Shown piece by piece: positions 1-64,000 of a stretch of 64,000 nucleotides of DNA. Every line of letters starts with the position of its first letter. Position 1 is the first letter of the stretch. Source of the stretch: a virus; the IMG/VR virus record IMGVR_UViG_3300021963_000049, positions 52,689-116,688 of that record; one strand, 5' to 3'. Made by a program: the position numbers and the translations under genes. The notes under the pieces are model-generated. The model was not told the DNA's origin and ran no database searches. It was given only the letters and a program-made list of their open reading frames with translations.

Positions 1-311
1 TCATCTTTGCTGCAGTCTTTAAAAGATTTACACTCTTCCATTCCATCTATGATATAGCATAGTCCAGAATGCTTTTTAACAAGAGTCTTCATCTCTTCAA
101 ATGTATAACCAGATTCTTTAGCCAATTCTCTAATACAAGCATGCACTTTTGCTAACTGTGCTAGACTATGATCTGAATCAGCTATGTTAATATACATCTC
201 TACTTTCTGACCTTCTTTAATTTTATCAGAAAATATCTGGTAAGCTACTTTATCTTTAGGATGTTCATATGTAAGCTTACCATTCTTCTTAATTAGTTTT
301 ACTGTAACCAT
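1..311 (-). CDS. NinB-like/recombination-associated phage protein (3' end runs off the window)
   Basis: Hand translation from ATG at 311: MVTVKLIKKNGKLTYEHP...SLAQLAKVHACIRELAKESGYTFEEMK...KSFKDCSKD, open to position 1; SLAQLAKVHACIRELA resembles the NinB-type RSxxQNxxxH helix. Confidence 0.55.
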   Translation of the reverse strand, partial: MVTVKLIKKNGKLTYEHPKDKVAYQIFSDKIKEGQKVEMYINIADSDHSLAQLAKVHACIRELAKESGYTFEEMKTLVKKHSGLCYIIDGMEECKSFKDCSKD

Positions 312-550
312 GTTGTAGTAAGTTGTTTTAACATCTCAATACTCTGCCGGTCTCTAATCCTAGCACCTAACCAGTCAAAGTTTTTTACTTCCCAGTTATT
401 ATTATGAGCTACATCATTCTCATTAGAAACTAATACTAACTCATCCATTAATTTTAGCTGGTAATAATAATAGTCATAGCCATTTTGGCTATCTGCATCT
501 AGGACATCAATCTTTTGAAATCCTAGATCAATTAAATCTTCTTCTGTCAT
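299..550 (-). CDS. hypothetical protein
   Basis: 83 aa ORF tightly overlapping its neighbours. Confidence 0.7.
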   Translation of the reverse strand: MTEEDLIDLGFQKIDVLDADSQNGYDYYYYQLKLMDELVLVSNENDVAHNNNWEVKNFDWLGARIRDRQSIEMLKQLTTTWLQ

Positions 551-1131
551 TTATTTATTGGTTTTAAAAATATATCCTGAGATAGTATTTTAACTGGATA
601 ATCTTTTTGTATCTCTGCATACTTAGAGTTATCTTCAGAGTATGCACCAAGTTCTTTTACTCGGGTGCTTCTCAGAGTCTTCATAGCAAGATATACTAAG
701 TTAAAATTGTCTCTATCTTCTGAATTCAACATGTTCCACATGTTCTCTATCTCTTCAGCTGTTATATAACCAGTTTCTCTTAGTAATTGCATTTCTGCCA
801 TTAGTATAAATGGTTTATATTCTCCAGCTTTAGTTCCTCTTTTATATAGAAACCAGAGATAGTTTAGATTATTATCTACAGTTTTTGTCATCTCAAAATG
901 TTCATCCACAATTTCAGATATAAATACCTCAAATCCTTTTAGTTTTTCCATAATCTCATCAATTTTAAATAAGTACATAAGAGTATCCATGTTCATAGAA
1001 TCATCTTGTACATAGTAACCTTTACTTTCTAATTGATTTAAAGCATCTTTTGGATATCCAGGATACATGGGAGTATTCCATGTTTCATAAGGCCTTCTAT
1101 TGTATACAGACCTTGTTAAATAGTTTGTCAT
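547..1131 (-). CDS. hypothetical protein
   Basis: 194 aa ORF with coupled start/stop overlaps. Confidence 0.75.
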   Translation of the reverse strand: MTNYLTRSVYNRRPYETWNTPMYPGYPKDALNQLESKGYYVQDDSMNMDTLMYLFKIDEIMEKLKGFEVFISEIVDEHFEMTKTVDNNLNYLWFLYKRGTKAGEYKPFILMAEMQLLRETGYITAEEIENMWNMLNSEDRDNFNLVYLAMKTLRSTRVKELGAYSEDNSKYAEIQKDYPVKILSQDIFLKPINK

Positions 1132-1208
1132 CAGTCTAATTTTTTATATAGACAGGAGATTACTGCTATAAAAATAAAACTGCCAATTTGCTCACATAAC
1201 TTCTTCAT
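1131..1208 (-). CDS. 25 aa hydrophobic microprotein
   Basis: MKKLCEQIGSFIFIAVISCLYKKLD*; ATGA overlap upstream and TGATG overlap downstream. Confidence 0.5.
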   Translation of the reverse strand: MKKLCEQIGSFIFIAVISCLYKKLD

Positions 1209-1288
1209 TTTTCAAAGTAGTTAATTATTATTGCTATTGCAATATAAACAAGAATTGCTGTTCCAATAATTATAAGTGTACCTAACAT
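1205..1288 (-). CDS. 27 aa single-TM microprotein
   Basis: MLGTLIIIGTAILVYIAIAIIINYFEK*; fills the gap between coupled genes exactly. Confidence 0.55.
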   Translation of the reverse strand: MLGTLIIIGTAILVYIAIAIIINYFEK

Positions 1289-1289
1289 T

Positions 1290-1508
1290 TTATTTATTAT
1301 TTCTTTGTTTATCTTCTTTGTAGCTTATCCAAAAACCTATAGCTACAATTATATTCATACCAAAGGAAGCAATAAATTCATAAATATCCTCATATATGTT
1401 AGTCATTAAGTGAAAATGACCTAACATCCAGAAAGGTATAGATAAGTTTTGACTTACCCATACCACCAGATATTTTATAAAATGTTTCACTGTAAACTTT
1501 CTAGGCAC
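1290..1508 (-). CDS. small membrane protein
   Basis: 72 aa, two hydrophobic segments. Confidence 0.65.
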   Translation of the reverse strand: MPRKFTVKHFIKYLVVWVSQNLSIPFWMLGHFHLMTNIYEDIYEFIASFGMNIIVAIGFWISYKEDKQRNNK

Positions 1509-1903
1509 TTATCTGCCCATTTTGTACTCCACCAGCAAAATGCATCACCTAAATACATCTTTACATTTCTAGAAAAATATGTAACTTGTACAGTCTGTCC
1601 TGCAAATGTAACTGTCTTATCTTCTTTAGTCTCTATAACATCCTTAACTAAGTTAAAAAAGTCTATCATATCTTGTTTAGATGTAAAACTTACTGTCTCA
1701 TATACACTAATCTGTTGGTACTGGCAGTCTTTAAATACAATAGAGTAGCTGTATGAAGAATCAGAAGCTATAGACTTATACAAAGAATGAAAACCCATAG
1801 AGTGCCTATATACTAATTCTGATTCTGGTGTATTTTCTACTGTAATCTGTGCAGATGCATTAATCCCTAATGCTAATACTGCTAAAAATAAAATTTTCTT
1901 CAT
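1487..1903 (-). CDS. secreted/periplasmic protein with Bacteroidota-type signal peptide
   Basis: MKKILFLAVLALGINASAQ: Sec signal with A-x-A/Q cleavage. Confidence 0.75.
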   Translation of the reverse strand: MKKILFLAVLALGINASAQITVENTPESELVYRHSMGFHSLYKSIASDSSYSYSIVFKDCQYQQISVYETVSFTSKQDMIDFFNLVKDVIETKEDKTVTFAGQTVQVTYFSRNVKMYLGDAFCWWSTKWADKCLESLQ

Positions 1904-1933
1904 GTTTTTAAGTTTAAAAATTAATCACCTTCT

Positions 1934-2197
1934 TCATTGTTTATCCCTTTTTCTCTGTTCTTTTTTTGCTTCTTTATAGTACTGCGTGAACTCTCTTGTA
2001 ATTTCAGATACCTTTGCAATCTCTCCTGAATTCTCTGATTCAAATTGCTGTTGTCTATCTTTCTCTTGTTGCTGCTCATATTCTTTCCATTCAAATATTT
2101 GTAATTCTTGCATTCTTCTTAGATCAGCTATTGTAGCTTCTCCTGGTATATTACCATTTTGCATAATATCCATGTAAAGATCTTTCATTCTTCCCAT
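1934..2197 (-). CDS. hypothetical protein
   Basis: 87 aa ORF, MGRMKDLYM start typical of small phage proteins. Confidence 0.7.
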   Translation of the reverse strand: MGRMKDLYMDIMQNGNIPGEATIADLRRMQELQIFEWKEYEQQQEKDRQQQFESENSGEIAKVSEITREFTQYYKEAKKEQRKRDKQ

Positions 2198-2622
2198 AAT
2201 TTCAAGCTTTTTTCTATAAACAATTTGATTGTTTCTCTTATATCTTCATGGCCTAATATAGATCCGGCAGTTTTTAGTTTATTAATCACTTTAATATCAA
2301 GATCTAGCTGTATACTTCTTATTTTGTTAACAGCTTTAGTCCTTTCTATTACACTAAAATCAAATGGAAAACTAACTGAGTAAACATAAACATTCTTTTT
2401 GTACATAGCATCTTTGTAAAAATCCAAAGCAATAGTCTTATTATGATTAATAGTAAATCTATTTATACCAGTTAAATTAGCAATTTGATGCTCAGACATC
2501 ATGAATCTATAAGCTAAAATAGCAATTAGATAACTTCTTTGATCTACAAGTACTCTTTTCCTAGATTTCTTATCTAAAGAAGAAAGTGCTTTTAAGACAT
2601 CTTCCTTTGTATAATCTTCCAT
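2185..2622 (-). CDS. DNA-binding protein (DnaA C-terminal/HTH-like)
   Basis: VDQRSYLIAIL...SEHQIANLTGINRFTINH resembles a DnaA domain IV-type HTH. Confidence 0.55.
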   Translation of the reverse strand: MEDYTKEDVLKALSSLDKKSRKRVLVDQRSYLIAILAYRFMMSEHQIANLTGINRFTINHNKTIALDFYKDAMYKKNVYVYSVSFPFDFSVIERTKAVNKIRSIQLDLDIKVINKLKTAGSILGHEDIRETIKLFIEKSLKLWEE

Positions 2623-2625
2623 ATC

Positions 2626-2802
2626 TTAAATAAAAAATGGGAAAAGCAATCCCTTAATTTCACATACAAATGGAGCTATAATAATAGTGCTTAAGAATCC
2701 ACTATCTTGAGCCCATAAATACCAAAAATAAAAAGTGTAAAAGTGAGCAATTATTAGGTAAATAGCAAGACTTACACTTAATAAGTTTAAGTTATTGAAC
2801 AT
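2626..2802 (-). CDS. 58 aa membrane protein
   Basis: Hand translation MFNNLNLLSVSLAIYLIIAHFYTFYFWYLWAQDSGFLSTIIIAPFVCEIKGLLFPFFI*. Confidence 0.55.
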   Translation of the reverse strand: MFNNLNLLSVSLAIYLIIAHFYTFYFWYLWAQDSGFLSTIIIAPFVCEIKGLLFPFFI

Positions 2803-2819
2803 AAATAAATATATTAAGT

Positions 2820-3092
2820 TTATACTAAATCTAATTCTGCTTCTTTAACTTCTTCAGATTCTAAAACCACTTCTTCAAATGGAACAAATCTATCAGCAGA
2901 ATAGTATTCATATGGAAATGAGTCAGGACTTAGTTGTACTTCTTTAAGTAAAAAGCCTAATTTTCCAGGAGTAAGTGCCATATTTACAAACTCTGTAACT
3001 GTATACACTTCACCTTCTTTTATCCATTCATGTGCTGGAATTCTAGAAGGTTTGTTTTTAGCATCAATGCATATGACTTTCATTAATCTCAA
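2820..3092 (-). CDS. hypothetical phage protein (small beta-barrel-like)
   Basis: MKVICID...IKEGEVYTV...ADRFVP pattern common in phage small proteins. Confidence 0.7.
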   Translation of the reverse strand: MRLMKVICIDAKNKPSRIPAHEWIKEGEVYTVTEFVNMALTPGKLGFLLKEVQLSPDSFPYEYYSADRFVPFEEVVLESEEVKEAELDLV

Positions 3093-3318
3093 TTTCAGAT
3101 ATTATACCAAGAGAGTCTAGAATAGTGCTCATTTCATATACTTCATCAAAGGCACCAGATTTTACATGGCATTTACCATTATGATGTGCTATAGTAGCAC
3201 ATTGTTCAGCTTGTATTGGATCATGGCCACATTTCCTAATTAAACAAGCTATTATATAATGGAATGAATTCTCATCATCATTATACATTATTAGTTTATA
3301 TGGTTTATTCTCTTCCAT
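3064..3318 (-). CDS. clpS: ClpS-like ATP-dependent Clp protease adaptor
   Basis: YKLIMYNDDENSF..IIACL...QAEQCATIAHHNGKCHVKSG matches the ClpS signature (LxNDD...AxxxxxxxHxxG). Confidence 0.85.
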   Translation of the reverse strand: MEENKPYKLIMYNDDENSFHYIIACLIRKCGHDPIQAEQCATIAHHNGKCHVKSGAFDEVYEMSTILDSLGIISEIEINESHMH

Positions 3319-3338
3319 ACTCCAATATATAAAAAATT

Positions 3339-4445
3339 CTACATATTATCCAGATTTATATTATAGTCTTTCCAGATAATTTTACTTTGATCAAAGTCTT
3401 CAAGAGCTTCTTTTACCCATTTTTCATCTACTGTACCTACATAACATAGTATATGCACAATAGCTTTGTCATCTGGATTTAACCGGAGCAACCGACCAAT
3501 TCTCTGAGAACTTTTTCTCTCATTACCATAAGCATGCATGATGATACCTTGTTTAAGATTAGGAATATTAACACCCTCATTTAACTGCAATACAGCAGAG
3601 AGTTTATTAATTTCTCCATTCTTAAACATCAACAGATTCTCTTCAGAATTAGTATTACCACTATGGTAGCTATGGTTACACAATTTATCAGCCTGAGCCT
3701 GTGTATTTGCAAACAGAATACACTTTCCTTCTATGCTATTGAACAATATGCGGGCATATTTCTCTTTACTAGGATATTCCATAAGAGCTTTCATTCTCAT
3801 TATCCTAATAATATGCACACCAGATGTTGCTACATCTAGCCTTCTTGTCCAATAACTATAGTTTAAATACTCAGAAGTCTTAAACTTTTTCTTTTGCATT
3901 TCTACTTCATAGTCTTTAACTTCACTAAGCTGTAGCATATGCACAATAATCTGATAGTCATTTAGTATTCCATTTTCTATAGCATCATCAGCTTTAAATG
4001 TATATACTATTGGACAGAATTCATTTACCAGCTTACCTTTCTCAGAGTGCTTATATTTTGGCGGAGTACCAGTCAATCCTAGTATCACACCTTTGTAATT
4101 ATATAAAAAACCTCTGTGGGAGTCAAGCAAGCTGTGCACCTCATCCAGATATATAATATCATAATCATTAGGATTATGCTTATTAAGACTTAGATAAGTT
4201 GTAAAAGTAATTCTACCAAGTAAGTGATGCTTATCAAATTTCTCCGCATCATCTTTCCAAGATTGATAAATTGCTTTCTTTGGAGCAACAACCAGGCATC
4301 TCATTAGAGCTGTGCTATTTTTCTCCAGGTGAGTAAGACCAACTAAAGTTTTACCCACACCGGTTCCAAGAACTACACTGCATCTCTTGTGTCCTTCAGT
4401 TGCTTCAATAGCTTTTAACTGTATTTCATCTTTAGTCATAATCAA
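3339..4445 (-). CDS. superfamily II (DExH) helicase
   Basis: Walker A GTGVGKT, DEVH, TGT motif III, LNEGVNIP, QRIGRLLR motif VI. Confidence 0.9.
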   Translation of the reverse strand: MIMTKDEIQLKAIEATEGHKRCSVVLGTGVGKTLVGLTHLEKNSTALMRCLVVAPKKAIYQSWKDDAEKFDKHHLLGRITFTTYLSLNKHNPNDYDIIYLDEVHSLLDSHRGFLYNYKGVILGLTGTPPKYKHSEKGKLVNEFCPIVYTFKADDAIENGILNDYQIIVHMLQLSEVKDYEVEMQKKKFKTSEYLNYSYWTRRLDVATSGVHIIRIMRMKALMEYPSKEKYARILFNSIEGKCILFANTQAQADKLCNHSYHSGNTNSEENLLMFKNGEINKLSAVLQLNEGVNIPNLKQGIIMHAYGNERKSSQRIGRLLRLNPDDKAIVHILCYVGTVDEKWVKEALEDFDQSKIIWKDYNINLDNM

Positions 4446-4853
4446 TTATTTTAACCATCCCATTAATCTAGCATCTCCTGGATTTGCATGAATCCAATCA
4501 TGGCAGTTCCGGCATGCTCCTTTCCAAGTACTTTGAACTAAATAAAAAGCATCTCTGTTGGATCCAGCATATGTATGATGTATATCAGTTGCATTATGTG
4601 TACAACCTCCTACTTTAATCATACATAATGGATTCTCTGTAAGATATCTTTCTCTTAGTTTGCTGTACTCAGCATCTTTCTTTGCTCTTTTAGCAGAAAC
4701 GCGGGGGATAACAGATTGTGTTGGTTTCTGTGTATCATTATCTTTGCTTTTGTGGCAACTCCAGCAGTATTTACAATACAATAATCCCCCGGTTCCACTA
4801 CTCTTCCATATTGGTTTTTCTTCACCACATATATCACAAATTTTTACTTTCAT
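4446..4853 (-). CDS. HNH nuclease with N-terminal Zn ribbon
   Basis: CDIC..CKYC, then C..C..ATDIHH...CRNCHDWIH. Confidence 0.8.
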   Translation of the reverse strand: MKVKICDICGEEKPIWKSSGTGGLLYCKYCWSCHKSKDNDTQKPTQSVIPRVSAKRAKKDAEYSKLRERYLTENPLCMIKVGGCTHNATDIHHTYAGSNRDAFYLVQSTWKGACRNCHDWIHANPGDARLMGWLK

Positions 4854-4873
4854 ACTTAAACTTTTACTTTAAC

Positions 4874-5743
4874 TCAGAATATGTATCTTATTGTATTCCA
4901 AGGTATTATCTTATCATGCAATTCTACAAACTGCTTAATATAATCTGCTTTTCTATTATGCTCATACCTAATATTTTTACCTCCATACTGTGATACTTTT
5001 CCTTCTTGTATTTTAGGTACCCATAATAGTTCTTCTCCAGGAAGTTTATGTGCTAGATTATACTTGTGCTTGTCTTCATTATGAGTTAAAAATATTACTT
5101 CAGCTTTGACAGAATTTTGTGGCCAATGATGTATATAACAGTGCTTTCCTATTATATCAAATAAGAACTCATATTCTATTAACCAATTATCATGAACTAT
5201 TACAGGACTAAAATTTAAATGGACATCATAACCTGCATCAAGAAAATCTGAAACAGAACGGAGTCTTTCATCAATAGAAGATGTATTAGGTTCAAGTATC
5301 TTTCTCCACCTTTCAGGCATTATACTAAATCTAATTCTAATTTTACCTTCAGGATTAAACATTAAAAGTTCTGGATTCACATATTTAGTAGCAAATGAAC
5401 CCATAGCAAGTGGATGATCCCGGAAGAAAGCAAATATCTTCTCCCATTCATGATACTTAGCATGTAGTGCAAAATCTTCATTACAAGAGATATCATAAGT
5501 AATAAACTCCCCGGTCTGATTAGGCTTCTCTACATCAGCAAACCATACATGTGAATTAATTTCTGTCAGGATGTCCATAGTATTAGATGCTATAGATAGT
5601 CCTTCCGGCTTATGCCTCTTCATGTAGCAGTAACTACAATTATATAAACACCCATGTCCAAAACTTGGAGAGATAAAATCTGTAGATCTACCAGATGGCC
5701 TAATTATCATAGACTTCCTAGTAACTTTCTCTACCAGACTCAT
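4874..5743 (-). CDS. splB: spore photoproduct lyase family radical SAM protein
   Basis: GCLYNCSYCY (CxxxCxxC), YDISCNED (conserved SPL Cys region), FATKYVN, KIRIRFS, EPNTSSIDERL, HLNFSPVI. Confidence 0.85.
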   Translation of the reverse strand: MSLVEKVTRKSMIIRPSGRSTDFISPSFGHGCLYNCSYCYMKRHKPEGLSIASNTMDILTEINSHVWFADVEKPNQTGEFITYDISCNEDFALHAKYHEWEKIFAFFRDHPLAMGSFATKYVNPELLMFNPEGKIRIRFSIMPERWRKILEPNTSSIDERLRSVSDFLDAGYDVHLNFSPVIVHDNWLIEYEFLFDIIGKHCYIHHWPQNSVKAEVIFLTHNEDKHKYNLAHKLPGEELLWVPKIQEGKVSQYGGKNIRYEHNRKADYIKQFVELHDKIIPWNTIRYIF

Positions 5744-5916
5744 TTCTTTAAGTATTTTTTCTCAAACTTTTCCCAGCCTTCAAAATTAGCAATCATCAAG
5801 TCTAAAGTAATCTCTTCTTGATGTTCTGAACACATTCCTATTCCTGCTAGATCTAAGTCAGGTTTATATACTCTATAAGCAGGCTTACCACACTTAATAC
5901 ATGTTTCTTTGCTCAT
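5740..5916 (-). CDS. 58 aa putative Zn-binding protein
   Basis: Hand translation MSKETCIKCGKPAY...GMCSEH...; overlaps the splB start (ATGA). Confidence 0.6.
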   Translation of the reverse strand: MSKETCIKCGKPAYRVYKPDLDLAGIGMCSEHQEEITLDLMIANFEGWEKFEKKYLKK

Positions 5917-5927
5917 TCTATTCTGAT

Positions 5928-6185
5928 TTAAAGTTCATCAAATTGTTTCTGTAACTCATCTAGTTCAACAGTTACTAACTCTATCTCTTTTTCAATAGCT
6001 TCCTGCATTATACTTTCATTTCTAAAATATAAGTCATCCAGTATATTGTGTGGACCAACTCTGAACTCTAATTTTATTTTTGACAAGTTACAACCTTTAG
6101 CATGATGTAGTTTATTTCTATAAGTATAGAGTGAATTATATTTTTCTTTTAACTCTTTAGCTTTATTAAATATATTGTCTTCCAT
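5928..6185 (-). CDS. hypothetical coiled-coil protein
   Basis: ORF track 5928..6233; likely start MEDNIFNK just after the upstream stop. Confidence 0.6.
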   Translation of the reverse strand: MEDNIFNKAKELKEKYNSLYTYRNKLHHAKGCNLSKIKLEFRVGPHNILDDLYFRNESIMQEAIEKEIELVTVELDELQKQFDEL

Positions 6186-6186
6186 T

Positions 6187-6429
6187 CTATTCTGATTTAA
6201 AGGTTTTGTTATAGTAGTTTTCTGATTCATCATTTTCTTTTAAGAATGGAATAAAATAAGTATCAGAATCTAAATCACCAGCATTGAAAGCATCTCTTAT
6301 TTGTTCCTTCTCCATTTCTTTGGCTTGTTCAATTAACTTATTAAATACCAATACATTTTCTAAATTTAACGGTAAATTAGTTTGTAATATAATTTCTTGT
6401 TGCAACCATTCTACTGCTGTCTGTTTCAT
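6187..6429 (-). CDS. small phage protein (KQTAVEWL...AKEMEKEQI family)
   Basis: Paralog of the adjacent gene. Confidence 0.7.
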   Translation of the reverse strand: MKQTAVEWLQQEIILQTNLPLNLENVLVFNKLIEQAKEMEKEQIRDAFNAGDLDSDTYFIPFLKENDESENYYNKTFKSE

Positions 6430-6659
6430 TGTTCTTGTTGTTTAAAGGTTTCGTTGTAATAATCTTCACCATATCTCCATATACTCAACATAGGACTTAC
6501 ACCCATAGTATATGCTTTACATATTTGCTCTTTCTCAATTTCTTTGGCTTTATCCCAACAATTACGATTGTGTTCAAAATCCTTTTCTGAATATGGTTCT
6601 GTATTTAGATTTTCTAATAACCAATCTACTGCTGTTAACTGTTTTTCCATTCCTTCCAT
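6426..6659 (-). CDS. small phage protein (TAVDWL...AKEIEKEQI family)
   Basis: Paralog of 6187..6429, both end YYNxTFK. Confidence 0.7.
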   Translation of the reverse strand: MEGMEKQLTAVDWLLENLNTEPYSEKDFEHNRNCWDKAKEIEKEQICKAYTMGVSPMLSIWRYGEDYYNETFKQQEQ

Positions 6660-6784
6660 GTATCAAAGTCTTTAAGTTTTTCCATTTGTTCCTGCATCCA
6701 TTTAGCACCTGCTATAAACATATTAAATTCATCAGTTGTACTTGCTAATCTTTCAGCAGCTTCTTCTAGTGTTTCTTTTTCCAT
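6635..6784 (-). CDS. small phage protein (ETLEEAAE...FIAGAKWMQE family)
   Basis: Hand translation MEKETLEEAAERLASTTDEFNMFIAGAKWMQEQMEKLKDFDTWKEWKNS*. Confidence 0.6.
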   Translation of the reverse strand: MEKETLEEAAERLASTTDEFNMFIAGAKWMQEQMEKLKDFDTWKEWKNS

Positions 6785-6928
6785 ATCAAATCTTTTTAAG
6801 TATTGCTTTCATCTTCTAATTCTTTAAGTATTCTTTCTATTTTATCAAGTTTACTTTCTAGTATATACCCAACAACACCTACCATTATAATTACCATAAT
6901 AGCAGATGTATATATAGCTCCAATCATA

Positions 6929-7243
6929 TTACTTAGTTTTAGTTAATACTTTATATTTATATCTTCTGTGGTCTCTTTGAGTAGCAGCCCACTCTTCACC
7001 ACCTTTGTAGTATATCATAGTACCACCTCTGGCAGCTCTGTTTGCTAAATCTCTTTCTTTCTTCTTAGGATCCTGTATAAAAGTGATTAGTCTCCTGGAT
7101 ACTTTAAACATCTTGGCTAGCTTCCTCTGACTCAGCCCTTGTTTAGTCCAGTATAAGACCATCTCTCTTTGACAAGGAAGAAGCTTAACTCTCCTGTCTA
7201 AGAATGGAGAATCAAGCTTCATTTTATCTGTCTTATAAGGCAT
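6929..7243 (-). CDS. helix-turn-helix DNA-binding protein
   Basis: GLSQRKLAKMFKVSRRLITFI HTH. Confidence 0.75.
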   Translation of the reverse strand: MPYKTDKMKLDSPFLDRRVKLLPCQREMVLYWTKQGLSQRKLAKMFKVSRRLITFIQDPKKKERDLANRAARGGTMIYYKGGEEWAATQRDHRRYKYKVLTKTK

Positions 7244-7245
7244 TG

Positions 7246-7611
7246 TTATTTTACATAGTAATGATACCTATAGCATGTTTCATCATAAATAATAGCAAGG
7301 AAAAATCTCCCCTTATTATCTGATAGAGATACTAAACATTCTTTACCATTCTGATCTGTAGCATTCCATGTAATATTATGTCTTCTATCCATCAACTCTG
7401 ATGTTAATGTATAGGTATTTAGATTAGAGTATATCTTACCCTGCTCTATTTTGAACACTTCATAACTAAATGCAGGTTCCGGATCATATTTCCAGGCTTT
7501 TTTCTTTGCTTGCCAGTGACCAGTCTCCATTAAATAAGTCTTTAATGTGTCTTGTGAATGTGTTACTAATGCTCCCAGCACAAATAACACTGATAATACA
7601 GTTGTCTTCAT
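7246..7611 (-). CDS. secreted protein with signal peptide
   Basis: MKTTVLSVLFVLGALVTHSQ signal peptide. Confidence 0.7.
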   Translation of the reverse strand: MKTTVLSVLFVLGALVTHSQDTLKTYLMETGHWQAKKKAWKYDPEPAFSYEVFKIEQGKIYSNLNTYTLTSELMDRRHNITWNATDQNGKECLVSLSDNKGRFFLAIIYDETCYRYHYYVK

Positions 7612-7625
7612 AAATTAAAAATTAA

Positions 7626-7648
7626 AGGCTCCCTATTACAGGAGCCTG
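7626..7648 (-). terminator. intrinsic terminator hairpin
   Basis: aggctcc-ctattaca-ggagcct, followed on the minus strand by TTTAATTTT. Confidence 0.55.
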
Positions 7649-7656
7649 GTTATTAC

Positions 7657-7881
7657 TTAGTCTTCAAGAAATTCTATCATACTTGGTGCACCAGTTAATT
7701 TCTTATACATTAATTGCACTTTAGCAGCATTTACAGCTCCATTATATGATTTTAAAGCTAATTCTGCTGCTTTAAGATCATTTGTTTCTTCATATACACT
7801 TGCTGTAGAATCAGCAATATTTAATAACTGTGTTCTAACTTCACTAATTGTTTGTGTTTTTAGCTTCTTTACTCTTGACAT
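7657..7881 (-). CDS. hypothetical helical protein
   Basis: 74 aa ORF coupled to the upstream gene. Confidence 0.65.
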   Translation of the reverse strand: MSRVKKLKTQTISEVRTQLLNIADSTASVYEETNDLKAAELALKSYNGAVNAAKVQLMYKKLTGAPSMIEFLED

Positions 7882-8620
7882 ACCTATAAAATTTAAGTTG
7901 TTTTCTTTTTAATTCTAATATTTCTTGTGGAACATCTTCCAATTTAAAACCTAATCTGTTAGCAATAAATCCATCATTCATATGTTCAGATTGCATTTTA
8001 AGGACTACAGATTTTGGTAATTTATCCACATTCTTATACTCTTCTGGATAATCATACTTTCTATTAGCTTTAGTTTTTTCTAACCATCTTTTTTTCCATT
8101 CTTCTTGATAAGTCTCAAGATCATAACCTTTAGCAAATACTTTTATGTATTTAGCTTTTTCTTTTTTAGTAGAACCTTCAGGATAATTATACTTTAGATT
8201 TTTCTTACCAGCTGTTAGTTTATTATTCATTTTAATAGCTTTCAGTTCTTCTTCAGTAGAAACTCCATATTTAATCATAAGCTTTTTATCTTTTCTTTGC
8301 ATTGTCATTAGACCATTGCACTTTTTGCAAACATGTCTAAAACTAATAGAATCAGCAGATAAAGGCTTACCCTTAACAATAGTTCCCTTTTTAGTAACTT
8401 TTTTATAAAAGTATTCCCCAGTTAAAGGGAATACTTCTTTGCAGTTACTACAGGCTTTCTCAGTTTTCTTTGGTACTAAAACTACTCTACTATTTGCATA
8501 TGCCCGAGAGCAGGTTATACACATAGATCTCAAACCATATTTACCTCTTTTTTGAACATGAAAATTATTTCTTGTAGCAGGTAAATTAGTATTACACTTG
8601 GTACAAACTTTATAATTCAT
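7844..8620 (-). CDS. basic protein with two CxxC...CxxC zinc fingers of the type found on homing endonucleases
   Basis: CTKC..CITC and CSNC..CKKC; similar to the N-terminus of 39824..40243; no clear catalytic HNH motif. Confidence 0.65.
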   Translation of the reverse strand: MNYKVCTKCNTNLPATRNNFHVQKRGKYGLRSMCITCSRAYANSRVVLVPKKTEKACSNCKEVFPLTGEYFYKKVTKKGTIVKGKPLSADSISFRHVCKKCNGLMTMQRKDKKLMIKYGVSTEEELKAIKMNNKLTAGKKNLKYNYPEGSTKKEKAKYIKVFAKGYDLETYQEEWKKRWLEKTKANRKYDYPEEYKNVDKLPKSVVLKMQSEHMNDGFIANRLGFKLEDVPQEILELKRKQLKFYRYVKSKEAKNTNN

Positions 8621-8622
8621 AA

Positions 8623-9114
8623 TTATGCTTTAGTTCTTAGTCTAGGTAACTGATTTGGATCTGTTGTTAAACTTAAAAAGTTTTTAGGTAACACTCCTTC
8701 TTGAATAAAGATAGTGATTATATCCTCTTTGGATATATTTAAATCTTTAAAAGTTAAAGTATTCTTGAACTTTTCATCAACTTCAGAATTATCTAGAAAG
8801 AATGCTGTTATTGGACTCTTTGGGAAAAAAGATTCAAACAAAATATTAGTATATTTTATAGTAAGCTCCTGTTTGTATTTATTTATTACAGCTTGGGCTT
8901 TCTTATATACATTTATTATTCTCTGCTTCTTTTTACTGCACATTTGTTCCAATTCTTGTGCACCAAGTGACTCTAATCCATATAGAGCTCTCTTGTACAA
9001 ATAATTTTGATATTGAGTATAGTTATCAGTTTCATACTGCATCACCAGTTTTTCATTCTTTAACTGGTATTTACCATTATACTCAAGACTCTGTTTTAAT
9101 TTTTGCTTTTCCAT
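8623..9114 (-). CDS. hypothetical protein
   Basis: 163 aa ORF in the arm orientation. Confidence 0.75.
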   Translation of the reverse strand: MEKQKLKQSLEYNGKYQLKNEKLVMQYETDNYTQYQNYLYKRALYGLESLGAQELEQMCSKKKQRIINVYKKAQAVINKYKQELTIKYTNILFESFFPKSPITAFFLDNSEVDEKFKNTLTFKDLNISKEDIITIFIQEGVLPKNFLSLTTDPNQLPRLRTKA

Positions 9115-9189
9115 GTTATCATATACAATTAATCATTACTAAAAAAATAAAGGGAGCATTTCTGCCCCCTTTACTACTATCTGTTAATA

Positions 9190-9669
9190 CTATCCTCCAA
9201 TAGAGAAATCTGCATTAGGCTGAATAGCTTTTGCTTTTGCACTTTGTGCTGCATAAGCATTGCGCAATTCATCTACATTATCATGCTTAATAAGCATATC
9301 TTCTGCATTACCAGCAAATGAGAACTTAGTTCTGCGGTAGATTGGAAGACCTCCAAGAGTACATACTACTCCTGTCTCACCAGCAATTTTAAGATCTCTC
9401 TCTGGAGTTTTGTTATTGAATGGCTCAAGAGCTTCTTCAATTACAATTTTACCATCAAGTTGTTGACCAGCATAGAATCCAGATTCTTTTAGCTCAGCTA
9501 CAGTACCAGGAATTAATGCTGACACAGGTTTTCTTCTTAAGAAACCATTATCATCTATAAGTGTTCTTACTTGTTGCACACGGATGAAACCATAATCTGA
9601 ATTGTTTTCAGATACATTAACAACAGCTCCAGTTGTTTCATCAGCTAATACAGTTACTTTTGAGTTCAT
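9190..9669 (-). CDS. hypothetical protein, possibly OB-fold ssDNA-binding
   Basis: beta-rich 159 aa protein with its own terminator (9141-9172); function is inference. Confidence 0.6.
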   Translation of the reverse strand: MNSKVTVLADETTGAVVNVSENNSDYGFIRVQQVRTLIDDNGFLRRKPVSALIPGTVAELKESGFYAGQQLDGKIVIEEALEPFNNKTPERDLKIAGETGVVCTLGGLPIYRRTKFSFAGNAEDMLIKHDNVDELRNAYAAQSAKAKAIQPNADFSIGG

Positions 9670-9793
9670 AATCTCAGTTTTTAAAAGTTAATAAATAAAT
9701 AATTAAATAGATGTTTGTGAGTAGATGTGTACTATATCTTCAGTTACTCAGTCTGAATGATAAGTTAAATAGTATTCTATTGCAAGTCAAATA

Positions 9794-10066
9794 CTATGTA
9801 TCCAGTGGGCCCATAAGGTCAATGATATCATCAAATGGTTCATCATCTGATATTATATCATTTACATTTTCATCATCTGTGGCCAGATAATCAAAATCAT
9901 AATACTTCTCTTTGGTGTTTTCTACAACAGCAGAATCAGAAAAAGGATTTATAATGTGTTCACCATAATCTATGGACATCAGATACTGAATGTCCTCATC
10001 TGTAAGATCAAGATATTGTTCAAGTGTAATATAAATTACTTTACCATTAGGTAACTGGTATAACAT
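9794..10066 (-). CDS. very acidic small protein (possible DNA mimic)
   Basis: 90 aa, D/E-rich C-terminus. Confidence 0.65.
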   Translation of the reverse strand: MLYQLPNGKVIYITLEQYLDLTDEDIQYLMSIDYGEHIINPFSDSAVVENTKEKYYDFDYLATDDENVNDIISDDEPFDDIIDLMGPLDT

Positions 10067-10150
10067 TATAAATACATAAAGATTAGTAAATGTATGATAA
10101 TAAGTTTAACCAGTATAAGTGTAAAGTTTAAATTTTGACATTATATAGCT

Positions 10151-10181
10151 AATAAAGGGGAATAGCCTAGACTACTCCCCA
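10151..10181 (-). terminator. intrinsic terminator
   Basis: ggggaatagcc-taga-ctactcccc inverted repeat with a T-tract on the minus strand. Confidence 0.6.
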
Positions 10182-10222
10182 GTATTACTGTTCAGGAAAA
10201 GCATATCTACAGATATACTATT

Positions 10223-10642
10223 TTAAAATTCCTCTATAATCTCTAATTCATTAGTGCTTAAATAAGTAGCATCATCTTTTGTAGTACCATTATCTAACAC
10301 ATTTTTATATGAAACTTGGTACTGAGAATACTCATGGTAGCCTCTAAATTGTCTTACAGTTACAATTACTTTGTCTTCATCATCTGCAAATCTTTCCCGG
10401 ATTCCTTCTTTGTTACTACCATAACCTAATCTTTCAACTTTAACTTTACATAAAGTCCCATCAGGTATGATATCTGGTAGCTTATTACCAAGCATAAGCT
10501 TAAAGAAATAATCTACAGCTGATGAATTACTACAGATCATGGGAGTAAGTAACTTAACAAACTCCTGTGAATTTGGGTCTTTAATTACCTTTTCTAATGC
10601 TTTTGCAACATCAGAGTCATCATATGTTACAGATATTCTCAT
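10223..10642 (-). CDS. hypothetical protein
   Basis: 139 aa ORF. Confidence 0.7.
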   Translation of the reverse strand: MRISVTYDDSDVAKALEKVIKDPNSQEFVKLLTPMICSNSSAVDYFFKLMLGNKLPDIIPDGTLCKVKVERLGYGSNKEGIRERFADDEDKVIVTVRQFRGYHEYSQYQVSYKNVLDNGTTKDDATYLSTNELEIIEEF

Positions 10643-10644
10643 GC

Positions 10645-10863
10645 TCAGTCATTAATTCTTCTATAATCTAATACTTTAGCTAACAGAGCTTCATTAAAGT
10701 TTGTAAAGAACTTTTTATCAATCATCTTGTGATTAATTACTGGCTCCTCACAGCTATAGCATGTAGACTTGATACCTGTCTTAATTATTTCTCCTTCCGG
10801 AGTCATAATATCTCTCTTAAGATTAAATCCTAAGACTGATGTAATTAAATAACTATCATTCAT
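10645..10863 (-). CDS. hypothetical protein
   Basis: ORF track 10645..10893; likely start MNDSY. Confidence 0.6.
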   Translation of the reverse strand: MNDSYLITSVLGFNLKRDIMTPEGEIIKTGIKSTCYSCEEPVINHKMIDKKFFTNFNEALLAKVLDYRRIND

Positions 10864-11179
10864 GGCTTCCAAATAAATTAGACATAATCTCACTAACAGT
10901 AGACTCCTTCCTGTGGTGGTCTACTATCTTTTGAAATATTAACATACTCATTGCAATTTCATTCTCATGTTTGCAGTAATTTATTATTTTTTCTAGCATA
11001 AGATGTAACTCTGAGTTACCATCAAATGCCTCTGCTGTGTTCTTTAGCAATTCTTTTACTCTATCCTCAGAGATCCCAAGAATTTCATGCATAAGTTCAC
11101 TGTTATCATCAATAAATAATAACTTAAATTTCCCATCTGTTGGGCATGCTTTTTTTCTTCTGAACAGTTTCATAATCAT
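10856..11179 (-). CDS. hypothetical protein
   Basis: The ORF track start (11263) lies inside the tRNA; likely start MIMKLF/MKLF. Confidence 0.6.
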   Translation of the reverse strand: MIMKLFRRKKACPTDGKFKLLFIDDNSELMHEILGISEDRVKELLKNTAEAFDGNSELHLMLEKIINYCKHENEIAMSMLIFQKIVDHHRKESTVSEIMSNLFGSHE

Positions 11180-11231
11180 AATTTTAAGATGTAATTTACT
11201 AAATATTTGAGTTATACACAAAAGTGCATAG

Positions 11232-11303
11232 TAGTTCCACCTGGACTCGAACCAGGAATACAAGCTTAGAAGGCTAGTGTTATATCCCTTTAACTATAGA
11301 ACT
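11232..11303 (-). tRNA. tRNA-Arg (anticodon UCU, reads AGA)
   Basis: Minus strand: AGTTCTA-TA-GTTA AAGGGATA TAAC-A-CTAGC CTTCTAA GCTTG-TATT-CCTGG TTCGAGT CCAGG-TGGAACT-A; full cloverleaf, one mismatch in the anticodon stem, no encoded CCA. Confidence 0.92.
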
Positions 11304-11325
11304 AAAAACAGGGTAGAACACCCTG

Positions 11326-11565
11326 TTAGATAAATAAAAATATAAGTGTAATAGTATAGATTATTGCCAGACAAATAGCACCAGCTATTATTATTTTTGG
11401 TCTTCTTTGTGTTTTATAATCCTCAATATTGCTTAATATTCTAACAATATTGTACTCTACTTCAGAAAGAAGTTCATCCTTTAATATTTTAGGCATACCG
11501 GATCTTTTTACTTCAATCCGGTAATTCTGCCAATATCTAAGTTCTTTCTTTAAATTTCTCATGAT
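11326..11565 (-). CDS. small protein with C-terminal TM helix
   Basis: ORF track 11326..11586; C-terminal IIIAGAICLAIIYTITLIFLFI; start approximate. Confidence 0.55.
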   Translation of the reverse strand: MMRNLKKELRYWQNYRIEVKRSGMPKILKDELLSEVEYNIVRILSNIEDYKTQRRPKIIIAGAICLAIIYTITLIFLFI

Positions 11566-11648
11566 ACAAATGCTGCTAGTGTGCATATTGCTGCAAAGTA
11601 AATTAAAATAATCAGATTTGTTGTTTTCATAATCATAAATTTTAAGTA

Positions 11649-11846
11649 TTAGTATCTAACAGCACATGCTCTATTTCTTTTCTTAATGAGTCTTGCTCTT
11701 TTTCTACTGTAGTGCTTCTTGTAATTGTATCCCTTAGATTTTTTCTTAACTCCATCTCCAGGACCAATCTCAGTAGTTACAGACTCAGAAACTAGAGTAG
11801 CTTCATTAGAAGAAAGGCATAATGCCATAATCATAATTTTAATCAT
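11649..11846 (-). CDS. small basic protein with hydrophobic N-terminus
   Basis: 65 aa ORF. Confidence 0.55.
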   Translation of the reverse strand: MIKIMIMALCLSSNEATLVSESVTTEIGPGDGVKKKSKGYNYKKHYSRKRARLIKKRNRACAVRY

Positions 11847-11878
11847 TGTTTATTTATTTATTTGTTTTGGTTACTAAT

Positions 11879-12139
11879 TTAATTGTTGCTGTCATCAGCA
11901 TATATTCTTGCATAGAATTCTCCATATGTTTCACCTGGTAAAGGTCTTCCATACTTAGCTTCAAATTCTTCAGCAGAGTATTCATCTTCATCTGGCTCCG
12001 GATTATCAAATATGTACTCTTCATGTGATATACAGTCAAAGCACTTGTTGTACTTGCTATTATCATAGTGATCAGTAGCAATTACATAGCTTTCTGTAAT
12101 CTCATTGTTACATACTCCACATATTGGCATGTTCTCCAT
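11879..12139 (-). CDS. small Zn-finger/acidic protein
   Basis: CGVC...CFDC. Confidence 0.65.
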   Translation of the reverse strand: MENMPICGVCNNEITESYVIATDHYDNSKYNKCFDCISHEEYIFDNPEPDEDEYSAEEFEAKYGRPLPGETYGEFYARIYADDSNN

Positions 12140-12145
12140 AAGTTC

Positions 12146-12415
12146 TTATTTAAGTTCACTAACTTTTTTCATTATATCTGTAACTTCTTCCGGTGTTAAA
12201 TGCCCAATAACATCATTAGTAATTGGTGTATTATAGCATATCTGAGAGTACTTATCACCCGGTGCCATGTATATAATTGCCAATTCATATAATCCTTGTC
12301 TACCACCATAGGTATAAAGACCGCGGATTACTGAGACACCATAATGGTTAGGAAATATGTGATGAGCATTCTCTCCCATCTCATCATGCTCAAATTTTAA
12401 ATCTTCAAAGGTCAT
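12146..12415 (-). CDS. conserved small phage protein
   Basis: FPNHYGVSVI...YGGRQGLYELAI...TPITNDVIGHL motif widespread in phages. Confidence 0.75.
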   Translation of the reverse strand: MTFEDLKFEHDEMGENAHHIFPNHYGVSVIRGLYTYGGRQGLYELAIIYMAPGDKYSQICYNTPITNDVIGHLTPEEVTDIMKKVSELK

Positions 12416-12589
12416 AAGTTTAGTTTTAAGTTCTTAATTAAGTTTCTATAAGTTAATAACCCCTCTGCACTCAGTTGTAATACTTCATAGCCTATAGACC
12501 ACAAATAAATTGTGTATGGAATAATTCTTACATACTTCATATTACAACTGCTCACCCTTGGGAAGTGAGAATGGTGCATTAATAAATAG

Positions 12590-13245
12590 TGTTGGCTCTC
12601 AGATCTTTTCAGCCCCGCACTATAAACGGACAATCTTTTTATTTGCATAACAATTCGGGTAACTCACATCCCTAGGTAGGTCGGTACTAAGAGTTATAAT
12701 TGTACCTAGTTAAATATGCATGCCTCTTTCATGGTCACATGCTCCCAAATATAAATTAAGCTCTCAGAGGTGCAATTACAATAAGCCATACTGATACATC
12801 AGTCAATATGATGGTTCTTGTAAGCTTCCAGAGAGCTTAATTAATAAGTTTACCTTGCATACTCTTACAAGGATTAGTTATTTCTGTCTTCCAGCGGTAC
12901 TTCTACCTGCAATTATATTACTCCAATTGCATAAATTACTTTAAGTATAAAGCTTTCGCATTTCACTTATGCCTTTCTTACAAAGATGATTAGTCTTCTC
13001 AACCCTTACAGAGGTCTAGTTAGGAGTTACATGCAGCTAACAAGTCATCATCTTGTTTCTTATAATCCTACTGTAATAAGATTAAATCACTGATTTAAAT
13101 AGTACTCTCACAAGGTTGCAACCCTTGAGGCTCATGTTGGCATATACGGGCTACTAATACCGGTTTACCTGCAATTGGATGAGAGTAAATAAACAGTTTG
13201 GCTTTCATACTTTCTCAGCCCCGACTGTTAACGGACAGTATTATA
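12590..13245 (-). ncRNA. cluster of putative structured non-coding RNAs
   Basis: No credible ORF; several long inverted repeats, a duplicated pseudoknot-like motif and a tRNA-like element (see findings). Confidence 0.6.
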
Positions 13246-13249
13246 CTAT

Positions 13250-13435
13250 TTAATAAAATTCATAGAACTCCGGATACAGGTATTCTCCAAGTCCCATAAG
13301 AAGAGAAGACCTCTCTCCTTCTAATTCTTCTATAGTAGAATTATCAAGTTCTTCTAGTTGATCTTTAGACATCTCTTCCTGATTCAGTCTTAAGTACAGA
13401 TCTTTGATCTCTTCAATCAGATTCTTTCCAATCAT
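13250..13435 (-). CDS. small acidic protein
   Basis: 61 aa ORF with an A-rich leader. Confidence 0.6.
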   Translation of the reverse strand: MIGKNLIEEIKDLYLRLNQEEMSKDQLEELDNSTIEELEGERSSLLMGLGEYLYPEFYEFY

Positions 13436-13453
13436 AATCTTTGGTTTTAAAAT

Positions 13454-13636
13454 TTATAAATCTTCATTGTACACAAACTCATCTGTTTTAATCCAGTTGA
13501 GTATTTCTTCTTTGTAGGCATACTCTATAGTTATTTGATTAGTAATAACTGTGTAAGTAGTTCTGCCATCTACATTGTCCTGTGGAGTAACAACTCCTAT
13601 CCATAAATAAATCTGGAATATTAATTTGCTAAACAT
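13454..13636 (-). CDS. hypothetical protein
   Basis: 60 aa ORF. Confidence 0.55.
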   Translation of the reverse strand: MFSKLIFQIYLWIGVVTPQDNVDGRTTYTVITNQITIEYAYKEEILNWIKTDEFVYNEDL

Positions 13637-14006
13637 ATTTCCCGGAGTCTTTAACTGTGAAACACTAAATGGATAATAGTAAGTATAGCAGTAATGCCTA
13701 TAATAGCATATACTAAGAGTAAGTCTTGCTTTTGTTTGTTCATAGCTATATATTTAAGTTAATTGTGAGTGAATATTCTTATTCTGAGCCTGTTGTTAGA
13801 GTTTAGTTATAGTGGAGAGTTTGATTCTCTACTTTAAGTAAACACACTTAACTGTCTAGTTTCCAGCAACTTATAAGTTTATTTTTAAGTAATTTGTGGG
13901 AATACTAAGCTTCATTATATCATAGTATTACACATTACTTAAGCTTCTATGTCTTAAGTATTAAGTATTAAAGAGTAAGTATTTAGTATTAAGTATTAAG
14001 TACACA

Positions 14007-14103
14007 ATTCCCACTTGGTCAAAATTCACACCGGCAGAATAGTTACAAATTCCCACTTGGGTATATACTATACTATATATACTATACACATATTCCCACT
14101 TGG
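14007..14103. repeat. three direct repeats ATTCCCACTTGG (iteron-like), candidate replication origin
   Basis: Copies at 14007, 14049 and 14092 (42 and 43 bp apart), next to an AT-rich TAAGTA-repeat tract. Confidence 0.65.
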
Positions 14104-14241
14104 GTATGTATTTAGTACTAATTACTAAAAAATAAAAAAGCAATGCTTTAGCATTGCAACTCAATTGCAGTAAAGGGTTAGAAAAAAGAGGAATCTAATT
14201 ACTAAAAAAAAGAAATGGGGTTTATCCCCATTTCCTTATTA

Positions 14242-14679
14242 TTACATTTCTGTAATGTTTGCATCTGTTCCATCAGATACTGGTTCTGCAAATAATGCAT
14301 TAACAGCCTTATTGCTTGCAACTGGTCCCATAACTTTGTCAAGGACTCTTGATGCAAACTGAGCTTCCAATGCAGGAGATATTTTTGCAAGAGCATCAAT
14401 CCTGCTTATATCCTTACGGCTCTCTGAGCCATCCAATGTATAATTACCATCTTGCTTCTTATACAATGGCAACTCATCTCTTAATGCATCCATATACATT
14501 GTTCTAAACTGCGGAGTTCCATCTGGTGCATTAGTTGGATACTTCTTGAATTGCGGGCTATTAATATAATCCTGCATTTCTTCAGCACTACCATACACAT
14601 TATACAAATGGAAAGTTTGTCCTTTACCTGCTCCTTCTTTTCTTTGGATGTAATTTCCAACATAAACTGCTTTAATCAT
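14242..14679 (-). CDS. early protein, hypothetical
   Basis: 145 aa ORF with its own terminator (14203-14235) and an upstream CTAACCCT motif. Confidence 0.8.
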   Translation of the reverse strand: MIKAVYVGNYIQRKEGAGKGQTFHLYNVYGSAEEMQDYINSPQFKKYPTNAPDGTPQFRTMYMDALRDELPLYKKQDGNYTLDGSESRKDISRIDALAKISPALEAQFASRVLDKVMGPVASNKAVNALFAEPVSDGTDANITEM

Positions 14680-14763
14680 AACTTTTGTTTTTAATTTATT
14701 AATAAATAATCATATCAATTCCAGTGTAGGGTTAGTAAAAAGAGGAAAAAGAAAAAAGAGAGT

Positions 14764-14997
14764 TTATCTCTCTTTTGGGATTGCAGATTTAAAAGCTTCC
14801 TGCATATCCATTTTATGTATAGCATCTATACATAGCTTATTTATATAACCTTTGGTATTTACTGCTTTTCCATACCATTCAGATTCAGCCTGCTTGGTTT
14901 CTTCTATTTCTGCTATTATGCTATTATACACATCTGCATATTCAGGATTTTGCCTCATTCTTTCCAGGCCATCTATTATATAAAATATCTTTCTCAT
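14764..14997 (-). CDS. early protein, hypothetical
   Basis: 77 aa ORF preceded by CTAACCCT. Confidence 0.7.
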   Translation of the reverse strand: MRKIFYIIDGLERMRQNPEYADVYNSIIAEIEETKQAESEWYGKAVNTKGYINKLCIDAIHKMDMQEAFKSAIPKER

Positions 14998-15063
14998 ATT
15001 ATATAGTTTTAATTTATATTAAGTTTAGGGTTAGTTAAATAAAAAAAGAGAGCTTGTCTCTCT

Positions 15064-15270
15064 TTATTCTAGCCCTTTTCTGATTATATCTAAACATACT
15101 GCCCATGCATGATATTCATTTTTATCAGATTCAAGTTCAGTGTTTATATACTCATGGGCAAGTTTATTTAGCATATGTTCTATATCTTTAACAAGTTTGC
15201 CATGTGTTACATCTTTGTCCATAAGATTTAGAAATACTTTTTCTAAAACTTTTTTTTCTATTGCATCCAT
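15064..15270 (-). CDS. early protein, hypothetical
   Basis: 68 aa ORF preceded by CTAACCC. Confidence 0.7.
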   Translation of the reverse strand: MDAIEKKVLEKVFLNLMDKDVTHGKLVKDIEHMLNKLAHEYINTELESDKNEYHAWAVCLDIIRKGLE

Positions 15271-15339
15271 ATTATAAATTTTAATTTATCATCAGTCTTG
15301 GGTTAGAAAGAAGAGGAAAGAAAAAAAGAAGAGTCATGA

Positions 15340-15591
15340 CTATTTAGTCATGATCTCTTCGGCACCACAGATGAAGATGGCTTCATAGCCTGCTTCATTT
15401 GTGTAAAGCTTGTAGCTTATTTTATAAAGGCCTTCAGACTTTATATAATTAGCAACAGCTTTCTTACTGACTTTGGGAAGCCATAGCTTATCAGAGTCAG
15501 TATTGACTTTCTTTATATTATAAAGGAAGTCATGGGATTTGTTAGACATGATGCTCACCAGAGCATCTTGGAATGGCAAAGACTTTTTCAT
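15340..15591 (-). CDS. early protein, hypothetical
   Basis: 83 aa ORF preceded by CTAACCCT. Confidence 0.7.
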   Translation of the reverse strand: MKKSLPFQDALVSIMSNKSHDFLYNIKKVNTDSDKLWLPKVSKKAVANYIKSEGLYKISYKLYTNEAGYEAIFICGAEEIMTK

Positions 15592-15629
15592 ATGATAAAT
15601 TTTTAATTTATCTCAAGTTTAGGGTTAGT

Positions 15630-15775
15630 CAGCATGCAAGAGCAAGCAAGCTTTTTTTGACAGAGGAAAAAAAAGTGCAGCGCAGTTCTGCATGAGCAAG
15701 GCCACCTGAGAAAGCAGGGGGGTACCACCTGCGGCTTGAGGGGTGGGGGTGGCCGCGCTGGGGGATCCTCACAAA
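15630..15775. other. GC/G-run-rich island at the strand switch; candidate packaging site or genome terminus
   Basis: G runs at 15717-22, 15740-43, 15745-49 and 15760-64 in an otherwise AT-rich genome. Confidence 0.5.
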
Positions 15776-15888
15776 CTCCAGTATAATATTTGGTTACTAC
15801 CGGTAAAGTATTATATTTGTATTTCATTCTCTACCAAAATAAAAAGTCCCCGGAACTACAGGCTGGGGGTTTTTTATTATATTATAGT

Positions 15889-16071
15889 ATGAGGATTTAT
15901 ATTATAAAGTCCGGGAAAGAGTATGAGGCTAGCATATCAGACCCAGATCCAGATACACAACAGGTTATGTATTTGGTAGAGAAAATTGTAAGCATGATGA
16001 ATCTGCCAAAGCAAGAGGTAGATGATTATATATTAGGATGGGCTGAAGAGATTAAACAAGTATTGAAATGA
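15889..16071 (+). CDS. hypothetical protein
   Basis: Likely start MRIYIIK at 15889, downstream of the terminator at 15847-15875. Confidence 0.6.
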   Translation: MRIYIIKSGKEYEASISDPDPDTQQVMYLVEKIVSMMNLPKQEVDDYILGWAEEIKQVLK

Positions 16072-16511
16072 AGAAAGTAGATATGGGTAAGTATGTACTC
16101 CTTGCTGGTAAGGATGCAACAGAGATATTTGATTATTATGATGTACCTGAGATGCATGGTCTCAACCGTGATGATGCTCAGGCAGAAGAAGTAGATAAGA
16201 CTTCTGGCAATGGAGTTTATATTTATGGTTGGACTAACTATGATCCAGCTGACAAGAAGCTTACAGCAAAGGCTCCTTACAAACCATTCTTGTTTATTAA
16301 CCTTGGTACTTTTAAAAAGTATTCTCTTACAGAAAAAGCTACAGCTGTTATGCATGAAACTATGCATATGAGTTTGTTACTTAATAACTGGAACATCAAG
16401 GATAAAGAAGAAGAGGCAATTGGTTTTGCTGAAGAACAAGCTAATAAGATTATTGATATGCTAGGATTTGGTACTAAAGAACAACCTAAGAAAGGGTTCT
16501 TTAAAAAATAA
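16068..16511 (+). CDS. zincin-like metallopeptidase
   Basis: AVMHETMH (HExxH) followed by EEEA third-ligand helix. Confidence 0.7.
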   Translation: MKKVDMGKYVLLAGKDATEIFDYYDVPEMHGLNRDDAQAEEVDKTSGNGVYIYGWTNYDPADKKLTAKAPYKPFLFINLGTFKKYSLTEKATAVMHETMHMSLLLNNWNIKDKEEEAIGFAEEQANKIIDMLGFGTKEQPKKGFFKK

Positions 16512-16514
16512 TAT

Positions 16515-17147
16515 ATGGCACATATAGAACACAATTTTTTTCCTCTTAAAGTATTTGTTAGGAATGAGTACATGTACCAGAATAAGAAAGGTCAAGGTGA
16601 ATTTACTCCAGGGGTAGTTATTTCAGTAAGATGCATGCCAGGGCAAGCTGCACTGTTTCAGGTACTCCTTGAGAATGGAGTACTTAGAGATAAGCTACCC
16701 TCACATGCGTTGCTTACTAAACCAGAGCTACCTAAACCGGATCTTCCTTTTCATCATCTGCAGATATGGAACTGTTTTTCTTATAATTTTACTGTGCTTC
16801 ATTTATCATATCTTTATGATACCCCAGTAGAAGTGTATATGAAAGATAGAAAGTTTTACCCTGGTAAATATCATGCTACTATTAATTGGGGATCTAATGA
16901 TCTTAACACAGATTTATCTTTGGCTGAGGATGCTCTAGAGCATAAGTCTCACCATATTATATTATTAGATAATGGGCAGATTGCTCTACAACCTAACAAT
17001 AGAATTAAATGGTCGGAGCCAAGTTTTGTTACTAAACCATTCCCTGAGAAACCAGATTATCTGGTTAATACAGATTATTATAACTGTGAAGGGTTTGATA
17101 AATGGCATACAGAAGATTCTGATAGAATGTTCTATGATACTGAATAA
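16515..17147 (+). CDS. conserved aquatic phage protein, unknown function
   Basis: QIWNCFSY...EHKSHHIILLDNGQIALQPNNRI. Confidence 0.75.
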   Translation: MAHIEHNFFPLKVFVRNEYMYQNKKGQGEFTPGVVISVRCMPGQAALFQVLLENGVLRDKLPSHALLTKPELPKPDLPFHHLQIWNCFSYNFTVLHLSYLYDTPVEVYMKDRKFYPGKYHATINWGSNDLNTDLSLAEDALEHKSHHIILLDNGQIALQPNNRIKWSEPSFVTKPFPEKPDYLVNTDYYNCEGFDKWHTEDSDRMFYDTE

Positions 17148-17149
17148 TA

Positions 17150-17335
17150 CCCCACCAGTATGTAAATACTGGGACCTCATGGTGATACTGTTGCCATGAT
17201 ATATGTACCAGACAGCATACCGTAAGATCTGCTCACTACACTGGTCTTTTTGGTTACTGGGAAAGCAGAGATCTGTATAACTAGTAACAACCCCAGATAA
17301 GTTTCTTTGGCCAAGAAGTACTATCTGGGTTTTTT
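17150..17335 (+). ncRNA. putative multi-hairpin ncRNA ending in a terminator
   Basis: Consecutive stems ccagta/tactgg, catgg/ccatg, accag/ctggt, gttactgg/ctagtaac, then cccagata/tatctggg plus a T tract. Confidence 0.55.
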
Positions 17336-17486
17336 ATTATATTTGCTTTGTAATGTTCAAGTATTTAAATTTAGAGTATTTAGATTTAGACATTAATTTT
17401 GACGAAGCTGAAAGCCCTAGATATTTTTCTAGGGTTTTTAGTTTAAACAAAAAAAGTTTTTATATTTGCTAACCAACAAATTGTGT

Positions 17487-17681
17487 ATGAGTGAGAAGAC
17501 AGTTCTGCATATTACCATAGATGAAGATGATAACATCAAAGTGGATGTAAATGTAAAGGAGTTTGATATACTAGCTCTTGTAGGTTTAATGGAGCAAATT
17601 AAACTTGATATATTTAAAGAGAATCTCCCATTGACAAAGGAGATAATTACTAAACTTCCAAATAATAACTATGATGCATAA
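17487..17681 (+). CDS. hypothetical protein
   Basis: Likely start MSEKTV at 17487, downstream of the TATATTTG promoter. Confidence 0.65.
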   Translation: MSEKTVLHITIDEDDNIKVDVNVKEFDILALVGLMEQIKLDIFKENLPLTKEIITKLPNNNYDA

Positions 17682-17925
17682 GTATGTAAAAAAGCCTGTG
17701 GTTATAGAGGCTATGCAATGGACTGGAGATAATACAAAAGAAGTTTTAGAATTTTGCCCGGACTGTTTTACTTATGAAAGAAATAATAAAGATGTATTTG
17801 TAGTATCTACATTAGAAGGTAATATGAATGCATCTCTAAATGATTATATCATCAAAGGTATCAAGTCTGAGTTCTATGCTTGTAAGCCAGATGTGTTTAA
17901 TCTCACATATGATAAAGTAGATTAA
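17671..17925 (+). CDS. conserved phage protein (KKPVVIEA...CKPDVF family)
   Basis: KYVKKPVVIEAMQW...TLEG...DYIIKG..EFYACKPDVF. Confidence 0.8.
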   Translation: MMHKYVKKPVVIEAMQWTGDNTKEVLEFCPDCFTYERNNKDVFVVSTLEGNMNASLNDYIIKGIKSEFYACKPDVFNLTYDKVD

Positions 17926-18037
17926 GGTGACAAAGCAAGAGTTGGACATATGGAGAGCTGTGACCAATTTCACTAAGGGCCAGGAAGGAGCCAACTTAAA
18001 AGCAAGAGAATTATATGAACAATTAAAAACCAACAAT

Positions 18038-18295
18038 ATGGAAAATAAAGATGCAGTAGTTATAGAAGAAAAAATCTTTTCATTTGGAGAGATTCTAGTA
18101 GGTATAGAATTTAATCCATCTAATGATGAGAAAGTATTTCAAGTAAAACAAAAGTTTGCAGAGATAGCTAATCTATTAAAGGATGAGTATAATAATAGTG
18201 CTAAGTCTCCTGTAAAGAGTTTGGTATTTGATCATGCAATAGGTGAAATCCTAAATGCTCAAATGTCAGTAGTTAAATTAATAACAATGAAGTAA
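18038..18295 (+). CDS. Acb2/Tad1-like cyclic-nucleotide sponge (putative anti-defence protein)
   Basis: FGEILVGIEFNPS...KQKFAEI...AIGEILNAQMSVVKLIT resembles the Acb2 helical hairpin (AxTxxxxAxMWAVK); likely start MENK at 18038. Confidence 0.6.
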   Translation: MENKDAVVIEEKIFSFGEILVGIEFNPSNDEKVFQVKQKFAEIANLLKDEYNNSAKSPVKSLVFDHAIGEILNAQMSVVKLITMK

Positions 18296-18570
18296 TGGTA
18301 GTAAGAGGAAAAAGGTTACTGGTTACAGTACCAGAATTAAAAAAGACATCTGTTGAGTTATCAGCTAAGGATGAAGAAATGAGAATGCAAGATGCAATCA
18401 AGCTGTGGACAAAACTAGAAGTATTTGCAGTAGGTAATGAAGTAGAGGGAATTAACCCGGGAGATAAAGTGTATATCCAAACATATGCATTAGAATCTGC
18501 AGAAAGAATTGAAGTAGATGGAGTAATAAAATTATTAATTCCAGACCAGGCTGTTGCAATTATATATTAG
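18295..18570 (+). CDS. groES: GroES-like co-chaperonin
   Basis: GKRLLV...EVFAVGNEVEGINPGDKVY...IEVDG..LLI. Confidence 0.75.
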   Translation: MVVRGKRLLVTVPELKKTSVELSAKDEEMRMQDAIKLWTKLEVFAVGNEVEGINPGDKVYIQTYALESAERIEVDGVIKLLIPDQAVAIIY

Positions 18571-18776
18571 TATATTTGTATCTGCTTTAAGTTCATAATA
18601 ATAGTTAGATGGTAAAAGTTCTCAGGTCATATTTGGTCTGAGAATTTTTTTTATATTTGTATATCCAAGCAAACAAGCAATAGTGATAGGTAAGAAGATC
18701 CTCAGATTTATTTCTGGGGATTTTGTTTTTTAAAATATTTTACTTATATTAAGTATGTAATATATTATTTGTAATC

Positions 18777-19457
18777 ATGGATATTCTAAATTTTTTAAAC
18801 TTAAGAACGCAGCGTCTAGTAAAGACAACTGCTAATAATCCTGAAACAGACTTAATAGTGCTAGGCGCAGATGTAGGTTTTCAGAAAAGAGATGATAGGT
18901 ACCAAACCTATGCTATGCCTTTGGCAGATGCAGTAAAGGCTGGATCTATTGCTAATAACACTTTTGAAACTACTACTTATGATATATTTCCATTTGTAAT
19001 AACTCCTTTTATAAATAAGTCAGACTATGCAATAATTGACACAAATACAGGAAGTACATTGCAAGCATGGACTATACAAGGTACTATTCTTTTAACTGGA
19101 TATAATAGTTATGCAGAGCCTCTTGGAACTATAGTAATAGAAGGAGGAGCATCATCAGATATTCAAAACTGGAAAACAAGTGGTGCAGTTTCATTTGATA
19201 GTTTCTTACCAGGTGTAACTGAGTCACAACCATTAGGATTAATAAACTTATTAGAGGACAGTGTGGGTGGTGCTGATTATGCACAGATTTCAATAGGTCA
19301 ATTCCCAACAGTAGTAGGTGCAAATCTTGAGATTGATGTAGTTATGTTTGTTGGATCTTGTCCAATAACAGCTGGTCCTGCTGGTACTTTTGAAGGTGAG
19401 GTTTCTTTTCAAATAGAATTTTTAGCAGATGCTAATTATAATGTTACACTTAACTAA
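18777..19457 (+). CDS. structural/decoration protein
   Basis: N-terminal ~55 aa paralogous to 19603..20172; beta-rich C-terminus. Confidence 0.7.
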   Translation: MDILNFLNLRTQRLVKTTANNPETDLIVLGADVGFQKRDDRYQTYAMPLADAVKAGSIANNTFETTTYDIFPFVITPFINKSDYAIIDTNTGSTLQAWTIQGTILLTGYNSYAEPLGTIVIEGGASSDIQNWKTSGAVSFDSFLPGVTESQPLGLINLLEDSVGGADYAQISIGQFPTVVGANLEIDVVMFVGSCPITAGPAGTFEGEVSFQIEFLADANYNVTLN

Positions 19458-19471
19458 ATAAACTTAGAGTC

Positions 19472-19600
19472 ATGGCAAAGAAGAAAACAGCAAATCCAAA
19501 AGTTTTAGAAAAACAGGCTAAATTTAATAAATTAAGAAAGCAACCTTCAGAAAGAGTTGCTGCTTTAATAGCACAGTATAATGCGCAAAAAAATAGATAA
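19472..19600 (+). CDS. 42 aa basic protein
   Basis: MAKKKTANPKVLEKQAKFNKLRKQPSERVAALIAQYNAQKNR*. Confidence 0.6.
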   Translation: MAKKKTANPKVLEKQAKFNKLRKQPSERVAALIAQYNAQKNR

Positions 19601-19602
19601 TC

Positions 19603-20172
19603 ATGGATATTTTAAATTGGCTCTATATAAAAAAAGAGCAGTTAATAAGAACAAAAGCTAATAATCCTGACACGGACTTAGTAGCACTTGGTGCTAATGT
19701 AGGTTTTAATAAGAGAGATGATCAATATCAAACTTATGCAATGCCACTTAAAGATCTTGTTCAAGCTGGTAATGAAGGTAATACTAAACATTATGAGTTA
19801 GATATGACTGTAACAAATACAGTTACAGTAGATACTCCAAGAGGTATTATTGATATTACTGGAATGGGTACTGCACCTTTTTTAACTCCTGATCCAGCAT
19901 TTGCTTTTCAAACACCTTTTTATATTAATAATCCAGATCTAGATCTTACAGTAGCTAATAGAGATAATGTATATTTACAGTACTCTGTATATTATGCATT
20001 TGCTCCTACAGATGACAATGCTATTCCATATCTTATTTCTACAGGATTTATAATTCCAAATGGTGTAGGATTTAATCTATATAATGCTAATCCAGCAGCT
20101 GCACCTGTTGCACCAAACAACCAATGGACCGGAGCCTTGTATGTTTACTATGAACTTTATACAATTAACTAA
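19603..20172 (+). CDS. structural/decoration protein
   Basis: Shares MDILN...ANNP.TDL..LGA.VGF.KRDD.YQTYAMPL.D with 18777. Confidence 0.7.
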   Translation: MDILNWLYIKKEQLIRTKANNPDTDLVALGANVGFNKRDDQYQTYAMPLKDLVQAGNEGNTKHYELDMTVTNTVTVDTPRGIIDITGMGTAPFLTPDPAFAFQTPFYINNPDLDLTVANRDNVYLQYSVYYAFAPTDDNAIPYLISTGFIIPNGVGFNLYNANPAAAPVAPNNQWTGALYVYYELYTIN

Positions 20173-20174
20173 TT

Positions 20175-20555
20175 ATGTCAGTAGGAAATTTAAAAGACTA
20201 TGGTAACAAAGGAAATAATTTTCCTTTCCAGCTTAAAGTATTAGAAGGATTACAGGCTATTCTAGATGGTAACTGTTGTGAAGATATACTTCTTGCACTA
20301 GCTGATATAGATACTAAATTAAAGTCAAATCCCAGAACTCCAAAAATTATATCTAGTTCAACAACTGGAGCAACAATAGCTGGCTGGTATAGTTTTTCTA
20401 TAGCAAATGTAGGAGCTGCAGCAGGACTTGTAGATGGAGTTTCAATTCCTGCAGGAACTACTCTTAACTTTGATGCTGGAGTATTAAACAATACACTTGG
20501 AAGTTTACCATATGATGCAACAGGTACTACATTTATTATTACATATGTAGCTTAA
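20175..20555 (+). CDS. structural protein
   Basis: 126 aa; coiled N-terminus and G/T/A-rich beta C-terminus. Confidence 0.65.
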   Translation: MSVGNLKDYGNKGNNFPFQLKVLEGLQAILDGNCCEDILLALADIDTKLKSNPRTPKIISSSTTGATIAGWYSFSIANVGAAAGLVDGVSIPAGTTLNFDAGVLNNTLGSLPYDATGTTFIITYVA

Positions 20556-21112
20556 TGAGTACAACTATTTATCTTAATTCTTCTTTTGTACCAGTTACAA
20601 TTAATTATGGATTATTTGCTCAAACAGCAAACAGTATCCCTATTACAAATACTACTGTAGAAACATCTTTAATAAATGGAGGTGTAGGTACACTATCAGT
20701 TCCTGCTAATGGATTTAAAGTAGGAGATAGCTTTAGAGCAGTAATTGCTGGAGTATTAAATGTTACTAATAATCAAACTATACAAATAAGAGTAAAGGAT
20801 GGAACTTCAATACTAGTAGATAGTGGACCTAAATCTATCTCAAATATTACAGGAGATATCTTTTCTCTAAATATAGACTTTACTATAAGGCAGTTAGGAG
20901 CAGCTGGTGTAGCATCTATTGTAACTTTAGGCACCTTTCATTATACTAAAACATCAAACGGTGTCAATGAAGGTTTTGCATTTAATGCAGTCAATAACAC
21001 CACATTTGATACTACAATAAGTAATACATTAGATGTAACTGTACAATGGGGAGCTGCTAATCCAGGTAATAGTATATATAGTGATATATTTGTTTTAAAT
21101 AAGATATATTAA
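20555..21112 (+). CDS. structural (fibre-associated) protein
   Basis: 185 aa, T/N/G-rich beta protein. Confidence 0.65.
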   Translation: MSTTIYLNSSFVPVTINYGLFAQTANSIPITNTTVETSLINGGVGTLSVPANGFKVGDSFRAVIAGVLNVTNNQTIQIRVKDGTSILVDSGPKSISNITGDIFSLNIDFTIRQLGAAGVASIVTLGTFHYTKTSNGVNEGFAFNAVNNTTFDTTISNTLDVTVQWGAANPGNSIYSDIFVLNKIY

Positions 21113-21702
21113 TGAGTACTAGAATAGAATTAAAATCACAATCTACACCACCTGTTGGAGCTACATTAATGAAGACAGGTCAAACTATATCCACTAATAC
21201 TGGGGATGATGGTGCTACACAGAGAGGAAGACTGTTAGACTTTTTAACATTAAATAGTAATAATCCATTTGGAAATACTAATAGATTTACAGATAAATCT
21301 GGTAATCAAACATATACTAATTCAGTAGCTTTTGACTGGTCTACATATGATGGTTCTACAGTACTTGCTTATTATTATGGTGATAATACAACTAGACCTT
21401 GGGCAGATCAACTTACTCAACATACAGGAGCTACATTTGATGGTTTAACAGGATGGTATTTAACCAACTTTGTTGAAATGATTAATATCATGAACTTTGG
21501 ATTAATGGCTAACTACCAATTAAACTACGCCCCTTTTAATACAACAAGAAGATATTTTTGGATATCAACTCAAGTAACTGGAACTGGTGGATGTCTTACT
21601 GATTTAGCTGGTGTAAACCCATTTACTCAAACAGGTAAACAAAATGCTTTTTGGGGTATTTGGGTAAGAGTATGTAATGTTTCAGGAACAACAATAACTT
21701 AA
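21112..21702 (+). CDS. DUF1566/C-type-lectin-like receptor-binding protein
   Basis: KTGQT...GDDG.TQRGR, W...GLTGWYL.N..EM..I, YFWIST. Confidence 0.55.
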   Translation: MSTRIELKSQSTPPVGATLMKTGQTISTNTGDDGATQRGRLLDFLTLNSNNPFGNTNRFTDKSGNQTYTNSVAFDWSTYDGSTVLAYYYGDNTTRPWADQLTQHTGATFDGLTGWYLTNFVEMINIMNFGLMANYQLNYAPFNTTRRYFWISTQVTGTGGCLTDLAGVNPFTQTGKQNAFWGIWVRVCNVSGTTIT

Positions 21703-21712
21703 AATATAAATT

Positions 21713-21949
21713 ATGCCAACATATGCATTTCCACAATTTGATGTAGAGATAGTTGACCCTACAGTTACTATTGATATGAATACTATATCTGATAAAGCAA
21801 TAGATAAGCTTTTAGCTGTAAATGTTTTACTTACTACAGATACAGCTAAGTTTGGAGTAAGATTAGAAGATATGCCTTATAATCCATCTTGGGAAGATTC
21901 AGATGTACCAGGAATGGTAGATTTAAAACTGCAAGAATATATTGTATAA
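21713..21949 (+). CDS. small fibre-associated protein/chaperone
   Basis: 78 aa acidic ORF in the fibre cluster. Confidence 0.6.
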   Translation: MPTYAFPQFDVEIVDPTVTIDMNTISDKAIDKLLAVNVLLTTDTAKFGVRLEDMPYNPSWEDSDVPGMVDLKLQEYIV

Positions 21950-22249
21950 ATGGCTTATATAAATGTACAAGGAACTACTGCAGGTACTCAGATAATATAT
22001 GAAGCACCTGAAGAAATTACATCTTGTATAGTTGTATATATTAGACTTAACAATCCTAATGCATACACTATAACATTATCTAGGTATGAGGCATCAACCG
22101 CATCAACAGTAAATTTATATACAAATACATTAGCTGCCGGAGATAGTGTAATTGATACAACTACATATGTATTATATCCTGGGGATAAAATAATTTTAAC
22201 TACTACATCTCCTGGAACTGTATATTTAGCATTAATAAGTAGTTTATGA
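21950..22249 (+). CDS. small structural beta-sandwich protein
   Basis: IYEAP...L.N...TLAAGDS......L.PGDKI pattern. Confidence 0.6.
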   Translation: MAYINVQGTTAGTQIIYEAPEEITSCIVVYIRLNNPNAYTITLSRYEASTASTVNLYTNTLAAGDSVIDTTTYVLYPGDKIILTTTSPGTVYLALISSL

Positions 22250-23841
22250 AACAATTAGTTGATGCAAATGGTAATATATTTGGCACATCTACAGTCCAAA
22301 TTATAGGTTCAGATGGCAAACCTAAAACAACAGGTGGATCTGGAGGTACACCATCAGGCCCGGCAGGAGGAGACTTATCTGGTACATATCCTAATCCAGC
22401 GGTAATATGGACAAATGGTTTACCTACATATAATTTATCTTATTATCCATTAGCATCAAATCCAGCAGGATACTTAACATCATTAGCATTATCACCATAT
22501 TTAACAATTACTTCTGCAGCATCAACATATTTACCAATTGGTGGTGGATCAATGACAGGTTTTTTAACATTAAATGCAGATCCTACTTCTTCCTTACATG
22601 CTGCTACAAAACAATATGTAGATAACTTGTCAGGTGGTATTAACTTTCACGCACCTGTGCACGCAGCCACTACAGCTAATTTATCAGCTACATATTCAAA
22701 TGGAGTATCTGGTGTAGGAGCAACATTAATAGCTACATTAAATGGAGCCATAGTAGTTGATACTCATACCTTAGCTGCTGGAGAAAGAGTATTAGTATGG
22801 CAACAATCTGCCGGATTAGAAAATGGTATCTATGATGTTACCAATACAGGATCACCATCTACACCATTTATACTTACTAGATCAGCTGATGCAGATAACT
22901 CACCTACAGGAGAATTACAAAATGGAGACTTTTGTTTTGTACAACAAGGAGCAACATATGGTGGATTTGGTTTTATACTAAATACAACGGGAACTATAAC
23001 TGTAGGAACAACAGCAATTAATTATGTACAGTTTAACGCTGCACAAGCAGTAGCTGCTGGATATGGTTTACAGGAGTTATCTCCAAATATACTTTCAGTA
23101 GATACCTCTTTAATTGCAACTATTACTAGCTTAGGATCATATCTTACAACAGCATCTGCTGCAGCAACTTATTATCCTCTAACAAATCCTGCAGGGTATA
23201 CATCTAACACAGGTACAGTAACTTCTATAGCTACGTCAGCTCCTATTACAGGAGGAACTATTACTGGATCAGGCACTATTGGTATAACACAGGCAACAAC
23301 ATCAACAGATGGGTATCTGTCTTCAACTGACTGGAATACATTTAATAATAAACAAAATAGTCTAACAGCTGGGTATGGTATTACTGGCATTCCAACTCCT
23401 GCAGTATCATTAACATCAACTCAAGTATTTGCTACAGCAACAACTTCCATAAATGCAGCTACATATATAGATATAACTGGATGTAGTGTATCATTAGCCG
23501 CAGGGACATGGTTAATAACAGGTTTTGTAGTTGGAGCAGCAGCTAACTTAATTATACAATGTTTTGTTGCAATTAGAGATGGATCAAATAATGTTATTGC
23601 TGCAGCAGCAATGTCAAGACCTGCCTCTGGTACAGCATCATTAAACTCCCCAATTTCAGTATCTTGGTCAGCACTTGTTACACCAGCAGCAACTACAACG
23701 TATAAGCTAAGTGCAGCTAGAGGATTAACAACACATACTTCAACTTGGACTGTGTATGATGGAACAGGTTATAATACTTCCAACCATGCTACAGATAACT
23801 CTGACAAAGGCACTAATATATTAGCAATAAGAATTGCCTAA
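22246..23841 (+). CDS. tail fibre protein
   Basis: GPAGGDLSGTYPNP, ADPT...HAATKQYVD, ERVLV..Q....ENGIY, DGYLSSTDW.TFN.KQ fibre motifs. Confidence 0.85.
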   Translation: MKQLVDANGNIFGTSTVQIIGSDGKPKTTGGSGGTPSGPAGGDLSGTYPNPAVIWTNGLPTYNLSYYPLASNPAGYLTSLALSPYLTITSAASTYLPIGGGSMTGFLTLNADPTSSLHAATKQYVDNLSGGINFHAPVHAATTANLSATYSNGVSGVGATLIATLNGAIVVDTHTLAAGERVLVWQQSAGLENGIYDVTNTGSPSTPFILTRSADADNSPTGELQNGDFCFVQQGATYGGFGFILNTTGTITVGTTAINYVQFNAAQAVAAGYGLQELSPNILSVDTSLIATITSLGSYLTTASAAATYYPLTNPAGYTSNTGTVTSIATSAPITGGTITGSGTIGITQATTSTDGYLSSTDWNTFNNKQNSLTAGYGITGIPTPAVSLTSTQVFATATTSINAATYIDITGCSVSLAAGTWLITGFVVGAAANLIIQCFVAIRDGSNNVIAAAAMSRPASGTASLNSPISVSWSALVTPAATTTYKLSAARGLTTHTSTWTVYDGTGYNTSNHATDNSDKGTNILAIRIA

Positions 23842-23910
23842 GTAGTTATACGTAATTTGTAAAATTTTTTGTATATTATATATATATTTATAATTATAAT
23901 AACAATAGAA

Positions 23911-24192
23911 ATGGATTCAGCAACAATAAGTATGTACGGCATAGGAGCAATAGTAGCAGTAATAGGCTACTTTTTAAGAATGACTCATATGGACCTTAAA
24001 AAAGTTATGGATAACCAAGTCAAAGTACTTGAAGACCAGGGTAAATTAAAAGGTAAAATAGAACTTGTAGAACAAGAATCTAGACTAAAATATCAGGCAC
24101 TTGCTGAATCAACACAGTTAGAGATAAAAAACTTAGCAAGAAATGTAAGTGAACTATCAACAGCTGTAAAAGAATTAATTATAAACAGATGA
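23911..24192 (+). CDS. holin-like/lysis membrane protein (N-terminal TM plus coiled coil)
   Basis: Likely start MDSATIS at 23911; upstream of the endolysin. Confidence 0.6.
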   Translation: MDSATISMYGIGAIVAVIGYFLRMTHMDLKKVMDNQVKVLEDQGKLKGKIELVEQESRLKYQALAESTQLEIKNLARNVSELSTAVKELIINR

Positions 24193-24371
24193 TGAATAGA
24201 TATTATAGACCCACACCAATTAAGTGGAGAAAAGTAGGTGATGCTCTTTTAGCAGCAAGCACTACTATAACTACATTTGCAATCTATGAGCAAGTGGAAT
24301 GGTTAGCATATGTAGCTCTAATAACTGGTGTTGTGGGTAAATTCTTAACTAACTTGTTTGTAAGGAAGTAA
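24189..24371 (+). CDS. putative holin
   Basis: PTPIKWRKVGD plus two TM segments; lysis context. Confidence 0.65.
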   Translation: MMNRYYRPTPIKWRKVGDALLAASTTITTFAIYEQVEWLAYVALITGVVGKFLTNLFVRK

Positions 24372-24400
24372 CAAGTTTAATATAAATCAAAATCAACAAC

Positions 24401-24697
24401 ATGGCAAAGAAAAAAGTAAATGTTGATGTAACTGTAGAGACAGAAAAGTCAAAGGTTACTGTACAGAAAAAAGAAAAGAAGGTTAAAGTAGCAGTAGATA
24501 CTCCTAATGTGGATGTTACTTATAACCAAGAAGATGAAAGTAACAAAGAATTTGTACTAGATAGTAAAAATCTTGATGTTACAGTAAAAAAAGAAGCTGA
24601 CAAAACTACAGTAGAAGTAAAGTCAGAAAAAGGCTTTCTTAAGCAAGTAGGCAAAGTTCTTTCTAAAGTAGTTCTTAAAAGATTCAAAAAGAATTAG
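24401..24697 (+). CDS. K/V-rich beta-repeat protein
   Basis: Repeated (V/L)DVTV..E units. Confidence 0.65.
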   Translation: MAKKKVNVDVTVETEKSKVTVQKKEKKVKVAVDTPNVDVTYNQEDESNKEFVLDSKNLDVTVKKEADKTTVEVKSEKGFLKQVGKVLSKVVLKRFKKN

Positions 24698-24699
24698 TC

Positions 24700-25380
24700 A
24701 TGTCAGCATTAGATATATCAAAGATTAAACAGTACCCTCTTAAAGAAACACAGTATGTGAAAGAGGATACCACTAAGAGACAGATAGTGCTTCATCATAC
24801 AGCAGGAAACTCTTCTGCATTAAATACCATGATTAACTGGAATAATGATGATAGAGGTAGAATAGCAACATGTGTAGCTATTTCCGGTAAAGGTGCTACT
24901 AATTCTTATGACGGTGAAATAGTACAAGGATTTCCATCTAAGAACTGGGCATACCATTTAGGAGTTAAACAAGAAGTGTTTGCAGCATATGGTGTAACAT
25001 ATCAGAACCTAGATAAACTTTCTATAGGTATAGAAATTTGCAACTGGGGCCCTCTTACTAAGAAAGGTACTAAGTTCTATAACTATGTAGATAGAGAAGT
25101 TCCAAGAGACCAAGTATGTACATTAGATACAGCTTATAAAGGATATAAACACTGGCATGCTTATACAGATGCTCAGATAGAAGCAGTAAGACAGTTGCTT
25201 GTATACTGGAAAGGTATACACAATATTGATATTAAATATAAAGAAGCTGATATGTGGAATGTGTCCAAACCAGCTTTAAGTGGTGTGCAAGGAGTCTATA
25301 CACATAACTCTTACAGAAATGATAAGACAGATGTATCTCCTCAACCTAAGTTGATAGCAATGCTTAAAACTTTAGTATAA
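24700..25380 (+). CDS. endolysin, N-acetylmuramoyl-L-alanine amidase (Amidase_2)
   Basis: IVLHHTAG, WAYHLG, SIGIEICNWG, YTDAQ, THNSYR.DK.D.SP. Confidence 0.9.
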   Translation: MSALDISKIKQYPLKETQYVKEDTTKRQIVLHHTAGNSSALNTMINWNNDDRGRIATCVAISGKGATNSYDGEIVQGFPSKNWAYHLGVKQEVFAAYGVTYQNLDKLSIGIEICNWGPLTKKGTKFYNYVDREVPRDQVCTLDTAYKGYKHWHAYTDAQIEAVRQLLVYWKGIHNIDIKYKEADMWNVSKPALSGVQGVYTHNSYRNDKTDVSPQPKLIAMLKTLV

Positions 25381-25538
25381 TGAAATTAAGAAATAACTGG
25401 AGAGCAAAAAATAAACAGTGGGATAAATTTATTATAAAGCTCCGCATAAGTACTGTAGACATATTTAGCTTAGAGATTGATATCTCTAGAGAGTTTTATA
25501 TGATTACACTTTTAAATTTATGTATAAAAAATAGATAA
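25380..25538 (+). CDS. 52 aa hypothetical protein
   Basis: MKLRNNWRAKNKQWDKFIIKLRISTVDIFSLEIDISREFYMITLLNLCIKNR*; TAATG overlap with the amidase. Confidence 0.6.
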   Translation: MKLRNNWRAKNKQWDKFIIKLRISTVDIFSLEIDISREFYMITLLNLCIKNR

Positions 25539-25540
25539 CA

Positions 25541-25819
25541 ATGAGAACAGCAAGTAAAAAAATGCAAATGGGTGGTACAAAACAAGCAAAAAAGATTGTT
25601 AAAAAAGTAACATCAATGGCAAAAGCAGGCAAAGCTCCTGCAATGAAAAAAATGCAAAATGGAGGTGCTAACACAGATCCTCTTAGTGGTAAAGGTAGAT
25701 GTAAAATGGGTGAATGTGGACCATCAGCAGGTGGTTCAAGAGGAGCAGCAAGACAAAAATCATCATCAGCAAGATCTTTTAGCAAACCTAAATTTAAAAG
25801 AACAAAAGTTAGGTTTTAA
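25541..25819 (+). CDS. highly basic protein with MQxGG motifs
   Basis: KKMQMGG and KKMQNGG; K/R-rich; terminator at 25839-25870. Confidence 0.7.
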   Translation: MRTASKKMQMGGTKQAKKIVKKVTSMAKAGKAPAMKKMQNGGANTDPLSGKGRCKMGECGPSAGGSRGAARQKSSSARSFSKPKFKRTKVRF

Positions 25820-25930
25820 TACTTAAAGTAAAACTTTAACCCAGGCTATCTAACAGTCTGGGTTTTTTTGTTTTAAATATTTTTAGTTTAAACTTTTATT
25901 ATATATTTGTATAAATTAAAAAAATATAAA

Positions 25931-26218
25931 ATGGAAAACCAACAAGAAGAAATGAACCTAAGTCCAGAGGAATTAGCAGAAAGAAAAGAAGAAATGAAAA
26001 AGTTCTTTGATGAGTCTATTCCTTATTTAGAATCTCAAGCACAGTATGAAAAGCTTATGACTGAGATTGAGGAAGCTAGATTTAAAAGAGCTACTTTTCA
26101 GTATCAGTTTACTATGATGATGCAGAATACACAAGGGCCTGAAGAAGGATCTGAAGTAGAAAAGGATGACTTTCCAATTCCACCACCATCAAAAGAAAGA
26201 AAACTTAAAAAAGGCTAA
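25931..26218 (+). CDS. hypothetical coiled-coil protein
   Basis: Likely start MENQQ at 25931, after the promoter at 25902. Confidence 0.7.
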   Translation: MENQQEEMNLSPEELAERKEEMKKFFDESIPYLESQAQYEKLMTEIEEARFKRATFQYQFTMMMQNTQGPEEGSEVEKDDFPIPPPSKERKLKKG

Positions 26219-26220
26219 CA

Positions 26221-26601
26221 ATGGCTTTAGTAAATCAAGTACAGAAAAAAGTTAAAATGCCCAAATGGGATGTTGTAAAGTATCAGATATTAACTCACTG
26301 TTATATTAACCGCATAACAGTGAGTGAGTCTGATCTTAACTGTCTTACTTTACTAAGTTTCAATCAGCCAATTGAGTTAACTAATTTTTGTTTAGATGCA
26401 TCTTCAGAAGAGGACTGGATTTTTAAATCTCCTCAGACTGTAAGAAACTGCATTAATAAAGCTGAGAAAAATAAGTTAGTAATAAAAGACAGCAACAATA
26501 AAAAACTAATTATGCTAAACCCAAATTTGAAAATTCAAACAGAGGGTACTATTTTATTAGACTATAAATTCTTAGGCTATGATACCGAAGAAAGTAAATA
26601 G
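26221..26601 (+). CDS. winged-helix-like protein
   Basis: SPQTVRNCINKAEKNKLVIK...LNP. Confidence 0.55.
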   Translation: MALVNQVQKKVKMPKWDVVKYQILTHCYINRITVSESDLNCLTLLSFNQPIELTNFCLDASSEEDWIFKSPQTVRNCINKAEKNKLVIKDSNNKKLIMLNPNLKIQTEGTILLDYKFLGYDTEESK

Positions 26602-26965
26602 ACTATATAAACAAGCTGCTGAAGACTTAAATGTTGATGAATCACTAATAGAAAACTTATCAGATTTTTTTTATAAAGAACTTAAAAATGCCTTATCAAA
26701 TCTTAGTCACCCAAGAATTAATGCAGATGGTCTAGGACATTTTGTAGCTAAAAAAAGTGCAGTAAGAAAAGCAATACCAAAGTATAGTGAAAAACTAGAA
26801 GACCATGACACATCAACATTTGGTGCTTATCACAATAAGAAGCAAATGGAATCTAAACTTGAGTTACTCATTAACTTAGATAAAATGATAACTGAAGAGG
26901 AAGAATTTAAACAAGAATTTAAAAATAAAAAGTATGGCAACACTAAAGGAAATTTGGAAGAATAG
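26579..26965 (+). CDS. IHF/HU-like DNA-binding protein
   Basis: AEDLNV...IE...FFY.EL...L....PRINADGLGHF. Confidence 0.65.
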   Translation: MIPKKVNRLYKQAAEDLNVDESLIENLSDFFYKELKNALSNLSHPRINADGLGHFVAKKSAVRKAIPKYSEKLEDHDTSTFGAYHNKKQMESKLELLINLDKMITEEEEFKQEFKNKKYGNTKGNLEE

Positions 26966-27224
26966 AAAACAAATCTTTGAAGGTATTACTAACTCAATAA
27001 TTAAAGATGCTGTAGTAGAGCAAGTAGCAGACTTAAGATATGAGATCTGTTATACTTGTGAACACAAGGGTAGAAAGTGTGCAGTAAAAGGAACAGCTCC
27101 TTGCTGTAACTTATGTGGATGTTCTCTTGCATTTAAAACAAGAGCCTTATCTACAGAGTGTCCGGATGGCAGATGGAAAGCAATTATTTCTGAGAAAGAA
27201 GAAGAAAGGCTAGATGAGTTATGA
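26934..27224 (+). CDS. Cys-rich Zn-binding protein
   Basis: R..IC..C...C..CGC.L..KTR....CP.G.W. Confidence 0.7.
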   Translation: MATLKEIWKNRKQIFEGITNSIIKDAVVEQVADLRYEICYTCEHKGRKCAVKGTAPCCNLCGCSLAFKTRALSTECPDGRWKAIISEKEEERLDEL

Positions 27225-28054
27225 GTATAGTATTTAATGCACAGGACCATAGTTATAAAAGTTTAGATGGTGAATCAATAGACTGGATAAGTGTTACTAC
27301 ACTTGTTTCACATTTTAAGAAACCATTTGATGCTAAAAAAATAGCTGAAAAAGTTTCTAAAAATAAAAAGTCTAAATGGCATGGAATTGAGCCGGCTATT
27401 ATTCAACAGATTTGGACTAATGAGTCAGACAGATCTACCACTCTGGGAACATGGTATCATAACCAAAGAGAGTCTGATATATGTTCCTTTGCTTCTATAG
27501 AAAGAGAAGGTATAACTGTTCCTGTATTTAAACCAACTGAAGTTAAAGAAGGAATTAAAATAGCTCCTCCACAAAAGCTTGAAGCAGGAGTTTATCCTGA
27601 GCATATGGTTTATCTTAGATCAGCCGGTATATGTGGCCAATCAGATTTAGTAGAGATAGTAAATGGTAAAGTAAATATCATAGACTATAAAACAAACAAA
27701 GAAATTAAAAGGGAGTCTTATGTAGACTGGGATGGCAAATCTGAAAAGATGTTACCACCAGTAGATACATTAGATGACTGCCACTTTTATCACTATGCTT
27801 TACAGTTGAGCATTTATATGTATATTATATTAAAGCATAATCCTAAACTTAAACCAGGAAGAATATTTATACACCATGTTATATTTGAAGTAGAAGGAGA
27901 AGATAGCTGGGGATATCCTATAACTAAAAAAGATTCAAATGGTGATCCAGTAGTAAAAGAAGTTATACCAATTGCAATACCATATTTAGTTGATGAAGTA
28001 ATAGCAATAATTCACTACCTTCATGACAACAGACACAAACTAAAAAAGAAATGA
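27221..28054 (+). CDS. PD-(D/E)XK nuclease
   Basis: SVTT, GTWYH, E...ICGQSDL...IIDYKT, YALQLSIY. Confidence 0.85.
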   Translation: MSIVFNAQDHSYKSLDGESIDWISVTTLVSHFKKPFDAKKIAEKVSKNKKSKWHGIEPAIIQQIWTNESDRSTTLGTWYHNQRESDICSFASIEREGITVPVFKPTEVKEGIKIAPPQKLEAGVYPEHMVYLRSAGICGQSDLVEIVNGKVNIIDYKTNKEIKRESYVDWDGKSEKMLPPVDTLDDCHFYHYALQLSIYMYIILKHNPKLKPGRIFIHHVIFEVEGEDSWGYPITKKDSNGDPVVKEVIPIAIPYLVDEVIAIIHYLHDNRHKLKKK

Positions 28055-28566
28055 TAGTTAAACTATTTGACATACAGAATAACAAGATAGTTCCAACAGA
28101 ACACTGTTATACTTTAAAAGCACTAAAGGATATAATGGAAAACTATCCTGAAGATTATCTAAAGATTTATCAGTACTTGTTTTACATGACCTGTCCTAAT
28201 CCAGATATGAATCCTTTTTTCCATACCCCAGATATAGATAAGGAGTCATTAATATTACAACAAATAGAAGCTGAGTTTTCTCCAGAAGATGATGATATAT
28301 TTGTTGCTCTTCAGTTTTGCCAGAGAATGTATGAAACACCTACATCCAGAGCATATAAAGGAATTGCATCTATGTTAGATAGATTAGGAAGATACATGGA
28401 GACTACACCAATTAGTCATGGTAGAGATGGAAATATTACTGCTCTTGTAAATGCTGCTAAAAACTATGAAGCAATTAGAAACTCTTTTAAAGGGGCCTAT
28501 AAAGATCTTCAAGAAGAACAGCAAAGTAGAGTAAGAGGTGGTTTAGGAATGGCATATGACATGTAA
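28051..28566 (+). CDS. conserved crAss-like protein upstream of terminase (possible small subunit)
   Basis: Helical protein directly coupled to terL, C-terminal RVRGG. Confidence 0.6.
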   Translation: MIVKLFDIQNNKIVPTEHCYTLKALKDIMENYPEDYLKIYQYLFYMTCPNPDMNPFFHTPDIDKESLILQQIEAEFSPEDDDIFVALQFCQRMYETPTSRAYKGIASMLDRLGRYMETTPISHGRDGNITALVNAAKNYEAIRNSFKGAYKDLQEEQQSRVRGGLGMAYDM

Positions 28567-30767
28567 TGAGTGCAATATTTGAAGATATACCAACTTGGGA
28601 TAATGGATCCTGGACAATGACAAGCTTTGCTTCAAGAGAAGAATTTTCTTCTTTTGTTGCTAATATATTTAAAGAACCTGGTAAATATAAATTTGATGAA
28701 ACAAGTAAGTTATTTAATGAAGAAGCCACAAAGTTCAGAACAAATGGATACTACTGTGAAGCTGTCTTTAAATCCAAAGACTTCATCAACTACTGGGATG
28801 ATCAAAAGCAAAGATGCAAAAGAGGAGTTATATTTAAATCCGGAGACAACATCTGGTACATTACCAGAGAATATTATATGTGGCTTAACTTCTTGCCCAT
28901 ATTTGATAAAGAACAACAGCTATTTGACTTTGCTAAAATCAGGGATGCACAGTACCACATGGCCATTTATGAATTACTGGCAGAGCTCAACTACAAACAT
29001 GTTGCAATTCTCAAAAAGCGACAGATAGCATCCTCATATTACCATATGGGTAAGCTAATAAACCAACTATGGTTTGAGCCTGGAGTTACACTTAAAATGG
29101 GTGCCAGTCTAAAAGACTATATTAATGAGAAAGGTTCTTGGAAGTTCTTAGATGAATATGCTGCATTCTTAAATGAACACACTGCTTGGTATAGACCAAT
29201 GAATCCACAGAAAGTAATGATGTGGCAACAGAAGATTGAGGTTAGAAAAGGAGATAGAAAAAATGAAGTAGGTCTCAAAGGTACTATCCAAGGTATGTCA
29301 TTTGAGAAAGACCCAACCAATGGTGTCGGTGGACCAGTTAAATACTTCTTTCATGAGGAAGCAGGTATTGCTCCTAAAATGGATCAGACATATGAGTATA
29401 TGCGCCCGGCCATGAGATCTGGACTTATTACAACTGGTATGTTTATAGCAGCAGGATCAGTGGGTGACTTATCACAGTGTCAACCACTTAAGGATATGAT
29501 CTTAAATCCTACATCAAAAGATGTATATGCTGTAGAAACAGACTTGGTAGATGATAAAGGCACTATAGGTTTATCAGGTTTATTTATTCCTGAACAATGG
29601 TCTATGCCTCCATATATTGATCAATATGGTAACTCACTTGTAGAAGAAGCACTAAAGGCTTTAGATGATCAGTTTGAAAAATGGAAAAAAGAACTAGCTC
29701 CGGAAGATTATCAGTTAAGAATATCTCAGCATCCAAGAAATATTAAAGAAGCTTTTGATCATAGAACTGTATCTGTATTTCCACCACATCTTCTTGCAGC
29801 ACAAGAAAGAAGAATAAATGATAAAGATTATGGATATGAGTTTTTGGATATATCTACTGATGAAAATGGTAAACCAAAAGTTACACCAACAAGTAAAAGA
29901 CCAATTTCAGAATTTCCTATTTCTAAAAAGACAGAAGATAAAACAGGAGTTTTAGTAGTTTGGGAAAGACCACCTAAAGATCCTGAGTTTACAACATATT
30001 ATGCATCTATTGACCCCGTGTCAGAAGGTAAGACAACTACCTCAGAATCACTATGTTCCATCTATGTAATGAAAGCTCCAGTTCAAGTAAGTAAGGTTAA
30101 TGGTACTGAAACTGAGACATATATAGAACAAGGTAAAATTGTAGCTGCATGGTGCGGTAGATTTGATGATATAAATAAAACACACCAGAGACTTGAGCTT
30201 ATTATAGAATGGTATAATGCCTGGACAGTAATAGAGAATAACATCTCTCTCTTTATCCAGTATATGATATCCAGAAAGAAACAAAAATATTTGGTACCTA
30301 AGAGCCAGATCATGTTTCTTAAAGACCTTGGATCTAACAACAATGTATTCCAAGAATATGGTTGGAAAAATACTGGAACATTATTTAAGAATCACTTGCT
30401 CAGTTATGCTATTGAATACACTAAAGAAGAAATAGATCAAGAGACCAAATCAGATGGTACTATTGTAAGAACAAAATATGGTATAGAAAGAATACCGGAT
30501 CCCATGCTTATTAAAGAGATGAGAGAATATGCAGATGGAGTCAATGTGGATAGGTTAGTATCTTTTGCTGCACTTGTTGCATTTATGAAAATACAGCACT
30601 CTAATAGAGGCTATCTTAAAAAAACAATTATGGATGATGCGGCTAAAAACTTGCAAAAGTCAGAAAATTTATATAAATTAAATAATAGTCCATTCCGACA
30701 CATGGGAAGGACTCAACTCAGAAATGGTCAAAGCTTTAAGAGATCACCATTTAAACACTATAAATAA
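28566..30767 (+). CDS. terL: terminase large subunit
   Basis: LKKRQIASSY Walker A variant, FFHEEAG Walker B, IDP...D nuclease, NVDRL. Confidence 0.9.
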   Translation: MSAIFEDIPTWDNGSWTMTSFASREEFSSFVANIFKEPGKYKFDETSKLFNEEATKFRTNGYYCEAVFKSKDFINYWDDQKQRCKRGVIFKSGDNIWYITREYYMWLNFLPIFDKEQQLFDFAKIRDAQYHMAIYELLAELNYKHVAILKKRQIASSYYHMGKLINQLWFEPGVTLKMGASLKDYINEKGSWKFLDEYAAFLNEHTAWYRPMNPQKVMMWQQKIEVRKGDRKNEVGLKGTIQGMSFEKDPTNGVGGPVKYFFHEEAGIAPKMDQTYEYMRPAMRSGLITTGMFIAAGSVGDLSQCQPLKDMILNPTSKDVYAVETDLVDDKGTIGLSGLFIPEQWSMPPYIDQYGNSLVEEALKALDDQFEKWKKELAPEDYQLRISQHPRNIKEAFDHRTVSVFPPHLLAAQERRINDKDYGYEFLDISTDENGKPKVTPTSKRPISEFPISKKTEDKTGVLVVWERPPKDPEFTTYYASIDPVSEGKTTTSESLCSIYVMKAPVQVSKVNGTETETYIEQGKIVAAWCGRFDDINKTHQRLELIIEWYNAWTVIENNISLFIQYMISRKKQKYLVPKSQIMFLKDLGSNNNVFQEYGWKNTGTLFKNHLLSYAIEYTKEEIDQETKSDGTIVRTKYGIERIPDPMLIKEMREYADGVNVDRLVSFAALVAFMKIQHSNRGYLKKTIMDDAAKNLQKSENLYKLNNSPFRHMGRTQLRNGQSFKRSPFKHYK

Positions 30768-30772
30768 ACACT

Positions 30773-33517
30773 ATGCAAATATATAATGCATTACAGTTAA
30801 AGAAAGGAGCTAAAAGTGAGCATAATAGGATGGGTAGTATTACTCAACCTTTACAATTTGTTCCTAAAAAAGATAAAGATGAAGAGTGGGCAGCTTGGAA
30901 CTTAGACTGGTTAGAGTGGAATGGTCTTAAACAGATCAGAAGAAATGCCCGCAGACTTATGAAAAACTATAAGCTAGCTAAAGGTATTATAGATAAGTCA
31001 GATTATATTATTGAAGAAGATAATGAGTATAGAGATATAGTAGAGGTTTTAACTAGAGAAGACCAGTCTGCTTTAGAATTAAAGTTCTATCCTATTATTC
31101 CAAATGTTATTAATGTTCTAGTAGCTGAATTTGCTAAGAGATCAACCAAACTTACATACAGAGCCATTGATGAGTTCTCATATAATGAGATGATGGAGCA
31201 AAAAAGAAAAATGGTTGAGGATACATTAATGGCAGATGCTCAAACAAAAATTGTTGCTGCATTATTAGAACAAGGGATGGATCCAAATACTCCTGAGTTC
31301 CAACAGCAAATAGATCCAAATCAGCTTAAGTCATTGCCAGAAATAGAAAACTTCTTCAAAAAAGATTATAGATCTATGATGGAGCAGTGGGCAACTCATC
31401 AGCATAAAGTAGATATAGAAAGATTTAAAATGGATGAGCTAGAGGAAAGAGGTTTCCGTGACATGCTTATTACAGATAGAGAGTTCTGGCACTTTAGAAT
31501 GATGGAGGATGACTATGAAGTAGAGCTTTGGAATCCACCAGTTTGCTTTTATCATAAATCTCCGGATGCAAGATATATATCTCAAGGAAACTGGGTAGGA
31601 AAAATTGATATGTTAACTGTAGCTGATGTTATAGATAAATTTGGATACTTGCTTACTGAAGAACAACATGAAGCTTTAGAAGCAGTATATCCTATTAGAT
31701 CAGCTGGATATATTGTGGGAGGATACCAAAATGATGGAACATACTATGATGCTACAAAGTCTCATGACTGGAATGTTAATATGCCTTCTCTTGCTTATAG
31801 ACAATACACAACAATGATGGCTGGTTCTGTCTATGATGGCGGAGATATCATTAACCAAATCTTATCTGAAGGAGAAGACTATTTTGATCAAGGTACTGCT
31901 TACTTATTAAGAGTAACAACAGCTTACTGGAAGTCACAAAGAAAAGTAGGTCACTTAACTAAAATACTTGACACAGGTGAAGTAGTTAATGAAGTAGTAA
32001 CTGAAGATTATAAAATTACTGATAAGCCAATATATGACACCAGACTCTTTAAGAATAAAAATAAAGACAATCTTATTTTTGGAGAGCATATAGACTGGAT
32101 CTGGATTAATGAAGTATGGGGTGGTGTAAAGATTGGACCAAATTTACCAAGCTTCTGGGGTATGAATAATCCAGGAGGATTTTCTCCTATCTATATTGGA
32201 GTAGATAAGAACCACATTGGTCCATTAAGATTCCAGTTTAAAGGAGACTCAAGTTTATATGGTTGTAAACTTCCGGTTGAAGGAGCTGTATTCTCAGACA
32301 GAAATACAAAGTCTACAGCACTCATTGACTTAATGAAACCATACCAAATTGGATATAACATTGTCAACAATCAGATTGCAGATATACTAGTAGATGAACT
32401 AGGTACTGTAATTATGCTTGACCAAAACTCTTTACCAAGACATTCACTTGGAGAAGACTGGGGGAAAGGAAACTATGCTAAAGCATATGTGGCAATGAAG
32501 AACTTCCAGATTCTTCCACTTGATACATCTATTACAAATACTGAGAATTCATTAAACTTCCAGCACTTCCAGAAACTTGATCTAGAGCAGACCAATAGAT
32601 TAATGTCAAGGATTAACTTAGGAAACTATTTTAAGCAGCAAGCATATGAAGTAATAGGAGTTAACCCACAAAGAATGGGTCAGCAAATTTCACAGCAAAC
32701 TGCAACCGGTGTTGAACAGGCACTTAATGCTTCTTATGCGCAAACAGAAATGTACTTTATACAGCACTGTGATTATCTAATGCCAAGGGTGCACCAGATG
32801 AGAACAGACTTAGCACAGTTTTACCACTCTACAAAGCCATCTGCGAGGTTAACTTATATAACCTCTGCAGATGAGAAAGTAAACTTTGAGATTAATGGTA
32901 CAGATATGCTATTAAGAGATCTTAATATATTCTGTACTACAACTGCAAATCATAGAGCAGTCTTAGAGCAATTAAAGCAGATGGCTGTACAGAATAATAC
33001 TACTGGTGCTTCTATCTATGACTTAGGTAAAGTTATTCAGTCAGATTCAATTGCTGAACTTAATAATGCTCTTAAATCTTCTGAAGATAAAACACAACAG
33101 CAAAAACAAGCTGAAATGCAACAACAACAGCAAATGCAACAAGAACAACTTCAAAAACAACAAGAGTTAGAGAAGATGAAGATTGATGCACAAGCTATGG
33201 AGAAAGAGAAAGATAGACAAAGAGATATCTTGGTTGCAGAAATTAGAGCTGCTGGTTATGGATCTATGGCTGATGTTAATCAAAATCAAATGTCAGATTA
33301 TGCAGATGCTATGAAAGATATTAGACAGACAGAACAGTATCAAGAGCAAACAAATCTTCAGAGAGAAAAAGAAGTTAACAGAATGAATGCTGAGTCTCAG
33401 AAGAATGAAATTGAGAGAGAAAAGATAGCTGCACAAAGAGAGATTGCTAATAGACAGTTACAAATTGCTCAGGAAAACAAAAACAAGTATGACAAAAAGA
33501 ATGATAGTGGGGAATAG
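30773..33517 (+). CDS. portal protein
   Basis: 914 aa after terL; YPIIPNVINVL.AE, GVNPQRMGQ, Q-rich C-terminal coiled coil typical of crAss-like portals. Confidence 0.85.
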   Translation: MQIYNALQLKKGAKSEHNRMGSITQPLQFVPKKDKDEEWAAWNLDWLEWNGLKQIRRNARRLMKNYKLAKGIIDKSDYIIEEDNEYRDIVEVLTREDQSALELKFYPIIPNVINVLVAEFAKRSTKLTYRAIDEFSYNEMMEQKRKMVEDTLMADAQTKIVAALLEQGMDPNTPEFQQQIDPNQLKSLPEIENFFKKDYRSMMEQWATHQHKVDIERFKMDELEERGFRDMLITDREFWHFRMMEDDYEVELWNPPVCFYHKSPDARYISQGNWVGKIDMLTVADVIDKFGYLLTEEQHEALEAVYPIRSAGYIVGGYQNDGTYYDATKSHDWNVNMPSLAYRQYTTMMAGSVYDGGDIINQILSEGEDYFDQGTAYLLRVTTAYWKSQRKVGHLTKILDTGEVVNEVVTEDYKITDKPIYDTRLFKNKNKDNLIFGEHIDWIWINEVWGGVKIGPNLPSFWGMNNPGGFSPIYIGVDKNHIGPLRFQFKGDSSLYGCKLPVEGAVFSDRNTKSTALIDLMKPYQIGYNIVNNQIADILVDELGTVIMLDQNSLPRHSLGEDWGKGNYAKAYVAMKNFQILPLDTSITNTENSLNFQHFQKLDLEQTNRLMSRINLGNYFKQQAYEVIGVNPQRMGQQISQQTATGVEQALNASYAQTEMYFIQHCDYLMPRVHQMRTDLAQFYHSTKPSARLTYITSADEKVNFEINGTDMLLRDLNIFCTTTANHRAVLEQLKQMAVQNNTTGASIYDLGKVIQSDSIAELNNALKSSEDKTQQQKQAEMQQQQQMQQEQLQKQQELEKMKIDAQAMEKEKDRQRDILVAEIRAAGYGSMADVNQNQMSDYADAMKDIRQTEQYQEQTNLQREKEVNRMNAESQKNEIEREKIAAQREIANRQLQIAQENKNKYDKKNDSGE

Positions 33518-33605
33518 TTAGCTATATAATGCAAAAAAAGATTGCAGCCTATCTAAATTTCTGAAGTTTATTTTGTATATTAAAGTATAAACAAAAACCA
33601 ACAAA

Positions 33606-34883
33606 ATGGAAGATTTAAACAAAAAGCTTGATGATCAAGTTCAAGACTCTACTGTTGTAGAGCAGCTTGATATCAATGTTGATGAAATCTTTGGAATGCC
33701 AGGAGCAGAAAATGTGATGTTACCTGACTCTGGCAAAGAAGAAGAAAAAGCTAAATCTGTTTTTTCAAAGGAAGCAACAGATTACACGTTCCTTGATAAC
33801 TCAGCTAAATCTCCTCAAGAAAGGGAAGAGGCAGCTGAAAAGAAAGCAGAAGTTGAAGAAACTATTGCTGAACTAGATGGTCTTATTTCACAAGAAGAAG
33901 ATGCTGGTAATAAAGGTAGACCAAAGGTTGATAAATCAGGTCTACTAGAACTAGCAACTAAAATGCTTGAAGATGGTCTCTTATTTCCTTTTGATGATGG
34001 CAAGCCTATTGAGGAGTACACAACAAAAGACTTTAGAGAATTATTTGAGGCTAACTTTCAAGAGAGAGAAGCTGCTTTAAGAGAAAATACTCCAAAAGAA
34101 TTTTTTCAAGCTCTTCCAGAAGAACTACAAATTGCTGCAAAATATGTAGCAGATGGTGGTCAAGATCTTAAAGGTTTGTTTAGAACTCTTGCTCATGTTG
34201 AAGAGATGAGAGATTTAGATCCTACAAGTGAAAGAGATCAAGAAGAAATAGTAAGGCAGTATCTTTATGCAACTGGTTTTGCTGATGGAAATCCTGAAGA
34301 GATTGAGGAAGAAATCAGAGATTGGGCTGACATGGATAAATTAGAACAAAAAGCCAGACAGTTCAAACCAAAATTAGATAAGATGCAGGAAGAGATTGTT
34401 GCTAGACAACTTGCAGAGCAAGAACATAGAAAGCAACAACAGGCTCAACAAGCAAAAGCTTACCAAGATAATGTATATAGTACATTAGCACAAGGTGAGT
34501 TAGGAGGACTAAAACTTGATAGAAAAACTCAAGGGTTACTTTACTCCGGACTTGTTCAGCCAAGTTATCCTTCAATTTCTGGTAAACCTACAAACTTACT
34601 TGGTCACTTATTAGAGAAGTATCAGTTTGTACAACCAAGACATGATTTAATTGCTGAAGCACTTTGGTTACTTGCAGATCCGGAAGGATACAAAGGTAAA
34701 GTAAGAGAGATAGGTGGTAAAGCAGCTACAGAAAAAGTAGTAAAGCAATTAAAAACAGAAGAAGGTAGAAAGCTAGCATCTTCATATGGTGGAACAAATA
34801 CAGACAATGAGCCAAGAAGACAACCAGCAAGTAAACCAGCAAGAACAGTTTCTAGACCAGGAAATATGTTCAAAAGATTTTAA
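33606..34883 (+). CDS. acidic scaffold-like capsid assembly protein
   Basis: Acidic and helical, between portal and MCP. Confidence 0.65.
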   Translation: MEDLNKKLDDQVQDSTVVEQLDINVDEIFGMPGAENVMLPDSGKEEEKAKSVFSKEATDYTFLDNSAKSPQEREEAAEKKAEVEETIAELDGLISQEEDAGNKGRPKVDKSGLLELATKMLEDGLLFPFDDGKPIEEYTTKDFRELFEANFQEREAALRENTPKEFFQALPEELQIAAKYVADGGQDLKGLFRTLAHVEEMRDLDPTSERDQEEIVRQYLYATGFADGNPEEIEEEIRDWADMDKLEQKARQFKPKLDKMQEEIVARQLAEQEHRKQQQAQQAKAYQDNVYSTLAQGELGGLKLDRKTQGLLYSGLVQPSYPSISGKPTNLLGHLLEKYQFVQPRHDLIAEALWLLADPEGYKGKVREIGGKAATEKVVKQLKTEEGRKLASSYGGTNTDNEPRRQPASKPARTVSRPGNMFKRF

Positions 34884-34911
34884 GTAGTAACTAATAAACA
34901 AACAAATAAAA

Positions 34912-36531
34912 ATGGCAACTCCAGTTTTAAACAATGGTATCTTTCTACGGGATACAGCCTATGCGGCAACTTCACACGTAGATTCTTACCACTTGGTTAA
35001 CATGTTGAAGGATGCAGAACCAATGGACTTAGGTCCAGTAGACCTTTGGGCAATGGCTCAGAAGGTGGAAATGCCTCTTTACCAAATGTCTAGCTTTGGT
35101 GGTAAAAATGTAATTATGGTTGACAATGCTCGCGGTGAGTATAAGTGGCAGACTCCAGTATCTGTGGATCTTCCTTATATCATTGAGGATATTGAACCAG
35201 ATAATAGCTTCAAAGGTGTAGATGGTACTACTTTCCGCATCAAACTTAGCAGAAGAGAATTTGGACATGGGGATATTATTACCTATGACAAATACAATGG
35301 GGCTGAGATGTACATTGTACCAACTGAAGATATTTTACCAGTTAATGATGGATTTATCTATACTGTTCAGTTAGTAGACAATGACAACAACCGTTTCTTA
35401 GATAACAAGTATTTATCAAATGGAACTAAGGTATTTAGAAAAGGTTCTGCTAGAGGTGAGTATGGTGAGAGATTCTCTGACATCCAAACAAGAACTGGTT
35501 TCCGTGAATTCTACAACTTTGTAGGTGGAGCTGAAGCACATGTTCATTACTCTATTTCTTCTAGAGCTGATTTGATGATCAAAGGTGGTATGAATGCAGA
35601 TGGTACAGTTCCTGTAACTGAGATCTGGAGAAACTTTGGTGCAACTAATGATCCTTCTATCACTTCATTAGAAGACATGGTTAAGGTAATGGGTAAAGAC
35701 AAAGTAAAGAAAGCATTTGATAATGGAGACTTATCAAGAACTTTCTTGACTACTATGGAAGCTGCTCACTTAACTAAAATTGCTACTGATATTGAGACTT
35801 ACTTAATGTGGGGACAAGGAGGTAGAGTTAAGCAAGATGGTCCAGATGATCTAAGATTATCAGTAGGTCTTTGGAAGCAGTTGGATAACTCTTTCAAAAG
35901 AGTATACAACAAGAATAACTTTACACTTGATTTGTTCCGTGGAGAAATCTACAACTTCTTCAATGGTAAGGTTGAGTTCCAAGGTCCAGATCCAAAGAGA
36001 TCTTTGATTGTACAAACTGGTATGGGTGGAATGAGAATGGTAAATGAAGCAATTAGGAGAGAAGCAGTATCTTCTGGTCTTTTGATTCAAGCTGCAGATA
36101 TCGGTGCTATCACTGGTAAAGGTATGGACTTGAACTTTGGATTTGCTTATACTTCATATGTAATTCCATTCTTGGCAAATGTTAAGTTTGTTCTTAACCC
36201 AGCATTTGACAATGTTCATACTAATGATATTGAGAACCCAATCATAGATGGTTTCCCATTATCTTCTTACTCATTCATTATCTTTGATATCACAGATAAT
36301 ACTAATGATAACATCTTCTTATTAAAGTTATCTTGGGATAACCAACTTAAGTGGTGGTATCAGAATGGTACAATGGACTATATGGGCCGTACTCAAGGGT
36401 TCCAGTCTTCTGGCCAATTCAATGGTTACCGTGTTATGATGTCTCAAACAATGCCAGCTATCTGGGTTAAGGATCCAACTAAAGTCCTTAAGATTGTTAT
36501 GAGAAACCCAATCACTGGTGGATCATTCTAA
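34912..36531 (+). CDS. major capsid protein
   Basis: 539 aa, highly biased codon use, position after portal/scaffold, followed by a terminator (36544-36580). Confidence 0.85.
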   Translation: MATPVLNNGIFLRDTAYAATSHVDSYHLVNMLKDAEPMDLGPVDLWAMAQKVEMPLYQMSSFGGKNVIMVDNARGEYKWQTPVSVDLPYIIEDIEPDNSFKGVDGTTFRIKLSRREFGHGDIITYDKYNGAEMYIVPTEDILPVNDGFIYTVQLVDNDNNRFLDNKYLSNGTKVFRKGSARGEYGERFSDIQTRTGFREFYNFVGGAEAHVHYSISSRADLMIKGGMNADGTVPVTEIWRNFGATNDPSITSLEDMVKVMGKDKVKKAFDNGDLSRTFLTTMEAAHLTKIATDIETYLMWGQGGRVKQDGPDDLRLSVGLWKQLDNSFKRVYNKNNFTLDLFRGEIYNFFNGKVEFQGPDPKRSLIVQTGMGGMRMVNEAIRREAVSSGLLIQAADIGAITGKGMDLNFGFAYTSYVIPFLANVKFVLNPAFDNVHTNDIENPIIDGFPLSSYSFIIFDITDNTNDNIFLLKLSWDNQLKWWYQNGTMDYMGRTQGFQSSGQFNGYRVMMSQTMPAIWVKDPTKVLKIVMRNPITGGSF

Positions 36532-36610
36532 TATATAAAAAATGGGAGAGGGGCAGCAGTGTCCTTCTCTCTTTTTATTTTAACCAACAAATATAAAAAC
36601 CAACAAAAAA

Positions 36611-37633
36611 ATGGAAAGTACAAGTTTTACAATGGTAGAAACAGGTAAGGGTTCAGTGAAGAAAACTTCAATTGCAATCCGCCCGTTCTTTGACAGCACA
36701 AGTTCTAACATGGGGTTAGAAGAATATGGAATGACTTTATTTGATGGAGTTACTCATACAGAACAATTAGCTTGTTTAGAAAATAATGGAGTAGTAAGAT
36801 ACTTAACTGGACTAAATGAATTTGCTCCAGAAATTAGACTTATGGATCCAGAAACTAAAGAAGCAAAAGTTAGACAAATAAGAGAAGCAGTAGCAGAACT
36901 AGAAAAAGAATTAGCTGCTAATGTTATTGAAGTAGAAGACACACAATTTTGGAATAAGGTAAAACTTCTAAAACCAGACAATGCAGATTTTTGGAATAAG
37001 ATCTTTTTATCATGTGGAAATGAGCCAGTATACCTAAGCACATTAGATCCATATGATAGAATTAAACTTTATGCTATAGAAGCCGGAGGGTTTTCTATTG
37101 TAGCTAAAAGCTATGATGATGCTAGATCAAAATCAGTTCCGCCTAAGTTTTACTTAGATAAAGAAGAAGAAACTGTAATGATCAGAACTGAATACAAGAA
37201 GATGCGGAACAAAGCACTTTCTGAACTTCAGAAATTATTTGACAAAAATAGTACTAAGCTATTCTACATTGCAAAAGTTGTAGATATTAATAGTACACAA
37301 TATAGAAAGTCTACACCAAATGATCTAATATATGAGAATATGGACATGTATATTAATGGTGAAGGTGGAGAAAGCAACAAAGAAAGAGCTGCCAAATCTT
37401 TTATGGAAGCAGCAAATACAGATATGGAAACACTAAAAATTAAATCAATTGTTAGAGATTCCGTATTTTTTAAGTATATTATTAATAAGGCAGATGGATA
37501 TATATACCATTCCAAGTCTAATGCATTACTTGGAAGAAATGTATCTGATGTTGTAGAGTATTTAAAGAATCCTTTAAATGAGGATATTTTAAAAGATCTT
37601 AACATAGCCTGTGAGAAGTATTGGAATTCTTAA
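36611..37633 (+). CDS. conserved crAss-like protein downstream of MCP
   Basis: YLTGLNE...FWN...DPYD.IK...IEAGGF; position matches the crAss-like capsid block. Confidence 0.7.
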   Translation: MESTSFTMVETGKGSVKKTSIAIRPFFDSTSSNMGLEEYGMTLFDGVTHTEQLACLENNGVVRYLTGLNEFAPEIRLMDPETKEAKVRQIREAVAELEKELAANVIEVEDTQFWNKVKLLKPDNADFWNKIFLSCGNEPVYLSTLDPYDRIKLYAIEAGGFSIVAKSYDDARSKSVPPKFYLDKEEETVMIRTEYKKMRNKALSELQKLFDKNSTKLFYIAKVVDINSTQYRKSTPNDLIYENMDMYINGEGGESNKERAAKSFMEAANTDMETLKIKSIVRDSVFFKYIINKADGYIYHSKSNALLGRNVSDVVEYLKNPLNEDILKDLNIACEKYWNS

Positions 37634-37648
37634 CTTAAAAAAATAAAA

Positions 37649-38083
37649 ATGAAAAAGTATGCTGCGGGCGGTAAAACAGATCCTGCCAAGAAAAAAGCAA
37701 GATTAGAAAAAAGAGCTAATAAAGTAATGGGAAGAGCCCAAAGAACTTATGCTGAGTCATTAGGTGCAATTGAAGATGCAAAAAAGTCTGGTACAAAGGC
37801 TGATTATGCTGGAGCTGAACAGTTGCAAAATAGATCGCTAAGACAAGAAGCAAAAGCTAAAAGACTTAAAGCTAAAGCAACTAGTATGAAAACTGGTGGT
37901 ATGGTTAATTCTAATGCTAAAGTTTCTGCGCTTAAATCTGCTGGCTCTAAAGGAGTTAAGTCAGGTGTTAATCCAAAAGCTTCTGCATCTAAAGTTGCTA
38001 AAGGTAGATCAGGGGGAACTTCTAAAGCTCCTAAAACTGCTACACCTAAAGCTATGTATGGAATGTCAATGAGAAGAAAATAA
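37649..38083 (+). CDS. highly basic K/A-rich protein (histone H1-like composition)
   Basis: YAAGG and MKTGG motifs. Confidence 0.7.
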   Translation: MKKYAAGGKTDPAKKKARLEKRANKVMGRAQRTYAESLGAIEDAKKSGTKADYAGAEQLQNRSLRQEAKAKRLKAKATSMKTGGMVNSNAKVSALKSAGSKGVKSGVNPKASASKVAKGRSGGTSKAPKTATPKAMYGMSMRRK

Positions 38084-38421
38084 TGCCAAAAGATTCTTGT
38101 TATCATAGTGTCAAATCCAGATATGCAGTCTTTCCTTCAGCAAGGGCTTCTCAAGCTATTGCCAAATGTAGAAAAAAATCTGGCAAGGTAAGAAAGACTG
38201 AGAAAGGTACAGAGCTTAAAAGATGGCAAGCAGAAAAGTGGCAAGATACTAAATCAGGGAAACCTTGTGGGGCCGGTGGAAAGAATGAATACTGCCGCCC
38301 CACTAAAAGGGTTTCTAGTAAAACACCAAAAACCAAAAGTGAAATTACTCCTTCTAAACTTAGAGCTAAAAAGGCTGAAAAGTCTAGAGTAGGTATGGGA
38401 AGAAGAGTTAAAAAAGTATAA
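38083..38421 (+). CDS. highly basic small protein
   Basis: FPSARASQAIAKCRK, LKRWQAEKW.D.K.GKPCG, YCRP.KRVS.KTPKT. Confidence 0.75.
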   Translation: MPKDSCYHSVKSRYAVFPSARASQAIAKCRKKSGKVRKTEKGTELKRWQAEKWQDTKSGKPCGAGGKNEYCRPTKRVSSKTPKTKSEITPSKLRAKKAEKSRVGMGRRVKKV

Positions 38422-38436
38422 TTAAAATTTATTATC

Positions 38437-38823
38437 ATGAAGAAGGTTGCAAAAGTTGCTAAAAAATCTTTAAAAAAAGCACAAGATGGTACTGTGCAAG
38501 GACCATTTACAGAAAAAACAGCAAAGTACTTAGATGAAAAATATCCTGGAACATCAATGAAATATCCTGGACCATATAATGCAGAAACCATAAAGGATAT
38601 GAAAGATAGAGTTGCTCAAACATATGGTGCAACATCATGGGGTAGACCATCTGATCTTGAAAAAAGTTTAAGAAAAGATGAAGAAAAATACATAAGAAGT
38701 AATTCAGAAACAATGGCTGATGATTATAGTATGTACCAAAAAGGTGGTAAAGTATTAAATGGAAAGTCATTTAGAAGAGGGTCTTTTACAAGTGGTTTAA
38801 GAACAAGCAGAAAACATAAATAG
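38437..38823 (+). CDS. basic protein with AQDG/YQKGG motifs
   Basis: 128 aa ORF. Confidence 0.65.
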   Translation: MKKVAKVAKKSLKKAQDGTVQGPFTEKTAKYLDEKYPGTSMKYPGPYNAETIKDMKDRVAQTYGATSWGRPSDLEKSLRKDEEKYIRSNSETMADDYSMYQKGGKVLNGKSFRRGSFTSGLRTSRKHK

Positions 38824-38825
38824 TT

Positions 38826-39083
38826 ATGGCAATTAAAAAAACAACAACTGCAAAAAAATCAACTCCTGCTAAGAAATCAAGTTCTAAATCTTCTTCAGTA
38901 GGTATCTCTATTATGGGCGGTAACAAAGCTGAGATGAGAAAGTGGGAAGTTGAATCTGCTATGTCTACATTAAAAAGAGCAGCAGAGATTCAGAAAGATG
39001 CTAAGCTTATGTCAGATGTAAAGAAAATGGCACAAGAGCAAGTAAGAATGTTTAGTAATCTTGCTAATGGCAAAATGAAATAA
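38826..39083 (+). CDS. basic small protein
   Basis: K/S-rich N-terminus; KWEVE.AM.TL.RA.EI.KD. Confidence 0.7.
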   Translation: MAIKKTTTAKKSTPAKKSSSKSSSVGISIMGGNKAEMRKWEVESAMSTLKRAAEIQKDAKLMSDVKKMAQEQVRMFSNLANGKMK

Positions 39084-39085
39084 TC

Positions 39086-39562
39086 ATGGTAAAGTCACCG
39101 GCTTGGCAAAAATGTATTGAATGTAACCGTGAGGGTGACAAAAATTTATTTGCTAAAGGTGGAAATGGTAGATGCAACAGATGTAGTAAAATAGAATGGG
39201 AAAAGAATAATCCTGATAAAGTAAGAGCTCAAAGACTAAGAGGAAATGCAGGTAAGAGAGCAAAAACAATGGTATGGCCTGAACCAGATTTTGATACAAG
39301 TTGGATATATGATAAAATTAAAAATGGATATTGTGAAGTAACAGGAATTAAATTTGATTTAGAAACAGAAGTTAGATCATCTGCTCATGCAAAAAATCCT
39401 TGGGTACCTTCAATAGATAGAATAGATAGTTCTAAGCCTTATTTAAAAGACAATGTTCAAATAGTAGTTTTTATGTACAATGTTTGCAAGTCAGAATTTA
39501 CACATGATGATGTGATTAAGTTTTGTAATGCAATTAAAATAAAAGAAGATGGCAACTCATAA
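39086..39562 (+). CDS. free-standing homing endonuclease (HNH-like, SIDRID family)
   Basis: CEVTGI.F...PSIDRIDSSKPY..DNVQ.V...YN..K. Confidence 0.8.
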   Translation: MVKSPAWQKCIECNREGDKNLFAKGGNGRCNRCSKIEWEKNNPDKVRAQRLRGNAGKRAKTMVWPEPDFDTSWIYDKIKNGYCEVTGIKFDLETEVRSSAHAKNPWVPSIDRIDSSKPYLKDNVQIVVFMYNVCKSEFTHDDVIKFCNAIKIKEDGNS

Positions 39563-39836
39563 AAGTCCAAGCTGGCAAAGAAAAGAAGGGAAGAATCCAG
39601 AAGGAGGGCTTAATGCTAAAGGTGTTGCTAGTTATAGAAGAGCTAATCCAGGAAGTAAACTTAAGACAGCTGTAACTACTAAACCATCAAAACTTGATCC
39701 GGATAGTAAAGCTGCAAAAAGAAGAAAAAGCTTTTGTGCTAGGATGTCAGGTCACAAAAAAAAGAATACATCTGCTAAAACAGCAAATGATCCAAATAGT
39801 AGAATAAATAAAGCATTACGCAAATGGAATTGCTAA
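39549..39836 (+). CDS. basic small phage protein (WQRKEGKNP.GGLNAKG...RRKSFCARM...KWNC family)
   Basis: Recognisable conserved basic phage protein. Confidence 0.8.
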   Translation: MATHKSPSWQRKEGKNPEGGLNAKGVASYRRANPGSKLKTAVTTKPSKLDPDSKAAKRRKSFCARMSGHKKKNTSAKTANDPNSRINKALRKWNC

Positions 39837-40243
39837 ATAAAACATGTACAAAATGTAAAGTAGATAAACCATTATCTGCTGAATATTTTCCATTGCATAA
39901 TAAAACTAAATCTGGGTTTGATAGTTGGTGTAGAAACTGTAGATCAACATACAGAAGTGAAACTAGAAGAGGTAACTACAGAGATATGATATCTGATAAA
40001 CTTTTAAAGGATATTGTTGAATCTGTTACAGAGTGTGTAATATGTGGTTCTGAAGAAAAATTAGTTGTAGATCATTGTCATACTACTAATCAAATAAGAG
40101 GAATGCTTTGCAATCATTGTAATAGAGGTTTAGGTCATTTTAGAGATAATCCTGAATTATTAGAATTTGCAAGGATTTATTTATTATCTTATACTAAAGA
40201 TACTTCTGAAGCTGAAGAATATTTAGAAAAGTGGAATTGTTAA
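39824..40243 (+). CDS. endonuclease VII-like homing endonuclease
   Basis: CVICG...LVVDHCH.T..IRGMLCNHCNRGLG.F.D. Confidence 0.85.
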   Translation: MELLNKTCTKCKVDKPLSAEYFPLHNKTKSGFDSWCRNCRSTYRSETRRGNYRDMISDKLLKDIVESVTECVICGSEEKLVVDHCHTTNQIRGMLCNHCNRGLGHFRDNPELLEFARIYLLSYTKDTSEAEEYLEKWNC

Positions 40244-40253
40244 TTTATATATC

Positions 40254-40793
40254 ATGAAAAAGATGGCCTGTGCTCAATGTGGCGGAGCAAAAATGAAGAA
40301 AGGTGGTACATCACCTAATAAGAAAATGCAAAAAGGAGGTTCTATAGGTATTGTAGGCATGCCTAAGTATGGTAACAATCCTATGACTGATGAAGGTAGA
40401 ATGCTTCAAAAAGGTGGCTCTTTTGCTCCTAACCGTGCAGTACAGTCTTCTTGTAAGAATGGTAGGGTTAGAGATGAGAAAGGAAGATGTGTTATGGCTA
40501 GAAAAATGGCCAAAGGAGGATCTTCAGATTTTGGTATGTTATCAGTAAAAGCTGGAGTAGACAAAAATCCTAATCCAACACAGGCAGATAGAATAGCCGG
40601 TGCTAAAATGCAAAAAGGTGGTAACTGGATTCAAGGTGCAATTAAAAAACCTGGAGCTTTAAAAGCATCTCTTGGAGTTAAGAAAGGTGAAAAAATACCT
40701 AAAGGTAAACTTGCTGCTGCTGCAAAGAAAGGTGGTAAACTTGGACAAAGAGCTAGACTTGCTATGACTCTTGGTAAAATGAGAAAAAAGTAA
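40254..40793 (+). CDS. highly basic protein with repeated MxKGG motifs
   Basis: MKKGG, MQKGG, LQKGG, MAKGG, MQKGG; C-terminal WIQGAIKKPGAL...GQRARLA.TL. Confidence 0.75.
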   Translation: MKKMACAQCGGAKMKKGGTSPNKKMQKGGSIGIVGMPKYGNNPMTDEGRMLQKGGSFAPNRAVQSSCKNGRVRDEKGRCVMARKMAKGGSSDFGMLSVKAGVDKNPNPTQADRIAGAKMQKGGNWIQGAIKKPGALKASLGVKKGEKIPKGKLAAAAKKGGKLGQRARLAMTLGKMRKK

Positions 40794-40799
40794 TAAGAC

Positions 40800-41498
40800 A
40801 TGACTAATAGTGCAATTACAATAAAGATGAAACAAAGGCTGAACAAATTGGACAGCCAAGACTTTGACAACATTGAATGTTGGCAAGTTGTTGAGTCTTT
40901 TAATAAAGCTCAAGTAGAGTGGTCAAGAAGGCAATTGCATGGTATTAATGTTGTCAAGGAAGGTGATGAGCAATCTACCAGAAGAAAAGATGACATGCAA
41001 GTTTTATTAACTACCGGAGATTTACCAGTAGCTCCAAAAGATGTTTACTACTTTGGAGATATACCAGCAGATTATTTACAATGGAAAAGAGTAGATGTTT
41101 TTGCAAACAAAGAATGCTGTGATAAGAGAAGAATGACAGTATACTTAGCTGAAGAAGGTAATGTTAATTTATTACTTAGAGATAAAGCTAAGCAACCTAA
41201 TTTTGAATGGGCAGAAACATTTGCAACTCTAATAAATAATAGAGTTCATATCTATACTAATAATGAGTTTGCAATACAAAGTGCAGACTTAATATACTAT
41301 AGACAACCTAGAAAAATACAAATTCTTGGTTGTGTTGATCCATATACAGGAGTTCAATCTACTGCAGAAGTACAAAGTGAATTCAAAGATGATATAATAG
41401 AATTAATAATTGATGAGGCTGTAGCAATACTAGCAGGAGATATTGAGTCAACAAACCAATATGCTAGAAACTCAGAAACAGCTGAAAGAAATAACTAA
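40800..41498 (+). CDS. head-tail ring/adaptor protein
   Basis: FNKAQ...L.YYRQP...EF.D.I.E.IIDEAV pattern of crAss-like ring proteins. Confidence 0.65.
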   Translation: MTNSAITIKMKQRLNKLDSQDFDNIECWQVVESFNKAQVEWSRRQLHGINVVKEGDEQSTRRKDDMQVLLTTGDLPVAPKDVYYFGDIPADYLQWKRVDVFANKECCDKRRMTVYLAEEGNVNLLLRDKAKQPNFEWAETFATLINNRVHIYTNNEFAIQSADLIYYRQPRKIQILGCVDPYTGVQSTAEVQSEFKDDIIELIIDEAVAILAGDIESTNQYARNSETAERNN

Positions 41499-41503
41499 AA
41501 ATA

Positions 41504-41992
41504 ATGGAATCAAAACCTAGAATGTTAAAAAGACCTGAAGCAGTTGTAACACAACCTAAGTCTGAACCATCAAAAGCTCAACCTACTCCTGACACAGGTG
41601 TTGGAGGAAGCTCATTAGATACTATGACTGCAGCTTGTGTATCTGAACTTATGAATGCAAGAACAAGTTTTCATAAGCTTCATTTAAAAGTAAAAGGAGA
41701 TGGATCATATGCAGCACATAAAGCTCTTAATGAATTATATGATGCATTACCAGATCATGCAGATTCTCTTATAGAGGGTTATCAAGGTGCAGCAGAAAAG
41801 TTACTTTCTTATACTGAAGTAGCACCAAGAACTCTTGATACAGTATCTGATGCAGTAAGTTACTTAAGAGATTTAACTGCTATGGTAACTAAATTACAAG
41901 GTAAGATGCCTTACTCAGAAATAGTAAATTCACTTGATACAGTTAAAGATACATTTAACTCTGCTAAGTATAAATTACTTTTCTTAAAATAA
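41504..41992 (+). CDS. ferritin/Dps-like protein
   Basis: HKLHL...SYAAHKALNELYD.....D.LIE.YQG...KYKL four-helix signature. Confidence 0.8.
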   Translation: MESKPRMLKRPEAVVTQPKSEPSKAQPTPDTGVGGSSLDTMTAACVSELMNARTSFHKLHLKVKGDGSYAAHKALNELYDALPDHADSLIEGYQGAAEKLLSYTEVAPRTLDTVSDAVSYLRDLTAMVTKLQGKMPYSEIVNSLDTVKDTFNSAKYKLLFLK

Positions 41993-42055
41993 TTTGGAAG
42001 ATTAAAAATCTTTGATTATATTATATATATGTTTATAAATTAAAAAATAAAAAAA

Positions 42056-43738
42056 ATGGCTTATTTTAATCATGCGTTTAGAAAAACCTTTTTAGGTACA
42101 GGAGCAGATGTATCTGGCTTCACTGTATCTGTATTAGGTGGAACTACTGTATCAGTTAATACTGATGGTGGTTTTGTAACTTCAGATGGTATGCCTACTT
42201 ATGGTTTGAATCAACTTTCACAAGATGCTGAAAGTTTCTTTGGTTCTTATGAAAGTGGGTATTTTGGATTCTTTGATCCAAAAACTAATTTATCAATAGG
42301 TGAACCTAGAAACTGTTGTCCTTTATATCTTGCTGGTTCAGCAATTTATTCAAGTGATAAAATTGGACCTTTCCATGGTGGTTATCAAGAGACTAACAAG
42401 TCTAAAATAATTAACCCTCGCTATGTGTCTAGATTCTATTCAGTTGATCCATGTGAACCACAGAATGAAGTATTACATGTTGGTTCTACATACTATACAT
42501 TAGGTGCTGGTGCAGTAGTTGCGGTAGGTGGTGTATTAACTGGAAGTATTACAACTCCAGGTGCAGGATATACTGATACAGCTACTGCAGTTGTAGCTAC
42601 AACTTCAACTGTTTCAGGAACTGGAACTGGACTTACATTGTTTATCACTGTAGCTGCTGGAGTACCAACAGTAACAGGTATAGCAAGTCTTGGTAAAGGT
42701 TATGCAGTTGGAGATACTGTAACAATTACTGATTGGGATGGTGCTACACCAGGAACATTAGCAGTATTTGAAATAGATACAATTGCATCAACAGGTGTTG
42801 ATCCTATTACAGGTTCAGGTGGTGCAGCATGTTGTAAAGAGTTTTTATGTGGTGAGACATATACTTTGCGTTTAGATATCAAAGGTTCTCCAGCATTAAG
42901 ATACTTAAACCACAATGCTTACTACATTGCATCTGCATACACAGGATGTTGTCCTGATGGAGCAATTGCACCTACTCCAGTAGATTCAACTGATGTATTT
43001 ATTCAGTGGGCAAATGCTATCTTAAATTCACCAATTGTTAATCCATTTGTACAAATTATAGTACAAGATCAAACAGGTGTTCTTTGGTATGCTCCAGGAA
43101 CTTCTGCTGCATTCCTTGCTTCAGTAGGTGGTGATACTTGGAATAACTATGTATCTCCAGGATATATTACTGGTGCATGTGCAGGTATGATCTTAAATGG
43201 TGCTTATGTAGATACTAAATTTGGTGATTGTACATTCCAAATCTCTGACTTCTATGAGAAAGAGCCAGTTAAACTTTATGTTTCTGAGTTAGATTTCAAT
43301 GGAGATCCTTGTGCATTTGATGGTATTTGTGTAGTTCATGAATGTTTAGCTACTCAAGCTAATGGTCTTGGAGAAACAATTCTTAGAGATCTTCAGTTAT
43401 CTGAAGCTTACAGACAAAACTTCTTACATTCTGATTTCAGAATTAGAGAGATTACTCAAGGAAACCAGATTATACAAGCAATTAATAGAAATGGTTTGTA
43501 CTTCTCTTATTTCTTGCAACACAGTGTTCCGCGTCATAATAATCCAACTGGTACATTTGACTCAGATCAGTACTTATTACAGATTGTATCTCAAAATTCT
43601 TTGAATAGATTTGTTACTAATACAGTTGAGTGGTTAGAAGGATGTGGAGTATGTGAAATTGATGAGTTCAATTGTGTTTCTTCATGTGAAGTTCCAATTG
43701 AATTTTACACAACAACACCAAGAACACCAGTACTTTAA
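42056..43738 (+). CDS. abundant structural protein (auxiliary capsid/decoration-like)
   Basis: Own promoter motif and terminator (43757-43800); internal G/T-rich GxGYxxGD beta insert. Confidence 0.65.
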   Translation: MAYFNHAFRKTFLGTGADVSGFTVSVLGGTTVSVNTDGGFVTSDGMPTYGLNQLSQDAESFFGSYESGYFGFFDPKTNLSIGEPRNCCPLYLAGSAIYSSDKIGPFHGGYQETNKSKIINPRYVSRFYSVDPCEPQNEVLHVGSTYYTLGAGAVVAVGGVLTGSITTPGAGYTDTATAVVATTSTVSGTGTGLTLFITVAAGVPTVTGIASLGKGYAVGDTVTITDWDGATPGTLAVFEIDTIASTGVDPITGSGGAACCKEFLCGETYTLRLDIKGSPALRYLNHNAYYIASAYTGCCPDGAIAPTPVDSTDVFIQWANAILNSPIVNPFVQIIVQDQTGVLWYAPGTSAAFLASVGGDTWNNYVSPGYITGACAGMILNGAYVDTKFGDCTFQISDFYEKEPVKLYVSELDFNGDPCAFDGICVVHECLATQANGLGETILRDLQLSEAYRQNFLHSDFRIREITQGNQIIQAINRNGLYFSYFLQHSVPRHNNPTGTFDSDQYLLQIVSQNSLNRFVTNTVEWLEGCGVCEIDEFNCVSSCEVPIEFYTTTPRTPVL

Positions 43739-43812
43739 TAAAACAATAACTTAAGAAAAGGGAGAGTGAGAGTTTATATTTCTCCTCTCCTTTTCTTTTT
43801 ATATAACATCTC

Positions 43813-44355
43813 ATGGCAAATCATGTCCTAAGTTTAGAAGTACCTACAGTTATGAACCCTTGTATTCTAAAAATATTTGATACAAGTGTTTACAGCAATC
43901 TTATTTCTATAAGTTGTCCTATACTAAACATAACTGTGCCCGGATTTGGTTATTCAAATCAAATTGATGTTACTCCAAATTTTGCAGAAACATTAACTGC
44001 TTGTGATTTACAACTGCAAACTACAGATTGTGGAACTACTTACTGGAATATTCCTGATGGAATATATATTATTAAGTATAGTGTAGAACCAAAAGACTTA
44101 GTATATGTAGAGTACAATCATTTAAGAATAACAGAAGCACTAAATAAATATTATAATGTTCTATGTGATATAGATGCTAATGCTTGTGATCCACCAGCAA
44201 AAGTAAAAAAGCAACTTGAAGAATTAAGATTAATTTATATGTATCTTCAAGCTGCAAAAGCAAAAGTAGAAACTTGTCATGAGCCACAGAAAGGCATGAG
44301 CTTATACAATTATGCTTTAAAGCTTTTAAATAAAATGTCTTGTACAAATTGTTAA
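43813..44355 (+). CDS. structural protein (tail hub-like)
   Basis: IPDGIY.IKYSV.P motif. Confidence 0.6.
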   Translation: MANHVLSLEVPTVMNPCILKIFDTSVYSNLISISCPILNITVPGFGYSNQIDVTPNFAETLTACDLQLQTTDCGTTYWNIPDGIYIIKYSVEPKDLVYVEYNHLRITEALNKYYNVLCDIDANACDPPAKVKKQLEELRLIYMYLQAAKAKVETCHEPQKGMSLYNYALKLLNKMSCTNC

Positions 44356-44376
44356 AAAAATTAAAACCAACAAATT

Positions 44377-44568
44377 ATGGCAATATGTCCAAACTGCGGA
44401 ACTGCTATGTCTTGCGGATGTCAAAAGAGAGTAGTTAATGGAGTGAATGGGTGTAGTAAATGTTTAAATAATGCACCTAAGAAAACAATACAAAGAAACC
44501 AACCAATACAAAACCAAGCTGTCTGGGGTAAAGACAGATATAATAACTTAAGTAAGTTTACAAAATAA
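44377..44568 (+). CDS. small Cys-rich protein
   Basis: CPNCG..MSCGCQ...CSKC. Confidence 0.65.
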   Translation: MAICPNCGTAMSCGCQKRVVNGVNGCSKCLNNAPKKTIQRNQPIQNQAVWGKDRYNNLSKFTK

Positions 44569-46349
44569 TGAGTGCTATAGTATATTCTTTTGTTCCTTGT
44601 TGTGATCCAACTGCTGATCCAATTCAGTTTAATACTCATGGAGTATTTTTACCAACTGTTCCTGGAACATACTTATATACAGATTTACCATTGAATGGTT
44701 TAGAAGATGGTCAATGTTATAGTGTAACTGAAACAACAGGTGGATTACCAAATCCGGCATTACCATATTTAAATAGCATAGCTGGTTTTGAACTCATAGC
44801 TGGTGGCTGTGAAGATGAACAATGTTCATGTGGAGATCAGTGCTATATACTTACAAGCTGTGATAGTTTTGTAATATACTCTGATTCTGATCTAGCATTA
44901 TATGTAGATCAGTTTGTGAGTTTAGTAGAATATCCTGGAGAATGTTTTTATGTTGAACTAGGTCAACCAGGAGGATGCGGCCCAAGTCCAATAGCAGTTA
45001 ATGTAGATCCAGATATACCATGCAGTTGCCCATGTAATTGTTATATAATAACCGGATCTGGTACAGTAAGTTATATAGCATGTGATGGAACTAAATCTAC
45101 AGCATTTGCTCCGGCACAATTTTGTTCTGTATCATATCCAGAAATTACTTCTGGTATAGGTTCATTAGAAATATTTGACAATGGCTTATGTGATGACATC
45201 ACTGGTTGTCCAGAAAAGTGTTTCTTACTAACCAACTGTGATCCAAGTATTACAGAAACAATAACTTCAAATACTTTTACATTACTGCAATATGCTTTAA
45301 ATAATCAAATAATAACTATTTCTGGTTATGAGGGATGTTGGACAGTAGAAGAAACTGAAGTGTGTGATTGTGCTGTACCAGTTACTATAATTCAAAGTTT
45401 TAGTAGTTGTGAAACATGTTCACCTCCACCTGCTTATAAACTTATTAATTGTGATAATGCTTCACAGATAATATATACTTATCAAGATCTTTCTGCATAT
45501 ATTGGCAAAGTTTTATCATTAGATTGCGGAGGATGTTGGATTGTTGAACTATTAACAATTCCTCCACCAAGTACACAAGTAGTAACAGTACTTTTTGAGT
45601 TTGATACTTGTGAGTTGTGTAAAGCTACATATTATAGACTAACAGACTGTGCAGGTTTTAAGGATGAAGTTATAACTACTACAGATTTATCAGCTTATCT
45701 TGGTGATGTAATACAAATAAAGTTTTGTGATGATACTTGTTGGACAGTAAATCAAACAGATCCTGAACCATCAGATGGTGAAGTTACAGTTTTACAATCT
45801 TTTGGTAGAGCATGTCAACCATGTTTAGTAGCAATTGCTACTCCAAAATGTGTAGTATTTACTAATCTTACTAATAACCCTGTATCATTTGGATATGTAA
45901 CAGCAGAAGGAACAGTAATTAAAGCAACATTGCTGGCAAATGAATCTACAGAAAAAGCTTGTTATTTGTCATGGGATGTAAATCAAAGTATACAAGTTAC
46001 AGAGTATGGTGACTGTGTTGATGGGTTATGTCCAGAAGTTCCAAGACCAAAAAGAAAAGTAAAACCAGGGTACAGTGTTCCAGTATGTAGTACTGAAAAG
46101 TATGAGAAAATAACATGCAGAGCATCTGAGATATATTATAAAATGGTCTTAGAAAAAAGATATGGTATTGGTAATTGCTGTGATGATCTGAGTGATAAGT
46201 GGTTACTTAAAAAAGAAATTATAGATTTACAAGGACTAATAGATCCAGATTATACATGCACAGTAATTACAAGCTGTTGTAATCAGCCTATTAATACATG
46301 CGGGTGCGGCTGCAACAGCACACCAACTATTAGAACTTGCAATTCTTAA
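44568..46349 (+). CDS. Cys-rich repeat structural protein
   Basis: Repeated C(Y/F)xLTxC...DLSAY.G....C..CW.V units. Confidence 0.75.
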   Translation: MSAIVYSFVPCCDPTADPIQFNTHGVFLPTVPGTYLYTDLPLNGLEDGQCYSVTETTGGLPNPALPYLNSIAGFELIAGGCEDEQCSCGDQCYILTSCDSFVIYSDSDLALYVDQFVSLVEYPGECFYVELGQPGGCGPSPIAVNVDPDIPCSCPCNCYIITGSGTVSYIACDGTKSTAFAPAQFCSVSYPEITSGIGSLEIFDNGLCDDITGCPEKCFLLTNCDPSITETITSNTFTLLQYALNNQIITISGYEGCWTVEETEVCDCAVPVTIIQSFSSCETCSPPPAYKLINCDNASQIIYTYQDLSAYIGKVLSLDCGGCWIVELLTIPPPSTQVVTVLFEFDTCELCKATYYRLTDCAGFKDEVITTTDLSAYLGDVIQIKFCDDTCWTVNQTDPEPSDGEVTVLQSFGRACQPCLVAIATPKCVVFTNLTNNPVSFGYVTAEGTVIKATLLANESTEKACYLSWDVNQSIQVTEYGDCVDGLCPEVPRPKRKVKPGYSVPVCSTEKYEKITCRASEIYYKMVLEKRYGIGNCCDDLSDKWLLKKEIIDLQGLIDPDYTCTVITSCCNQPINTCGCGCNSTPTIRTCNS

Positions 46350-46383
46350 GAATTATTTGTATATTATAATATAAGAAACATAT

Positions 46384-48096
46384 ATGAAGCCTTTAAATCT
46401 AGATAATAAACCTTGTAGTCCAATATCAAGCAACTGTGTTATTTGGCAAGGTCCTGATATTCCATGTATTAAATTATGTACAGGAGATACAATATCTGAT
46501 GTAGTATTTAAACTTGCTACTGAATTATGTACTATTATGGATCAGTTAAATATATCTAACTATGATCTATCATGCTTTAACTTAGCAGCTTGTCCACCTC
46601 AAGATTTTCAACAACTTATTCAATTTTTAATTGATCAAATCTGTATAGCACAAGGAATTACTCCAACAGATACTAAAGTAGCTGGATGTCCAGATTGTTT
46701 AGTTACAATTGCTCCTTGTTTTATAACAGGTACTCAAACTACTATGCAATTAGTAGATTATGTTCAAATGATTGCAGAAAGAGTTTGTAGCATTATAGAT
46801 CAGATTCAAGTAATAAATAATCAAATACAAAACTTACAGGTAAGAGTAGAGATATTAGAAAATACTCCTCCTCCAGTTTTTACACTTCCATCAATTGATA
46901 CTGGTTGTTTAGCACCTTATATGGGTGGAGCAGTTAGTGCACAAATTGATGCAGTACTAGACACATTACTTAATGATCCAACAATTGGATATTGTCAGCT
47001 TATTGGAGCAACTGGTTTACCAGCAGATTTAATCTCTGCAGTAGCAAGTCAATGTATTGATTCAACTGATGATTCTTTGGCTAATCCAGGTGAAACAATG
47101 GGAACTGCATATTTTCCTAATTGGGTAAATACACCAACAACTGTTGCAGATGCTATAACTAATTTATGGTTGTCTGTTTGTGATATTTATAACTATTTAT
47201 CCGGAGCACCTACTATAAATGTTGTAGATACAACAACTGTCAATTTAACATATACTTCTGGTACATTACAAGCTGATGTTCAAGATACTGGTTGGGTAGA
47301 TTTATTAGGATTTGATTTTTATTCTACTGATCCTACAATGACAATACCAAGACCACAATGTAGAAGAATTGGTAATGTAGTACATTTTAGAGGTCAAGTA
47401 ACAATACCTTTACAAGTATCTGGTTCTCCAGGACTAGTTAGAACATATCTTTATGGTGGTGGCCAAGATACATATTTAGGAGGCACTGCACCAAATAATG
47501 TTATTACACCTTATCAAGGTAATGGCGGAGTAAGATTAGATTCATCAGGATTTATAGAATTTAATTCAAATGGTATTACTGCACAAAGTGTAATTCCTAC
47601 AAGTGTTATACCTGGGGGGTATGTACTAGATGGTAGGTATCAAAATGATGGATGGAAACTTGCTTATAGAGTTGTTGATACAGGTTCAAATACAACTATA
47701 CTTACAACTTTCTTTAGCCCAGTAATTACAGAAAATGGTGTTTTAACTTTTGGTTTAATAAAGAATGCAGAAGAAGGTATTGTTGGAGGAGGCGGTTCAG
47801 TAGCATGGGATACATGTCCAATAAATAATGTTATATCTCATGTTCTTTCTGGTTACGCTGTTCCTAAATATGACAATGGTTTACCAGCTGCAGCAACAAA
47901 TGTTTTACATGATGGTGGAGGAGCTACAGGTATGCAAACTAGACAAGTTTACTACAGTACTACTGAAGAATATCCATTTTCATGTAATGCTAATGATGAA
48001 AATGATGTTGGTGGTTTCCATTTAAGAATAGATGGTTTAACAGCATTTATTAGCCCTTGTGTAACAACAATACCAACTCCAACACCTTGTTCTTAA
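46384..48096 (+). CDS. Cys-rich fibre-like protein
   Basis: SNCVIWQGPDIPC N-terminus, coiled coil, DTGWVDL...RRIGNVVHFRG. Confidence 0.75.
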   Translation: MKPLNLDNKPCSPISSNCVIWQGPDIPCIKLCTGDTISDVVFKLATELCTIMDQLNISNYDLSCFNLAACPPQDFQQLIQFLIDQICIAQGITPTDTKVAGCPDCLVTIAPCFITGTQTTMQLVDYVQMIAERVCSIIDQIQVINNQIQNLQVRVEILENTPPPVFTLPSIDTGCLAPYMGGAVSAQIDAVLDTLLNDPTIGYCQLIGATGLPADLISAVASQCIDSTDDSLANPGETMGTAYFPNWVNTPTTVADAITNLWLSVCDIYNYLSGAPTINVVDTTTVNLTYTSGTLQADVQDTGWVDLLGFDFYSTDPTMTIPRPQCRRIGNVVHFRGQVTIPLQVSGSPGLVRTYLYGGGQDTYLGGTAPNNVITPYQGNGGVRLDSSGFIEFNSNGITAQSVIPTSVIPGGYVLDGRYQNDGWKLAYRVVDTGSNTTILTTFFSPVITENGVLTFGLIKNAEEGIVGGGGSVAWDTCPINNVISHVLSGYAVPKYDNGLPAAATNVLHDGGGATGMQTRQVYYSTTEEYPFSCNANDENDVGGFHLRIDGLTAFISPCVTTIPTPTPCS

Positions 48097-48107
48097 TTAA
48101 TTAAATC

Positions 48108-48668
48108 ATGGCAACAACAAAATGTAAAAAATGTGGGTGTGAAGATAGCTTTTTAATAAGTCCTCCACCATGTCCAACTCCAGAAGGATGTCCGGATCCA
48201 GAACCATGTTCAGAAGTATTTGACGCACAATGTGTAGTATATACAGGTCCAAATTTACAATGTGGTTTAGATAATGTTGTACTTACAAACAGTGCTCTTA
48301 ATATTGCATTAGAAGATATAATTGGTTATTTCTGTCAAGAGATAACTGCTTTGCCTACATATGATGTTGTAGCTGGACAAGGAATTACTGTTACTGAAAA
48401 TACAGTAGGTACAGCAACTACATTTACAGTTACTAATAATGGAGTAAAAAAATATACTAATTCAGCTATGTTTGTTCCCGCAACACCAACTAATGTAGTT
48501 CACAATTTAAATACAATTTTTGTAACTCTATCAATTGTAACAAGTTCAGGTTTGCCATATACAGCATATGTGCATGGCACTGACTATACATATACTATTA
48601 TTGACCCAAATACAATATCAGTAAATCTAGTACCGGGAGGTGCAGCTAATGTAACTGTTATTGGTTAA
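48108..48668 (+). CDS. Cys-rich fibre-like protein
   Basis: CVVYTGPNL.C N-terminus (paralogous to 46384), VHNLNT domain. Confidence 0.7.
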   Translation: MATTKCKKCGCEDSFLISPPPCPTPEGCPDPEPCSEVFDAQCVVYTGPNLQCGLDNVVLTNSALNIALEDIIGYFCQEITALPTYDVVAGQGITVTENTVGTATTFTVTNNGVKKYTNSAMFVPATPTNVVHNLNTIFVTLSIVTSSGLPYTAYVHGTDYTYTIIDPNTISVNLVPGGAANVTVIG

Positions 48669-48673
48669 AGAGT

Positions 48674-48740
48674 GTCGCAGTTTGTTGGTTTCTGTGGCTA
48701 ACAAAAGCAAAGCCCCTACACTTGTGGGGGTTTTGTTTTA
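48674..48740 (+). ncRNA. 3'-UTR hairpin with anti-leader loop plus intrinsic terminator
   Basis: GTCGCAG-TTTGTTGGTTT-CTGTGGC, then gcccctaca/tgtgggggt plus a T tract. Confidence 0.6.
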
Positions 48741-48789
48741 TTCATACATTTGTTACTCTCATTTATTTTTAGTATATTAAATATATGGT

Positions 48790-49371
48790 ATGAAGGAATT
48801 TAAAAAACCAGATGTAAAAGCTCCTAGATTTAGACCAAGAAAGTATAGTGTCTTAAACAAAGAGTTCTTTGAAAAATTTAAAAAAAAGTATCCAAAGTAT
48901 AAAGACTTAGAGGATAAATATTTAAGACAAGTCATGAAAGACTTTAATAAAATAATTTATCAAACAGTTATAGATACTAGAGATGGAGTACAACTTCCTG
49001 AACTAATTGGATGGCTTTTTATAGGTACATGTGAGCAAAGTAAAAAACAGAATGTAGACTTTGCAAAATCAAAAAAGTATGGTGTGACAGTTACAAATAA
49101 AAATTGGGAAACAGATGGTAAGCTGGCTAAGATATTTTTTAGTAACTATGCACCAAAGCATAAAATGAGAAACAGGGAGTTCTGGGGATTTACTGCATGT
49201 AGAGAATTTAAAAGAGCTGTGGCAAGATCATATCCAGAAAACTGGAACATGTATTTAACAGCATATAATAATAAGCAAATAAAGCTCACCTATCAAAAAG
49301 TCTTTGTAAAAGACTTGAGAGAAAAAAATACTGAAAGAGCTTTAAAAACATATAATGAGTTTGATATATGA
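48790..49371 (+). CDS. IHF/HU-like protein
   Basis: GVQLPELIGWLFIG...F.ACREFKRAVA; position matches the crAss-like IHF gene before the tail genes. Confidence 0.65.
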   Translation: MKEFKKPDVKAPRFRPRKYSVLNKEFFEKFKKKYPKYKDLEDKYLRQVMKDFNKIIYQTVIDTRDGVQLPELIGWLFIGTCEQSKKQNVDFAKSKKYGVTVTNKNWETDGKLAKIFFSNYAPKHKMRNREFWGFTACREFKRAVARSYPENWNMYLTAYNNKQIKLTYQKVFVKDLREKNTERALKTYNEFDI

Positions 49372-50039
49372 CAACAATAGGGGAAGCAATATCAAGAGTG
49401 AGGAATACACTCAAAGCAGTTAAAGAGGATCCTTTTTTAACTGATAGAGTTATTTATTTCTCTTTAATAAAATATGGGCAAACTCTTTTGAAGAGAGAAG
49501 ACAATCAGTTTAGACTAATGAAAATTAGCTCAATATTTTCTGTGCTTCCTTATGTAGAATTAATTGATGTAGATAAAGTAGAAGCAGGTTGTACAGGTAT
49601 TTACTCTGGATGTTATTTTAAAAGATCAAAAGAAAAGCTGCCAACAATACTCGATGGTGCAATGGGACCAATTATCAGAACTGTGTCATCTATTGATAGT
49701 TCAATAGAAATGTTTAGAACAGATCCAGGAACTTGGACATCAATGACAAGAACAACTACTTTTAAATATAATATGAATAAATACTTTTGGTATTTAAATG
49801 GATACTTATATGCACCAAATATTGATTGGGATGCAATAAGAGTTGAAGCAATTTTTGAAGGAGATAGAGCTGAGTATTTATGTGATAAGGCTGATGCATG
49901 TGAGATTAGGCAAGACCAGCCACTTCCATTTCCAGAATATCTATTTTCAGAGATAGAACAGTATGTAATAAAAGAATTAACCATGATAGCATCTGTTCCA
50001 ACTGATGGGGCTGATGATAGCCAAAATGTATTTAGATAA
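49368..50039 (+). CDS. tail ring/tubular protein
   Basis: TDR.I, Y.WY.NGYLY, V.A.FE pattern. Confidence 0.65.
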   Translation: MTTIGEAISRVRNTLKAVKEDPFLTDRVIYFSLIKYGQTLLKREDNQFRLMKISSIFSVLPYVELIDVDKVEAGCTGIYSGCYFKRSKEKLPTILDGAMGPIIRTVSSIDSSIEMFRTDPGTWTSMTRTTTFKYNMNKYFWYLNGYLYAPNIDWDAIRVEAIFEGDRAEYLCDKADACEIRQDQPLPFPEYLFSEIEQYVIKELTMIASVPTDGADDSQNVFR

Positions 50040-51079
50040 TGGATTTTAACTACACACTCAAGTATAGAACATTTAACCAGTTGCTGGAGGATGTTACTAT
50101 TGATCTTAATACTTTTGCTCTTGAAAATATGATTGAGCCACAGCAGTTAATTAAACTTGCTAAGAAACTTAATTATGAATTAGGCTTAAGAATTAATCAA
50201 ACAAAAGAAGTAGTTCTAGAAGTATGTCATGGTAAAGTAAAATTACCAGATGATTTCTATGTATGGAACTATGGTTTAGTTTGTTTAGACAGAGAAGAAA
50301 GAATTGGATATGGTGGTATGCAAGGTGGAACTAATATTCAAGAGGTTCCATATCAAGAAGTACCAAGTACTGTAAATCCATGTGCTCCCGCTACTGTAAA
50401 CTGTAGAACATGTAATTCTAATCCATGTAATCAAACTGCAGCTTGTGATCTTAATCATCCTGTAGTAGATCCAATACCTACTGTATATGATCCTAATAAT
50501 CCATATGGAAATACATGTGTTCCACCAAGAGTTTTTATGAACTGTAAAGGAGAGCAGTATGAATTAGTTCAAGTAATTAATCCAGGTCTTACAAGAACAT
50601 ATAGAACTCTTGCTCCATTAAGAATGAAGAACAGTCAAGAGATAGATTGTGAGTGTCCAAATCTTTATTATAATAGTGCAAATGAAGGTTGGCTTAAGGA
50701 TGGTTATTTATATACAACCTTTGAAACCGGAAATGTATATATCAATTATCAAGGAGCAATGGAAGATGCAGATGGCAACTTACTTGTTCCAGATCATGAT
50801 TTATTAAATGAGTACTATGAGTATGCTTTTAAACAAAGAATACTTGAGAACTTATTTATTAATGGAGAAGATGTTGCTCAAAGAATGCAAATAATTGAGC
50901 AGAGAATAAGACCAGCTAGAAACTTAGCATTATCATTAGTTAACACTCCTAACTTTAAAGAGATGGAGAAAATGTGGTGGACTAATAGAAGAGCCATGTA
51001 TGCAAAATACTATGATATGTTTAAGTCATATACATATGGTAATTATGCTAGGAGAATGTATAATACTAGAGTTATATAA
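50039..51079 (+). CDS. tail tubular/ring protein with Cys-rich insert
   Basis: KVKLP.DF, YT.FETG.VYINY.G...D.DG.LLVPD. Confidence 0.65.
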   Translation: MDFNYTLKYRTFNQLLEDVTIDLNTFALENMIEPQQLIKLAKKLNYELGLRINQTKEVVLEVCHGKVKLPDDFYVWNYGLVCLDREERIGYGGMQGGTNIQEVPYQEVPSTVNPCAPATVNCRTCNSNPCNQTAACDLNHPVVDPIPTVYDPNNPYGNTCVPPRVFMNCKGEQYELVQVINPGLTRTYRTLAPLRMKNSQEIDCECPNLYYNSANEGWLKDGYLYTTFETGNVYINYQGAMEDADGNLLVPDHDLLNEYYEYAFKQRILENLFINGEDVAQRMQIIEQRIRPARNLALSLVNTPNFKEMEKMWWTNRRAMYAKYYDMFKSYTYGNYARRMYNTRVI

Positions 51080-51081
51080 TT

Positions 51082-54000
51082 ATGGCAGAAAATAATTTAC
51101 AAGATACCAGTAAATTAATTACTAATACATTTGTTAAGGGTTTAAATAAAGATTCAGATCCTTCATATGTGTCTGAAGGTATGTGGACACATGCTGTAAA
51201 TGCTGTTAATAATAGTGTAGAAGGTGATGTAGGTTCATTATCTAATGAAGTTTCAAATTATTTATGTGCAACGGCAGGTGAGACTATGCCACTAAATATT
51301 GCAGAAAAATATATAATAGGAGCAATATACTTATACTCTGATAAATGGGCAATATTTACTGCAGGTCACAATGCATTAGGACAACCTGTTATGTCAGAGA
51401 TTGGACTTCTTGAAGAAGATAGATGTATATATAGACCAATAGTACAAGACATCTGTTTAAGATTTGATAAAAGATATCTTATATCCGGGGCTTCTAGAGA
51501 AAAAGAAGATTGCACCTGGCAAGTATATTGGGCTGATGGAAAAAATCCAGATAGATATTTAAATATAGGAGATCCTAAAACTTGGCCACCTAGTGATTTT
51601 TCATGGTTAGGTGGTGGTGCTTCTTCTATGAACTATTATTCAAATGGTACACAGCAAATGCTTTGGCCAGGAGTTGCATGGAATCAGGATTGTGAACTTG
51701 TAGATAATTGTAACATATGTACAGATCTTAATTCACTTGACTGTGACCAAACAAGATTAGCAAGATTAATGGAAACACCTTGTCTTAATTTAAGACTTGG
51801 TAATCAAGGTGGAACACTAGCAAATGGAACTTATTTTGCAGTTATTACATATACTATAAAAGGTCAAAAAGTAACTGATTATTTCTCACAAAGTAATAAT
51901 CAATTTATATATACTGTTAATGATCTAGAAGGATCTTTAAACTTAGAAGTTTCTGCGGACTCTGAAAACTTTGATGAGTTTGAGTTAGTAATTGTACAAA
52001 ATATAAATCAAGGTACAGTTGCAAAAAGAATGGGTGTTTACTCTACTAAGACTACTTCAATTTCTATAGATCAAATAGATCCGACAAACATTACTGTACC
52101 AATAGAACAATTACCAATTCAAACTCCTGTTTATGAGAAGTCAGATCAAATAACAGAAGTTAATGAATATTTACTTAGAGTTGGTCCTACATCTAAATTT
52201 GATTTTAATTATCAACCTCTTGCTAATTTGATTAGATCAAGATGGGCATCTGTTGAGTATCCAGCTGATTATTACATAAAAGGTGGTAATAAAACAAACT
52301 ATCTTAGAGATGAAGTTTATTGCTTTTTTATAAGATGGGTGTATGATACTGGAGACAAGTCTTCATCATATCATATCCCAGGTAGAGCACCAAGAGATTT
52401 TACTATTCCTTTAACCGGAGCTTTAGTAAGTGAAACACAATCTTTAGTAAATCCAAATACACTAACTCCAGGAGAATCAGTATTTCAAGTATATAATACT
52501 GCAAATACATTATCAAGTCCACTGATTGGTTCTAACACAGATGATGGTGGAACAGTCATAGCAACTGGAGAAATGGGCTATTGGGAATCATCAGAATCTT
52601 ATCCAGATAATAGACCTGATATATGGAACTCATCAAATTACTGCTGGACTAATGTTCCAGTAGATCCAGTAACTAGTCTTCCTATACCTAATACAAATTA
52701 TGATTTGTGTGGTCAAAAAATTAGACACCATAAGTTTCCAGAAAACTATATAAATAATAATAGTACAACTAATGTTATTCACTTTAGAAGAAATGTAAAC
52801 TCAAGTACTACAGGGCCTCAAAACTTTATTAGAATACTTGGAGTATATTTTGAGAATATAATATTACCAAAGGATAATGATGGTGAAGATATTCCGGGGA
52901 TTGTAGGCTTTGAAATATTAAGAGGTTCTAGAGAAGGTAATAAAACTATTATTGCCAAAGGAATGGTCAATAACTTAAGAAGTTATGAAATAAGAGGTGG
53001 TAGCAAAAAAGGAAGAATTGGTTTATATCCAAACTATCCATTTAATACTATCTATCCACTTAATAACCAAAGCACAAACCCAGGTCTTCATAACTTTAGT
53101 TATAATGATCCATATATAAAAAATGAAAAGACTAATGGTGATTATGTAAATCAAATAGTTCCAAAAGATGTATTTACATTTCACTCACCAGATACAATGT
53201 TTAGAACTCCTTTCTTATCTACAAGTGAGTTTAAAATATATGGTCACTTAAAAGGATATGCTGAACAACAGTTTTTGTTTCCAGACAAGCATCCAAAGTT
53301 TAAGCTTCTATCAAATCTTGCAATACTTCCTATGATTATCACTGGGGTTGCCCAAGGTATTATTTCAATGCTTGGTAAGAAAACAGTAAACCAACCTGAT
53401 ATATTAGGAGCTAGTGGTGTTTCAGATGCAGCAGGTGTTGCAGCAGCTACTTATACAACTGCAGCAACAGCATTAGGACTTCCAGTAACTGGACCATTAG
53501 CACTTTATAATACATTTGTAAATAACTATTATTCATCTGGTACAGCATTATTAGATGTAGCAGCAGAATTTATACCTTTTGTACCAACAGCAGCAGTTAC
53601 TGCAGAAAATACACTTATTACAGCATTAAATGCAAGTGCTATTGCTCAAGTAAATGCTCCAGTAATTAGAACTGGCGCAATAGAATTACCAGACTTTGCA
53701 TATTTACCCGGAGCCGTTAAAACATTAGGAGCTATAAATCAGTTAGCATTTTATTTTTCAGAAGGTGCAGAGATAGCTTTAAGAATATTATATGCAGTAG
53801 TTACATATAAGCAATATGCATTACAGAGTATGTCATATGGTTTCTATGATAATATGAATAGTAATCCGGTTTCAGAAATATTTAGATTTAAAATCCAAGA
53901 TAGTTTTTATATAAGAGATAATATTCAAGAAGTTAATAGGTATCAAACAAGCTCCGGTGTCTGGACTTCTTATATGATAAACAACTTAAAGAGATCAGAT

Positions 54001-56562
54001 GCCGTTGTAGTAAGAACAGTAAATGGAGCAGATGTAACAGATGGTCCTAGCTTCATTGGTGTTCCAACTAATGCTTCAGGTTTTCCAACAGGTAATCAAT
54101 TATCTGGACTTGATAAATCTCTTGTAACATTAGGGTCACTAAATCAAAGTTACTATGGAGCTAACTCTTCTGCTTCAATACTAGCTCCCGGTGGTTTTCC
54201 TAATTTTCAAAATCCAGATACATCTTTTGGTTTACCAATTGGAAGTCATTATGGGGCCCTCAAAGGAAGAGTTGTAAACCAATATGGTCAGCTTGAATCA
54301 GTAAGGCAAATAGTAATTACTCCATGTGAGCAAAAACTAAATACTTATTTGCTCAGCAATATTGGTCCATTTAATTGTGGCGGATTAGCATACACACAAA
54401 GAAAAGTTATATCAACACCAGTATTCTTTAATGGAGATACTTACATAAATAGATATACTGAAAAGAATAACATGATGTTCTTCTATGACTGGTTATATGA
54501 TCAGCCAGATGGCTTTGAGTATAATTACTATCTAAGGAACATGATTTCATCAACAAGGTTTGTTGTTAACAGCCAGTTGTATGAACCAGCAAATCTTTCA
54601 GGTTTAATAGATATAGCAAGTGTTGTTGCACCATCAACAGGTAGTGGAGCATATCCAGGAGAGTTTTATAATCTTGATTTCTATATTGATCCAACAAGAT
54701 ATTATAATTATGGGATTGATCAAAATATGGGTCCCCTTGGGCCATTCCCATTTAACTTAATCTTTGATGGTTATAGAGGTACTTTTAGTGTAAAGCAAGC
54801 CTACTTCTATTTAGCTAATTCATCTATAAGAGATTTCTTTGTTGAGTCAGATGTACTAATAGACTTTAGACAACAAGGGTTACTAGATGGGGAGAAGCAC
54901 TATGATCCATATAGATTTACTAACTATCAGGTTATGTTCAGCATGAATCCTGATGTGATGGGTAGAAATAGTATCTATGCATATGACTATTCTTTAAGTG
55001 TTTCTAAATTATATAACCAATACTTTTCTGCTGGTAACTTACAGTCTAGATACTATGATCCAAATGTAGCAGAACTATGCTATACTTATTATCCGGATAG
55101 AGTAATATACTCACTACCTCAGCAAATTGAATCTATAAAAGATAGCTGGTTTGTATACTTAGTTAACAACTATAAAGAGTTTAAGTCTCAGATTAGTGGA
55201 GTTAAATCTATAAACAAAAGTGGTATTATAATTACTTTTAAGAATGATAGTCCATTAATGTATCAAGGTGTAGATACACTTGAAACAGATCTTGGTACAA
55301 AAATTACAATTGGAGATGGTGGTTTATTTAGCCAGCCTCAACAATCTATATCCAATGCTGATAAGTCCTATGAGTATGGATCATCTCAAAACAGATTGTC
55401 TGTTATTTCAACTCCTGTGGGAATATTCTACATGTCACAAAACCAAGGTAAGATATTTAACTATGGTCAAGGACTTACTGAAATTTCTCAAGCTGGATTA
55501 AAATGGTGGTTTACTTTGTATTTACCATATAAGTTAACAGAAGATTTTCCAGAATATCCATGGCAAGATAATCCAGTAGTAGGTATTGGTTGTCAGTCAG
55601 TATATGATAATACCAGCAGTTTACTTTATTTCTGTAAAAAAGATTATAAGCTTAAAGCTCAGTATAAAGGTAAAGTAACTTATGTACCTATTACACCAAA
55701 AGGACAAGGAGATTACTTTACATTAAGTTCAAATCCAGGCTCAAGATATAAATTAGGTGATCCAGATATATTTGATAATGCATCTTGGACAGTAAGTTAT
55801 GATCCTAAGAATCAGTTCTTTATATCATTCCATGACTGGCATCCAGATTTACTAATACCAACTAAAGATACTTTCTTAAGTACAAAAAGAAATGGTATGT
55901 GGAAGCATAACTTTTTATGTAATGACTTCTGCCAGTTCTATGGTCAAAGATATCCATTTGAGGTAGAGATACCAATTATTACTGGACAGACTGTAATGAC
56001 TACAAGATCTATAGAATACATACTTGAGTGTTATAGAAGAAGCAGTACAAGCTGTATAGATCAACACAATGTAGCAGATTATAATTTTGATCAAGCTATT
56101 GTATATAACGCAGAGCAAGTATCCGGGTACTTAAACTTAAACCTATTCCCAAAGAACAATATAACATTAAGCTTACAGTATCCTAAGTTAAATGCTAACT
56201 TGTCCTCATATGATATATTATTTTCTAAAGAGGAAAACAAATATAGGTTTAACCAGTTCTGGGATATAACTAGAGATAGAGCTGAGTTTCCTATTGGGTC
56301 AGACTATCCTCCTACTGGACCTGTAATACCAGGTAGTACTATTCTTCAAGGTAACTATGATTCTCAAAATACATGGGTAACAGGTCCTGATGGTTATAAT
56401 AGAATTCTTAATCCAAACAACATGAACTATAATAAGGAATTGTTGCAGAGAAAAAAGTTTAGGCATTACTTAAACTACTTAAACTTAAGAAGAAATGTAT
56501 CTACAGATGTAAACATGATCCTTAAAATAGTAAATAGTAAAAATCAATATTCCCCTAGATAA
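51082..56562 (+). CDS. tail stabilisation/muzzle protein
   Basis: 1826 aa; F.KGLNKD N-terminus, YLRDEVY.F.IRW, IRHHKFP, F.SFHDW.P. Confidence 0.8.
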   Translation: MAENNLQDTSKLITNTFVKGLNKDSDPSYVSEGMWTHAVNAVNNSVEGDVGSLSNEVSNYLCATAGETMPLNIAEKYIIGAIYLYSDKWAIFTAGHNALGQPVMSEIGLLEEDRCIYRPIVQDICLRFDKRYLISGASREKEDCTWQVYWADGKNPDRYLNIGDPKTWPPSDFSWLGGGASSMNYYSNGTQQMLWPGVAWNQDCELVDNCNICTDLNSLDCDQTRLARLMETPCLNLRLGNQGGTLANGTYFAVITYTIKGQKVTDYFSQSNNQFIYTVNDLEGSLNLEVSADSENFDEFELVIVQNINQGTVAKRMGVYSTKTTSISIDQIDPTNITVPIEQLPIQTPVYEKSDQITEVNEYLLRVGPTSKFDFNYQPLANLIRSRWASVEYPADYYIKGGNKTNYLRDEVYCFFIRWVYDTGDKSSSYHIPGRAPRDFTIPLTGALVSETQSLVNPNTLTPGESVFQVYNTANTLSSPLIGSNTDDGGTVIATGEMGYWESSESYPDNRPDIWNSSNYCWTNVPVDPVTSLPIPNTNYDLCGQKIRHHKFPENYINNNSTTNVIHFRRNVNSSTTGPQNFIRILGVYFENIILPKDNDGEDIPGIVGFEILRGSREGNKTIIAKGMVNNLRSYEIRGGSKKGRIGLYPNYPFNTIYPLNNQSTNPGLHNFSYNDPYIKNEKTNGDYVNQIVPKDVFTFHSPDTMFRTPFLSTSEFKIYGHLKGYAEQQFLFPDKHPKFKLLSNLAILPMIITGVAQGIISMLGKKTVNQPDILGASGVSDAAGVAAATYTTAATALGLPVTGPLALYNTFVNNYYSSGTALLDVAAEFIPFVPTAAVTAENTLITALNASAIAQVNAPVIRTGAIELPDFAYLPGAVKTLGAINQLAFYFSEGAEIALRILYAVVTYKQYALQSMSYGFYDNMNSNPVSEIFRFKIQDSFYIRDNIQEVNRYQTSSGVWTSYMINNLKRSDAVVVRTVNGADVTDGPSFIGVPTNASGFPTGNQLSGLDKSLVTLGSLNQSYYGANSSASILAPGGFPNFQNPDTSFGLPIGSHYGALKGRVVNQYGQLESVRQIVITPCEQKLNTYLLSNIGPFNCGGLAYTQRKVISTPVFFNGDTYINRYTEKNNMMFFYDWLYDQPDGFEYNYYLRNMISSTRFVVNSQLYEPANLSGLIDIASVVAPSTGSGAYPGEFYNLDFYIDPTRYYNYGIDQNMGPLGPFPFNLIFDGYRGTFSVKQAYFYLANSSIRDFFVESDVLIDFRQQGLLDGEKHYDPYRFTNYQVMFSMNPDVMGRNSIYAYDYSLSVSKLYNQYFSAGNLQSRYYDPNVAELCYTYYPDRVIYSLPQQIESIKDSWFVYLVNNYKEFKSQISGVKSINKSGIIITFKNDSPLMYQGVDTLETDLGTKITIGDGGLFSQPQQSISNADKSYEYGSSQNRLSVISTPVGIFYMSQNQGKIFNYGQGLTEISQAGLKWWFTLYLPYKLTEDFPEYPWQDNPVVGIGCQSVYDNTSSLLYFCKKDYKLKAQYKGKVTYVPITPKGQGDYFTLSSNPGSRYKLGDPDIFDNASWTVSYDPKNQFFISFHDWHPDLLIPTKDTFLSTKRNGMWKHNFLCNDFCQFYGQRYPFEVEIPIITGQTVMTTRSIEYILECYRRSSTSCIDQHNVADYNFDQAIVYNAEQVSGYLNLNLFPKNNITLSLQYPKLNANLSSYDILFSKEENKYRFNQFWDITRDRAEFPIGSDYPPTGPVIPGSTILQGNYDSQNTWVTGPDGYNRILNPNNMNYNKELLQRKKFRHYLNYLNLRRNVSTDVNMILKIVNSKNQYSPR

Positions 56563-59500
56563 TGAGTGTTAAAGTTTCTAAATCTAAAATTCCAGGTGCT
56601 GGTAAAGGTTTATTTACTACTAAGCCTTTTGCAAAAGGTGAGTTAATAGGTCTAGCACACAAAGATGGTCAACCGGTTGGTAACATTGGAAAAATGCATA
56701 ATCACTCTGAAGAGCCAACTGCATATAGTGTAAAGCTTGGAAATAAAAGGTTTGTATATGCTAATAGAGATCTTGATAAAGGAGAAGAGATAACTACTGA
56801 TTACAGAATGCAGCCGGAGCTTGAGCAACCAGATGATTTTAAAAAAGGTGGTTCAGTTCCTAAACTACCAAAAAAGAAAAATGCTAAAGCTTGGTCAAGA
56901 AGTATAGAAGCAACAAATAGGTTGTTTACAAAGAATCCATTATTTGAACAACCTAAGTCTAGGAAGAATAAAGTATATGATCCAAAGGCTAAATACTATC
57001 AAGATGGTGGAGAACTTCCAGATGACTATCAAGAGTTCTTAGATTACTCAGCAACTGCTCCAGAAAATAGACAACCTGGACCAGATTATTTTTATGGTAA
57101 TCCTGATGATTATGATCACTATGGTATGTGGGATGCATTAGGTAAGCCTAAGAATTTTGAAGAGGCATTGCAAATGAATCCAGACTGGACACCAGATGAA
57201 TATGATGGTATGTATCATGGTTTCAGTGTTAATCCTAACACAGGAGTATTTCTTAAAGCTGGTAAACCAGGTGGTATAAAAGAAGGGGATACTACATGGA
57301 TGGAAATAGCTGGACATTATCTAAGTCCAAGAGCTCAAGTTGACACACCAGTATTTGATATTGATTTACAAAGATTTAAATATATACCAAATAAACAAAA
57401 TGGTGGTAGCAAGCTAGGACCTATATTACTAAACTCTGGTAGATTTGCTGCTAAGAAATATCCATTTGGTAAATTCTCAGGAGTATTTAAAAAACAAGAA
57501 GGAGGAGAACCAGAATATAACAACCTACCACCTACATATCTAACTGCATTAAGAAACTTTATATATCCTAATGTAGTAGCTGATCCTAGAAGAACAGGAC
57601 ATAATGCATTAACAAATACTATTTCTTATGACCCAGAGAGTCCAATAGAAAATGTAAACAATGACTGGTGGATGGAGCATGAGTTATTTCATGAGCTCCA
57701 GAATCAAGCCGGGGGATTAAGTACCTCTGGTATAGTTGGTGAAAGACCAAATCAGTATGTTGCATCTGATCAAGCTATACAATCTTATTATGATAGAAGA
57801 GATGCTGATGTGAATAGAGTAGTAGATCAGATGATTGCAGAAAATCCAGAGCTTCAATTTATACCAAGAGAAAGGTTAATTGAAGGCAGCCCTGCTTTTG
57901 TTGGAGCTGAGTCTCTTCAATATGGAGATCCTACTACACTAGAGGGTGAGGCAAGACAGTATGAGCAATATATAGAAGCTGGTAATCCATCTATCTTTCC
58001 ACAAGGTCCAGATAATTATGTAGAACTAGAACTTACTCCAGAAGAAATTGATCAGTATGCAAAAGGTGGATACATAGTAGAAGATATCTCTGTACCTTCA
58101 TTAACTAGATTTCAGAAGGGAGGTAAGAAAAAGAAAAAGCTAAATAGGGATAACTATAAGTACTATAAACATCCTTCTGCTCCAGGTAGAACATTTGCTA
58201 AAGACAGCAAAGGTAATTGGAAAGAAGTAGTTAATAATGAACTTAGAGAAATTGGTTATGATCCAAATTATTATTTAACACCACATGTCAAAGAATTAAC
58301 TGAAGAAGAGAAAAAGATAGCTTTATCTCCTGGAATGAGTCAGTATAATCCAAAAGATTTAAAAGAAGTACAAATAAAAAGACAGCCTACGCAAATGGAG
58401 CTGTATCTGAAAGAATATGAAGATATGAATGGATATGATTCATATATGAGTAATAGAGCAGAAAGATATTTTAAAAATAGTGCTTATCCAGGACTTGATA
58501 GGGCATTTGGGTATAGAGATTTAGAAAGTCTTTCACAAAAAATTAAAGATAAATGGACTGCAGAATACAACCGTAATAAAAATACTTATGCTACTGAAAG
58601 ATATTTAAGAGATTATTTAGGTGTAGATCCAGATAAAAGAGGTCAATGGGTTGATAAAGTAAGTGATACATCTTCATATGAAGGAAAAAAGATATTGAGA
58701 ACAATAGCTAATTCAGAATATGGATATAAACTAAAGCCAAATCTTTTTGCAAGATTTGTTGGTGGTTTAACAGAAACATTAAACTGGATTAATCCTATTA
58801 ATGCTGCTCAAAATGCTTATGAGTATGTTACAGGTACAGATTATTATAATCCAACTGAGATAGGTAATGTACTACCAGATTATCTATCTGAAAAAGAATT
58901 TGAAGAAATTACTCCATTAGATGTTTTTGCTCCAGCAGAATATATACCTAGAGTAATTTTAAATTCAACTATAGAGGCATTAGATCCAAATACTGATGTT
59001 AGTTTAAATACTATTAGTGGTTATAGAAATCCTAATATTAGAGATGAAGATGAAGCAGTTGCAAATATAGTAAGTGGAGTTGTACAAGCTCCTGCATTAG
59101 TAGCATCTTTGCCTAGTATGGTTAAATCAGGAGCCAATGTTGCAAAAAAACTTTTATCATCAACTGATGATGCGGGTAAATTAATTGCACAAACAGAAAA
59201 TGTAGCTGAAGCAGCTTCAGATGTAAGAGCATTAAATAAAGTAGATGAATTACCGGGATCTGTTAATTCTAATGCTGGAGTTAGTAATATAAAAGTACAA
59301 TCTAATGCTACACCAACAAATGGTAGTCCTGGTGTATTAAATTCTGTAAGCAAAACAGTTTCAGAAAAACCAGTAATAACAACAAATAATACAACAACCT
59401 TTACTAATTCAGAAGATTATTTAAATGATCTAATGACTAAATATCCAATTTCTGAAGAAGAAGCAGTTAAGTTTATTCAAGAATATAGCAAAACTGTAGG

Positions 59501-60902
59501 AGATCCATATCAAGCTTATAATATGTTAGGTCATGGATTTGTTGGATCAACAAAAACAGCAGGTTCAGATATTCAAAAATTAGCAACTGCATTAAAGTAT
59601 AATGCTAAAGCTCCGGTAGGAGAATATTTATATCATGGTACTTCCTCAAGTAATTTAGATAATATTTTAAAAAATGGTTTAGATAACTCACTAGGAGCAC
59701 CAACTAATACAGGCGGTACAATGCCTGATGTATTAGGTGCTGGACAAACAACTGCAACTGGTGATTTAAACTATGCAAAAAATTTCTCAGATATATCATC
59801 ACAGTCATCTGGTGGAAACCCTGTATTAATAAGATTTAAAAATACTGAAGGATTAGATGTAGGATATATAGGTGCAAATAAAGCTGTTCCCGCAAAAGAA
59901 ATAGAATACAGTTTAGATGGAGGTAATACTTGGGTTAAGTCAGATGCATTAGATAATACTACATCAACTATTAAATCAGATGGTACAGCTGTAGTAGATA
60001 ATAAAACTCCTACATTTAAATCAGAAATAGATTGGGCTAAATGGAACCCTGACACTCCTAAGTACCCAGAGCTTATTAATGAATATAATGCAATAGAAGA
60101 GTCTACCAAGAAAGCTGGTACATGGATGAAAAATCCAGACGGTTCTACATTTCAAGGAACTCCAGAACAGTTTGTACAACAGCAAAGCAGTTGGTTTAAA
60201 AAAGCTTTTGGTGAATCAAAACTCATAGGCCCTGAAGGTAGTCCTATGTTTTTGTATCATGGTTCTGCTAAAAAGTTTGACACATTTGATCCTTCTAAAT
60301 TTCAATTAGGAGATGCAGGATATTCTGGAGCTGGTATATATACAACTCCTTCAAAAACAACAGCTAATAGTTATGCCACATCATCTGCCAAATTTCATTC
60401 TGGTGATATAGAACCTACAGTGTATCAACTTTATGGACAAGGTAATAGACCAATTAAATCATCTGATTTAATAAAAGAAAATCAAGGCAGAGATTTATTT
60501 AATTTTTACAGAGATAGAAACTGGAAAGGAGAACTATCTCCTTATGAAAGCTTAAGAGAATATGATGTAGCAGTATCTGATCAATTACCTAATGTTCAAA
60601 ACATTAGACCTTTGTATGATGCAAGAGAAATAGTTTTTCCAACAAACACACAACTTAAATCAGCAGTAGGTAATGTAGGATTTTTTGACATGACAAATCC
60701 TAATATTTATAAAAGTGTATTGCCATATATAATTGGTACTGGTGCTGCAGGAACACTATTAAATTCTAATGAGCAAACTGTTTCACCAAGTTATCAAGAA
60801 GAGGTACCAGGATTTAAAAGAGGAGGTTCAATAGTTTTAGAACTTACAGATAAAGAAATAGAGGAATATAAAAGAAAAGGTTACATAGTAGAAGAATACT
60901 AA
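56562..60902 (+). CDS. polyvalent cargo protein: SET domain + HExxH metallopeptidase + two ADP-ribosyltransferase-like domains
   Basis: SKIPGAGKGLF...NHS.EP...ANRDL.KGEEITTDY; MEHELFH; YLYHGTSS.NL..ILKNGL; FLYHGS.KKFDTFD...G..G.GIYTTP....A..YA. Confidence 0.8.
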   Translation: MSVKVSKSKIPGAGKGLFTTKPFAKGELIGLAHKDGQPVGNIGKMHNHSEEPTAYSVKLGNKRFVYANRDLDKGEEITTDYRMQPELEQPDDFKKGGSVPKLPKKKNAKAWSRSIEATNRLFTKNPLFEQPKSRKNKVYDPKAKYYQDGGELPDDYQEFLDYSATAPENRQPGPDYFYGNPDDYDHYGMWDALGKPKNFEEALQMNPDWTPDEYDGMYHGFSVNPNTGVFLKAGKPGGIKEGDTTWMEIAGHYLSPRAQVDTPVFDIDLQRFKYIPNKQNGGSKLGPILLNSGRFAAKKYPFGKFSGVFKKQEGGEPEYNNLPPTYLTALRNFIYPNVVADPRRTGHNALTNTISYDPESPIENVNNDWWMEHELFHELQNQAGGLSTSGIVGERPNQYVASDQAIQSYYDRRDADVNRVVDQMIAENPELQFIPRERLIEGSPAFVGAESLQYGDPTTLEGEARQYEQYIEAGNPSIFPQGPDNYVELELTPEEIDQYAKGGYIVEDISVPSLTRFQKGGKKKKKLNRDNYKYYKHPSAPGRTFAKDSKGNWKEVVNNELREIGYDPNYYLTPHVKELTEEEKKIALSPGMSQYNPKDLKEVQIKRQPTQMELYLKEYEDMNGYDSYMSNRAERYFKNSAYPGLDRAFGYRDLESLSQKIKDKWTAEYNRNKNTYATERYLRDYLGVDPDKRGQWVDKVSDTSSYEGKKILRTIANSEYGYKLKPNLFARFVGGLTETLNWINPINAAQNAYEYVTGTDYYNPTEIGNVLPDYLSEKEFEEITPLDVFAPAEYIPRVILNSTIEALDPNTDVSLNTISGYRNPNIRDEDEAVANIVSGVVQAPALVASLPSMVKSGANVAKKLLSSTDDAGKLIAQTENVAEAASDVRALNKVDELPGSVNSNAGVSNIKVQSNATPTNGSPGVLNSVSKTVSEKPVITTNNTTTFTNSEDYLNDLMTKYPISEEEAVKFIQEYSKTVGDPYQAYNMLGHGFVGSTKTAGSDIQKLATALKYNAKAPVGEYLYHGTSSSNLDNILKNGLDNSLGAPTNTGGTMPDVLGAGQTTATGDLNYAKNFSDISSQSSGGNPVLIRFKNTEGLDVGYIGANKAVPAKEIEYSLDGGNTWVKSDALDNTTSTIKSDGTAVVDNKTPTFKSEIDWAKWNPDTPKYPELINEYNAIEESTKKAGTWMKNPDGSTFQGTPEQFVQQQSSWFKKAFGESKLIGPEGSPMFLYHGSAKKFDTFDPSKFQLGDAGYSGAGIYTTPSKTTANSYATSSAKFHSGDIEPTVYQLYGQGNRPIKSSDLIKENQGRDLFNFYRDRNWKGELSPYESLREYDVAVSDQLPNVQNIRPLYDAREIVFPTNTQLKSAVGNVGFFDMTNPNIYKSVLPYIIGTGAAGTLLNSNEQTVSPSYQEEVPGFKRGGSIVLELTDKEIEEYKRKGYIVEEY

Positions 60903-60960
60903 ACTTTATAAGTTTACCCATTATTCTAAAATTTATTATATTTAATATATAACCAGTTGT

Positions 60961-63900
60961 ATGGATAAGAAAAAAGTAAGAATTTATAAAGCCCCAGATG
61001 GTAAAGGTAAATTCATAAACAAGACTGCAAAGTTTTTACAAAAGGCGCAGATAGGAGCTGAAGTTCAAATATCTGAGGAAGAACAATTGAATCAATATTT
61101 TAGTTATGCATATGAAAGACTAAAGAGAAATATAAAACCTGAAGTTGTATATTCTGATCTTATACAGTCTGGTGTATCACAGCAAGTTGCATATAATGTT
61201 CTTACAGAAACCATAAAGCAAATGGTTAACAGAGGTGAGCTTGATCCAGATTATATGGAAGAAGAAGAGCAACCTCAAGGTGAACAACAGCCACAAGCTA
61301 CTGGAGAAGAACAGCAAATGGCAAGTGATGAGGAAGCACAAAGAGCTCAACAAGATCAAGAACAGCAAGAGCTTATGCAATCAAACTCAGGATACTATGG
61401 TGAAGAAGAAGAGTATGCTGGAGATGATTCTTATTTAGATCAATCTTTTCAAGATGGTGGTTATACTCAATCACTAATGAATCAGTATGCTATGCAAAAT
61501 CAGGAGGCACAGCAATCTCCTAGCATGGAGGAACTTGTAGCAAAAACTCCGGGTATTCAAGAAGGTTTAGTATTTCCAGGAATAGAAGAATATTTACCAA
61601 ACTACAGTCCAATGGACTGGCAGAGCTTTGATGCTTTACAATCATCTTCTCAAGAAATGAAAAAGGGAGGAGCTACAAAGAAAAACTTTGTAAAGAATGT
61701 AATGGATCTTGTAAAGAAGCAAAGAGGTGGTGAAGAGGAAGCTCAATCTAAAACACATGGTAAGGGTAAAAGAATGGATACTCTAACCAATGATGTAGAG
61801 AAAAGAAAAACAAGTTTTGTAAATACATTAAGAGATGATGCTACTAAGGCTGCATCTGAAGAAATGTATGATCTAATGATGCAGAGTGGTAATCCAAAAT
61901 TAATGCAGATTGCAATGTCACCGGATGCCTCTCAGCAAGAGGCTCCTGAACAAATGATGCAGAGAGGAGGAGTACCAGGAATACCAACACCAAGAGAATA
62001 TAGAAAAGCTTATAGGCAAATGAAAAGAATGGTGCCTAGAGGTATTGATATATCAAGAGCAAATATTGGTACTGGATATTATGGTAGAAACCAAATGCCA
62101 GGATTCACTAGACCATATACTCAACAAGACATGATGGGCTTGCTTGGTTCTACTGCTGGTTCTATGGGATTACCTACTGGATCTATGATGGCTCCATCAG
62201 TATATGTTCAAGACACAGATTGGAGAGGAAGACCTAAACAATATATCATTGACTATACAGGTCAAATGGTTTCTAATATGAAACCTACTGGAGATGTAGT
62301 AAGAGAAGTAGCTAAAGAAGTAAACTCTCAAGCAGATCCTAGTGAGCCAGTTAATGCTAAAGATTCTGAGATCCTAAAGAATAATCCAAAAGAAACAAGT
62401 GTTGCTACTCAAGCAGATGCTGTTGTGTTACCTTTAGTAAAAAAAGATTTAACACCTCAAGATGTTCTTGCGCTAGATCCACTTAAACAAGCAAGACTTA
62501 ATGATGATATTGTTGAAACTATAGGAAAAAAAATCAGAAGAGGAGATGAAGCTGTTAAATCTAGTGTAGAACCAACTTCTCTTTCACAAGCTGAAATATC
62601 TTATACTCAACCATATTATGAATGGAGTGCACCATTTACACGCAGTGAATATGCTAATGCAGCAAAAAAATATGAAGGGTTTATAAATGCTTTAAGGCAT
62701 AAAGAAAACTTTGGTAAATATGATGAATTCTATGGTATTTATGATAATGACACATATAAGGCTTATAAAGATGCTAATATTAAAGAAGGTACTGAAGAGT
62801 ATGAAAAATTTTTATTAGATAAAGGGATTATTACTCCAAAAGAATTAGAAATTTATAAAGCTGGTGAAGCATACCTTACTAAAGATCCGGAAACTGGCTA
62901 TGAATATTCAGTTAATCCTGCTTATCAGTCTGGATTTATTGATAAAGGTGCAGCTGCATCATTACTTTCTCCAGCAAGCTTAGATAAATATAATCAAGCA
63001 CAACAGGCAACACAAAATTATTTTAATCAAGCAATTATATATGATATGTTCTCACCTGGAGAATTTGAACTTCTTCCAAATTTACCAATTAGACCTGTAG
63101 AACAATTTCCAATTGCAGAAAGACCAGAAATAATAAAAAGACAATATGGCGGTGCTAGCTCAGAAATGGGAGGTTTTGTAAGTCAGGAAAATCCATTATA
63201 TAAATTCATCTATGGAGGTGATGATGTTATGATGCCATATGATGACCAAGATCTACCAATGGCACAAAATGGTGGTGAAGAAGATGGTTTACCAGCATGG
63301 GCATCACCTCAGCAAAAAATGGATTATTATCAAAAATTACAAGGTGATTTAATAGAATCTTCTAATTATGATTATGAAACATATGAGAATACGGATGATG
63401 GTACAGGTACAGTAGTACTCCAAGGACCTGCAGGTGATCAAGATTATTATAAATCTTTACTTGATAAAGGCTGGGATAATCTTACTCAAAAAGAACTAGA
63501 AGAGTTAATGGAGGCAGGTGATTTAAAATCTTATACAAAAGATGGTAAAAAATATGAATATGTACAAAGTCCTAATGCAGGACTTTTTGAGGGCATTCCT
63601 GATATAGATTTAAGAAATAAACTTATGGGTTATAATGATTTATATTATTATAATCTACATCAAAATGAAGGTAATTATGCTCCAGGCTATAAATACACTT
63701 CAGGAGATATAACTTCAAAAGATGTTGAGTTGTACAATAAAATAATGCAAAATCAACCTGTTGAAGATAATAGTCTAGGTGATCAATCTGTGACAGATGA
63801 AACAGAAGTTTCAGAAGATTCAAAAGAAGTTTCAGAAGATGCAAAAAAAGAATCAGGAGTAGCCACAAGAAAAGCCCAGTTAAACTATGTACCTAGATAT

Positions 63901-64000
63901 AGAACAACTTCAGGTGGTTTATTTAGAACATTAGCTCCTTGGAATCCAATTGCAGGATATGCTGGATCTTGGGCAAAACAAATGACATTGCCATATATGG
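60961..64000 (+). CDS. large low-complexity cargo/ejection protein (runs off the window)
   Basis: Starts MDKKKVRIYKAPDG; frame checked at several points to the end; FQDGG, MKKGG, KQRGG, MQRGG, RQYGG, FIYGG, AQNGG motifs. Confidence 0.8.
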   Translation, partial: MDKKKVRIYKAPDGKGKFINKTAKFLQKAQIGAEVQISEEEQLNQYFSYAYERLKRNIKPEVVYSDLIQSGVSQQVAYNVLTETIKQMVNRGELDPDYMEEEEQPQGEQQPQATGEEQQMASDEEAQRAQQDQEQQELMQSNSGYYGEEEEYAGDDSYLDQSFQDGGYTQSLMNQYAMQNQEAQQSPSMEELVAKTPGIQEGLVFPGIEEYLPNYSPMDWQSFDALQSSSQEMKKGGATKKNFVKNVMDLVKKQRGGEEEAQSKTHGKGKRMDTLTNDVEKRKTSFVNTLRDDATKAASEEMYDLMMQSGNPKLMQIAMSPDASQQEAPEQMMQRGGVPGIPTPREYRKAYRQMKRMVPRGIDISRANIGTGYYGRNQMPGFTRPYTQQDMMGLLGSTAGSMGLPTGSMMAPSVYVQDTDWRGRPKQYIIDYTGQMVSNMKPTGDVVREVAKEVNSQADPSEPVNAKDSEILKNNPKETSVATQADAVVLPLVKKDLTPQDVLALDPLKQARLNDDIVETIGKKIRRGDEAVKSSVEPTSLSQAEISYTQPYYEWSAPFTRSEYANAAKKYEGFINALRHKENFGKYDEFYGIYDNDTYKAYKDANIKEGTEEYEKFLLDKGIITPKELEIYKAGEAYLTKDPETGYEYSVNPAYQSGFIDKGAAASLLSPASLDKYNQAQQATQNYFNQAIIYDMFSPGEFELLPNLPIRPVEQFPIAERPEIIKRQYGGASSEMGGFVSQENPLYKFIYGGDDVMMPYDDQDLPMAQNGGEEDGLPAWASPQQKMDYYQKLQGDLIESSNYDYETYENTDDGTGTVVLQGPAGDQDYYKSLLDKGWDNLTQKELEELMEAGDLKSYTKDGKKYEYVQSPNAGLFEGIPDIDLRNKLMGYNDLYYYNLHQNEGNYAPGYKYTSGDITSKDVELYNKIMQNQPVEDNSLGDQSVTDETEVSEDSKEVSEDAKKESGVATRKAQLNYVPRYRTTSGGLFRTLAPWNPIAGYAGSWAKQMTLPYM

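Follow-up and report, generated by a model that had tools for sequence, protein, structure and literature searches.

The locus that follows gene 48108-48668 of a crAss-like phage raises the question of why a hairpin in a 3' untranslated region should display a loop whose reverse complement lies at the start codons of several genes of the same genome. The window analysed here, i.e. the whole stretch of DNA under study, covers the right-hand 64 kb of a phage genome 116.7 kb in length. Among the phages of Bacteroidota, the crAss-like group ranks with the most abundant, and to our knowledge essentially nothing is known of its post-transcriptional control. For Cellulophaga phage phi14:2, the available portion of the published study covers promoters and temporal classes only (10.1101/2020.03.07.982082).

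Phage genome and gene content

The window encodes the Crassvirus major capsid protein (Crass_capsid, PF23898, 1.7e-29; 34912-36531) and the Crassvirus muzzle protein (crAss_MUZ, PF25731, 2e-30; 51082-56562), each recognized by a family profile match, and with both present the phage belongs to the Crassvirales. A blastn search with positions 46000-50000 and tblastn searches with two proteins encoded in the window, of 340 and 193 aa, recovered no cultured relative among GenBank phages. The host assignment is based solely on the binning of phage contigs into two MAGs. A 4-mer core of the Shine-Dalgarno (SD) sequence precedes one of the 123 phage genes, in agreement, for the phage itself, with the first-pass annotation, which had assumed little SD-dependent initiation.

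Structure of the hairpin and the adjacent terminator

The hairpin starts 5 nt past the stop codon (48666-48668) of gene 48108-48668. The following features were distinguished in this region:

48674..48698, + strand: RNA hairpin with a 7-bp stem (GUCGCAG/CUGUGGC) and an 11-nt loop, from folding and the alignment of relatives
48674-48680, + strand: 5' arm of the stem, GTCGCAG, from the sequence
48681..48691, + strand: loop UUUGUUGGUUU (also written TTTGTTGGTTT), from the sequence
48682-48690, + strand: loop core UUGUUGGUU, the anti-tag and candidate seed, invariant in all alignment rows
48692-48698, + strand: 3' arm of the stem, CTGTGGC, from the sequence
48699..48711, + strand: A-rich linker UAACAAAAGCAAA, whose AACAA can pair with the loop in an alternative fold
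48713..48739, + strand: intrinsic terminator (stem 48713-48719/48724-48730, loop ACUU), from RNAfold and covariation
48731-48739, + strand: U-tract of the terminator, UUUUGUUUU, from the sequence
48745..48752, + strand: TACATTTG, the -7 promoter box of gene 48790-49371, conserved in close relatives

The stem includes two G-U pairs, which correspond to C-A on the opposite strand; stem, loop and the G-U pairs specific to the + strand were all found as the first-pass annotation had described them, positions included. Both the hairpin and the terminator hairpin are part of the minimum free energy structure (RNAfold; -31.8 kcal/mol, z = -3.98), and none of 200 shuffled sequences folded as stably as the native one. 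The hairpin alone has a predicted energy of -7.1 kcal/mol, with loop nucleotides unpaired at a probability of about 0.8 in the ensemble. As in other intrinsic terminators, the G+C-rich stem-loop at 48713-48730 is directly followed by the U-tract, with which the A-tract of the linker (48699..48711) pairs. The element is placed like a 3'-UTR-derived sRNA, since it is located in a 3' UTR and has its terminator in common with the upstream mRNA, and the relatives are arranged alike. The TACATTTG box is part of the next transcription unit, not of the hairpin RNA; we take TAnnTTTG to be the Bacteroidota-type -7 promoter box.

A cmscan of 48500-48900 against Rfam (E up to 10) gave 18 matches, all of them sub-threshold, the best being rnk_pseudo (29.7 bits versus 55 needed); the GcvB and C4 models were absent from these matches. 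An H-type pseudoknot joining the loop to the CAACAA further 3' was rejected by reasoning on geometry, as no connecting loop would span the 7-bp stem. The first-pass annotation had also suggested a switch, in which a mutually exclusive fold hides the loop. Such a fold is possible, taking about 18% of the ensemble as judged from the unpaired probabilities, but the relatives give it no clear support: 85.2% of the cells in relatives can form the alternative helix (slid controls, up to 77.5%), and the number of two-sided changes is zero, the shuffles giving the same value as observed.

The tag and its candidate target genes

The reverse complement of the loop, here called the tag (AAACCAACAAA), occurs exactly at three positions of the + strand (33595, 36597 and 44364) and as 10/11 copies at 17470, 18027, 25936 and 36581, as had been noticed in the first reading of the sequence. 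It contains both ACA and CAA, and its 9-nt core is AACCAACAA. The copies and the genes concerned are:

554..564, - strand: G-U-compatible variant AAACCAATAAA, 3 nt before ATG 550 of a minus-strand gene
17470..17480, + strand: tag copy TAACCAACAAA, 6 nt before ATG 17487 (64 aa) and directly 3' of an TATATTTG box
18027..18037, + strand: tag copy AAACCAACAAT, abutting ATG 18038 (85 aa)
25936..25946, + strand: tag copy AAACCAACAAG, codons 3-5 of gene 25931 (ATG GAA AAC CAA CAA), about 30 nt past the TATATTTG box at 25902
33595..33605, + strand: exact tag, abutting ATG 33606 (425-aa gene immediately upstream of the major capsid gene)
36581..36607, + strand: two tag copies (36581-36591 and 36597-36607), between terminator 36544-36571 and ATG 36611 (340-aa gene immediately downstream of the major capsid gene)
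44364..44374, + strand: exact tag, 2 nt before ATG 44377 (63-aa Cys-rich protein, ahead of putative fibre genes)

The distance between tag and start is 0-7 nt for the genes starting at 17487, 18038, 33606, 36611 and 44377, and the tag of 25931 lies inside the gene. The copy at 554..564, with a predicted duplex of -10.3 kcal/mol, is a weaker candidate target. The term 'assembly regulon' chosen in the first-pass annotation suits the tagged set only in part: two of its members are unannotated genes that flank the major capsid gene, which is itself untagged, and the others are the gene of the Cys-rich 63-aa protein and three small unknown ORFs. Searches with the tagged-gene proteins gave no PHROG, Pfam or PDB match, and the ESM Atlas offered 'hypothetical protein' names alone. 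For the 340-aa protein, AlphaFold gave a model with a mean pLDDT of 45.2. In BLASTP comparisons with phi14:2, the match to the syntenic g090 was weak (22% identity over 222 aa, E = 0.023), and g092 gave no match. The 'fibre' identity of the putative fibre genes was unsupported by any family search.

The tag is over-represented. Allowing at most one mismatch, 19 matches were found in the window versus 3.14 +/- 1.58 expected, a number reached by none of 100 shuffles, while the exact 9-mer AACCAACAA occurs nine times in the whole genome, both strands counted. It is present within 30 nt before the start in 5 of 123 crude gene calls, such regions making up about 1.6% of the sequence, and of the 84 possible permutations with its composition none ranks above it; the C content at leader positions of the phage is only about 10%. 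Leaders of the major capsid gene lack the tag in all 30 distinct relatives (0/30). The suspicion that the motif might merely reflect generic A-rich leaders of the Bacteroidota type is answered by this low C content and by the untagged capsid leaders, the latter also being the ground on which a generic strong leader was rejected.

Three further candidate roles were rejected. A host-wide leader motif was not supported, as no enrichment before ATG was seen in the two candidate-host MAGs (13 versus 11 and 17 versus 12, the second value being the reversed control). An rRNA mimic, with the loop imitating a 16S segment bound by the leaders, was rejected as unsupported: three Chitinophagaceae genomes, with four 16S genes between them, contain no 11-mer within two mismatches of the loop in these genes, and tag and 16S pair over 6 bp at best (-8.4 kcal/mol). 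A promoter part was rejected because the distance to the TAnnTTTG box varies from 1 to about 30 nt. With copies 0-7 nt from the ATG or just inside the gene, the positions indicate that the tag goes with start codons and not with promoters. In agreement with this, the 74 distinct head loci contain 224 exact copies, all on the sense strand, of which 167 are located at most 21 nt upstream of an ATG opening an ORF of at least 50 codons.

Conservation of the hairpin and the tag in relatives

No relative that could be reached has lost either the hairpin or the tag. Among 80 close loci, 79 contain the hairpin and the remaining one is truncated by its contig end; the hairpin also occurs in all six loci of distant lineages, in which the neighbouring protein is about 40% identical. 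The loop core UUGUUGGUU was also found in 16 further distinct upstream regions. The gene upstream of the hairpin differs among relatives while the element is constant, and in the relatives no conserved promoter or processing signal that could yield a separate small RNA was seen upstream of the hairpin, this region being variable coding sequence. In seven hairpin-bearing relatives the terminator is swapped for unrelated ones, and the hairpin is always located directly upstream of an intrinsic terminator, the swapped ones included.

The 9-nt loop core is invariant in all lineages reached, and the stem varies in a manner that preserves pairing, a combination for which the first-pass annotation had called on the relatives: among 54 distinct relatives, 97.3% of the cells pair, compared with 37-60% when the partner is slid, and the changes are mostly U-A/U-G and A-U/G-U exchanges, with C-G in addition. 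Two-sided covariation in the hairpin stem is sparse (two pairs, two sequences each, the sequences being phylogenetically related). In the terminator stem 99.7% of the cells are paired, with two-sided changes at two pairs, in 9 and 17 sequences. As the stem is kept through G-U pairs that exist on the + strand only, the alignment indicates that the hairpin is under selection at the level of RNA.

The tags stay at orthologous genes. The copy at 33595 is kept before 410-426-aa orthologues and that at 44364 before 63-73-aa orthologues; those at 17470 and 18027 have orthologous copies in relative L275, and the start of the 25931 type (ATGGAA..AACCAACAA) recurs in L259, L273, L401, L402 and L424. Before the 340-aa gene, two copies are present in 43 of 48 distinct leaders of relatives, with a spacing of 14 to 18 nt. 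In each of ten further near-complete or partial relatives, inspected as a whole, the tag has several copies in sense orientation, and its only antisense copy is the hairpin. Phage phi14:2, which is crAss-like and lies outside this group, has no tag copy on either strand, a co-absence of tag and anti-tag that is seen in one genome only. In two loop variants with an insertion (L052 and L065), the leaders (L139 and L136, respectively) are unchanged.

Predicted pairing between the loop and the tags

The predicted single-stranded loop is complementary to conserved sites in the candidate target mRNAs. With a threshold of -10 kcal/mol, the loop is predicted to form a duplex with 7 of the 123 translation-initiation regions (-10.3 to -12.4 kcal/mol), compared with a mean of 0.74 for 300 shuffled loops, of which one reached seven. 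At tag positions 3-9, the relatives show seven C-to-T substitutions, compatible with G-U pairing, and one that is disruptive. The variable edges of the tag and the loop coincide, so that the invariant 9-mers are exact complements; co-conservation alone is no proof of interaction, both partners being constant in the lineages reached. The duplex of 9-11 bp, rich in A-U and G-U, is modest, and we know of no chaperone for it.

Interpretation and alternative explanations

On balance we lean slightly towards the hairpin being an antisense RNA, located in the 3' UTR or near the terminator and pairing with the tagged initiation regions, by analogy with the action of GcvB on C/A-rich enhancers; pairing between loop and tag probably controls the translation of about six phage genes. 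The hairpin would be carried at the 3' end of late transcripts stopping at 48713-48739, and could be either retained in the mRNA or trimmed to a hairpin-plus-terminator RNA of approximately 65-70 nt. Its single-stranded, G/U-rich loop core UUGUUGGUU would then base-pair with the A/C-rich tag AACCAACAA, placed in the ribosome footprint of a fixed gene set, from -30 to +15 around the AUG. Judging by other G/U-rich seeds that act on C/A-rich enhancers, the pairing would most likely block or tune initiation as late transcripts build up, and the output of the tagged genes would be set apart from that of the adjacent, untagged major capsid gene. We infer that the RNA accumulates, that pairing takes place, be it in trans or inside a single long transcript, and that it represses; activation or stabilisation would be the other outcomes, and the choice of direction is a guess. 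A single metatranscriptome run was found, containing 7% of the sampled words. On 33000-52000 it yielded contigs 85-99% alike, evidently from relatives and concentrated on the capsid gene, and with a mean depth of 0.38 and no usable cover in the hairpin bin it speaks neither for nor against the RNA.

Two alternatives dispense with pairing. The tag and the loop could be one double-stranded DNA operator for a phage or host DNA-binding protein, with the stem incidental or part of a compound terminator; the operator would separate promoters from start codons and recur once, inverted, where the operon ends, and one candidate binder would be the product of gene 48790, immediately downstream. A DNA site reads alike in both orientations, which would explain the single inverted copy without RNA pairing, and some sources give relatives (43% identity) of this 193-aa product the unverified name 'nucleoid DNA-binding protein'; the window's own protein (48790-49371) has no Pfam or PHROG match. 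We find an operator very doubtful, because the stem is maintained through G-U pairs that read C-A on the other strand, as expected of RNA, because tag copies occur on both sides of the ATG at variable distances from the promoter box, because all 224 head-locus copies have one orientation, and because the spacing of 14 to 18 nt in the double tag leaves no helical phasing. The least probable explanation is a purely local hairpin, which might stabilise the 3' end, assist the terminator or be recognized by a nuclease or RNA-binding protein, combined with a tag that is an independent C/A-rich enhancer, the match between them having no pairing role. It would require two independently invariant 9-mers to be complementary by chance, with coinciding cores and variable edges, and an enhancer missing from all 30 distinct leaders of the major capsid protein, the product needed most; the position immediately 5' of an intrinsic terminator, even a swapped one, would suit it, as would the finding, in the available part of the article, that C/A-rich elements can enhance translation by themselves (PMC3879156).

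Pairing could also act in cis or positively, the 3' hairpin joining the tagged 5' leader of the same late transcript (e.g. a unit of 36.6-48.7 kb) and closing the mRNA or shielding its 5' end without repression in trans. Between terminator 36544-36571 and the hairpin's own terminator, no strong + strand terminator was detected in a consensus scan that was not exhaustive, as it missed 48713-48739, so that a transcript from the double tag (36581-36607) could run on to the anti-tag and stop there. Transcripts from the TAnnTTTG boxes at 17461 and 25902 are also predicted to start close to two of the tags. We rate this arrangement as quite improbable, the tags at 18027, 33595 and 44364 being operon-internal and that at 554 belonging to a minus-strand gene.

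A broader form of the antisense reading is speculative and, in our view, unlikely: in hosts that do not rely on SD pairing, AACCAACAA would be a private initiation code marking a fixed gene set, and the anti-tag hairpin at the late-operon end would read the extent of completed late transcription and silence the set jointly, or close 5' onto 3' ends, i.e. an RNA-only timer or stoichiometry device kept across lineages with proteins about 40% identical. No published description of such a hairpin-tag element was found in literature searches, and a search with the tag sequence returned, among the matches listed, only primers and unrelated entries. If the antisense reading is correct, the phage would possess a conserved riboregulator in a phylum without SD initiation or a known sRNA chaperone, and a non-SD leader element would be functionally read in Bacteroidota. 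Its 9-nt seed-tag pair would be defined well enough for direct testing with compensatory mutants, and the compact, orthogonal tag and anti-tag could be a possible translation control part for Bacteroidota genetics.

Comparison with known systems

CpxQ, SroC and DapZ are 3'-UTR-derived base-pairing sRNAs that use the terminator of the parental mRNA. The phage element resembles them in starting directly after a stop codon, ending at the intrinsic terminator of the mRNA and containing a short conserved seed, whereas its parental gene varies while the element is constant, and its release as an RNA would be hypothetical, no processing site or internal promoter having been identified. The c4 antisense RNA of phages P1 and P7 exposes loops that pair near the ribosome-binding region of the phage's own genes, and is thus likewise a phage-encoded RNA with loops complementary to short sites in the same genome. 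It serves one immunity operon of a temperate phage, while the candidate targets here, about six genes, are scattered over the genome of a crAss-like phage of lytic type, and the hairpin has no Rfam match above threshold. Translation of the icaR mRNA of Staphylococcus aureus is repressed by a motif in its 3' UTR that can pair with the initiation region. The phage hairpin shares such a 3'-UTR motif; icaR is one short monocistronic mRNA with an SD target, in contrast to several candidate targets without SD, at distances of 4-31 kb from the hairpin.

The seed of GcvB, an sRNA of enterobacteria, is G/U-rich. The likeness consists in a G/U-rich single strand that matches C/A-rich elements located in, or immediately 5' of, many initiation sites, seen here as the loop core UUGUUGGUU opposite AACCAACAA at -30 to +15 of the AUG. 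According to the available part of the report, the ACA motifs silenced by GcvB are enhancers of translation (PMC3879156). The differences are that no homology was detected in Rfam, that the present RNA would be phage-encoded and located in a 3'-UTR hairpin loop, and that the candidate targets are without SD, in hosts that, as far as known for Bacteroides from the accessible part of one study, lack Hfq (PMC7366714). The same portion of that study reports UTR-derived sRNA candidates in Bacteroides, as well as an sRNA that represses SD-less mRNAs by pairing at their initiation regions (PMC7366714). This sRNA, GibS of Bacteroides thetaiotaomicron, as described there, acts across initiation regions without a known chaperone in SD-less Bacteroidota; it is encoded by the host in an intergenic region, and its unstructured 5' seed is long, 30-50 nt (PMC7366714), whereas the putative seed of the phage RNA, a loop in a 3' UTR, has only 9-11 nt.

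Phage, Genome Layout and Host

The 116,688-bp IMG/VR virus record, of which the window represents bases 52689-116688, has an estimated completeness of 99%. Two genes gave Crassvirus matches, 34912-36531 to the major capsid family (PF23898, 1.7e-29) and 51082-56562 to the muzzle protein (PF25731, 2e-30), with PHROGs giving the same assignments. The coding strand switches at ~16.5 kb of the window, with minus-strand genes before this point and plus-strand genes after it, as far as the window's end. No cultured phage relatives were detected at the tested loci. In a freshwater metatranscriptome (run X1), contigs 85-99% alike were found over the capsid gene (window 34902-36803), so an RNA library does contain relatives of this phage group.

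The gene set comprised 123 crude ORF picks from the whole genome. Their leaders are G-poor and A-rich at positions -13 to -10 and -6 to -3, and a 4-mer Shine-Dalgarno core occurs in 1/123 gene calls, in agreement with the host without Shine-Dalgarno use assumed in the first-pass annotation; these features fit a Bacteroidota host. Contigs of the phage group were also found inside two MAGs, labelled Bacteroidetes and Chitinophagaceae (binning; weak host evidence), which may point to the host or may reflect contamination during binning. A contig of whole-phage size from this group (L290; JBIPNK010000148.1, 117,852 bp) is binned in the Chitinophagaceae MAG, and the "uncultured Bacteroidetes" MAG contains one 1.5-kb fragment and many AACCAACAAATG matches on small contigs.

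The Hairpin and Its Terminator

All coordinates of the first-pass annotation were correct. The hairpin, located 3' of gene 48108-48668, and the classical intrinsic terminator consist of the following elements:

48674-48680, plus strand: hairpin 5' arm GTCGCAG, starting 5 nt past the stop codon of gene 48108-48668
48681-48691, plus strand: hairpin loop TTTGTTGGTTT, between the two stem arms
48692-48698, plus strand: hairpin 3' arm CTGTGGC, followed by an A-rich linker
48713-48719/48724-48730, plus strand: terminator stem past the A-rich linker, with loop ACTT, then TTTTGTTTT

The MFE structure (RNAfold) holds both hairpins (-31.8 kcal/mol, z = -3.98), and none of 200 shuffles was equally stable. 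By itself, the first hairpin reaches -7.1 kcal/mol, and its loop is ~0.8 unpaired in the ensemble. An alternative fold hiding the loop, previously proposed as a switch, is feasible thermodynamically, but the comparison of relatives gives it no support. Family searches gave no confirmation of the "fibre" label of the genes upstream of the hairpin. Among relatives, the 186-aa protein of gene 48108-48668 is conserved in its N-terminal part and variable in its C-terminal part: matches in 17 loci all lie inside residues 1-114, most of them ending at residues 76-110.

The -33 region of the TAnnTTTG box (a Bacteroidota-type -7 promoter box) of the next gene overlaps the terminator's TTTTGTTTT. This U-tract lies ~5-10 nt upstream of the conserved box (window 48731-48752; same place in the relatives' loci L002-L081), so its TTTG could double as the -33 element, which would create a compact terminator-promoter junction conserved in close relatives. 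The next gene (48790-49371) encodes a conserved 193-aa protein (511 cluster representatives at E <= 0.001) without Pfam or PHROG matches of its own; some sources name its relatives, at 43% identity, "nucleoid DNA-binding protein," and it may be the crAss IHF-like protein.

Conservation of the Hairpin

IMG/VR contains 149 relatives of the 193-aa gene, of which 80 (62-71% identity) were kept and 160 nt upstream of each inspected; these and the following locus counts take in related sequences, and several locus sets share contigs. The core TTGTTGG was present in 79/80 loci, the 80th being truncated by a contig end. Together with the window, these loci yielded 54 distinct 80-nt sequences, across which the loop columns TTGTTGGTT are invariant, as predicted, with differences in the flanks and in the coding sequence upstream. 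The stem takes several forms (GUUACAG/CUGUGAC, GUUGCAG/CUGUAAC, GUUACGG/CUGUAAC, GUCGCAG/CUGUGGC, GUCGCAG/CUGUGAC and others), and is shifted and longer in two subgroups. In the 54 sequences, 97.3% of stem cells are paired, vs. 37-60% with the 3' partner slid, and the observed pairing or covariation score was reached by 0/500 shuffles. Most stem changes are one-sided via G-U; two-sided changes are rare, affecting 2 pairs, each in 2 sequences. These data make a good case for a plus-strand RNA helix, although the covariation is not overwhelming.

Another 16 distinct upstream regions came from a second query, and the core was present in every one (16/16). An 18-nt loop-plus-arm pattern matched 103 IMG/VR stretches, one per contig; among the 80 listed, 67 show the canonical arrangement, 7 carry the same hairpin before an entirely different terminator and downstream region, and 6, which lack a stem, match by chance. 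Distant lineages were reached via a representative sharing only 40% identity with the 193-aa protein of the window: in six other-lineage loci (39-44% identical to that representative), a hairpin showing TTGTTGGTT stands just ahead of a terminator in 6/6.

Tags at Start Codons

The A/C-rich reverse complement of the loop (AAACCAACAAA), here called the tag, occurs 19 times in the window at <=1 mismatch (3.14 +/- 1.58 expected). Its 9-mer core AACCAACAA is found 9 times in the whole genome, 8 times sense to local genes and once antisense (the loop). Exact AACCAACAA lies in the 30 nt ahead of the start in 5/123 genes and ranks first among all 84 same-composition permutations, bearing out the claimed concentration at starts against a composition-matched null. 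The tag is not a generic leader of this phage: leader positions have ~10% C, and the most frequent words in leaders consist of A and T alone. Also recurrent at -30..-1, genome-wide, are AAATTAAAA, found in 8 genes, and AACTTAAAA, found in 5.

Tag-to-ATG spacing is tight: 0 nt at genes 33606 and 18038, 2-3 nt at 44377 and at the proximal copy of 36611, and 6 nt at 17487; in gene 25931 the tag lies inside codons 3-5. The start of this last gene (window 25931-25951) reads ATG GAA AAC CAA CAA, and five relatives (L259, L273, L401, L402, and L424) keep identical nucleotides, suggesting that the coding sequence is constrained at the RNA level. Spacing to TAnnTTTG is not fixed (1 nt at box 17461, ~26 nt at box 25902), and only 7 intergenic boxes occur on the plus strand at 16-64 kb. 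Tags can precede or follow the AUG while staying inside the ribosome footprint, a placement more compatible with an RNA target site than with a promoter element or with a ribosome-binding signal at fixed distance. Intergenic boxes at 17338, 17394, 18571, and 18652 have no obvious ORF after them; box 17338 is followed by a hairpin and T-run (~17414-17440).

A strong intrinsic terminator (36544-36571) lies directly past the major capsid gene, and the doubly tagged leader of the 340-aa gene (36611) begins ~10 nt after it. No canonical TAnnTTTG box was found between the two; TAnnTTTA is often there in relatives.

Around the 340-aa gene, 74 distinct loci of relatives carry 224 exact copies of AACCAACAA, all on the sense strand. 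Of these, 167 have an ATG that opens >=50 codons within 21 nt downstream, nearly all of them preceding 338-340-aa and 408-426-aa genes; most of the other 57 are either a conserved copy inside a gene or a second one immediately past the ATG of the ~420-aa gene. Two copies are present in 43/48 distinct 340-aa leaders (L158, with a mis-called start, was left out). The major capsid gene sits between these two main tagged genes, and its ordinary A/T-rich leader carries the tag in 0/30 distinct relatives (47 loci); AAACAAACAAA at 34896 of the window was therefore rejected as a chance look-alike.

In each of five near-complete relatives, 7-12 copies occur at genes orthologous to those tagged in the window, and the hairpin provides one antisense copy; five genomes with divergent terminators likewise have tags at orthologues and one antisense copy (hairpin). 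Among the records of distant lineages, tags stand ahead of the 334-338-aa gene in 5/5, the 348-420-aa gene in 4/5 (the fifth record is 68% complete) and a 69-aa Cys-rich gene in 2/5. In phi14:2, a cultured crAss-like phage outside the group, the tag and its complement are both absent from 100,000 of 100,418 nt; its own recurrent leader word is TAAAACTAA/AAAACTAAA (8/118 crude genes).

RNA Pairing or Shared DNA Site

It is very unlikely that the two invariant 9-mers (loop core and tag core) are unrelated, because each stays unchanged over deep divergence, the two are exactly complementary and their variable edges coincide. Tag variation falls mostly at positions 1 and 11; at positions 3-9, 7 C-to-T changes keeping a G-U pair were counted vs. 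1 disruptive change, which is no more than suggestive of retained pairing with the loop, the sample being small and the sequences related. RNA-RNA pairing is favored over a shared DNA site by the stem, which is conserved in the manner of an RNA, and by the tags, which are biased to one strand and placed around the AUG. A shared DNA site is the less probable reading, with which the name given by some sources to relatives of the neighboring 193-aa protein would fit. Predicted loop-tag duplexes of -10.3 to -12.4 kcal/mol occur at 7/123 initiation regions (0.74 expected with shuffled loops).

For RNA-RNA pairing, candidate modes may be (i) a released small RNA, (ii) the 3' end of long mRNAs acting in trans, or (iii) action in cis on the doubly tagged leader (36581-36607). 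Between 36571 and the hairpin, a consensus scan gave no strong terminator on the plus strand. As the hairpin is the last part transcribed before the terminator closing the late block, and a TAnnTTTG box of its own precedes the next gene, hairpin abundance would track completed late transcription. The most economical mechanism would be occlusion of the initiation region of tagged genes by loop pairing, by analogy with G/U-rich seeds acting on C/A-rich enhancer elements (PMC3879156) and with sRNA repression of SD-less mRNAs in Bacteroides (PMC7366714).
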